Positions 1 to 64,000 are shown, counted from the first letter of the stretch. The stretch is 64,000 nt of DNA from Lingula anatina (GCA_051362555.1 CM120644.1:8936954-9000953), one strand, 5' to 3'. Made by a program: numbers and translations. Notes: generated by a model from the letters alone, not told the origin.

Positions 1-642
1 CATTGTTTCTCCATCACCTCCTCCAAAGTCCATGATGCGTACTGGTGAAGGTATCTCCGACTGATTGAGTATGTCCCACAGTTTAGTTTCTATGCTTTGA
101 CAGGCATTTCTACTGCCTTCATATTTTCTGGAAGTAGATAAGGCACACAGATATAAAAAAACACACACTAACACCACTTCTATTATAGACTCATTCTGTT
201 TACAAAAAAATGTGAGTAAACATAAATTCCCATCTAAATTGATAATCTTAAATTTGAACTCTTGGATCGTTTTATTCCAAGAGTGTCCAATTAATTTGGC
301 AACACATATTGGTTATCTGTCATTTGATATTGCTATGGGTTATGGCGGTAAATTTTAATTATAAAGATAATGAGACATTGATATTCATTTGATGTATTAG
401 CTATTTAAAATTTTCCATTTTAACTACGCTTGTTTTGATCGTGACGTATTATCATCAAGTAAACCTCAAATAAAATTGTTATACGTGTTTTAAAACTAAG
501 CCTGATTTGTTCTTCAGAGTTTTGTTCTCATATTCGACCTGCCTTTACTCTAGTCTTCTGTTGCAGTTGATACAACATAACCGGGTATTGTTTGCTGGCG
601 TCGATAGCAATCTCTTTGCATCAGCTATAATAGAAACCTTAA

Positions 643-2772
643 GGTCGGTGATAGGGTTAAATACGCTTAAAATCGTGTTTTTGAGTTTTTTGTGTGTTTA
701 TATTAATCAAAAAAGTATCTAACGTTGGATGTAATAATTTTTATGAATTTGCATCGCAAAATGCGTCTTTTGATGAGTTTTTCAACCGGCACGCGCCCCA
801 GTCAGGCTGACAACTAAGCCACGCCTCTGTTACTAAGGGCCGTTGCCATGAGGGGGTCGGAGCACAGTTAATGAGTTATAAGCCGATTACGTGTGCGGTA
901 ATAGGTCATAAGTCTTACATCAGCTTAGCAGCGAAGAAGTCTAGCTAGTACACTATGGGGAAGAGAAAAGTTCGTGTTAAAAGTCCCTTTCCAGAGGAAA
1001 GAAGGAAAATTTTGAGAGTAAGGCCTATGCGTGGCGGTTGGGGAAAACCGGCCCTATTTGTTCAGTCGGATGACTGATTTCTGTATACCTAATAAATGGG
1101 TGAAAGAGTTAATCGAAACGTCTAAATTAATTGACAAATGAAAGAAAAATCGATAAAAACATAAATAAAAAAAGCTAAAAAAGGATACTTTTAGCCTAGC
1201 CTTTAATTTTTGCGATATATATCGTCGAGCGTATCTGCGACACGTTACGAAACCGGAAATGATTGTTGGTCGCCGTTTGCAAAAGGTAAATCTAATGTTG
1301 ACAAAATAAAATTTTATTCTCCAAGATATGATATCATGGAGCTTGAGAGACACGCGAAAAATTGTGATTTGAATGGCCAAACAAGAGAAATCCAAGCAAA
1401 GGTTGACAGCATGATTAAAACAATAAAAATAAAAACGCATGTTAGCGGCTTTGCATTTTTCGATATTTGGAGAAAAACAATTTCAAAATCACTGATCAAG
1501 CGGGAAGAAAGAGTTCAAGTGTCCAAAAATGAAAATCACAAAAAGACCCCGAGAATAGTCAAGGCTAGCAGGTAAAAAGCAAATAGGGTCTAAGTGTCAT
1601 GTGTGTAAAAATAAAATATTTATTCAAAAGCCTTCTCTCAGCCACTTTTACCGCTGAATCTTGTGCAGCTGAGCGTCTCCCCTTTATCTTAGCTGGCATT
1701 TTGAGCGAGACCGCTCTGAAGTAATCACTGGATTTTTCCGTTGATCTGACGACTACCAAGTGCCGTGCAAAATAATCCTGCAGCGTTACCCGTCAAAAAA
1801 CTCGTATCAACACAAGTGACGGACACTTGCTCTCGACACAGTTTTATCTGATCACTTTGCCGATAACAAAGAAGGAATCTCTCAGGTAAAATTACTCGAT
1901 TGCCGAGGAAGAGCCATTGAAACGTTCAAATGCAACTTCACACCTCTTAATTGCGGTTAAACGTAATCGCCTTTGTTAGCGCTTCCTTCTACATATCCTT
2001 GACACCCTACTGGGCATCACAAGGCTAGGGCCCTCTCCAGAGCTGTCAATCAAAATGGCGGCACGCTTACATGCCTAACGAGTGGTCGGAAAATGTAACA
2101 AAAGCACGATTTTCTGCCCCTTCAAAGCACTCAAACAAAATATTTTTAGATGACAATAAGCAATGGTTCCAGCTGATCGTATAACCGATAACAGGTAAAT
2201 TTGCCAGCTAAGCATTTGACTAATAAGCCCTGTTAACCAACCTGTGAACGTTTTTGGCTGTTTTAACAGCTTTCTATATTGACGAGATAAGTGAATCGCT
2301 GCCAAGTATATCTCACTATCTGAGCAACCGATCGTTACAAAAGTTGCACCTATTGTTGTTAGGAATGTGGACTACAGCATGATATCAGGGGTTTAAGAGA
2401 AAATTGTTTGTTTGAAAGATATCGCCTTTTGAAGTGAATAAGCCATTGAAATATGGGGTAATTTAACGTAAAAGATGATAAAATCAAAAGTAAATAGTTT
2501 AAGACAATTCCCTGGTACCGCGCTGAAGTGCTTTCACCCAGCTTTATGAGGCCTTTTGAATCACTTGAATAGCTGTCTTGGTTATAGAGAAAATCCCAAT
2601 ACCGAAAACGGCATTTTTCCCCTCAAATTGGCGCCAGAGCGTCATCCGTTGGACACTGTACTTAATCCCCGTCTTTAATTGGCCTTTTGGGAAGTTTGTT
2701 TTAATTTTTTATAAAAACTTATAAGCCCAGGGCTTTGTTTCTATGACTTTGGTCCTTTTACTATCACCGGCC
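643..2772. mobile_element. Non-autonomous DNA transposon with TTAA target duplication (Kolobok-like)
   Basis: ttaa|GGTCGGTGATAG at 639-654 and CTATCACCGGCC|ttaa at 2761-2776 form 12-bp TIRs (one mismatch) flanked by TTAA. GG..CC termini fit Kolobok better than piggyBac (CCY..RGG). No transposase recognised inside. Confidence 0.7.
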
Positions 2773-3363
2773 TTAAGTTAGGCAATTAAGAAGGGGCAGA
2801 GCGTGTTCGTTGAACCGTCTAATTTTGGTGTCCGATAAGGATAACTTGAGGATTCCCCTACCCTGTAATTATCATTTGGCCTCTATTGTTCGGCCATACG
2901 GGGCAGGGTTGGGAGACCATGTGGCCATTTGGTAAGGGGAATTTCAGGCGGCACTGAACGCTTTGCTTTTAAATAGGAACATTTACGTACGTGCAAAATG
3001 AGTCAAATTATAGTAACAACTGCATGTAGAAAAAAATGAGAGAACGCAGAACAACATCGAGGAAGCTCAATTTTCATTATTATAACTTAATTAATACTTT
3101 ATTAATCACCTCTATTGTCATTTATTATAAATATATATTTTAATAAAAGTGCCATTTCACGAGAAACTCAACCAAATAGCGGCAAGGTGGGGGTCAACAG
3201 ATTTTAATGAAAATTAGTGTCAAAATACTTTATATTAATGTATATATTTGGTTAGAACAAACATCTAACATCACAACCAAGTTGTTTTTTAAACGATTTT
3301 ATCACCTCCTGTAAATTGATGCCCGTTTTTCTCACCCTCCCGCCAAACCACTTTTAGATCCTA

Positions 3364-3655
3364 CCCTCACAAAAAAAAGGTGGTGCAGTAGTATCGAAGT
3401 AGCAAAGAAGCATTAACGCAGTAGTGGTGTGGAGCATATTTGCAGTAGAAATGCAGTATACCCTACTGCAATTCTACTTCAAAAATTACATAGGGTTGTA
3501 CAGAGGAGGAGCATTAATGCAGTAGATTAGCAGCATGATAGGAGCATGTTTCAAATATGCTAATTAGCTCCCAATGCGAAGCAGATTTGAGGCATATTTG
3601 CAGTATGATTGCAGTAGTCTACTGCGCTGGAGCATCTACTGCGTTTTCGTGCGGG
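3364..3655. mobile_element. Small MITE-like element rich in GCAGTAG/CTACTGC sub-repeats
   Basis: Degenerate termini CCCTCACAAAA.. and ..TTTTCGTGCGGG in a TA-rich context, with many internal GCAGTAG and CTACTGC motifs in both orientations. Confidence 0.4.
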
Positions 3656-4058
3656 ATATATATATAGACTCATGAAACTTGCCATGATTATCAACAAAGG
3701 ATAGTTCTATCAATATGAAAAATAAAAACCACTGCACCTTTCATGGGTTGGGAGATATATGCCCAAAAAAATAGAGATTTTTGACCTACTTTCTGTCATT
3801 CCTCACTGCCTGTGCAAGTGGGATGCACTTTGTCCAGTGGAATCTGTTACTGTAATAAGAAGAGTTACCCCCAAGAATATAACAAATGTATTTAAAAGAT
3901 AGTCACAAAATTTCAACATATGTTTATTTAAGTAATTTGAAGTCTTTTTAACCTGCACTTACTGATCTTTAAGCTGGCGCCACACAAGAAATGTGTGAAA
4001 AATTAGATACCTCTCAAAATGTTGTAAAAATGTAAAAAGATGGGCTAGCCAGTGCTAT

Positions 4059-4289
4059 GGGCACATTCTCAATGAAATTTTCATTCTACCTTGATCAATC
4101 CAACCCCATTGGTACTCTTGCTGAATGCAATCAGGTGGACAGATTATCAGGTCTCTTTTTGTTTCCTATGCATTCTTACAATCACCATTTTTCTGTATTC
4201 TACTCAATGCAATCTGATAGCATTCACCAAGAGTTCCACTGGAGTTGAATCGATCTACCTAGAACAAAAATTTCATTGGGAATGAGCCG
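4059..4289. mobile_element. MITE family B (PIF/Harbinger-like), copy 1
   Basis: tat|GGGCACATTCTCAATGAAATTTT...AAAATTTCATTGGGAATGAGCCG|tat with a 3-bp TSD TAT. Homologous to 14282-14550. Confidence 0.7.
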
Positions 4290-5463
4290 TATGACTGTTG
4301 CATAATGCTACCTTTATGTAATATCAACAACCCCATTAAGAATGTGTACAATGCTCCGTACTACGTTCATTTCAAACTTTCAGATACAGGGTAGATTTGA
4401 ACTGTGGTCACATCACTTATTAAGTGGGTTAGATTTCAATTCGTTTGGGAGACTGGTAGCAAGGGATCCAGTTTCCATGTCCCCCAAAAAATGGAACCCA
4501 GATCATTTTATGTACTTTTCAAGTTATTTTTTATTGAAACCCTCATTTCAGATGCAATTTAAACATTTGTTTTTATCTCTTTCAACATCTTGTTCAAAGA
4601 AAAACAAATTGCTTTAAAATAAGAAAATATATTTATTATGATTTAAAACATTAAAAGGCACCGTGTCCAATTATGAGAAATTAAAAAAACACTACATAGC
4701 CATTCAATCGACTGAAAAGTTCTAGTGCAAATACTTATACAGGGGCACATTCTACACATCTTATATTTACATTATATACATCATTGCAAGTTTTAAAAAA
4801 ACTGAACGAAAAAATTTATAATCTGCTCTTAGCAGAAGGACACTGTGCTAAATATCTACAATTTATATGGCTACAGAATAAAATAAAACTAAAAAAGCCT
4901 ATTATGTATATATGTCTTTTCATAAACCTAACATTTCATTGATCTGTTTCTTTAATGTTTGCCTCTAGAGGGCATTCTTCTTTGCTTCTTCATTATAATA
5001 CTTGAACATGAAAAATAACCAATGATTTGCTGAACACGTAGCCATGCATCCTTGTTGAACAATTTCTTGTTTGTTTTTTATTCATCATTTCTTGAAAGAC
5101 ATTAGTTGGATATTCCTTCTTTTCTGATGTAATTCCTTTCTCAAATTCACTGTGAAGAAATGACTTGACTAGAGAATCTCTTTATTCTCCAGCTTGCTTC
5201 AGTCCCCAACCAACTGGAATGCTATCTATTTTGTTTTCAGCTGTGAGCTGGACATACTGAGCGTCTGAAGAATGGGCTCCCTATCATCCCTGACTTGACC
5301 CTGGACGAATCACATTCAGATTTCGTAAATAATTCTCAACATGTCTGGTTCACTCCCCAAGCAAAATGCAACTCGTCTGATATTTGTAGGAAGGTTTGAG
5401 TCCGCATGACATCTTTTCTGCACCAAAATTATTTACTTCCCACACCCATGTCGCGCAGAGTTA

Positions 5464-6370
5464 GGGAAGACCGGGGTTAGTTGGACCCCTGGGTAAGTTG
5501 GCCCCCAGCAATTTATGAAAAAGTACGGGGTGAAAAAATTTATCACATCATTTAGTAAAGTGCCCGTAGCCGTACAAAGCTAAGGAAGTGCCGGACGTTA
5601 AAAAGTTTTACTTGGGCGGTGAGGCCAAATAAACGTTTTTTGCACCTAAAAGTATTTTAGTTTAAGAGATTGAAAAATCTATTTTCATAGGCTTTTTATA
5701 TTTGATCGAATAAAGTATAGGGGATCAGACTAAATTTACTAAAATGTATTGACGGAGTCCATTCTTGCACCATAAACGTCTGCAATCCTTAAATCTAAAA
5801 ATTCTGCACCTGGGGCTAGTGGGACCCCCATATTTACCACAATCCTTTGCGCGCAACAGAGCTGCAGACCATTGTTGAAAGAAATAATTATCAGTTTAGT
5901 TTCTTTTAAAACGAAAATTTATTACTCGTTTTCATTCAAAAACCTGCTTCATATCATTATTAATTTATTCTCAATTAAAACAAAACAAATTTTATTGATA
6001 GATATTTTGGTTCCAGCAACACATACAACGCGACGGACGGAAACCTCAATAAATCTGCCTCATTTGAACTATTTATTCATCAGAGACTCTCAAAAATCAA
6101 TCTAATAAATTAGAAATGTATAAAAAATGTATTTTAAGGCACTTACGTGGGATACTTACTTCATTTTCGTATAGGGGTCAACTTGCCCCGACCCTGGAGC
6201 CAACTTGACCCGTGGCGGGGCAAGTTGGCCCCCCTTACGCGTTTTTTGTAAAGTTGTGAGTCATCTGGCATTATATTTGAAAAATAATGACGTTGCGTGC
6301 ATAGCTTAGTTCATGAAACCGGTTTGGTTACTCTAACTCATTCCTAGTTGGCTCTATCCCCGGTCTCCCC
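5464..6370. mobile_element. Non-autonomous DNA transposon with TA TSD (Tc1/mariner-pogo-like)
   Basis: ta|GGGAAGACCGGGG...CCCCGGTCTCCCC|ta, with a repeated internal GGGGY(A/T)AGTTGGCCCC motif. Confidence 0.7.
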
Positions 6371-7924
6371 TATAAGTTTCGAACTATTTTCCTTGTCTTA
6401 AAACCAATTACAACGACGCTAATTATTCGGAAAACTGTTTAGAATTTTGTCAATTGTATTAATATAAACAAAAAGTACGATTAATAAAAATAAGGCGTAT
6501 CTTAACAGCACCATAGAAATGAACCACCGCATAACTCACCGCTCACACCCTTCATTCTAGACGTCAACCGGAACCTACGTACATGTATCCTGAAGAGGTG
6601 CAGTATTAAATTACGTAATTACAAAGCTCAAGTCCTTAACTGTTCAAAATTGCCTTATTTTATTCAAATTCAACGCCATGTTAGGCGAAATTTGCAAATT
6701 GGTGAGTGCTACATTTGGGCCTTGATTTTGGTCCCTCTTTTTACGGGCCAAGTTCGTTACTATAGCAATGTGATTGACATTTTAGTCACAGATCACCCGA
6801 AAAGTCTCGGTATGGACCCTTAGAAAAAAAGGAATAGTTAAAGCTGAAATGTCAAATCCTTCATGGAATTAACAAGCAAATTACGGCTACTTTTGTTACG
6901 ATATTTTGTGTAGTCAGGACCCCAAAATTTCAGATGGCAATATCTATTTTTTCAAAAAATTTTAGAATTTTTTAAAAGTGTGCTTTCAATATCTTTTGTA
7001 ACAGTTATCAAACACAGGAAATATTGGTTGATTCTGCCGACCTCCACCTTGCCACATTTTGGCTGATTTGGTTGATTCTCTCGTGAAATGGCACTTAACT
7101 AATTAACTCATATCAATAACTAAAAGATAAATCATTTAATTGCTATCATATTCGGACCCATGTCATAACTATCCTGAAAATTCTATCAAAATCCCTCCAT
7201 AACTTTTTTCCATTATGTTGCTAACAGACAAACTGAATAATAATCAACTAATAACCAACCATTTAATAGTCATTTAATGGACCACCACTAAATCTTACCG
7301 TTTGTCACTAGGCCCTCTCGCAACAGTTCCTGAAATTTTCATCTAATATTACCTTAACGTCAATAACTTACCCTTTGAGTAAGGTAAGAAAAATTTTGTA
7401 GTAGGCCTGTGAGAAAGTAATGGATCTGAATTCCTGCAGAAGGTCATGCCGCATCTTGTCCTCTTTATGAGATTCATTCATTTTTAAAAAAAGGTGCAGC
7501 CACGCAATATAAAATGAGCCCAAAACTCGACGATCCTGTTTTCACAACTAACTGCAGAGGTCTTAGTGGCGCCAGGGACCTCCTACCTCGGTACTGCCAT
7601 CGACAATATAAAATGCACCTATATTATGTAATATATGGGTGCTTCCAGTGGTAACAGGCTAAAGTAAATGAATACTGGTTTGCCGGTAGATTAAAAAGCT
7701 AAACATTTGGCCTTTTATTAATTTATTTATAATTATCTTTGACACAATTTATTAACTAAATTAATAATTGACTAAATCTGTAAATATAATATGTTATGTG
7801 AATTTGTATATTTTAAAATCATGGTTTCTGTTTGGAAGAAACACATTTTTCTAAATGTACATGTCACATCCTTATAAGAACCTGCCGAATTTACTCAGTC
7901 ACGTACGTAGTATAGACCATTCTA

Positions 7925-8139
7925 GACCCCATTCCCACAGATTTTAGATCACTCAATCCCTGTGGGGAGCCTCACTAGATTACTGTCAGCTTAGCCGGCT
8001 TAAATGTCTGTCCCGCCTACTAAAAGCTGTAAGGGGGTAATTAACTACCGTGCGCGCTCGGCTGATAGCAATTTAGCGTGAACCCCAAGGGAGTTAGGTC
8101 GATCTAGATGGATCGATGTAAATCCATGGGAATGCACTC
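7925..8139 (+). mobile_element. MITE family A (~215 bp, Tourist/Harbinger-like), copy 1
   Basis: cta|GACCCCATTCCCACAGATTT...ATGGGAATGCACTC|cta. Internal sequence shared with 24473-24687, 33518-33725, 40876-41089 and a partial copy at ~20215-20320. Confidence 0.8.
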
Positions 8140-8568
8140 CTAGATGCTCAAGGACAAACATATTATATTGTTGGGAAGTCGTGCTTGGAATTTCATGTCA
8201 GATGGACATACAAACGTCTAAAATTGTCACAATAATTTAAAAAAGATACATCTTTGCACAGCAGTCGTGGATCGGTACAGTTCAGTTGTCAGTTGCGAAC
8301 TACTTCTACAAGGTCCTTCAAAGGCTCTAAAACATCGTAATAATTGCAGCACACACCATAAAACACCCAAAAAATACTTAGATGTGGGCATAACAGTTTG
8401 CATACATGCAAAAATCCCACATGACAACGATTAATAGCCTCCCGGGAATTATTTTTCCCTTGACGCTCTTCGTTGCGCCGGCGGTCGGTGCAGCATATAT
8501 TTCAAAACAAATTGTCTGCAAATTAAGCACGATTTTTCACCCTTAAAATTCGTGACACGTTTTTATAC

Positions 8569-8813
8569 TGTTGCGTTCTCAATCTCAGCGACTGTAATTG
8601 TTTTTGACATAGGATTGACGCGCCGGTGGCACGCGCTAGCTAGGTCAGCGGCGCAGATTTGGTTTTCTGCTAAGCGCAGATTTGGCTCCCAGACAGATTT
8701 CTGCTAGGCGCAGATTTGGACTGTGTCCAGATTTCTGCTCTGCGGAGATTTGAGTGCTATCCAAATTTCCGTCAATGGGGAACAGGGCGGGCTGCATGCG
8801 CTTGAGCTTCTGT

Positions 8814-8890
<77 letters not shown>

Positions 8891-9039
8891 GGGAGCGACA
8901 TAACAGTCGAAGATAGTTTTGGTTTTCTGCTAAGCGCAGATTTGGCTCCCAGACAGATTTCTGCTAGGCGCAGATTTGAGTGGTATCCAAATTTCCGTCA
9001 ATGGGGAACAGGGCGGGCTGCATGCGCTTGAGCTTCTGT

Positions 9040-9108
<69 letters not shown>

Positions 9109-9357
9109 GGGAGCGACATAACAGTCGAAGATAGTTGAATAGTGTAGAGGAGCGGGATAGAAGAAGGTTGTTTTACAGTTAGTTTTAGAGTTATGCAGTT
9201 AGAGATTTACAGCCTTAGTTTAGCCTGAAGTTTGTACAAGAAAACTTTCAGTTGTCAGGAGAAATAAAGAAGACTTACAACTGATAGATGGTGGCAGCAT
9301 TTGTTTTTACTTTACATACCGATTGTGTTTCGAACAGTGAAATAAAGAAACGCAACA
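8569..9357 (+). mobile_element. Solo LTR (Ty3/Gypsy-like) with an internal tandem duplication and (TA)n tracts
   Basis: atac|TGTTGCGTT...AACGCAACA|atac: TG..CA inverted termini, 4-bp TSD ATAC, AATAAA just upstream of the 3' end. The segment ~8660-8918 is repeated at ~8919-9136, each copy with a (TA)n run. Confidence 0.75.
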
Positions 9358-9689
9358 ATACCATGCTCCTATTATTTCTACAAGTGTACTCTCCCCCAAA
9401 TGCATAAAGATAAATTGTTATCTTACCGTGTTGTTAGAAAAACTGCTTTTTTCTCCGAGTCCACGACTTTACTCCCGTTCACCTCCAGCTAAAAATGACC
9501 ACTCAGCTTCACGTCTTACACCACTACACGTCACTTCCGGCACAATTCTGATAAATTCTCGTCTCCTCCGGTACCCCTTATTGAGTGACAAATTTTGAGC
9601 AAGAGACCATTAATTAAATTACGTACAATGTATGAAGATGCCTTTCTCTAAAAGTTATGCAGCACTGCCTGTACCACTACCCTACATGT

Positions 9690-9925
9690 ACCGTCGCCAG
9701 TCCACTCGGCTTTAAATAACCCGGGCTTTCGTTTGTCGTATGCCTCGTTTTCTGGCGTATAAGTGCGAGGAAACCAAAGATGTTTTTCTTCTTCGTACTG
9801 TTCACGCATATCAGGTTTTATTACGGCTTCCAATCTATCTGCCAAAAAAGGCAATTTAGGCGGGATCTGTGTCCATTTCACAATATTGGAAATCGGACGG
9901 ATCCACGAACTTAAGCATGAAATCA
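9690..9925 (-). pseudogene. Degraded protein-primed family-B DNA polymerase fragment (Polinton/Maverick/adintovirus-like)
   Basis: Minus strand reads DFMLKFVDPSDFQYCEMDTDPA*IAF (degenerate DTDS motif C with an in-frame stop), then after a frameshift LEAVIKPDMREQYEEEKHLWFPR...YDKRKPGLFKAEWTGDG. Family assignment is from motif recall, not a database search. Confidence 0.7.
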
Positions 9926-10254
9926 TGAATGCAATGCATATACCTCTCTCTTAATGAATTACAATACTCAGCGGACCCTTGTTTGTTTACCTTTGTGTAA
10001 CGCGTTCAACTACATGTAAGTCGCATGCCATCTCTTTTTTAAGTCAATAAAAAAATGCACGGCTTTTGTTCCAATTCAAAACTAAAAAAAAACCTATCTT
10101 TCAACAACTTGTGTATACACCTGTTTTTACCAATATAAACATCTCCCTTTAAAACACAAAAAAACTTAATTATCTTTATTTTTGGAAGAAAAAAACATAT
10201 ATTTAGAGGGCCATTCAGGGCGAATCCTTTTTAAGAACTGTCAGCCTGATACTA

Positions 10255-12350
10255 TACTACTTATGTCTTTTCTCTTTATCGGGTCTGATGATAAACCCCT
10301 GCAATTTAAAATACCGATCTTTATATAACTCACAGTTACTTTTAAAGACAAATATCAAAAACTACTCTAAAGGAGAAGAGGTGCTGTCAACCTGCATGAA
10401 GGAGATAACGACAGCTTAAATAGAAATGTACGTCGTCTGTCTATATACTACTGTATATATATCCATAATATTTGTGTGTTTCTTGTTTTCTACTAATAAT
10501 TACATACGTATCTTTTTTTGCGCTTTCATGCACATACATACTCTCACACATACACTCATTCACATCTAGAAATATAGCATAATCTATCATTAAAGGGCAC
10601 AATGAATGCTTTTGTTGAGATAAGGTGAACAGTTGCTGTTTTTCTTCACCATTTGCATCTAGTATAGAATAGAGATGTGATCATCCCCGTTGTGCGGAGT
10701 CCCTTTATTTTTCATTCACCTGGGCACTGACTGTAAGAGCCCACTATCAGTGCTATAACGTAATCAGTGTCTAATATGTGATTGTCAAGAACCAGTTTGT
10801 CACACAAGTGCCGCAGGTTATTTTACGCTATACTAGTGATTGACAATGCCCTGCTATATACACGATGCTACAACTTTTACCTACCGGTAGGTTACACAGG
10901 CTACATCTGCATTTGGGTCCTTCCCAAAGCCTTAAAAGTGATTTAAACTCATTTGAATTGATGCTTTCCTTTAGTAAGTATTTAGATACTTTGTTTGTAA
11001 TTTTTTCTAAGGTAGCATCTGAGTGGAGATATGTTGTGGAGTGGATCTGAGTATTTTCTGCCTGAATTTTGTTGCTTACATTGCGCATCATTTAGTCTCC
11101 TATAATTAACATTTTTAAGTGTGTGCTTACATTGCTGGGTGCTCCTTGTGGTGGGATTGGTAGGGGTTTGTGGCTGCTGTGGCTGCTGACGGTTTCCACG
11201 TGCAATTGAGCTCCAAGTCATTTGTTGGTGCTGGAGGGGGGCAAATCTGTTGGAGGTCTGTATGGGAACCGTTCCCCTGTTGTCTATAGCAGTGTGTAGG
11301 TTTTCTATCTCACTTTTTTCCGTGTTTCATTTTCAATTTCAGTTTCGATGCTTTCAATTCTAGCGCGGAAGATGTTATCGTATCCAGTTTGCTCTGCATT
11401 TCATGGATTTGTTTGTGGAGTTTCTCATTTTCCTTTTTCAATTTTAATGTTTCAGCCTCCCTTTCTTCTTGTTGTTTTGCAAGCAGTAAATTCAGCCGTA
11501 TTTCTTCCCTTTGCTGGCTATTTTCATTTATTTCCTTACTGCCAAATGGGGACTGTTTGTAACCAGGGTGACATGTTCTATTTCATTGTACTCAATGTCG
11601 TCAAAGTCATCCAGGTCTTGGATTTGGTATGAAATGAAAGCTCAGTCTCTGAGGTAGTAGTTTCATCGCTTCTCACCGGTGTTTCAATGGGAATACTACA
11701 GGTAGGAATACAGGGGTTATCTGCATCTGCTATCATGCTCTTTTTTCTGGTATATTTAGCCTCTTCTTCCATAAGTAGTCTCAGTCGTGGAAAATCATTT
11801 GAGACCCAGTTCATACATTGAGCTCCATTGATAACAATTATGCCCCTGCTGACGTAGAAACTCATGACAGCATATGTACTGTCAACTCCATCATCATCTC
11901 TCGTGATCATTTTCAGGTGAAAACCTGAAAATCTGTTTCCTGATGAATTGGTGGAGATGAGAGTTCCATGTTTTCATATTTCCTTTGACAGTACTCTTTT
12001 GATGTCGTTTTCCAGTCATTCAGTCTGTTGAGTGAAATTTAGCATTGCAAATGACCTTTTCTTCTATCCCTGCTTGTAACCTTGTTTGATGATCAAAGTA
12101 CAGCTTCTCAGGGTTTAGAAACATTTCCTTTGCTGTGTCTTGACTATTTTGTGAGGGAGATTTTAGTGGTGATAGCTCAGAGTCATATAGAAAGTCGGGA
12201 TTCTTCACAGTTTTTACAGACCTTTTTGGTCTGGACAGTGCCATGTTTAGTGAGTTTTCTTCTAAAACTTCCAAAAGTTTATCACAAAAGTTTGATGTAC
12301 AGCAGGCTGTAGCAGTCTTGGTTGAAATAAGTAAGGATTCCAACACTGTT
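10255..12350 (-). mobile_element. Fragmented non-LTR retrotransposon (LINE) sequence
   Basis: Minus strand 10261-10320 reads IGILNCRGLSSDPIKRKDI (N-terminal APE endonuclease motif). 10870-10960 reads FKSLLRLWEGPKCRCSLC (resembles the C-terminus of invertebrate LINE ORF2), followed by AATAAA near 10705. Broken ORF1-like frames lie at 11578-12346. Confidence 0.5.
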
Positions 12351-13417
12351 TTGGAGATTTATGTTGGTAAGCGGAGGAAGTATCCTATTTTCTGTTACAG
12401 GGCCATAGCGATGAAATAACCATCGCTTGGGCATGGGTTTAGGACTGTTTTATTTTCCTAGTTTGAAACAGAGCTACATCGGGTTTCAGAAAAAGGAGGA
12501 TTAAAGGCTAATTAGTCGCAAATGAAACTTAAAATAAGTAAATAGTGATTTTTTCTAAAGAAAAGCTTATGCTACGCATCACTATAACTGCGACAATTGC
12601 CATGTGCATTTTTTCTTGGTTATCCTAACTTTGAGAGGTAGGGCTACTGTACGTGTAATAGTAATGCCTTAATGTATTTGCTCGCTTTCACAAGGTTGCC
12701 TCTTACTGTTGAGTGGAAGTTGATTAAATGGCCGGTCGAGCGATATGTTGCTCCGTTTAGGCGACCTTTTACGTGATTAAATTACGTAAAATTCAAGAAG
12801 TTGCCATTCTCTAAAAGTTACGCGACACGACCTGCATCACGTGTAGTTCACTACCCCTCAATTAAAAAGGGCCGCCTGTCATTTCATATGCATTCTCAGT
12901 TCTATAGTGCCAAGGTTTATTTACTGCTTGACTGCTCGTGGAGCCAAATATAATGAACAAATAAAAAACAAATTTCGTTTTGTCGTGATCTGCACATGAT
13001 AATGCTATGAGTCATGCTCAGCTGAAGTAACGAAAACATAACCCTACATCGTACGATATTACAACCAATCCCTAGTGCACCTTACGGTGTTGTTCTAACT
13101 ACTACACGGTTTGACTCGGGTACAGTTTCACGTTTTTTATTAACACCACCTAAACTTATATATTCTCCGTGAGTATCGAGAAACTTGCTGCAAAGTCATC
13201 TTAAAAAAGGCCACCGTGCACTATGCAGATACATCGTGTGGGATGTAGGTCAAGTTTATTTACTCCGCGTTAAAAACACCGAAATAGAAAACTAGAACTA
13301 GAAGTTGTGTCAACCACGCAGGGAACAACACAAGTACTTGCTGTCTCTCTCTAAGACTTCTTGTTACCATACAAGCAATTGACTCTGCCGGTGACGGTGG
13401 TCCTGCATGACGTGACG

Positions 13418-16400
13418 ATGTCCGGACACAGGAGACTTACAACCTGTTTGCTCGTGCTTGTTTTAGGCCTGGTATGCTTTTGTCATTGTGTGGGCGCCGG
13501 TCAGATACCGTGCTACACGTCGGACCCCAATCCCTATCGACGGTACAGCACCAAATCAGCATACGCCGAGATACCAGCGGTGACAGGGGGAACGGACACG
13601 GGGAGAAGTGACACCGTGGACGCAGGTAATGTCAATTAACCAGGTCAAAGACTTCCCTCTAGCAGGGTGGCAGATTATATAGGGAAAAATGGGGAAAAAA
13701 AGCCAGAGAGCCAAATGACTGTCTATTTATCTACAGACATATATTTGAATATCTGTGAAAAATCAATCTGTCGCCCTGGTAGAGGGTAGTCAAAAAACAC
13801 GAATTCATTTATTTCCAATACCAAAACAGTACATTCTTGCAAAGAGACATTGGCTTCAGGTGCACTTGGAAGTAGTTTATTCAGGGATATGCTACAAGCA
13901 CATAAAAGAGTATTAGTCTGATAAGTATGTTGTCTAGAATTCAGAAACTGGGGGTTGATATTGTACCCCTCCCACCCTCTGTACAATGACAAATCCAGAA
14001 GTTGGCACGTAGTTTAAGGGCTGGGCCGGCGTTCGCATCGAGAGTAGGCGCGACAGACCAAGTTATAGTACTGGTATATGTATTTTGCACACGTGTATGT
14101 ATCCGCATACAGAATATAAAAATTACACGGAAGCAGACATCAGGGTATATGTTTTTCATGTAACAAAGGAGTTACCTTACCAGTCAAGTGCCATTAACTA
14201 CATTATGCTATTTTTACAAATCTATAGAAAGCGTTTTTCATCAAGGAAATGGCCTTGATCCTCGCAATGAGTTGCAAGTTGGGGTTCATTCATAATGAAA
14301 TTGTCGTTCTACGTAGATTGATCCAACTACGAGGAGATATTCGCTGAATGCAATCAGATTAACATATTAACACGTACAACTCCTCTTGTTTCCATTGTAC
14401 TCGTATAATCACCAGCAGTTTATTTTCTGTGTTTACTAAACCCCAGGAGGAGGCGTGTTTATCTATTAATTTGATTACATTCAGCGAAAGTCCATGCAGA
14501 GTTAATTGAATTGATCTACCTAGGACGATAGTTTCGAGGGGAATGAGCCCTTACACTCTGGGTTCAAGGCAAATAGAGTCTGGGACACAATAATATTATG
14601 CTCTAGTAATTATAAGGATGTATAAGATTCTGGTCATGTTAATCCAGATTGTATATTGGTTGTTTTTCAAGTAGGTGCTTACCATGTAGCGAATACAGAC
14701 AGGTACGAGGGCATGAACATGCAATATTTTGTTGGTTTCTTAATTTCCCTACCCTGAGTGTCAGAGCAACGTAAAAGCTAGCTTGCTAAATATACCTTTT
14801 GGTGGAGTCGCTTTTACTGGTATTGCTACTATGGGTTATATATGATATCAAGATCGAGCTGGCAATACCGGATTCTAGAACCTAGGGTAAATTTCCCAGA
14901 TATTTCGATAAAATCCTCAGTTTAAAGTTAATTAGGTTCATTTAATCCAAGTAGTATTTTTTTCGATGTCATAAAAACTGAAATGAATCCCTTTCAGACT
15001 GCTACCCTGTAATGATCTGGCATCTGCTTCGCCATGGATACCGTTACCCTGCAGACAGCGATATAGAACTCTTTAATGCCTTACTGCCGGTATTTCGGGA
15101 CAACATTGTTGCCAATACTACAGGTAAATGTCTATTTTAGAGGAAATCATTACCAATTAAAACTTACCAAACACTTAAAATGACGTAACTGGAGGGTGGA
15201 TGTGGCACCTGTTTCATTAAGAGAAATTTAATAGGTGCGTTCTTTTTATTTCATGCTAAACCCGACAGATCTCTTTCGCTTCAACTTAAACAGTCGAAAT
15301 TTCACATTTCATGAACAAGTTAAATTATTGACTTTCTTTTAAAAATTTTCGTTCATATATAAACCTCGTTTTTCTAGAACAAAAAAAGTATTACAAAGTA
15401 AAGCCAAAACATCTGACGCGATTTTCTGAAAGTTGAACTTGGGGAGTGCGTCATGAAAAACCAATCTACATGACTTTTATTTTTAGCTAAATAATTTTCT
15501 TTGTTTCTTTAACAAATATTACAATAAGCAATCCAGGCGTTTTTGCTTTCCAGTATCTAACCAGTTCTGTGCCGGAGATCTCGCGGCGCTGCGAGACTGG
15601 AAACCGAGAATGGATCCAAGCGATGGTTCTAAATTGGTCATGACCGGCTATGAAGAAATGATGCGTATTGGTAATCATTATAAACACAAGAAAAACGCAT
15701 GCCAAACGTAAATTTTTTGTTTCTAGTTAGGAGTATTAATCATACTTAAGTGCAACTCTGTTTAAATTACACACGTATAGTTGGCCTAACCTTCGATAAG
15801 ACCAAATTATTTATTTCTTTTTACTTAAGATTCCTTGTCCCTCGTATAACAAAATCAGATTGATATCATGATAAATATTCCATCTTTGACTTTGTCACAA
15901 TATTTTCAGCTAAAAACTTCCGGATTAAGTACCCAACTTTGCTGAACGTTTCAATCGACGACATGCTTGCATCCTTCCACTTCCGACATACAGACACTGA
16001 GCGGACCCGAGAGAGTGCCAAGTCGTTTGCAAAGGGATTGTTAAAGCAACCAGGTAAGATAGTAGACTAAAGGCCCGTAGGTGAGGGGGAGCTCGAAGGG
16101 GAGGTCGGGGGAGTTAGAAAGAACCGATCATTTGGGTGGAATAGGGATCTGAAGCAATATTTGACCCAAGTTTATGCAATTCTCAAGTTGGGTCAACGAA
16201 TGGGTTAACAAGGTCCATTCGCTCTGAAAAAGAAGCCCTCTTTGAAATTGCAGTCCATAAACCTGGAGCCTTTGTTTGACTAATACGATATAATGTGCCT
16301 TTCAATCAAACAACAGTCTTGCCTCTGTTTGACCACATGTGGCATTAGAAAGCCAAACGAATTAACTAAGAGCGTATCATCTAGCAACAAGCCAAAACTA

Positions 16401-18566
16401 CAATCTTTCTTAGAACGGAAGTTTAAAACTAAATTCAGGGCAGAAAACTCTAAGTGATGTATTCATGGAAAACAATATGATTCCTAGATTCTACAGTAAC
16501 TATACATGAAGTAACGCGTTTGTGTCTTCAGTACAACACATATATTTCACGTTTTTGTCCACCAGGTATGACCGACCAAGAACTGGAGGCGCTGGTCAAC
16601 AGAATACCGATGACCGTGTATCCAACGACAAATGACCGTCTGCTTCGATTCTTTGATGCCTGCGAGAGATACAAAAAGGTACATTCCCAATAGTCAATGG
16701 TGATCATGAATGAAAATAATCAAACACAAGCCGAATACAGATGTCAACATCTACTCACATCATTCTGATGAAGGCCTTCGCCCAGGTTGGCTGTAAGCTA
16801 ACGGTATGAAAATATTTCTGTTTGTGTTTGATAATTTTCACTTATGATCCAGCTACCAAGCTAATGTACACTTTTGCTCAGTCTATGGTGATGTTATGTC
16901 AAAAAAAAAAAAAAATGAATTTGCAAACCCCTAAAGTCCGAATGAGCTGCTGAGTTACAAATTCGGGCCTATTAGTAGTGAAACAAAACGCTCTTCGATA
17001 TAAGACTTCAATGAGGATATTTTGTTCATTTGTTTATTTTTGTGATAATTTTTGTCACTGTATTTTCTGTGTTGCAGACCATAAGGAGCAAGCCTGTTGC
17101 GGAACTAGACAAATTTGACAACGGCTCAATAATGTCGGAAGTTATTGCTAACATATCAAGGAGGATTGGACTGAGACAAAACACGAACATTTGTAAGTAA
17201 AATTTGTCGTCTTTTTGGTGTAGATTTAGAGGACGTAGCTTATGACTATTGGAGCTAATTAAAAATAGAACTTCTCGTCAGCGGTAATATAAAAATAATT
17301 CTTTATTATCATGCACAGTAGGGCCTACATGTGTTTCTCAAAATTATTTTGTCATGATTATAAGTACAAAAGACAGCGATAATACCAGTAATTAAAATTC
17401 CCGTTTTCAGTCAAAACTGCAAAATGATATGTAGGATTCCAATTTCAGCCGTGTCGCAGTCCTTGTGGCTCGCTTGCGCCAGTGAATATGCCATATATGG
17501 CTTGACTCAAGACAGTACCGTCAAAAATTCCAGTGCTGCTCCCTGGTGTTCGGTTTTTAGTCAAGACGACCTGAAGGCATTTGAATACAGAACCGACCTA
17601 GCTTATTATTATAAAAACTCTTACGGACATAAGCTCAGCTATGAACAGGCCTGCCCTCTTTTGAAAGATTTCATCGGATCAATTAGGTTAAATAAGCATA
17701 TCTTAACTTCACAATATAAACATTACAGAGAAACCCATTAGCCTACACTGAAATTAAAGTTATTGATAAGCCTACTTTTGCAGTATCCCCCAACTTTCAC
17801 ATTTTTCAATTTTTTCAAAGCAGTTTTTACAGTTTTTGTTCATCTATGTCAACGCTATTTAAATAAAAGTCTTTGTAATTCTCGGTGATCATTTTTGTTT
17901 TTAAATCAAGTTTAATCCATGTCACCAGTAGGCCTAGTTTCCTATACATTGACGCGTTTTCACTAGCTAATGCTGAGGTAAAAAGACCTAGCTATCATGT
18001 GACTTTGAGTGTACAAAGCTTTCAATTCTACTTGTGCAGTATATCCACCGCCATATAATTTTCTAAAACACATGTTTAACCCGTTTATTTCATTTCATTT
18101 ATTTATTTATTGCAGGAATGCGACAACGAAAGACAATTTTACCAAAGTTGTTATTCGAGTTGGGCATTCGCCGACAATTGTGCCATTCTACGCAAATCTA
18201 GGGCTCTTCAAGGATTCAAGACCATTGACAGCTGACAACTTCCTCTCCCAAGGGAACAGAAAACTCAGAACAAGTTACATAGACCCCATGGCATCCAACA
18301 TAAACTTTGTCATCTACAAATGTGGAAACGCCCACAAATTTAAAATGCATGTGAACGAACGCGAGACCACGTTCCCCGGATGCAATGGCGTGTTATGTGA
18401 CATCGAAACACTGATGGGCTCTGTAGGGAAAGCCGCAGACACGTGCGATTTCGATCAGATGTGTAAATGGCCTATTCACCCATCAACAGGAGGAGCCACA
18501 AGAGCTGATGGTGCCATGACGTTCTGGCTGATGATTTTTTCCAAGTTTCTTATGCCTGTCGTATAA
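13418..18566 (+). CDS. MINPP1: Multiple inositol polyphosphate phosphatase-like (histidine acid phosphatase), 8 coding exons
   Basis: In-frame GT-AG exons 13418-13625, 14998-15123, 15554-15670, 15910-16053, 16566-16678, 17078-17192, 17449-17686, 18116-18566. Signal peptide, RHGYRYP (RHGxRxP) active site, and MINPP-type segments LLRFFDAC, PWCSVFS, EYRTDLAYYY, LGLFKD, PMASN. Confidence 0.88.
14282..14550. mobile_element. MITE family B, copy 2 (MINPP1-like intron 1)
   Basis: GGGTTCATTCATAATGAAATT...GGGGAATGAGCCC|tta. Shares internal TGCTGAATGCAATCAG-like and GATCTACCTAG segments with 4059-4289. Confidence 0.65.
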
Positions 18567-21500
18567 TTAGACATTTTGTTATGTTTTTTCTTTGACCTGT
18601 TGTAATACGTACGGTCACCTTCTCTTGCGCATAATGTGTAAATTATTCAGTGAATGTTTTAATTATTCAGTCACAAGATGCCTAACGTAGGCTACTATCG
18701 CGCCTTTGGAACCCATTTGGAACCGCAATTCAGGTTGCACACATAATTTCATATTGCATAATTTCGTATTATCATTTTAAGCGTTTATTGCATGTATAAA
18801 CATAATAATCTTGCACATGAACAAATCAAATTGATTCATTTTTCTTTTAACCTCATACATGGTTCGCCGTGGACGCGAACCTCAAAATTGCATTGGTTGT
18901 CAGTCCCGTTTGACATAACCAGCTCCAGGCCTACCCAATTACCAGACTCGGCACCGAATGATCCTGAATTCACCGGTAGATCAGACCACACTACCTGTTT
19001 TCAAGGTGTGTGTCAGATCGCATTACACAGTATCAGACACGACACCGCTCTTGCCTAGTACGCCATGTGATAGTGACGATTCTCAGCGGGGTTGAAAAGC
19101 ATTGCATCAACACTCAAAATTTGTTCAGGGTATGAAACAAGGCCAGATTGGGGGGGGGGGGGGAGGGGGGCATAGAAAACAAAATGTATGATTAGGTAAT
19201 TAAGCAATTGTATAGCGGCAATATGACTTTTGAAAAAACTTTTCTTGCTGATAATCCCAACGAGCAGATAGTTTTTTTTTATGAAAGTGCTGCATGACAT
19301 GCATGACCCCATGCCGGGTAAGGTACTGACTCCATTCAATTTTGATCTGTTGCGTAGTTGGTAAAGGATAGAGATCAATAACCATCCCCACCTAAGTATC
19401 ATTTTGAAGACTTTAAAGCAAAGAGAATTGACGACGTAGACGTTATAATAATGAAGATCAATAAGTTGTCAGACCGATCACTAATTCTAAACTATACCGA
19501 GTTTTTATGCAAAAGGTAATTTGCCCGGACACACGAGAGACAGACTCTTTTTCGGTTGCGGGGCCAGCTCGTTGTGTTGAACTGACATGCGTCATCTAGG
19601 CTTTGAACTCGTGACTTGCCGTTACCATGTTTTTCTGATGGCTTGGTGGTTTTTGCAACCAAGCACGCTACCGACTGCGCCGTGACTAACCCGCCAACCG
19701 TCCTAGGATACGAGTTTCCTCTTATAGAAATAAAACACAATTTTTCGCAATTATTTCGAGCAAAAGAAAGGTTGCATTGAAATTCTTCGAATTCGAACCC
19801 TCGTACAAGAGTCTAGCTGTGTCAGAGACGGCGGAGTTACCACGGAGCCACAGAAGCTTCGTTGGCTGGGAATGATCAAATGGAAATTTTCTACTTTCCC
19901 ACGTACAGAGAGGGCCAGTTTGGCTGTATATGTATTTAAATATCTGCCATAACAATCAATAGCCCGTGAACCGTACATCTATATTTCGCCAGTCGGCGAA
20001 CACGGTATTATCATCAACGTTGTTTAAGTTCATCAAGTACACGAGGACTTATTTGAGAAATCGACACGGACCGTTTTTAGATAGATTACTTTTTTCTAGT
20101 ATGACTATTTTTTTATTTTATAGAACTATGAATCATTATCAGCTAATTAAAATTCTAATTTCAATGGAAGAAAATTAGTGTGATCTTAACTTTTATTCAG
20201 AACCCTCTAAATCCGCCAGATCATTTAAGCCGGTTAAGTTGATAGCAATTTAGTGAGACTCCCAAGGGAGATAGATCGATCCAAATATCTGTGGGAATGG
20301 TCCATTCCCACAGATATGTGTCAATACAAGGCACTACAAGAGATAGTCGAAAAATAAGATTGAAATTGTAGGTGGGTGGGATCTAACGCCTTTCGCTTTA
20401 CCGTCAATGCATTTGGTGCTTTTCCCAGTTCTATGATAGCATTGTAATTTTACATGAAGACTAGGTCTCCGACTTGACAGATCGCGGAATTTAAAGTAAA
20501 AACAAACAAACAAACAAACAAACAATAGTGAGTTTTCTTACTCACCTAGCGCGTAGGGATTGATAAGCTGAAAGCTGGGAATTTGTAAGAAATTAATGAT
20601 ATAATATTACCGGATGGGGATACGGTATGGGAAATTAAGGAGAATAGGAAAGGTCGGATAAAAAAATTAGAATTCAACGCCCTGGGTGACCGTTACGCCT
20701 CGGTGATAATTCTATTTAATTCTGCTGCAGTTCTTACATCGTATTTCTTCTTACTGTAGTACGTCTTTGGTTAACTCATTTCTAAACCATTGACGTATCA
20801 AAATTAAAATTATTCTATGTTGATGTCTATACAGCAGCATGGCTCTACTTTTAACGATTAAATCTATTGCTGATGATTTTATGCAAACATAATTATACAC
20901 ACAACAATCTGAAGCTCCAGGAAAGTATTTCAAAACCTTTTTTTACATTTTATTATTTAATAAGTACCAGTATGCAAACAAAGACGACACTTTTTTTCTA
21001 CATTTTTACTTTTTCAATATCTGTACAACAAAATGCAAAGGTGTCTCAGAAGCATGCAAAATCGCAAAGGAATCTGGTGAAAGTAATATAATATTGCCTT
21101 GTTATATCTCACTATAACGCCATAGAGAAATTTGAAATGGACAGCAAACCACGTATAACAAAATCTGAGTCATCACTGCCTGTACAAATGCATCAAAACT
21201 GTTGTTTTGGGTGTCTATCATTTGCTGTAAGAGATGAGCTTTTTTACATCCAGCTCTGTGTGTTTTAATCCTTCACAAAGCTTCTTGTCCAAATTTTGAA
21301 AAAGATTCATTAGTATGCTTCTTGTCCAAATTTCGACGAAGACGCATTTGTTAAGATATCTTTCTTTACTTTCGTGATTCGTTTCCTACTATAACTCAAA
21401 CTTTTAGAACAACATTTTCAAATCTTTCCTCTTTCTTTCAGTTTTAAGTCAATAATACCAATACTTTTAACCAAAATCTCTGCGACAAATTTCTTGAAAA

Positions 21501-21597
21501 CAAGAGCATTACTCCTTTTGTCTTTCCATCTTTTCTCTAAACAACCTAAATTCTAGCACAACATATTTTTTGTATATCCTTCCTGTTTTACGACAGT

Positions 21598-30170
<8,573 letters not shown>

Positions 30171-30624
30171 GGTGGCAGCCTGAAAGAATAAATACAGTGC
30201 ACATGTAGCTTTATGATAAGTAATTCGATGCAAATAAAATGGGCAAATCGTTGAAAATGAAATGAGAAATTACAGAATACAATCGGCTTATAACAATGAA
30301 GAAATTCTCTTGGTACTCTTGGGTGTACAATGTCACGCACTATTCCAGCTTAACTGCAGCAGTTTTTTATCTGCCACATAATGTTCAATGTCACACTCCC
30401 AGTCAAAATTATTCTCAGGAATTGCCGAAATAACCTTGTCTGGTTTTGTAACGTCGGCTAAAATTTAACGCGATAATTCAACGACTTTGAAAAGCGCAAA
30501 ACCAATTTGCAAGAGACTGTTATGCTATCAAATATACAAATATAAAATATATAGCAACTGGGTAGCCTGTTAACATTTATTTGACACGATAATCGACAAA
30601 AAAATAACCAAAACACACAGCCTA

Positions 30625-30918
30625 CCTCTAAAACGGAAACAATATGGATGCAAGTTTCACGCAGTGCATGATGGGTAAATAAAAATCAAATATTTTTTAA
30701 ATAATGATTAGAATACTCATATAGCATTCAGTTGAGATAATTCAGTTTTTCATTTATTTTTTATGATATGTACATGAAATATTTATAGAGACACACAATG
30801 TTACTAACTAAACCTAGATGTCGGCATGCGCACATTAAACTTCCGCCTTTTCGCCGACCGGTGATCGACAGTGTAACACGTGTGCACGTCTCCCCAACAT
30901 TTTTATCCACCGTTTAAG
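30625..30918. promoter_or_regulatory. Shared bidirectional promoter of NDUFS1 and EF1-beta, with a TCT/5'TOP-like initiator
   Basis: A probable non-coding NDUFS1 exon 1 ends at a minus-strand donor (GAG|GTAGGC) near 30625. A pyrimidine tract CTTCCGCCTTTTCG lies at 30840-30853, ~70 nt before the EF1-beta ATG. TSS positions are inferred. Confidence 0.6.
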
Positions 30919-32457
30919 ATGGGTTTCGGTGATCTGAAGAGTGCTGCTGGCCTCAAGGTCCTTAATGAGTTCCTGGCCGACAGAAGTTACATACAAGGGT
31001 AAGTGTCAACGGCTTATCAATGAGTTTCTGTCGATTTATACCAGTGCCATAATGAACGTGTTATCATTGTACGTTGTGGTGTAGTGTAGACGTAGTACAC
31101 TGTAAACTGCGTTTGCAAACTGCCCTTGTAGACAGTGAAGAGCGCAATACAAATATATAGCTCAATTGAATACTACTACGTATCTGATATTCGAGCAAAA
31201 ATTCCGCTGAAAATTCTCTGCGTTTTGATATTTTATTATGCAGGCTCGATTTTACGATTGCCCATGTGTAAGTTGTGACAAGTTTGTTCTGTGTGTTGTT
31301 AGCACCATGTCAATATTGAATTTTTTGTTTTAACGTTAACAAGTTTATTGTAAGTAATATTTCATAATAGAGAAATGCTTGTGAAAATTGACACCATGAG
31401 TACAGTAGTTTTAGAATAGTTTTCATTTCTTTTACCAAACAAAGATGTCCGCACAGTATACTTTGCAATTAGTTACAGGAAGTTGCATCACAAATCATAA
31501 CTTGAATAATTAGTGGTCACTATGCATTGTAATACGTTTAGCTTTACCATTTTGGGTAAGAGCATAAGTTCATTACAAATATACTTGCACTAGTAAACAT
31601 AATAGTTTTAATTATTATTATAAATATTATCATTGTCAATTGTGTTTTTAGGTTCACCCCCTCCCAGGCTGATGTAGCCGTGTTCTCCGCCCTGTCTGGA
31701 CCACCGTCAGCTGACCTGTGCCACGCCCTGCGCTGGTACAACCACATCAAGTCATTTGGCAAGGCCACAGCCAGGTACAGTTAACATGGACTGAATAATC
31801 TCACTCTCTCACATACCAGTATTCACTTACAGAAGAAATTTTTATGATAATAAAATGTGAATTCTCAACTAAAGAGATGCTTGTGTTCTGTTTTGAAAGA
31901 TGTCAAAAGTGTTATCTGTTGACCTGCCACAAGCTGTAGCCTAAGAAGGCAGCCATGTCAGTGTGATAGGGCAACATACTTGTACAAATTTGTCAGACTG
32001 TTCCTACAAACTGACAACTTTAGAATTAAGTCGTATTTAGTCTGTTTTACTTCTGTTAACATAGTTTGATCTTTAAAAGCCTAATTTATTTATCAAATAT
32101 ATATTTCAGTTTTCCTGGACAAAAGAAGGATGTCAGTGCCTATGGCCCAGCTGGCGGTGCCTCAGCTGCTGATGACGATGATGATGATGACGATGATATT
32201 GACCTGTTTGGGTCTGATGAGGAAGATGACGCTGCTGCTGCTGAATTGAAAGAGAAAAGATTAGCTGAATACGCTGCTAAGAAGGCTGCAAGTAAGAAAT
32301 CAATTATGCCCTGCCTAAGAAATTAATTTTGCCCTGCCTAAGTAGCACGGACAGGAATATTGTTTTGTTATGATCAAGAATGTCAGCAGATTATATGTGC
32401 TGCTAATACACACACACACACACACACACACAGATTTATTTGAGCTTTATCTCATAT

Positions 32458-32488
<31 letters not shown>

Positions 32489-34057
32489 TCAATCTTTCAG
32501 AGCCAGGCCCGATTGCCAAGAGTTCAATCGTTTTGGACATTAAACCCTGGGACGATGAAACAGATCTTGGTGAAATGGAGAAGCTAGTCCGTGGCATTGA
32601 GACTGACGGTCTAGTGTGGGGAGCATGTGAGTAGAGGACATGTCTTTACTTATTGCCTGAATACATAGTGCTGAGTCTGCTTGTTAGGTTAACAAAAGTC
32701 TGGGTCGGTCAAGTTAAAGCACATTATACCAGAGCTGCCAATATACAGAAAGAGTTTTCTGTTATTTTTTAAATTAATTGATTTATTTGCAGTGGATATA
32801 TTACTACCAGTGGGTTTGTCCATCATAAAAAAACAAACAGCAATAAGGATCATTTTCAAAGGTTTCAAGTTTAAAAAAAACTATAAAAATTCATCATACA
32901 CTACAAATAACTGAATGGTGAATTCCAAATTATTTTCCAGCCAAACAAGTCCCAGTGGGCTATGGTATCAAAAAGCTGCAGATCATGTGTGTTGTAGAAG
33001 ATGCCAAGGTAAGCCACAGTAGGGGTGGGAAGTGGGGAGGGGGTAGCCCCCTCATCCTCCTAAATCCTACAGTTAGCTAGCTTATAAGTCTATGAGCGCA
33101 TTCTCAACGAATTAAGCCAGGCTTTACAAAGCCGGTGACCTAAAAATGGCGGACGTACATGAAAGAAAAACCGCCTAATCTTTTAATAGTCTCTCCGCCT
33201 CTCACACGCCTCCCCACATGTCGTCCCTGTGGGGTACAGTAATTAAATCTCGGCTCCGAACATTAATATTTCCGTGAATATCTCTGGTGATATTATCTCC
33301 GTAGATAGTCGATTCATTGCTGCTCTACGGGCCAAATTATTCCTTTTTCGTCTCTGTTTTCAAATATAATAGAACAGAAGAGCTTTTTTCCTTCGATCGC
33401 CTTCAGCCGCCATGCTTTCTTCACCACCAGTTTAACTGATGAGCATGCGCACTTAATATTTCTCAGGTAGCTTCCGCATGGCGAACGGAGACTTAATTCG
33501 TTGAGAATGCGCTCTATGACTGCATTCCCACAGATTTTAGATCAATCTATCCCCGTGAGGAGTCTCACTGGATTACTGTCAGCTTAGCAGGCTTAAATGT
33601 CTATCCCACCTACTAAAAGGGGGTAAATAACTTCCGTGCGCACTCGGCTGACAGCAATTTAGCATGAACCCCCAGGGAGTTAGGTTGATCCAGATGGTTC
33701 AATCTAAATATGTGGGAATGCAGTCTAAGGTATATAGGATGCTAATTGAGTATGTGTTAAAGAAAGAAGTTTGTGGAAGATTTAACAGGTATTGTTGAAA
33801 AAATAAACTATTGAAATTTATGGAAGTTTTACCATTTTTTGTGTTTAAGGCTGATTGTACTTATAAACAAGCTTTTATGTAGCATTATTTAATTTTTTTT
33901 TTTAAATTGCGTCAAGATTTGTTTGAATAGCATCTTTATTGCTGTAAACAAGTATTTATGTTGTTTTTAGGTTGGCACAGATTTTCTGGAGGAAAGTATT
34001 ACAGCATTTGAAGATTTCGTCCAATCTGTAGACGTTGTAGCTTTCAATAAGATCTAA
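30919..34057 (+). CDS. EEF1B2: Translation elongation factor 1-beta, 6 coding exons
   Basis: Exons 30919-30998, 31652-31774, 32110-32291, 32501-32626, 32941-33008, 33971-34057. Translates MGFGDLKS...HALRWYNHI...[11 protein letters not shown]...[17 protein letters not shown]...[10 protein letters not shown]...[18 protein letters not shown] at 34228. Confidence 0.97.
33094..33514. mobile_element. MITE with 23-bp TIRs and TAT TSD in EF1-beta intron 5
   Basis: tat|GAGCGCATTCTCAACGAATTAAG...CTTAATTCGTTGAGAATGCGCTC|tat. Absent from the paralogous intron copy at ~37610, which shows the empty site. Confidence 0.9.
33518..33725 (+). mobile_element. MITE family A, copy 3
   Basis: GACTGCATTCCCACA...TGTGGGAATGCAGTC perfect TIRs, directly adjacent to the previous MITE. 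Absent from the duplicate intron. Confidence 0.85.
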
Positions 34058-35946
34058 GCATGGTTGTTATTTTGACCATACCAATATTGCCAATGAACTG
34101 TGTGGACCACAAATTTATATATAGACCTTCAGCAATTTTTAAATGAAGAAGATTTTCATACATTGTTGAGTGACTTAGACAAATTTGAATTCTTGTTTTT
34201 GACACTATTTCATGCAACTTAACTCTCAATAAATATTTGACAGGACTTATGAGATTGTCAGGTTGTGTTGTTTTGTGCTAGAAAGCAAAACTTTAATTTC
34301 AAAAAGGGTTCCCAGCTCACTCGCAATCAGAAATGGCAAAACTTGGAAGATCCCCAACCCCCCCCCTCCCCCGGCCCCCCTTTTTTCCCTGTCATGTTTC
34401 ATTAAAGTCCTCAAATCATTGAAATAAAGGAATTTTGTTTGCTCAGACTTTTTGGCTTGTGTCTATACCGAACGACAATTTTTTGGGGGGCAATTTTAAA
34501 GCCTGCAGTAGCTAGCTCTTTACATTTAAATGGGTTGGAATTATGATTCTGAAATTTTAAGATTAATTGAGGTGAAAATCAGGGAAGTTTGTTCTCATGA
34601 AATGCTGGGAACCCAGTTATAGAGTTTGCATTTGCACTTTAATGATTTAGCATCTTCGGTTTTTAAAAAATTATAGAGAAGGCCATCAAGCAGTTCCTTT
34701 ATGCTTTAAGGGGGAGTGAACAAACTAATTAATATAAAAAATTTCAAACCAGATCTTGAAACTGCTTTGATCTACCCCTGTATGAAATGAATCATTTCAA
34801 CAAAGCTCTACAAAAAGAAATGATACATTTTTTGTGTCCGTAAACGTGGTTTATATGTGCTAAGAACAGGTGTACCATCCAACTAAATGAAATGTTTAAC
34901 CACATAGAGGTCTTTCTCAGTTATCCAGAACCATACATTTTAATAATCATCCAAGACCATTACTGTTGTGAAAATTTGCTGTGTTGTAATTGGTCAGAGA
35001 GCTTGACAGTATAATGAAAAAGGTTTTAATTTCTAAACTAAATTATTTGAATAGTGGAAACTGATCAAAGTCACCACAAAACTTAATTTCGATTGAACGT
35101 GCCAATATAAAAGCTTACAGAATAATTTTAAGTATTTATCACCTGATATATTATTGATCTCATAACTTAAAATTTTAACAAGGACAATATTGTGCCCCCC
35201 TCAGTTATGCTGGTCACAGATGGATTATGTATCTACTAGATTATGTGAACGATGACACCATGCTGTCTTTAGATGGATCATGCAGTTTATTTTGACTCAT
35301 TTTCCAATAAGTCTAAGTAAAACTCATAATCTAAAAAAATAATAAAAAAGCAGCACTGTTGTAAATTTTTTCATTATGTTACCTACTATGCAAGTATAAA
35401 ACAAACAAAAAAGTCAACTTTATCTCTGCAATAATTCCAGGCTAGACAAACATTGATACAAGAATAGTAAAATGGTGGCAACTTTTACAGGGATAAATTG
35501 TACCTTTTACAGAGTGAAAAGCAGCTTTTGTTTGAAAGTGAAAGCAAAATAAGGGTTCTCACAGCTATGTGCCACCATGAATGTTAACTACAAAGGCTGT
35601 TGCGAAAATACAGTCCAGTGATGATTCAGTCTGATAGCTAGGCCGATACTGTAATTACTCATCAATTTCCAAGAACGTGAATTGATTATTTCCAAAAAAA
35701 GTCTTGTTATGTAAGATGCTAATGTAAAGGTTTTAATAAGTTAATCTTGATCAGTTTTATGTGTGAATAAATAAAATGTTTTAATTTGGGAAAATAAAAT
35801 ATTAAAGTAAGTGAGGTGTTTTAAATTTTAAGTCATAACCGTAAGTGACAAATGTTTATTAGTGAATCAGCTGAAGGCTAGACATCAGAAGCAGGAGAGG
35901 CGAGAGTACACAAACTTCACGAGATACTAAGCACTGTATTGTCAAG

Positions 35947-36409
35947 ATGATGACGTTTTGCTTCATTGCAGCTTTGCTCCTCTTTGCTGGTTTGCCAGGT
36001 AGGTTAGAATAAAAGCAAACAATTAAACAAACAAGCAAACACCTTTGGGACAGAAAAATGGATTGAATATGATAAAAAAAAAGATGTCTTTATAGTTATA
36101 GGGCCTAAGCAAAAAATTACAGAGATAGAAATATAGTACAGAAACATCTGGATACTTTTGTGTTTACCCAGAACTTACGTTTCAAATTATTCATCTGAAG
36201 CAATTTATTAGGGATAATCAAAGCTACATTTTTATCTTTTTCAAATATTAAAAATGTTTTTCTTCTTCTACAAAGCACCCACGGCAAGTCTCGGGTGCCT
36301 GTCAAACTCTAACTGTGTCAGCTATTGTTCTGGTTGTATATACGGCGGCACCCCAAAATGCGCCCTTAAAACCACCGGCACATGCCAATGCCTTGGGTGC
36401 GGACCATAG
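35947..36409 (+). CDS. Secreted 8-cysteine defensin/myticin-like peptide, paralog A (61 aa precursor)
   Basis: Exon 35947-35998 (phase-1 donor CCAG|GTAGGT) joins exon 36276-36409 in frame: MMTFCFIAALLLFAGLPAPTASLGCLSNSNCVSYCSGCIYGGTPKCALKTTGTCQCLGCGP*. Probable 3'UTR intron 36422-37088 and AATAAA near 37163. All splice signals are conserved in paralog B. Confidence 0.85.
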
Positions 36410-37867
36410 CCACATGGTCTGGTGAGTTGTTCAATTACCTGCATATCACAGCTGAATTGCTCTTAAAGTCATAGATCAAAACAATATTTTAGTTCTTTTT
36501 TTTACCTTTGAACATTTTGCCAAATGTTACCATTTTTGATCTAGATCTTAATCTTTCTGATTCCATTGTGGATGTGATTAACATAATTGATAGGTATAAT
36601 AAATTCTTAAATATAACAGAGAAACTGCCAAAAGCAGTAGCTACTAGCATTGAGTACAATATTTCAAAGATTGGGGGAGTAAAGTAGAAGTGCCGGAGTG
36701 CAATATAATATAATACAGATATTCTGTAGTAGAGTATATATCTAATTTATTTCTCAGCACTTGAGAAAGTTGTGGTTTTCCACAAATCCCAGAAAATAGG
36801 TCATACGTCTCTCAATATTGCTTTTTAAATTATGATATTCTTACTTAGCATCAAATTATGTCTGGCGGTAATTATCTGCAAAATTTGCCGTTTTCAGCTC
36901 TCAACTTAGTCATTTTCAATCCTTATTAATTGTAATATTTAACTCCTTTGAAGCATAATATTTAAATCTTAATTCAAAACGATAGTGAAGCGCATTGAGG
37001 TTTTCAATGAAATATGTCATATAAGAATAAATTATCATCATTACTACTAATACTACCACCACTACTATTATTATCATCTATATTTCAGATGTAGAACAAT
37101 AAGACTTCCAAGCAAAACAGAAGACATGCAGATTTTCGTATTTTTATCAACAGCTTGGAAAAAATAAATTAAAAGATGAAAACGCATTTCAAATTGATTT
37201 TGACTGATTTCCTCTCTGACTGCCTAAGGCAATTATTTTACCCTGAGAAGAATAATAACAGTAGTTATTCACTAAATTGGTAAAGGTATTTGTTGTCAGA
37301 AATAATAAGACAGAATAATTGTTTGCAACAGGTGGTTTGTAGGCCTGAAGGGCTGGGTGTTCTTTTAACATGGCACGTTGATAAATGATGATGATGATTA
37401 TTATTAAACTTTACGAGGACTGTTTTTTTTTCCCCCAAAACAAGTTTGTCTAAACAGTCCTTCTTCGAACCACACGCGTGCTTGACCTTGCAGATCATGT
37501 GTGTCGTAGAAGATGCCAAAGTACGATACAGTAGAGGTTGGAAGTGGGGAGGGAAAGGGGAGGGGGTAGCCCCCTTATCCTCCTGAATCCTACAGTTAGC
37601 TAGCTTATAAGCCTGTGGTATGTAGGATGCTAATTAAGTATGTATTAAAGAAAGAAGTTTGTGGGAGATTAAATGGGCAAAATTGTTGAATATGTAAAGT
37701 GGCACTTATTAATGAATTAACTGCTTTCCTATTCTCTGTGTTCTTATGCTGATTGTATTTTATTAATAAGCTTTTATAAAGTTTTATTTCTTATATTTTT
37801 ATCGGTTTCATGAATTTCTTTAAGTAGAAATGTTAAGGCTTCAAACAAATATTTACTTTGTTTTTAG

Positions 37868-37954
37868 GTTGGCACAGATTTTCTGGAGGAAAGTATTACA
37901 GCATTTGAAGATTTCGTTCAATCTGTAGACGTTGTAGCTTTCAATAAGATCTAA
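37868..37954 (+). other. Duplicated EF1-beta terminal exon (candidate alternative last exon or pseudo-exon)
   Basis: 86 of 87 nt identical to 33971-34057 (one synonymous GTC>GTT change). Intact TTTTTAG acceptor, stop codon and AATAAA at 38125. The preceding exon-5 copy at ~37490-37520 is partial with a weakened donor. Confidence 0.85.
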
Positions 37955-39756
37955 GCATGGTTGTTATTGTGACCAAACCAATATTGCCAATAAACTGTGG
38001 ACCACAACTTTATATATATAAACCTTCAGCAATTTCTAAATGAAGAAGATTTTCGTATATTGTTGAGTGACTTAAACAAATTTGAATTCTTGTTTTTGAC
38101 CATAATTCATGTGACTTAATTCTCAATAAATATTTGTCAGAACTTTTATGAAATGGCTAAATCAATTTGTGTTGTTTTCTGCTAGAGGTCAAAATTAACA
38201 ATTTTGAGTTCCCTGCTCACTTATAGTCCAGGAAATTGGTGAAAAATTGTGCATTTTTTACCTACAAGCATGAAATTTGGCACACTTATGGACAATAAAA
38301 TTCTAAGCAAATTTGGATATATGGGCATGTCTGAAAATTCCAAAATGGCCGTCAAATCCAATATGGCCACCAAAATACCTTTTCAAATTAAAACTTCAAG
38401 TACATAGTCTTCTAATGACTTAAAATATCATATAAAGGTTAGAAAACACCATGGTATGAATCCTTCAGGTGTATTAAATCCAAAATGGCCGCCAAAAGTA
38501 AAAAAAGCAGACCATTTATTCAAGATATCCATTTGAATGGGGAATTCATCAAGCACTTAAAACTACAAGCATAAAATTTGGCAGGTTTGTGGAAAATGAA
38601 ATTCTGAGCAAGTTTGGATGTATGGGCATATCCGAAAATTTAAAAATGGCCTTCAAATCCAAGATGGCCTCCAAAAATACGGCTTCTAATTAAAACTTCA
38701 AGTATATAGTCTTTTAAGGGTGTAAATATCATACCAAGGTTAAAAAACACTACGGTATGAATTCAGAATCAACATTTGCTTTTTTAGGTGTATTAAATCC
38801 AAAATGGCCGCCAATAGTAAAAAGCACTCTACTAATCCAAGATATCCAGCAGAGTGGTTAATTCATCAAAAACTACAAGCATGGCATTTGGTACAGTTGT
38901 AAAACAGGATTCCAAGCACTTTTGGATGTATGAGCATGTCTAAAAATTTCAATATATGGCCCCCAAATCCAATATAGCCGACACAAATACCTGTTCAAAT
39001 TAAAACTTCAAGTATATATAATCCTATAATAACTTAAGATAACATTTTATGGTTAGACAAGACTATGGTATGCATGAAGTATCAATATTTGATTCTTTAA
39101 GTGTATAGAAATCCAAAATGGCCTCCAAAAATAAGAAAAACAGGCCACTCACAGAATGAAGCATCAAGCATGAAAATTGGCTCAATTGTACAGAACAGGA
39201 TTCTAAGCAATTTGTTATATAGGGACATGTCTGAATATTCTAATATGGCCACTAAAACCCTTTTAAAGTAAAAAAAGACTACTATATAATCTGACTGACA
39301 ACAGTCTTTACTCTTTTTTGGTTTTTCGCTCCTTTAGTTACATTTAGACCCAAATGACCATAAAAAATGGAACAGGACTCCTTTTGGTCTAGTTGTGACA
39401 CCACATGCAGCAATTCTATAAATGTCAAAGATATGAAAATGTCAAGGTATTTTCACAAATAAGTTTCAAATTAACGAAAGTTATTTTATCAGGTAAGTGT
39501 TGCACATTTTATGGGCGGTCAACCTTTTACTTTAGTAAATGGACAATATCTCAACAGAGGATAACAGCTAGCTACACCGAAATTTCTACTTATTTGGTTA
39601 AATAATTTTCATTCATTAATGTGTGCCTAGCTTTACTAGTAGTTGTGCTTCCCTCAGCTTTCCCAGTATTTCCTTAAAGCTAAAGCTTCTACATGTAATC
39701 CACTTTCCCCAACAAAATACCAAGAGGCATTGGTCGTTTTTAACACCAGAAAGCAT

Positions 39757-40104
39757 CAGTTTACATGCATGAGGGTCAATAGGAATATGAAAGTGTGGTA
39801 GGGCATAGTAGTAGATGTAGGTTACTAGCTATAGTGTGAACCCTTATAGGACCAGTCTTCCAATGCTTCTGACTCAGTTTACATGCATGACGGTCCATAG
39901 GAATATGAAAGTGTGGTAGGGCATAGTAGTAGATGTAGGTTACTAGCTATAGTATGAACCCTTATGGGACCAGTCTTCCAATGCTTCTGACTCAGTTTAC
40001 ATGCATGACGGTCCATAGGAAAATGAAAGTGTGGAAGGGCATATTAGTAGATGTAGGTTACTAGTGTGAACCCTTATAGCACCAGTCTTCCAATGCTTCT
40101 GACT
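39757..40104. repeat. ~117-bp tandem repeat x3 inside the Academ-like element
   Basis: CAGTTTACATGCATGA...CCAGTCTTCCAATGCTTCTGACT units start at ~39757, 39874 and 39992. Confidence 0.9.
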
Positions 40105-40875
40105 CCCCTCACCACAGTTATCAACTGCACACATAACTACAAACAGATGTGGTAGGAGCTACCTGGTAGATTTTGTAAGCTGGGTAAGTGAATACACCTC
40201 ATGGCTTCATTCTGGATTGTCCCACAGAGACAATGATGCCGGAAATCTCATGAATTTTTACCTTTCAAAGTCCATATTGCACTAATTTCTTGGTGTAATC
40301 CTCAGAATACATCGTTTTTTGAAGTTTTGTATGTATTAACTGTCTGGAGGATTTTAATTCTTTTATTTTCATGTTCAGTTTTTTGAAAGTATAAGTTTGT
40401 AACTAAACAAGTTGCCAAATGATCAAATGAAAACCAAAGTTTGGTGCCTATCAGTGCTTCTTTTTTAGTGCACGAAGTGTGAAGTCTGCAATGCAACTCT
40501 TGGATACAGCACGTATCAACACCTGCCCTCTGTTTGGGGTACAGGTATTTCTTTGCTCATAAATTTTCACTAAATTCTCGGTAGCCATTACTGCGAATGT
40601 ACTAAAGCCAATTTTTTAAATAAGAAGCTTTTCTAATTTACTTTTGAAGCACAAGATAACATCAGAACATTATGGAGTGCAAACGTGCTCCGCTTTTAGT
40701 ACTTTACCAATGAAAAACACCAAATTGTTGAGACCTGTATGTTTGATTAGCTGTCATTTTTGTTATATTTATGAGCATTTGATGAAGCGGCATGCACTGA
40801 TCTAGCTGAAGAATCATAACCAACAGACAAAATTGGTACACCCCAAGTTTTTTATATTTGCCTCTTTAAGGCTAA

Positions 40876-41089
40876 CGCCCCATTTCCATAGATTAGATCG
40901 ACCTACTTTAGATCGACCTAACTCCCTGGGGGTTCACACTAAATAGCTGTCAGCCGGGCGGACACGAAAGTTAATTACCACTTGCAGCTTGTAGTAGGCG
41001 GGGACGGACACTTAAGGGGGATTATCTGACAGTAATCTGGTGAGACTCCCCGCGGTGATAGATCGATCTAAAGTTGTGGGAATAGACCC
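40876..41089 (-). mobile_element. MITE family A, copy 4 (nested in the Academ-like element)
   Basis: taa|CGCCCCATTTCCATAGA...TGTGGGAATAGACCC|taa with TSD TAA. Closely similar to 24473-24687. Confidence 0.8.
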
Positions 41090-42745
41090 TAAGTTATTCT
41101 GGTGTTTCTTTCACATTTTATGGATTTTGCACGATACTTTTTTTTCTTAGAAAGGGGGAGTCACTCATGAGTGCCATATAAGAAGATTGCTAACTGGGAA
41201 TTGATCTAAATGAGAATCCAGAGCAAAAAGTCAAACTTCTTATGTTGGTTTATCAAAAGAAGGACTGTTTTCAGTACATAATAAATGTATCATGCTTGAT
41301 GGTTTTTTAAAAACTCTGTAGAATAGTTCCTGCACAGGTAGGAATATGCTGATTACACAGGTAGTTTGCAAAGCCCACATGCCTATTCACGAGTGATTAC
41401 AATTCAATAGTTGTGGTCTGCTGACTTTTGGAGACCATTTAAGTGGCAGATACTGATACTTCATTCATACAATGGTATTTTCTAACCATTAAATGATATT
41501 TTTATAAAAGACTATACAAATAACTTTCACCCTGAAAGGGTATTTTGGGGGCAATATTGAAATTGGCTGCCATATTGGAATTTTCAGACATGCCCCTATA
41601 TCCAACGTTGCTTAGAATCATGTTCTACATAACTGTGCCAATTTTTATGCTTGTAATTGTAAGTGCTTGATGATTTTACAAAACTGCTGCATATTTTGCG
41701 TAAGTAAACTGCTTATTTTACTTTTGGAGGCCATTTTGGAAATCTATACACCTGTAGAAGCGGATATTGATAATTCATTCATAGCATGATATTTTCCAGC
41801 TATAAAATGATATTCTAAACCATTTTAGGACTATATATTAGATGTTTTAATTTAAAAGAGTATTTGTGGCGGCCATATTGGATTTGGCGACCATACTGGA
41901 ATTTTCAGACATGCCCATATATCCAAAAAAGCTTAGAATTCCATTATCTACAACTGTGGCAAATTTCATGCTTGTAGGTAAAAAACGCACAATTCACCCT
42001 TTTTTCTGCACCAATTTCTTGGACTATTAGAAATGGAAAAACCTGAAAGATGCTGGTCAAAGATGAATCATGCAACTGCGAGAATATATGAAATATGACA
42101 GGATTCTGTCTTTAGTTGGAGCATGCAGTTTATTTTGACTCTATTTTCCAATAAATTTAGGTAAAACTCATAACCTTAAATAAAAAGTAGTACTGTAATA
42201 AATGTTTTCAATGGGTTATTATGTAGTTAATAAAACAAAAAGTAATCTTTATGTTTGTAATAATTTCTGGCTAGACAAATACTGATACATGAGCATATCA
42301 AATTATTTGCAACTTTTTCAGCAGCTTTTGGTACAAACTGAACGCAAAATAGGGGTTCTCACATCAATGGATATGAACTTCAAAGGCTTTTGCATCAAAA
42401 CGGCCCAAGGAATGACTCAGTCTGATAGCTAGGCCGATATTGTAATTAGTCGTTAATTTCCAACAACGTGAATTGATAATTTTCTCAAAAAACGTCATAT
42501 TATTAATATGTAAAATGCTTATGTAAAGGTTTTAATAAATTCATCATGATCAGTTTTATATGTGAATAAATATAGTGATGTTATTTGGAAAAAATATAAT
42601 ATTAAATCAAGTGAGGTGTTTAAAATTTAAGTCATAACCGTAGGCGACAAATGTTTATTAGTGAATCAGCTGAACGCTAGTCATCAGAAACAGGAGACAC
42701 CAGAGTAGACAATCTTCACAAGATACTAAGCACTGTATTGTCAAG

Positions 42746-43245
42746 ATGATGAAGTTTTGCTTCATTGCAGCTTTGCTCCTCTTTGCAGGCTTGCCAGGTA
42801 GGTTAGAGTAACAGCGAACAATAAAACAAACAAACAAACAAACAGCTTTGAGACAGAGAAACGATTGAATATGATAAAAAGGATGTCATTATAATTACAA
42901 GAAGCGCAAATTACAGAGGTTGAAAAAGGGTACAGAAACACCTGGATACTTTTGTGTTTGCCCAAGGAATATAAGTACTTACAAGTGATTAATTTGAAGC
43001 AATTTATTGGGGATAGCCTAATCAAAGGTATGCTATATTTTTTATCTTTCCCAAATAAATAAATGAATAAATAAATGTCATTATTTTTCTTCTTCTGCAA
43101 AGCACCCACGACGAGTAGTGGGTGCAAAACACATTCTGACTGTACCAGCTCCTGTTCTCGTTGTACACCAGCAGGCGTATTCGGCGGCACTCCATACTGC
43201 GTCCTTAAAACCACCGGAATATGTCAATGCCTGGGATGCCAATGA
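42746..43245 (+). CDS. Secreted 8-cysteine defensin/myticin-like peptide, paralog B (64 aa precursor)
   Basis: Exons 42746-42797 and 43103-43245: MMKFCFIAALLLFAGLPAPTTSSGCKTHSDCTSSCSRCTPAGVFGGTPYCVLKTTGICQCLGCQ*. Probable 3'UTR intron 43257-43582 and AATAAA near 43665. Confidence 0.85.
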
Positions 43246-44906
43246 TAGGCCTACTGGTGAGTGGTTGAATTAGCTGCATATCGCAGGGAAGTTACTGAGA
43301 CAAGTTCTTGTTAATGTTTGATTAGTTTGCCAAGTGTGGCCATTTTTGGCCTGGACCGTAATCTTGTTAAAGGCATTATGGTTGTGATTTACATAATTAC
43401 GTACAATAAATTAAAACAGCGAAGCTGACAAAAGCTGTAGAGTAGCTTCAAAGTTTGGAGGAGTGAAGTAGAGGTGCCGTAGGTATTGCAGTGCTTTAAA
43501 GAAACACATGCAGTTACTTGATTTATTAGAGAGATATAAACAAGTGATAACTCAGCAAAGCTGACAAATATTTTTATTTCAGATGTGATAAACAAGACTT
43601 CCAAGCAAAACAGACGACACGCAAATTTTCAAATTTTCATATTTAGTTAAACAGCTTGGAGCAAAATAAAGTATGAAAATTTATTTATAACTGATTTTGA
43701 CTGAATTCCTCTTTGATTGTCCTAGGACAATAATTTTACCCTGAACAGAATAATAACATTAATTGTTCGGTAAATGGAAACAAGTTTTTTTTTGTTGAAA
43801 TAAATAACTATAATTATTACTGTTTGACTCAGGATTTGGTTGGCTTGTAGACCAAATAACGATCGCCAAATTTAACCACATTTTGCATTCAGATTGGACC
43901 TTTTTGTGATCAAGACCGGTCCATAGATGGTAGATTGAAATCTAATGTATGTATGACGTAGTTACCTGTAAATGCATTATTCAGTCTCAGTGTCAAGAAA
44001 TACTCATCTTCTTTACTAGATTCCAAAGGAAAAACTTTTTTGTAGTATTGAAGTGTTTTGGGTCACGCCCAAAATTATTTGTTGTAACTTAAATTATCGA
44101 TCTTGAAATAATAAAATAAATTGGGTATATAGGGGTCGCTTGTAAAATGCCATCAAATTGGAGAGTGGGCGAATGCATAATACCTTTATTTTGTTTTTAC
44201 AGTCTAAATTTATGCAATTCATTTGTTCTCATACAATGTTTGACAACCTAGTTTGAGAGTTTGCATATATTATAATGAATAAGCATTACTTTCATTTTTC
44301 TGTTTTTTAATAAGTGGAATGCTAAAGTTCATAAAATTTTAGGCTACATCACCTCAAAGAGTTTTTTTTATTTGAAGTGAAAGTATAAACTAAAAGAAAT
44401 ATGCAAAAAATGATGTATGTGAATCAAAATATGAGACCAGTCCTTCAAATGAATTAACATTTGTGAACACAGTGCTCTGTTGAATTACGACAACAACCTT
44501 GCGTGTTTATATTTGGAATCATGGAAGACAGCCCTCTCTTAGGTATTAATCTACTACTTCTCTATATAAACAAATATTTCACTCTATGTGGACAGAATAA
44601 AATTACACCTCTTTGGAATGCCTGCAAAAAGTATTTGGAAAAGCAAAAGAACATAGATTTTCAATCTTTATACCTACTGGATCCTAAAAAGGGAGATAAT
44701 CTAAGAAAAAAAATGGGAAAGTATAGAAAAAATATTGATATGAATAGAAAAGAACATTAATCGTAGCCTAGGCCTACTAAGATTCTTTAATTAAAAAAAA
44801 ACCTACGTGTATTATTAATCAACATCTGTAAGAACTTTGTTTGCAGTGTGTGAAGGTGTATTTGTCTCTTATTGTGTTGTAAATGCCCTGTATTAATTTT
44901 CGTGAA

Positions 44907-44964
<58 letters not shown>

Positions 44965-44968
<4 letters not shown>

Positions 44969-46625
44969 CTTGACATTTAATATGGAATATTTTTTTCCAA
45001 GTCATTTTTCATCAGTTTTTTGCTATTTTGCTGACTGATAAATGAAGATAAGGATTAAAATCGTGTTTTAATAACTTTAAATTATCTCTTTGATGTCATG
45101 CTGACACCAGCTCATTGGTTGAATTCGACAGTGAGGCAAACAGAAATACATTGCCTATTCTATGTCATACGACATCCATTAAAAGAGATATTTTGGATCT
45201 CTATATTTTCAAAATTATCGTCTGTAAAAGAGTTATACGTTACACAATGGACCCTCATGTCAGTGTGTAGTCATAGTAACGGTTGCTGTTACGCCTGGCC
45301 TCTTCTGTCTGTTACCAGCGCTCTCAAGCGGCAAGGCATTCCTTGGGAAAAGTTTTTAGAGTTCAATCTGGAATATTATTCCAGGCATCGGTCCAAAATT
45401 GTCCAATTTGGTCCAGTTTTGATGTAGGGCATGTAAGCAGTTGATTCGGCGAGTAATGGCTTACCCACATATTGTCTATGCGGTTCAAATGTGGCGATTT
45501 TGATGACCAGGGTAGCTGCTCATTCCCTTGGTTCTGTAAGTTATCTGCTATTAAAAGTGCTCTGTGTGAACTGGCAATCTGACCGTGCAACCTAAAATTG
45601 TTCCTAAGGTGCCCCTTATCAAATGATAGTCAAGTGGTTCCCAGATTATTCCTTTATTTGATCTGGTTCAGGTTTTCGTCAATGACTACCATTGGTGTTT
45701 TGGCACCAATGTGGTATCCACTCCAAATACTGACGCTGTCAATGACCCGTGTCACTTTACACGCGGTACATGCTTCGTCGTAGGCCTCTTCTGGATGTCT
45801 GTAAACTCTGTTTTGACTAGCTGGGAGGTACAGGTGAAATCTGACCTCAATAAAGAAAGCCACGCGGTTTCAGTGTTCAACCCAGAAACGGTCATGGCCC
45901 CCAATTCATTAGAGAAACAGACGACGATGTTTTGCTGTTTACAGTGGGTACCTCGCAGGTCATCTGGTATTCTAACCTGCTAAAACCAGTTTGGTGCTCG
46001 TTAAGGGCCTTGGAAAACGCATTTTGGTGGCAATTTACCCCTCGTTCTGAACAGACTGGGTGGCTTTTGTTTAGTTGCAGCAGCGTATCCCGAAAGACAG
46101 TGCGTCCTGTACCCTGGAGATAAGATTTCGATGCATTGGGTGTGACCTCTGTGTAGTTACATCAGTCTGGGCATTACTCTATAAAACTGTGCGGACCGTT
46201 CCGTTTGGCGCTGTAATCTGTCTGGTAATGTGTGTCTTTTTCGCGCCATTCTGCCACAAATTTACAAATTTATAAAGCACTCATTAGCTCATTTTACGCA
46301 CTGCAAAATTGACCGCTTGCATGCAAAATTTCAAATTCTTCTTTGGAATAGTTGCCGACATACGGATACTTTTTTGACAGAACCAAGATTTGCCTAAGCC
46401 AAGCATTGACCAGCCCAAAGGAACACTACCCAATTAAATCACCGCATTTTACATAAAGTATCAGTGCAACAGACATGGAAGTCAGTTAATTGGTAGCGAC
46501 ACACCTGACTACACACTTCTCCATTCACAAATCCTATATGAGATAGGAGTTTTTTGAAAAAAGAACGAATTTTTACCTAGGCATACCTTCGAAACTGAAA
46601 TATTCCATATTAAATGTCAAGTCTG
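44965..46625 (-). mobile_element. Tc1/mariner transposon relic with a degraded transposase
   Basis: 28-bp perfect TIR CAGACTTGACATTTAATATGGAATATTT flanked by TA runs. Minus-strand fragments FFIEVRFHL (F.DESRF-like) and LPWSSKSPHLNRIDNMW (WPxxSPDLNPIE-like) with frameshifts. Confidence 0.88.
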
Positions 46626-47318
46626 TATATATATATATGTGAACACGTGCTCTAGATGTGCTCAGTGGAATGCGTTAGATGAGATTTTCCTTAGAGATTT
46701 CCAAAGCGAGGCTTTAAACAACCGGTGGACGAACAGACAGAACGACGTACCATTCAACTGAATGAAATAAGAAATGAAACCATGTAGACGTCGTATGTCA
46801 CGGTGTAATAACCAATATGAGTTAAAAGAGAGAGAAAAGGTTTGTATGTCAGGCATTAAAAATAATCACAGAGCATTTCAGTGTGTCTCTATTATCAATG
46901 GAATCAGGACACGACAATTTTAATTGGCATTAACGTACATGTAATAACATCGCTAGTGCTCCATTTCCAACTTGCCCCAAGTATATGTATATATGTCAGC
47001 CTGGCATTAACGCCGTTAGAACTCCAACTTGCCACAAGATACTGTATGTCAGCGTAAAGCCTGTATTATAACGATGGATATATTTTATGTTACTGGAAAA
47101 ATAGATGTTCTCTATTTTATTTTAATTTTTCTTCAAATCGCTATGCTTAATTACTTTTTTTCACCAGCATGTTTTTATATTTAAAGTCACATTTATTGAT
47201 GTGCATCGCACCAGCTAGTGCTCATGCTGCAGATTACATTTTTGACACTTTTTTTCAGCAATGTTGAATCTTACTTGACTATCCATTGATTAAAGTCACG
47301 TACACCAACTGTTGCTCA

Positions 47319-50182
47319 ATGGCACGTAACGCGGCATGGCGCCGTACGATCAGCGACTTAGTGAGCTGGAGGCAGGACCAGGCCCTGAACGCAACAATCT
47401 ACATCCTACGTGAGATGGGGCCAACTGGGTTTCTTCTTAAAGAGGAGGGGGAGAGCAAGAAATTCAAGGTGGGGCTTCTGGATTTTTAAGTTATCAATGT
47501 GTGGAAGAAAATCTATTTGTTAAACTATTGGGAAATGCCAATTTCAGTTGACATTTACATGACAAGACTTTACAACAATTATAGAAATAAAAAAAAGAAC
47601 TTCAGAAATAATTTGTTAATGATATTGTCCATTATATTATAACAGGCTTTCCTGGGTGACCCCCACAAATGTACCTGCTCAACTTTTATGAAGGATAAAG
47701 ACCTGTGTAAACACATCTGCTGGTTATTGCTCAAGAAATTCAGGATACCAAGAACTAACCCAGGTGAGTGCTGTCAACCTATATGTTATACATGTATGTA
47801 AGGGATATCTGTACGAGGTTCCACATGTGATAGTTTACATTATAAAGTACATTGTAACTGGTTGACAGTTGCATCTGGAAATTCAGACAGAAGAGCTTTA
47901 TAGTACAGTACTTAATGGATGCATTTCAACACTGTGTAAATTTGGTTTATTTTATTACTGAACTATAACATATAGTCCTAGTGATAAGATGGTTAAGGGT
48001 TTATTTTTGGGAGCATTGAAATATGTGATAGTGTTAAATTAAAATAGAATGGTGTTTTGGATGTGAAACAATTTACAACATTATATTTGGTTGGGATGGT
48101 AGACACTGATACATTTAAATGAGTAAGACATGTTTTTGTTTAATCATTTTTATTTATTTATTTTATTATCAATTAATTAATTAATTTGCTCCTGCAGTCA
48201 CGTGGCAGATGGGTCTTGTAGAACGAGAGATAAATGAACTCCTACGAGGTTTGATGGCACACCAAGATCCTCGCCGAGGACCCCCTGCGAAGAAGGTTAC
48301 AGCGACAACAACTGTAGTTGATGGTCGGCCTGTTTTAGAGCAGAGAGAGATCGGCAAGGAGGATGTGTGCCCTATATGTCAGGAGGAACTGTTAGCTAAA
48401 CATGAGCCTGTCACCTACTGCAAGTATGTACTCCGATAGGATATAATGCCAAGCTGAAAAGTGAAATTAGTTAGTAATACGGCAATGACTTGATCTTTTT
48501 ATGGGGAAAAATTGTGAGTTTTACAGCTTCTGTATTTTTTTAAAGTCATAAATTCTTAAAATGACAACTTTCCCATTGAGTGGTAGCAGTAAAAAGGAAA
48601 GCAGGCTACCCAGTAGTTCTTTTGTATCCAGCCCAAGCACCACAAATGCTGTATAGGATACAATACAATTTTAAATGATTCTGAAATTGTGTATAAGAAA
48701 GATTATAAATGTTCACATTGAACAGATCAGGACATAACCTTATTAACTGTGCAATGATAATTATTCATATTTTAATGATTGTCAGCACAAAGAGTCTTTT
48801 TTTTCTCTCAAATGATGAGGAAGGAAATAGAATATCAGCACATCATTATTCTAATATTTGGTACATAAATTATGTTGTTGTTTTTTTTTTCATTTCTGTC
48901 ATTTTTCACTTCATTTTCAAAAAATAAATAAAACCCAAGAGTTTAATATTGAAAAAAGAAAAATGTGCTATTTTTAAGAATATCACCAAATGTTGTAGTA
49001 ATAATGTAATCAGTTGTCTCATGTATCATGTACTGAAAATTATTTACCTTATGTTCTCATATTCCCAGGTTTGGATGTGCCAATAGTATTCACATCAAAT
49101 GTATGAAGGTATGGGCAGAGCATCAAAAATCATCTGGAGAAACCGTCATCAAATGCCCATTCTGTCGTGAAGATTTTGGTCCATTCGATCTCCTGAGACA
49201 GGAGTATGCCAATAGCTCAGTGCGGCAGACGAGAGCCGAAAGACTTGACCTTCACCTTGGGTCAGTGTGTGGCGGCTGCAGGGTGTGTCCTATACAGGGG
49301 AAGTGTTACAAGTCAGTATTTGTTTGTCATACTTTTTATTTCTTTAAATTGACCTTAAAATGTATCTTGAATTGAACAAAGTCTTTATCTTTTTCATTTC
49401 AGCCTTGTAATATTTACAGTGGCTACATAATTGTGATTTTTTATTTGTGTAGTTGATCAGTGATATTTAGTTTGTGATTAAGAGAGGCACTGTAAGATAT
49501 TGAACAGATAGTAGAGATACAGACATGCTGAAAACTTTTCAGAATGGCCGGACATTTGGACCAGCAGTAATGAAAAATTTGCCGGACCGAATGCATTTTT
49601 GTCGCACCGAAAATGACTCTATTCGTTTGAGACAGATACTACCAGTACGATTAGGGTAGCTTACTTTGTTTGTGAATGTGATAGGTTTGAAATGGAAGGG
49701 AAAAAACACTTTGGGTTTTATATAATTTTATTAGTGACGTATGTCGAATGATAACTGTAAATTCAAAATAGCGGCTCTTAAAACTCTTGTCGGTCCTTTG
49801 GACCGACCAAGTCCAATTTTTTACCGGTCCAGACAAATTTTCCCGGTCATGACCGACCGGACCGAGAGTTTCAGCATGTCTGGAGATACATGTGTACTAT
49901 TATGACTACGTAATTGTTTTTTTATGAGAAATGTGTGTTACAACCAAATAATATCCATGCACACCTCCCATTTCAGCTGCACAGTCTGTGTGACCTATTA
50001 CCTGTGTCAGGAGTGTTTTAACACACAGATCCACACTGAACATTCCTTCCAGTTTAGACAGGTAGGTGGTTCTTATCTGTCCCAGGCAGTAATTATATTT
50101 TTAATTACTATTTTGGCTGCATAGAGATAAACTGGTATTTTCAAGCAACTTTTAATTTTTTCAGTGGATCATAGCTCTTTAA

Positions 50183-50222
<40 letters not shown>

Positions 50223-51908
50223 CTTTTTTGTATTCCTGGTTGGAACGTTATGAATGCATAAAGCAAGCCAGGCATCAAGTAGTTTTTGTGAGAAGCAACA
50301 CTGTAGGCTCTCAAGATGAGAAAGGGAAAAGTCTTAAAAGTTAAATGTACAAAATATGTTTATGATCAGAAACCCACACAGAGATGGCGTCCTGCACAGA
50401 GAGGGTCTGGGACGGCACTACCTAGTGCTGTGGTGAACAATTTGATGAACAGGGAGATCAGGGAGGAAGATTACGATATGTTACTACAGCTAGACAGGTA
50501 CTGGCACACCTAACACAATATACACAATGGTTGGTTTAACCAATGTTTGAAACCTGCTCCAATATAGCTATAACTAACAAACACGTAAATATCTACTACA
50601 CAGTACATGAGACAGTCTTATATTTTATTTAGTCTATTACATGCAAGTCTAAAACATTGCCATTTTGTCCACTTAGTGCGTTATGATAGTAATACTGCAA
50701 AACTGCGCCAACATACCTTTAATTCATGCTAGAACATGATCCTTTTCTCAGAGCCAGGTCCAGTGAGTTTTTTCTGCCATGAATATCTCAGCAGTTGTAG
50801 AAATGATATTTCAACATGTTAAAACTACAATCACTTATCAATTTGTCTATTTTTCTGTTTCTAGTACTGCAGCCAACCAAGTAAGCAACATCCCAGAGGA
50901 GGTGGTGAAAGGTTTCCCCACAGAACGTGTCAGGGACGGCAGTAAGCTGCTGGCACCTGGGGAGCAGTGCAGGGTTTGTCTGAGAGCTTTCCAGGCTGGA
51001 CAGCAGATCAGGAGATTACCTGTCTGTAAACATAAGGTGTGTATTCCTCTAAATGTAAGTGTGAAACTGAGGTTTTATGAAGATTACCCTGAGTTTGTCA
51101 GTGTGTTAGCTGTTATATAATCATAAGAGGACAATGCACTGTAGATGCTGTATATTTTAGTTTCATACACATGTAGACTGTATAGACAATACACTGTATA
51201 TATTGTTTATTCCAGTTTCACATAGACTGTATAGACATGCACTATAAATATTGTATATTTCAGTTTCACATAGATTGTATAGACAACACCTTATACTAGT
51301 AGATGTTGTTTATTCCAGTTTCACATAGACTGTATAGACAACTGGCTGATCCACCAGCGCCCTACATGTCCCATAGATGGTCAGGTGGTGTGGAGCCCTC
51401 TCATGGCAGAGATGGAAGAGCAGGAGAAAGAAAGGTGAGTGCTTCCTGAGAGAGAGAGAGAGAGAGAGAGGGGTGGGGAGGGAGGGAGAGAGAGAATTTG
51501 AGCTAATGCACACAGCTGTGACAGTATGATTATGTAATGTCACATTTATGCCATTATGTTTATATGGTGAATTGGTGGAAAAGTGAAAAAAAAGACAGAA
51601 ATGCACATAATAACATTTAAACAAAAACTTCTGTTTATAATAAGTAGTAGGATATTAGCAGGAATAAAATGTATAAGAATAACATACACAAGAGTAACAA
51701 TAGATGCATTTGTACTTTCTGTTCCAGAAAACGTCAGAGGAAGAAAGAGGAGGCTAATGCTAGAGCTGAGCAACAGGAGCAGCAAGCCAATGGTCTTGTC
51801 CTGGAAATCCCAGGAGTAGGCTTAATTAGGTAGGCCAACTGTAACATACAGCTTCTACTGACCTAAACTGGTTTGATCTTAATAACATCTTGTTCTCTAT
51901 TCAGGGAT

Positions 51909-51942
<34 letters not shown>

Positions 51943-54900
51943 GACTATTGGTGGATTTCCTGTTCTTTGGGAGCCAAAAATATCATTGGCCTAGTCAGCC
52001 CCCTGTACCCCAGACCATATTTCCTAAGTTTTTTTTTTTTTTTTTTTTTACTAAATGGCAGTCTCATTCCTGTATATTGTAATAAGGGTGGTGTCTCCCT
52101 AGCAGTACCACTGTTTTCCCTTGATTGAAACAGGTAGCTGTGGTTGAACAAAAAAAAACTGAGCAATGTCTATAGAGTCATGCTGTGCAGCAGCCAGCTG
52201 GATTGCACATTGGCACTGCTGATATAATTCAAGCCTACATAATGGGATTTTGACTGCTGGAAACCAGTGAACAGAGCCAAGGCGTCCTGTGGTTAAACTA
52301 ATCAAACTGATTGGCAGTCAGCCTAAGGAACTTGTCTAGGTGGTAAATTCCTGGAAATAGCTGTCTGTAGGCCTGTTATTCCTGGGAGATTGACTCAAAT
52401 TTGGCTGTTTGGAATGGAGCGAGGGCTTTTTTTTCACATATTGGACAAGTAAATCATTTGTTAAGATACATGTATTGAGCTATTTTTTATTGAGCAACAG
52501 CCCTGGCTGTGAACAGTCCTGTTTCTGCACAGCATTATTCCAGCTTGTGGTTTTATTAAACAGCCGTGAGTCCGTGTTCAAGACTATTGCTTCTGTGCCA
52601 TTAGCTTGATTACCTTTAGAACTGTGTGACCACTACCTGGCTATGGATTATTTTAACATTATTTATAAGGACTATCTGATCTTGGGAATTTCCCAAGGAA
52701 TGTTGTTTAGATGGTAGACAAGACAAACTTTTGTCTGCTTCAGGCAAAGTGATGCATGTTTTGAAGTTGCTTTTTTTAGCCTTATTGTTTTTTCATATCT
52801 TGTGTTCTTAGTCAAAAGATGTACAAAATAGGAAATGTATGCTACAAGTACATTAATATTTATACTCAAGTAAGCACTAAATTTTTGTTTGTATATTATC
52901 TTTTTATTTTTAATATGATAAAAATGATAATGGATAAGTTGACAGCAAATTCATATTATTTTTATGTCTGTTATTGTAAGTATTCAGTCAAGTAATAACA
53001 GTTATTTATTTATTTCTAGGCGTGGTACCACTGGCTCATTGGGATCACTCAGTACAAATAAGAGTTCCAAGCCCAAAACGTCAGCCTACAACTCCATACC
53101 TCTGAACTTTGCTCTCACAGGAACTGGGCTGAATTCACCACAAAGGTGGGCTTTTTTTTTTATAATACTACTTCCAGGCCCGTAGCCAGCAATTTCAAAA
53201 GGGGGGTTCTTTTTCTGAAGAAGTGGACCTTTTTCCATAAAAACTTCATGTACCTAGATCAAATTTTACCCAGAGTGGACCTTTTCCCAGAAAAAGGGGC
53301 GGTTCTTTCTAACCCCCTGAACCGCCCTGGCTATGGGCCTGACTTCTAATAATTAAAACTTGATTCTTGTTATTATTATTACCATTATTGTTTTGAAGAT
53401 CATAATGCTATCACTGCACATAATGTTTTAGTATGTTATTTTAACATACTTGAAATTTTATTTTTTGTAAAAGACATTTAAACATTGATTTTCGATTTCA
53501 AAGGTAGATTTTAAACTCATTGAGACCAAATTGTATGCAAATCTATTTGCAGTAAATCAGATATTTTTATATTCTCAGAGTTTGTAGACTGTCAGTAGAG
53601 TCATTCATGATTTACGCACTGGCTTGCTAATTGTAAATGACTTTGAATGTTAATATTTTCTCTATTCAGTGAACCTTCTAGTCCCAGTAGCGTCTCCAGT
53701 CCAACACAGCTGCTTAGTCGAGTCCGCATCAATCGTCGTCTTGTGCCAAGCGATGTTCGCACCCAACAAGTCACGCCCAGTGTTCCTTCCATCCCTCTTC
53801 CGCGAAACCTCAATAACAATGACGTAGGTGCAGCCGCAGCAATAAGTACGAACTCACCTGTAAATAGAGGCTGGAGACCTTCAAGCATCACAAGCTCTCC
53901 TGGAGCTGGAGGGAGGAAACCACCAAGCGGTAGAAATAGCAGTGGGGGTGTGCGAAACGAAAGTGGATTTGACAGCGGTATGTAGGTAATTGCTGGCTAT
54001 GTTTATAGATGTTGTGCTTCATCAATTTTTTTTATTTGTCTCAATTTGCGTAATCATAAAGGCTACAGTTTCCTCGATTGTCAGACCCAAAAAGTTGCAA
54101 GCTTAATCTATAAAGAAGATTGCTAACAAGAAGGTTTATTTAAACATGAAAGACTAATAAGCAGTTTCTGACATCTGTTTCGCCTGGAGTCACACTTTTG
54201 ACAATCCATAAAAATGTGACATCAAATAATAAATTAATCAGATCTTTTATTCAACAATGTACATGTAGTTATTGAAAAATGATATGATTGTGAAACCTGT
54301 CACACCTAACACAATAAAATGGTGCTTTATAGATATCCTGGTTTACAAACAAGTGCTTTCACAGAAGTTAGTGCACCACACATTCATATTTATTATTCTC
54401 TTTTCTACTCAATATTGCACTTCCCATTACAGACCCAGAGTCACAGAGAAGAAGCCGAATGAGGCAGAAAGCTGCCGCAGCTGCAGAAAAACGTGCTCGG
54501 AGCTCTAGCACCAGTGGCCAATCAAACAGGCCAGATTCTGGCGATTCAGGTCAAGGTCACACTGCTGATGACACCCTGGGACTTTATCTTGGACGAGTGC
54601 CATCCCCACACCAGGACTCGAGTCCATTGTCCAAACCACGAGCCCCAGCAGGTCGCCTCTTGCCTCTGTCACATGACAGAGCTATTACTCATTCCACCAG
54701 CAGAGGGCAGCAGGGTGCTTCAGAAGCCAGGACAGGACAGGACCTTACTGATTTGTATTTAGGTTTGGATCCCCCTATAGTGGATAGTGGCTCAATTGCT
54801 AATAACATTATGTCCGGTTTAACGGTTCCCAAGCAACGTTCAAATACCAAAGACAAACCAAGGACGGTACAAACACACGAACCTGATTTAGCAGGACTGT

Positions 54901-55082
54901 ACCTAGGTCTTGGTCCCCAGACGGCAGCAGCTACTGACTCTGAAACTACCACTAGGGGGCGGTTAAAGAGAGGTGGTGCCAATACAGGCCCAAACCCAAC
55001 TAATACAAGACAGCCATGCATTGATACTATTGAACTCACTGGTAATAGCCTAAGTGGGCTGGCTATTCATGATGACACATGA
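47319..55082 (+). CDS. ZSWIM2: E3 ubiquitin ligase ZSWIM2-like (SWIM, RING, ZZ, RING, disordered tail), 12 coding exons
   Basis: In-frame exons 47319-47468, 47646-47763, 48198-48423, 49069-49311, 49977-50061, 50370-50497, 50865-51036, 51319-51434, 51728-51829, 53020-53145, 53670-53977, 54433-55082. SWIM CTC..CKH, RING CPIC..CPFC, ZZ CGGC..CTVC..CQEC..H..H, second RING CRVC..CKHKFHIDC..CPID, and REIREEDYDMLLQLD. Confidence 0.92.
49520..49882. mobile_element. hAT-like MITE in a ZSWIM2 intron
   Basis: CAGACATGCTGAAA...TTTCAGCATGTCTG TIRs, GAGATA on both flanks (imperfect TSD), and subterminal CCGGAC/GACCG repeats. Confidence 0.65.
51135..51340 (+). repeat. ~48-55 bp x4 tandem repeat across a ZSWIM2 splice acceptor
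   Basis: YAG|TTTCA..TAGAYTGTATAGACA recurs with exon-start positions 51161, 51216, 51264 and 51319. Only the last continues the RING reading frame. Confidence 0.88.
53175..53341. mobile_element. Small hAT-like MITE
   Basis: CAGGCCCGTAGCCAG...CTGGCTATGGGCCTG TIRs. A related degenerate copy lies at ~59053-59238. Confidence 0.6.
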
Positions 55083-58000
55083 TAGACCAGAGGTTTATAA
55101 CTATTTGTTGCAGAAAATTGCTATATGCTCAATCCAGTTTGCCCCAGGTGGGCTTATGTTCTGTACATGACCTTCAGTAATTTATAGTCCTGAGCCATTC
55201 CATGATAAATAAGATACAGGGTCAATAGAACCACTAGTGTGAGTGTGCATGTTTGCATGCATATGGTTGCATGAGTGGGTGTTTTTGCACTTGTGTGTGT
55301 GCACATACCCAACCACATATGAGCTTGGTATCTGAATGTATGTCTGTCTGAATGTCTGTCGAATAGGATACAGTTAGCAGGGCCATAAATATGTGTGCGT
55401 GGCTGCATGCCTGTGCATGTGTAACTCTCTGTCTACACGTGTATATGCATATCCATGTTTGTGTGCTGGTACATTTTATGTGAAATGCAGTGTTCATTTT
55501 TAAAATACCTGCTAACATGATATCAGATTGCAGTGTATATGTCAGGAGTATGCACAAACAACACTTGTTCAGATGAGTGCATTTATTCATTTATATACAT
55601 TTACATAATGTTAAATGCAGACACATGCTTTTCAACATTGTACAGCGTGTGTGTGTTTGTGTGTGTGTGTGTGTGTGAGGGAGAGAGAGAGAGAGAATAC
55701 AGCCGGGCTACATTTCTGGTACTCTCACCAGTAGTATAGAATGTTCAGGCCACAGCTGTATACAGCACACAACTAGTGTTAAGTGAAGTGCAATGAATTG
55801 ATCCAATGATCTCATAAGTTACCAGTTAACTACCCATCCGACAAGGAGATGGGTTACTTTTCATTCCTTTGTCAATAAAAATGTGACAATAAACTAATGT
55901 CTTTCTCCATTCTGTTATTTATAATGAATCTAGCGCCATGAGGCTGGCATCACCTCGTTTAAGGCGTCTGAGCCGCGTTCAACCACTGTAAGCGTTTATT
56001 CATTCTTCGACCTTTAAAAAAGCGATTACCATGAATGGACCCCCGCAATTGTCAGTTGATCATGAAAATGCCAGCTTTCGTGTATTTGCTTAAAGAGATC
56101 AAAGAATATATCATCATTAAACGGAGTAATCTGTAATCCTAGTCTTTTGGCAAAAATATGGTCTTGCATTCATTGACTTTAGAAAGATGGTGCCATTTAT
56201 AGGTGTGTCATGATCACTTACGAGAGCAACAGATCATTTCTGAAACGAACAAAGAAAACATACCACAGAGAAACATTGTTTGAAACCCCAGAAATTGGCT
56301 TGGGAATTCTAATCGCACATGAACCTAGAATTTATTCATCAGAAGAAGGGAAAATGTGCTTATCGATTTAAAAAGAATGAAAAAAGGAATCCAAATATAA
56401 ACAAAGTGTTTCGATAATCCAATTGTCTTCTAAAGAGTGGAAAAATGAAAAATGTTCTTTGGTGGAACCAATTTTGTGCGTGTAATGAAAAGCGGAAATG
56501 TCAAATTGGGACATATAAATGTAGACTGATAAAGCACGAGTGTGTGGGTTGGGGAAAGGGCTGTATGTATGTATGTATGTATGTATGTATGTATATAAGT
56601 ACATGTACACATGTGTCATGTGCGTATCTTTCCGGTTTGGTTATTCTAGCCCAGAAGATACATGTAAGTAATCTCTGGGAAATGAAGTTTTCTTCAGTCA
56701 TTTGCTCCGTTTCGACTCACTGTTCAGACGAGCGTCAAACTCTACCGTCATGTTTCTACACGTAGGCGTATATTATAGATTTTGAGGCGATCATCAGCTG
56801 TATGATTTGACATATTACATATTACATCATCAAAGGAAATGTATTTATTCATTTAATTATAATTTATTGCGCCATAATCCAAGTACTGCCTCTATCTCGA
56901 TGTATGCAGTTGCTGTGGAGAGGTTCTCAAACTGGATCCAAATGCTTTTTATGGTGTCATTCAATGTACCCACTCACTAACCAAATGGATTCCAGACATC
57001 TCAACCAATGGATTGACAAAACACATTTTAATGATTGAGTTCAGCTGATTGCTTGGTAGACACGCTGCAGGACTAAGCATTGAATGCGATCAACTCAGTA
57101 CCTGTGCAATTTTATCTGCATTGTGTAAAATATTCAACTGGGCCATATTCATCTCAAAGAAAACCTGCGGCAGATTTCACAATAGAAAATTCATCGGAAA
57201 TTGGTCTTTACTTTTTGGTAAACAATTTTCGCTCTCCTCCAGTTCAAGTTGAATCCATATCGGCGTGCTTATGAAATGTAACAATTGGCCTGAAATATTA
57301 GAGAAGTCTTTCCTGTTATTAAACAGGCGCCATATTTCATTTAATTAGACTACGTACATGTACTACTGATTTATCTTCGGTCAAAGTAGATTCAATTTTT
57401 GTTTCAAACGTTTCGACCAATTTTGGGATGTATGGTTCTTTGGTGAAGCGGGCTCCTGGTAGCGTATCATGGTTCCCCAGCGAGCTGACCTCTCTCTTCG
57501 CCCGGGCGCACGACACACGGTTTTATTCACCGTTTAATGTTAGGAAACGCTCTCTGACGGGACACTTAATCGAAGAGAGAATTGATCAGTCGTTCGTTAA
57601 TTGTGGCACAGTCTTAATAACCGACGCCCGCGTTTCTTTCCATGCAGCAGTTTACAATTGGATTTGACTGGTAAGATGCACGGCGGAATCGATAGGGTAC
57701 TTTCATACCTCATTACCCCAGTGTCTGGGGGAAACGATTGCCAATGAAGCCAATTACGACTCTGGAACCGTTTTCCAATGGAAACCAGACATTGCTTGCC
57801 CTCGGCTTCTTCGTTTTTTCCTCCATAATGATAGATTACTTCTAATGTCACGCTTGTCTAACTTATTGCGGTAAGGACACAGGTTTATGATTATTCTGAA
57901 GTATTATGTTTTCTGGAGCAATCAAGCGCGCACGGATGCACAAACACGCACGCATTCTACATGAACACAGACCTGATATCCGTAAAATTTGCCATAGAAC

Positions 58001-58132
58001 CATGCGCAACTGAAATACAATCTAAAATTTATAAACCGTCCGAAATTCCAAGACCTAACTTTGATATATATATAAACCTTCTTTATATAGAATGTCAGTA
58101 GTTACACTCTGCATTGCGTATGCTAATACACA

Positions 58133-58167
<35 letters not shown>

Positions 58168-61100
58168 ACACGCACTTTGCATAGAACTGACAATTAAGTT
58201 GAGTTTCAACAAAATGCAGACAGCATTTGAATTATCTTAATTTCACAAAACAAAGAGCTTATAGTCTCTTGGGTTCCAACCTTCAACACAGTTGAATTTC
58301 TACGTATTTTGTCAGTTTCTTGCTATCCCCGCCAGAGTTTTCACCTTCATCTTTTTGGATCGATTTCTGCCCGGTTTCAATGCTGTGAGGCTCGATGGTT
58401 CACTGTGAGGCACACGGCCCCAGCGGTTTCACTGGATAAAAAAGGGAGAAAATACAAAATGGCTTTTTATGGAATCAGTTGCATTTGCAAGACATTGCTC
58501 CTGGTTTCCCTGCGTTGTACCTTCTTCTGTTTGTATTGGTTGTATTTTTCGTGTCATAATATATCAACAGTACAAGTTATATGTATCAAAAGAGCTATGT
58601 TCGACCAAAAACCAATTCATTCTGCGTTCAGGCTCAGAAGATCAACTGTTTAAGCTTAATTCACCGTACATTGTAATAGACTAATCTGCCAAAATGTTCC
58701 TTTGGGTACAATAATTGGCTTAGAACTTGTTTCTCACCCTTTATTCTATTTTCATAGGAACTGTATTTCAATGTCTTAATTATGGAAAGAAACTCTCATC
58801 CTTGCAGTTTTCGTGTCAACTACACACAGGTTTTCTCTCAGCGATGTATATACTAAACGACAAAAGGAATTCCGTTGTTTTTTTGTTTTTTTTTTCAAAC
58901 AATCAAAATGATGAGCCGTGTCTGAGTCTAACCCAAATTTTGTCGACGACTAATTTTTTAAACATTTTAAAATGTATTATTTTTAAGAACAGTCATGTTG
59001 GCTACAGTAGTATTTATTTGACACGCACGGCCATCAAATTCAGCATTTTAAGCAGGTCTGTAGCCAAAGTATACAATTGGGGTTCTTTTTTTTTTTTTTT
59101 TTTTTTGCCTAGAAGCGGACCCGTTTACCCCATTAGCTGACCAAAATAAAAATTGCCATGGAACCTATTTAATTCAAAGCGGACCTTCTTTATCTTTCGA
59201 AGCCCTGACCCCCCAACCCACCCCCTGTCTACAGGCCTATTAAAATCAAAAGGACGCAAACCGCCCCAGATGACAATTTTGATAATTTGGATAATACTGC
59301 TACTTGGTGATCTACAAAGGCTTGTTTATGTGTTGGAGCATACTGAATTACTGGTCAATCGATTCGCTTGTCAAGGAGACCTGTCTAAATCTGAAAGTAG
59401 TGACTTTGAAAAAAATGTGCCCATGCGAGAGGCGCGGAACGTATACTTTCTACCATGTCGACTAATCAATATGATACGTATTACTACCATCTCTCCTTTT
59501 AATCAATATATACACCCGTTTTTACAACAAAGTCAAAAATACTTCCTTGTGGTACAATTCGTATATATATTCCAATGATTGGATGTAAAGCAGACTAAGA
59601 AGCTGCTACGTGCATTAGCTAGGCTCTAGTATTATCATGTCCTTTAATTCCCAACGCGCCGTTTTTAAAAGGAAACGGCACCTATTAACCGATGAAAGGA
59701 GGTCCATTTCAAACACGCAAAATCGTCACTATGCTGTTTTGACGAATTACGTTGCCTGCCTCCAGGGAATGAGGTCTAAAAACCATACCCAAGGAACACA
59801 TTTCAAGAGAATCGACGATGGTAATCTTTTCAATGAATAAAAATTGGTAAATAAATGAATAAATAACTTGATGAAAGAGAATCTTCTCTTATCAACCAAA
59901 CTTTCCGAAGTGTCTTCATATTTTATCAGATTAGAAGAAATGTGCCAGTTTCATACATATGGTTTCTTCGTATTCATTTATTTATTCATTGTTATATTTA
60001 TTCATCTATTTATTTCGCATTTCATTCTTTTGGGGTCCAAGTTAAAAAAAGACATCACTACTTTGAGGAAACAAAAAGGGCAGATGCTTGGAAGAAACAA
60101 GAGATGGAATCGCCATCAGGACATGCTTAATTATCAATTGACGTAAGTTAATGATCAGTTTAATGAGGGTCCTGTAAGCATTTTCTTCTTTATGCTTTTT
60201 CGATTCTCTGAGGAGTAAGTTTCAAAGAAAACGACACCGGGAACGTGCACGGAAAACAGTTGATAAGGTAACAATGAAAAAATACCAGCTTCTTGGTCCC
60301 CGGTGACTAGTTTCGTTAACCAAAACATATCTAAATGTAACTATTTCTCCTGGGATTGGTCAAATGGGTGATTCTTTTAAAGAAGAAGAAAAAAATCTTA
60401 TTTATAATCTTCGTGGTTTTCACTCCCTCGGGAAATATGTGATAGCTGTCCACCATTGGCTAGTTGCCATTGCGCGACCAATGTGAGTCACACGTGGCTC
60501 CCTCGAGTCCTAACAACTGATACCTCGCTATCCGCTCTGTTATAAACATGTCGTTTATGGTTTCCAATTCACGATACTCCCAAGAGACAACACTTCGTCG
60601 TTTGATCGAAATGAATGACAGCTTTAAGCATTTTTAGGTCAATTCATCAGTATTGTCATTTTTGCATTTCGAGGCAATCCTTCTTGCCAACAAAATGTGG
60701 TTCATTAACGCTTTTCTCTGTGATCTCTCTCTATATTGCTGTTTCTAGCCCGAGGAGACCCGTAGCGATTGCATGAAATGTTTTTCAAAGGGAGTCGCTA
60801 CAAAATAATGAGATGACTGACTTAAATAATAATTTAGCAAGGGTAAGAACTTGGATGAAGAATTTTACGTTTAAAAAAGGATTTCATCATTTAAGCAATG
60901 CACAGACTACGTTTTTATTATTTTTTGTACGAGCAGAAAGAACAGATCTCTTCTTGTTTTGAAAATTATTGTCTCTGATAAAAATGAGCCATACGTTAGA
61001 CGGACAGGTTAATATGTATCTTAAGGACGCACGGCTATGAAATATATATCAAAATAAGGATAATTTTCTTGCTGAATACCAAAATATATATTACCACCAC

Positions 61101-61324
61101 AACTTGTGCGTCTTAAGCATGCTACCTCATTTTGAACTTTAAGAGAAGTCCATTATATTGAAGATTGAGATCACTTGCAAAGACAAAACAGTAGCAAGGA
61201 TGGCATAGAATTACACCCAAAGGGGCCAAAGTTAAATGAAAAAGATATGCTTAACGCGTCTGTATAAAATTTTTACTGGTAAATAGGACAACTTTAGTCA
61301 ACATAAAGAGAAACGTTTCGATTT

Positions 61325-61370
<46 letters not shown>

Positions 61371-62099
61371 TTTCACGTTCGATCATTATCGATCCATTCC
61401 ATGTCAGTATCACATTCAAACCGAACACGAATCCTAATATTAATTCCTATTCATCATACTGAGGGAGCATGCACCCGCTGTCAAGTCATGTAAACTTTAT
61501 CTGGCGTAAAAGCACTAAAAAAAAACGTCGATTTTTGACCGCAGGATTTCCAAACGCAACAAAAAACAGGCGAAGACAGAAAACAGTTGCATTGAATATT
61601 GGAATTAACGCTCGATTCGTCATATCAAATTCCTGGTAATCGCTTCCCGGGAATCTGCCGAGCATCTGAGAATTCAAAACCCAGTAACAAGAACTAAGCG
61701 CCAACGGGCTTCGTTAATCAACAAGGGAAGCGCCAAAACAATATTGGCAAGGGTACAAAACGCCTTGGAGCGGTCAATCTTAAATAGAAACATTTTCCAA
61801 AGGCAGCGCAACAGCACAAAGGGATCCGCTAGACCGCGCGAGGAGGAAGACCAACGATTCTCAGATCTCAGATAATTGAGTTGGAAGAAGACTTAGAATT
61901 ACAAATTCTCTCGGTCAGTGGAGATATAACAGCAACTTTGGCGTTTCGACGACAAGACGTGAACTACAGATGCTTCAAGCGCTCGTTTGAATTAAGAATA
62001 AAGCGCTGAGGTCGATCATTGAGTTGGATGTAAACCTACAACCGGACACGAACAAGACCTGTATTGGAATTCTTTGTTGAATGACCATCGTTAAACAAT

Positions 62100-62854
62100 A
62101 TGGAGATTGGAAACGAAAAAGAAAAAATGAATTTGTCAAACGGCGAAGTAAACCAGCCGCTCACAAAACAGGAAGAAGATGACACAGCAATACATAATTT
62201 GCACGACGGAGAAAAGCAAACGCTCAATGAAAACGTTCAAGTCAAAAAGAATCTCACCGAATATGAAGAGGCTAAGCAGAGAAATCCAGAGGACGGGGAA
62301 TCACAGGTTTCACCTTCAGATCGAGAGGAGGTAAAATACGCTCTATCAGAGGATGAAGATCCTGAGCACAGTCCCCGGATGTTGTGGACAAATAAAAAGC
62401 TGGTGATAGCACTAGTGATAGCTCTCATTATCACAGTGATAGTGGCAGCTGTGGTCGCCTTTATACTGCAGAATTATGGTGAGTGTGTTAGATGTGACAA
62501 CGTTACAGAATGTGCTGGTTGTCATTATGTACTGTAGTACATGAAACTGAGTCAAATTGAACTGTGTTTTGAGACTGTTATTCTTCTTCTAATTATTATT
62601 ATGCATTTTGCTAGAATATATTCAGCGTTTATATTCGGCGGGGTGTTTTAAGTTTAATGGCTTGTTTATTAATGATTGTGATGTAAAGGGATACTTAAAA
62701 ACAGTAAAACAACATAGTTGTTGAATTATATCGGCATGTTTACTCGTATGTTAGTAAAACAAGATATGCTCATGATATTTCTCACAATCAGTATTTTGTC
62801 ACTATTAACGTCTATGCACTGTGCTTTTCAGACCCACACAAACCAGAGTTTTAA
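62100..62854 (+). CDS. Single-pass membrane protein with an acidic disordered N-terminus (tail-anchored, or first exon of a type II protein)
   Basis: Exon 62100-62478 encodes a charged region then KKLVIALVIALIITVIVAAVVAFIL and ends at a strong G|GTGAGT donor. The nearest good acceptor (TTTTCAG, exon from 62832) gives DPHKPEF* at 62854, 133 aa in total. The second exon is uncertain. Confidence 0.6.
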
Positions 62855-63493
62855 AGCAATAATTTTCACCCAAAGGGTTAAACTTGTCTGATGTTGATCA
62901 CGAGAAGGATCAATTTTAAGGATGCTCAGCCATGGGAATTGACTATGGCAACATCGTTTGTTGGTGACATAGGCGAATCATACCAGAGAGAGAGAGAGGG
63001 GGGGCAGTGGTGACGTCATCAAAGGGATTGGGGGAAACTGTGACGTCATCAAAGAGATTAGGGACGCTCCGACGTTATATCGACATCTCACTATTGTTTA
63101 TCTTGTATAAAGTATAATGTACGTGTACCTGAACTGAAGCGGTTGAAATAGTATGAAGCAAACCTTAAAGAAACAGTAAGCAGCAGATGGAAAGAAGGGA
63201 CCTTTCAGAGAAGTTTGTTTTGTGATTACCTTCCATATTTTATTGTATAATTCGTGTTTTTAATAAACTTTTTGAATTGGAATATTAACATTTCAACTAG
63301 AGATACAGGGCAAGTGGGCTGCATTGCTTACATAATCATTTTAAAGCAAACGCCGCAAACACATAAAATTATAAATAGCCAAAATTTTATCTTACTCGAT
63401 TTCTAGAATAGTTTATAGAATATGTATCGTCATTACTGTTCTTGTTCTCTTTTCAAATGTTCGTAACCAGTAAATTGTCTGTATAGCATTAAA

Positions 63494-63557
63494 GTATCTA
63501 TGAAGATCTACTATAAAGCTGTTATATGTAATCTTTGTAGTAGATCTTCATAGATGC
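63494..63557. ncRNA. Pre-miRNA-like hairpin (candidate)
   Basis: GTATCTATGAAGATCTACTATAAAG, a 14-nt loop, then CTTTGTAGTAGATCTTCATAGATGC: a 25-bp stem with two G-U pairs on the plus strand. No known miRNA recognised. Confidence 0.35.
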
Positions 63558-64000
63558 ACCAGTATTATAACTTATTTACTTTTTAAGATCCATACGGTGA
63601 TTTGATATGAATCTTATAGTATTGAAGCAATCGAATCAAACTCCTTCATTACCGATCGAAAATCATATTTTATCGTAGAAGAGAATAAATAAAACTCTCT
63701 TCAAACAGGATAGGAAGGCTATGATTGCTCTGGTAAGGTAACGGAGATTACTCATGGACAACATATGCTTATTTAATGACATAATTTTAATGCGAAAGAA
63801 TAGTGGTGTATAAGGGAAAGATATTGTAAAAAAAAAATAATAGGAAATTAAAGAAAATGATACACAATTGAAATTAAAGATACTATTTCAACTACTATTG
63901 TTATGAAAAGATTTCACATGTCACATGTACAATGTAGGCAATGCAGAGCGTGCTAAGACAAAAATGCACGAACGGAACATACGTCGACACATTTAAACCA

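Follow-up and report, generated by a model that had tools for sequence, protein, structure and literature searches.

CS-alpha-beta peptides are defined, in a survey by Tarr (2016), by the motifs CxxxC and CxC plus two more cysteines, at reference positions C2, C3, C4, C6, C8 and C9 (PMC5116183). The closest described systems are short mollusc peptides with eight cysteines. The mussel defensin MGD-1 has the array 5-3-6-3-7-1-2 (PMC5116183), and its relative MGD2 carries an anionic C-terminal pro-region (PMC3390580). The oyster defensins Cg-Defm and Cg-Defh consist of a signal peptide followed by an eight-cysteine mature peptide with no pro-region and are encoded by intron-split, multi-copy genes (PMC3390580); the Cg-Def array is 6-3-4-4-8-1-2, and lipid II binding has been shown for these peptides. 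Myticins and mytilins, with arrays 4-3-4-4-8-1-2 and 3-3-4-11-1-1-2, have genes of four exons, one of them a 5'-UTR exon, and are extended at the C-terminus by a long stretch. More distant are the macins, which are larger, contain 10 cysteines, have an N-loop of 14 residues and are defined by an extra bond, and the eight-cysteine scorpion potassium-channel toxins such as maurotoxin, Pi4 and HsTx1. In brachiopods, big defensins are the type on record: they account for all four brachiopod rows in a lophotrochozoan antimicrobial-peptide library of 390 entries, which has no Lingula row (PMC10414684), and are the only type mentioned for rhynchonelliform brachiopods in the available part of another study (PMC7203481).

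Here we describe two genes, A and B, in a 64-kb stretch of genomic DNA (the window). A mollusc host had been implied for this DNA, but the source is the brachiopod Lingula anatina or a very close form: eight exon blocks of L. anatina MINPP1 can be placed on the window at 87-100%, and the exon at 18117-18563 matches that protein at 99%. The original prediction of two spliced genes, each with a 52-nt signal-peptide exon, a phase-1 intron and a mature-peptide exon, proved exact in the sequence in its coordinates, splice sites and phases (Table 1). Gene A runs on the plus strand from the ATG at 35947 to the stop codon ending at 36409 and encodes a precursor of 61 aa; gene B, on the same strand, runs from the ATG at 42746 to the stop ending at 43245 and encodes 64 aa. 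The two genes are built alike: each has an identical context around ATG ATG, a coding stretch of 52 nt, a CAG/GTAGGT donor (after 35998 in gene A) and a pyrimidine tract with an AAG acceptor. A second donor, CTG/GTGAGT, lies 11-12 nt past the stop codon in both, indicating three or more exons for gene A. Read without splicing, the ORF from each ATG is only 21 aa long, which explains why the ORF track overlooked both genes, an omission that the original prediction had pointed out. A single-exon model starting from an in-frame ATG in the intron pyrimidine tract was rejected because the RNA depth there is zero.

Table 1. Features of the two peptide genes and of the duplicated unit (positions in the window)
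Feature	Position	Strand	Remarks
Duplicated unit, copy 1	32977..37305	+	EF1-beta gene 3' end plus gene A; self-BLAST blocks, Pfam EF1_GNE
Gene A coding exon 1	35947..35998	+	17 codons plus 1 nt; hydrophobic signal-peptide core; RNA depth 2 to ~35998 in run X4
Gene A intron 1	35999..36275	+	GT-AG, phase 1, 277 nt; zero RNA depth in 8 bins, 36026-36273
Gene A exon 2	36276..36421	+	End of signal peptide, 8-cysteine peptide, stop 36407-36409, 12 nt of 3' UTR; RNA depth 2.8-7 (X4)
Gene A probable 3'-UTR intron	36422..36757	+	Acceptor 36758 is the best candidate; some reads also fall inside
Duplicated unit, copy 2	37489..43803	+	Orphan EF1-beta 3' exons, inverted-repeat element, gene B; self-comparison, Pfam
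Gene B coding exon 1	42746..42797	+	Signal-peptide core; 49/52 nt same as A; no RNA reads past 42761
Gene B intron 1	42798..43102	+	GT-AG, phase 1, 305 nt
Gene B exon 2	43103..43256	+	8-cysteine peptide, stop 43243-43245; second donor after 43256 conserved; mean depth 0.77 (X4, 43049-43335)

Both genes lie downstream of an EF1-beta gene identified by Pfam matches, and self-comparison of the window revealed a tandem-duplicated unit that reaches from the final exons of EF1-beta across the peptide gene. The non-coding DNA of the two copies is 70-84% identical, indicating that the duplication is old. Within the 64-kb window there is no third paralogue. Upstream of the genes we noted GATA motifs at 35632 (A) and 42423 (B), AP-1-like sites and, in B only, a kappa-B-like site; because the entire upstream region is 84% identical between A and B, these motifs are uninformative.

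The N-terminus of both precursors is hydrophobic, with a best 9-residue hydropathy of 3.07 in the gene A signal exon. Since coding exon 1 supplies only 17 codons, the signal-peptide cleavage region probably sits in exon 2. The peptide encoded by exon 2 ends abruptly, with the stop codon 1-2 codons after the last cysteine in both genes, and has a computed net charge of +2 in each case; the computed mass of the oxidised peptides is approximately 3.7-4.3 kDa. The cysteine spacing agrees with that first reported, C-x5-C-x3-C-x2-C-x7(or x11)-C-x7-C-x-C-x2-C, and is 5-3-2-7-7-1-2 in peptide A and 5-3-2-11-7-1-2 in peptide B. Such a pattern is rare by chance: a loose CS-alpha-beta regular expression has three matches in the window, namely gene A, gene B and one low-complexity stretch at 55551, and in 60 simulated order-2 Markov windows it gave a mean of 0.067 matches and a maximum of 1.

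We compared these arrays with the supplementary sheet of the survey cited above, which has 533 rows, 84 of them (manual count) in the mollusc/nematode section (PMC5116183). Both peptides have the cysteines that define the CS-alpha-beta type, and they fill reference positions C2-C6, C8, C9 and C10, which is the mollusc/nematode eight-cysteine pattern. The closest array is that of the mussel defensins, in line with the likeness to MGD-1 originally proposed: the six-cysteine core of peptide A, 5-3-10-7-1, equals that of Mytilus edulis defensins A/B and of MGD-1, whose core spacings add up to the same sum, and the terminal C-x-C-x2-C is common to all. The differences centre on the fourth cysteine, which lies two residues past the helix in Lingula and six in mussel. 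Eight-cysteine defensins usually have 4-6 residues before it and 3-5 after it, whereas A and B have 2 before and 7 or 11 after, the loop of B being four residues longer. In the mollusc/nematode section a gap of 2 occurs in one row, together with C-x4-C, and a following gap of at least 7 in none of the 84 rows. The early fourth cysteine is thus unusual among eight-cysteine defensins, as the original prediction had it, but it is not peculiar to Lingula, as C-x3-C-x2-C is found in four rows elsewhere in the sheet (two theromacins, a Daphnia EST and a millipede EST). The complete Lingula array appears in none of the 533 rows.

Other marks of the mussel and oyster defensins are missing. The GFGCP start of the oyster and M. 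galloprovincialis rows is absent from A and B, and no sequence similarity to mussel defensins is detectable. For the gamma-core motif C-x5-G-x-C, which the original prediction cited, G-x-C would be expected at reference C6, the fifth cysteine; the residues there are P-x-C, and a G-x-C occurs at the next cysteine. Myticins are likewise listed as lacking a gamma-core in the survey (PMC5116183). Two further features had been put forward as marks of a separate family. The precursors are indeed predicted to have no pro-region, in contrast to MGD2, but the oyster Cg-Def precursors have none either (PMC3390580), and the low charge of +2 lies within the range of the myticins, -2 to +4 (PMC7356231).

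The remaining families can be set apart on their sequence features. Myticins and mytilins share with A and B eight cysteines ending in C-x-C-x2-C, but their C-terminal extension, gene layout and arrays are different. Theromacins share the segment C-x3-C-x2-C-x7-C, in which the early cysteine bonds to the last one, as is predicted for A and B; however, A and B show neither the macin combination of an extra C1-C7 bond, a long N-loop and 8-12 cysteines in a larger peptide nor a Pfam match. The motif CQCLG of two theromacins was considered as a link and rejected because it stands in a different cysteine register. The scorpion toxins share the 5-3 start, the 1-2 end and a phase-1 intron close to the signal cleavage site, whereas their hairpin spacing is 4 rather than 7, and peptide A does not match the four-residue alpha-KTx signature, which is absent from B. 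By these comparisons A and B fall outside the myticins, mytilins, macins and alpha-KTx toxins.

Predicted structures give weak signals in the same direction as the cysteine array. In both peptides AlphaFold2 places a helix over CxxxC (residues 10-16/17) and a C-terminal hairpin, with modest confidence (pLDDT 67 and pTM 0.33 for A; pLDDT 72 and pTM 0.45 for B). Foldseek returned no match at E 0.001 for either peptide, the lowest E being at least 1.5. Judged by title, 33 of the 49 matches listed for A are CS-alpha-beta peptides, 4 are uncertain and 12 are unrelated, with MGD-1 (1fjn) a weak match at rank 10, and for B, whose first four matches are scorpion toxins, the count of CS-alpha-beta peptides is 7 of the 19 listed; none of these is significant. 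VIA-align gave Z values of at most 3.3 and 3.9, with CS-alpha-beta peptides mixed among PAN/apple domains and unrelated folds. A PAN/apple domain for B, suggested by the top VIA rows (Z 3.1-3.9), was rejected, as these Z values are within noise and PAN/apple domains are about twice the length of the peptide. The first ESM Atlas matches of both peptides are scorpion short-toxin clusters at 0.84-0.85, where a value below 0.9 is a lead only, and the recognition score of B is below the tool's threshold. The proposed CS-alpha-beta type thus agrees with the cysteine signature and the predicted helix and hairpin, but the structural matches are all below significance, and the fold assignment is based mainly on the array together with the agreement of weak signals.

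The prominence of scorpion toxins in the ESM Atlas and Foldseek results raises the question of whether A and B could be ion-channel-active peptides, serving as predator deterrents or neuromodulators like the eight-cysteine scorpion potassium-channel toxins. The short N-terminal loop of 5 and the final 1-2 resemble the maurotoxin-type array 5-3-5-4-4-1-2, and a lysine precedes the fifth cysteine in A. According to the survey, the array alone cannot separate a toxin from an antimicrobial peptide (PMC5116183). The hairpin, however, has the defensin-type spacing of 7 against 4 in all four eight-cysteine scorpion peptides of the same sheet, the toxin signature is wanting as described above, and a phase-1 intron beside the signal peptide is a general feature of secreted proteins. 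No venom is known from Lingula, which feeds by filtering. We therefore regard a toxin-like role, which the original prediction had kept as an alternative, as very unlikely.

Sequence searches detected no relatives of either peptide. Pfam and NCBIfam contained no family matching A or B. In the PDB, A had no match, and B and the profile had only chance matches to haemagglutinin and deaminase entries with E >0.3. A search of 5.8 billion proteins gave no candidate among entries of 23-76 aa and none that held among 105 candidates of 82-2000 aa. HMMER against 1.84 billion representatives gave 11 matches, all of them long proteins with 4-15 matched stretches, which were rejected; the four inspected are one tandem-repeat ORF and three repeat-bearing proteins, whose repeats we take to be RCC1-like. 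None of 80 pattern matches in JGI metagenomes was confirmed. As Lingula proteins were present in the searched collection and precursors of 61-64 residues fall in the searched range, both genes appear to be unannotated in public protein sets. In the Lingula and brachiopod literature covered we found no paper on Lingula CS-alpha-beta peptides; the Lingula immune-system study of Gerdol et al. (2018), outside that coverage, may list them.

To see whether the genes have been kept, we compared the two paralogues. The DNA is 94% identical in the signal exon, 77% in the mature exon and 80% in intron 1, so that exon 2 is no closer than the intron, and the exon-2 peptides are 64% identical. All eight cysteines are conserved: their codons differ at none of approximately 21 non-synonymous sites, compared with 19 differences at the 75 other such sites of exon 2 (Fisher p=0.010). 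The single coding indel is in frame (12 nt), while only one of the seven indels in intron 1 is a multiple of three. dN/dS amounts to 0.12 in exon 1 and, on 42 codons, to 0.54 in exon 2 (0.74 without the cysteines, on few codons), with no sign of a value above 1 between A and B. After approximately 20% neutral divergence, both reading frames and both splice pairs are intact.

Transcription was examined in 6-26% of each of seven raw RNA runs, out of nine available under the same species label. Reads derived from EF1-beta occur in runs X1, X4, X7 and X8, indicating that the organism is present in these; runs X2, X5 and X6 have no reads on gene A and also no control for the presence of the organism. 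Reads on the coding exons of gene A were found in one of the seven runs, X4, with 15 reads, 12 of them at ≥95% identity (30-nt resolution). Their depth is about 2 on exon 1, where the bin that begins at 35995 has 4 bases covered, falls to zero throughout the 8 intron bins and is 2.8-7 on exon 2. The first mates all map to the minus strand, as they do for the plus-strand EF1-beta exons. Gene A is therefore transcribed from the plus strand at a low level in one run. At the junctions 35998/36276 and 42797/43103, where the original prediction proposed an RNA check, X4 shows exon-shaped coverage of A, but no junction reached the calling threshold (3 reads from 2 starts) in the seven partly read runs, so the splice of gene A is read from the shape of the coverage. 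Four X4 reads break off at 36421, exactly at the second donor, which is also kept in B. The mixed consensus of these reads agrees best with the acceptor at 36758, at 22 of 30 letters; the runner-up among the 3687 AG sites reaches 19. As a further UTR acceptor, 37089 fits 6 of the 8 remaining consensus letters and is not established, because 49 of the 3687 AG sites do equally well or better. For gene B, the X4 depth across exon 2 corresponds to only about two reads, and most of exon 1 is uncovered.

The very low RNA depth, an exon 2 as diverged as the intron, weak models (pTM 0.33 and 0.45) and other folds at the head of the VIA lists would also be compatible with decaying or barely used duplicates, or with a different fold that mimics the CS-alpha-beta cysteine pattern. 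Against this stand the intact frames, the retained cysteines and splice pairs, the low dN/dS of the signal exon and the exon-shaped coverage of A, and we consider such decay or mimicry highly improbable. Judged by their sequence, A and B are real genes encoding a variant of the eight-cysteine invertebrate defensin type, and a host-defence role is likely.

We propose that A and B probably encode secreted CS-alpha-beta host-defence peptides with four disulfides. The signal peptide would be cleaved at about residue 21-23, leaving a mature peptide of approximately 40 residues with no pro-region. By analogy with MGD-1 and Cg-Def, the cysteines would pair 1-5, 2-6, 3-7 and 4-8, which would hold the CxxxC helix against the CxC strand, and the peptides may be released by blood-cell-like or epithelial cells. 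With a charge of only +2, binding of a specific microbial or host target is predicted to be more likely than charge-driven membrane lysis. Analogues for such a mode of action are the oyster defensins, which bind lipid II, and myticin C, which acts beyond killing.

The same low charge would suit secreted CS-alpha-beta peptides with a non-immune role, for example a receptor ligand, a gamete or shell-matrix peptide or an enzyme inhibitor. SP11 pollen ligands and brazzein use this fold and are both among the weak structural matches, transcripts are rare in the seven runs, and non-killing roles have been proposed for myticins of similar charge (PMC7356231). The array and the precursor layout nevertheless match those of antimicrobial defensins from other lophotrochozoans, and nothing positive speaks for another function, which makes a non-immune role decidedly unlikely.

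Within the host-defence reading, the novelty suggested at the outset is reduced. A possibly undescribed family had been put forward, and no database homologue was found; the missing pro-region and the charge, however, are not distinctive, and the array is of defensin type. A bolder proposal is that A and B found a brachiopod, possibly lophophorate-wide, CS-alpha-beta family, in which a macin-type fourth disulfide has been placed on a short defensin scaffold, the usual defensin motifs have been lost, and the target is a specific receptor, a channel or a microbial component other than lipid II. This is unlikely on present evidence; if true, A and B would connect the mollusc defensins structurally with the macins, and their mode of action would be new.

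As a variant of the known type, A and B would add a short eight-cysteine CS-alpha-beta peptide to Brachiopoda, represented in the antimicrobial-peptide library by big defensins. The survey names taxon gaps of this kind as an obstacle to testing the orthology of defensins across invertebrates (PMC5116183). The gain is incremental: a family already described is extended to another animal group, its cysteine pattern modestly shifted, and no new system is revealed. The locus also indicates that the public protein sets for the Lingula genome lack small spliced immune genes, and its two peptides, which are short and synthesisable and have an unlisted array of cysteines, can serve studies of structure and activity.

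Between the two eight-cysteine peptide genes, A and B, the last exons of EF1-beta occur a second time as an orphan copy (see the table for this and the other features of the window). Sequence comparison of the orphan with its parent revealed that the terminal coding exon is identical at 86 of 87 nt, the single difference being silent, while identity is 77% in the adjoining intron and 89% in the 3' UTR. Because of this distribution, the terminal exon of the orphan is suggested to have undergone gene conversion or to serve as an alternative terminal exon. At position 37918, no more than 6 of the 316 reads of X4 carried the letter of the orphan copy, and none of the reads of X1, X7, and X8 did; all four are same-species RNA runs that were read in part.

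Features of the window outside the peptide genes
Feature	Positions	Strand	Remarks
Dispersed repeat, 200-220 nt	7921-8139, 24472-24699, 33506-33726, 40878-41093		four copies
MINPP1 gene	13496-18563	+	eight exon blocks; match to Lingula protein P0003
Gene with molybdopterin oxidoreductase domain	22636-31000	minus	presumably NDUFS1-like
Tandem array	28283-28912		83 nt x 7.6
Orphan EF1-beta exons	37489-38194		parent 32977-34290
Element, 3.8 kb	38220-42030		long inverted subterminal arrays
Tandem array	39756-40105		118 nt x 3
Multi-exon gene	49037-55082	+	two RING-like exons; presumably ZSWIM2-like

The 3.8-kb element is limited to copy 2 of the tandem duplication, the copy with gene B. Its subterminal array units of approximately 310 nt are 72-83% complementary, and its ends match over 27 nt; it resembles a DNA transposon of the foldback or non-autonomous type. 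The dispersed repeat has internal inverted arms, and its copies are heavily covered by RNA reads that match partly and derive from other loci.

Upstream of the peptide genes, the presumably NDUFS1-like gene and EF1-beta (ATG near 30919) appear to form a putative head-to-head pair. Vertebrate NDUFS1 and EEF1B2 are arranged head to head.
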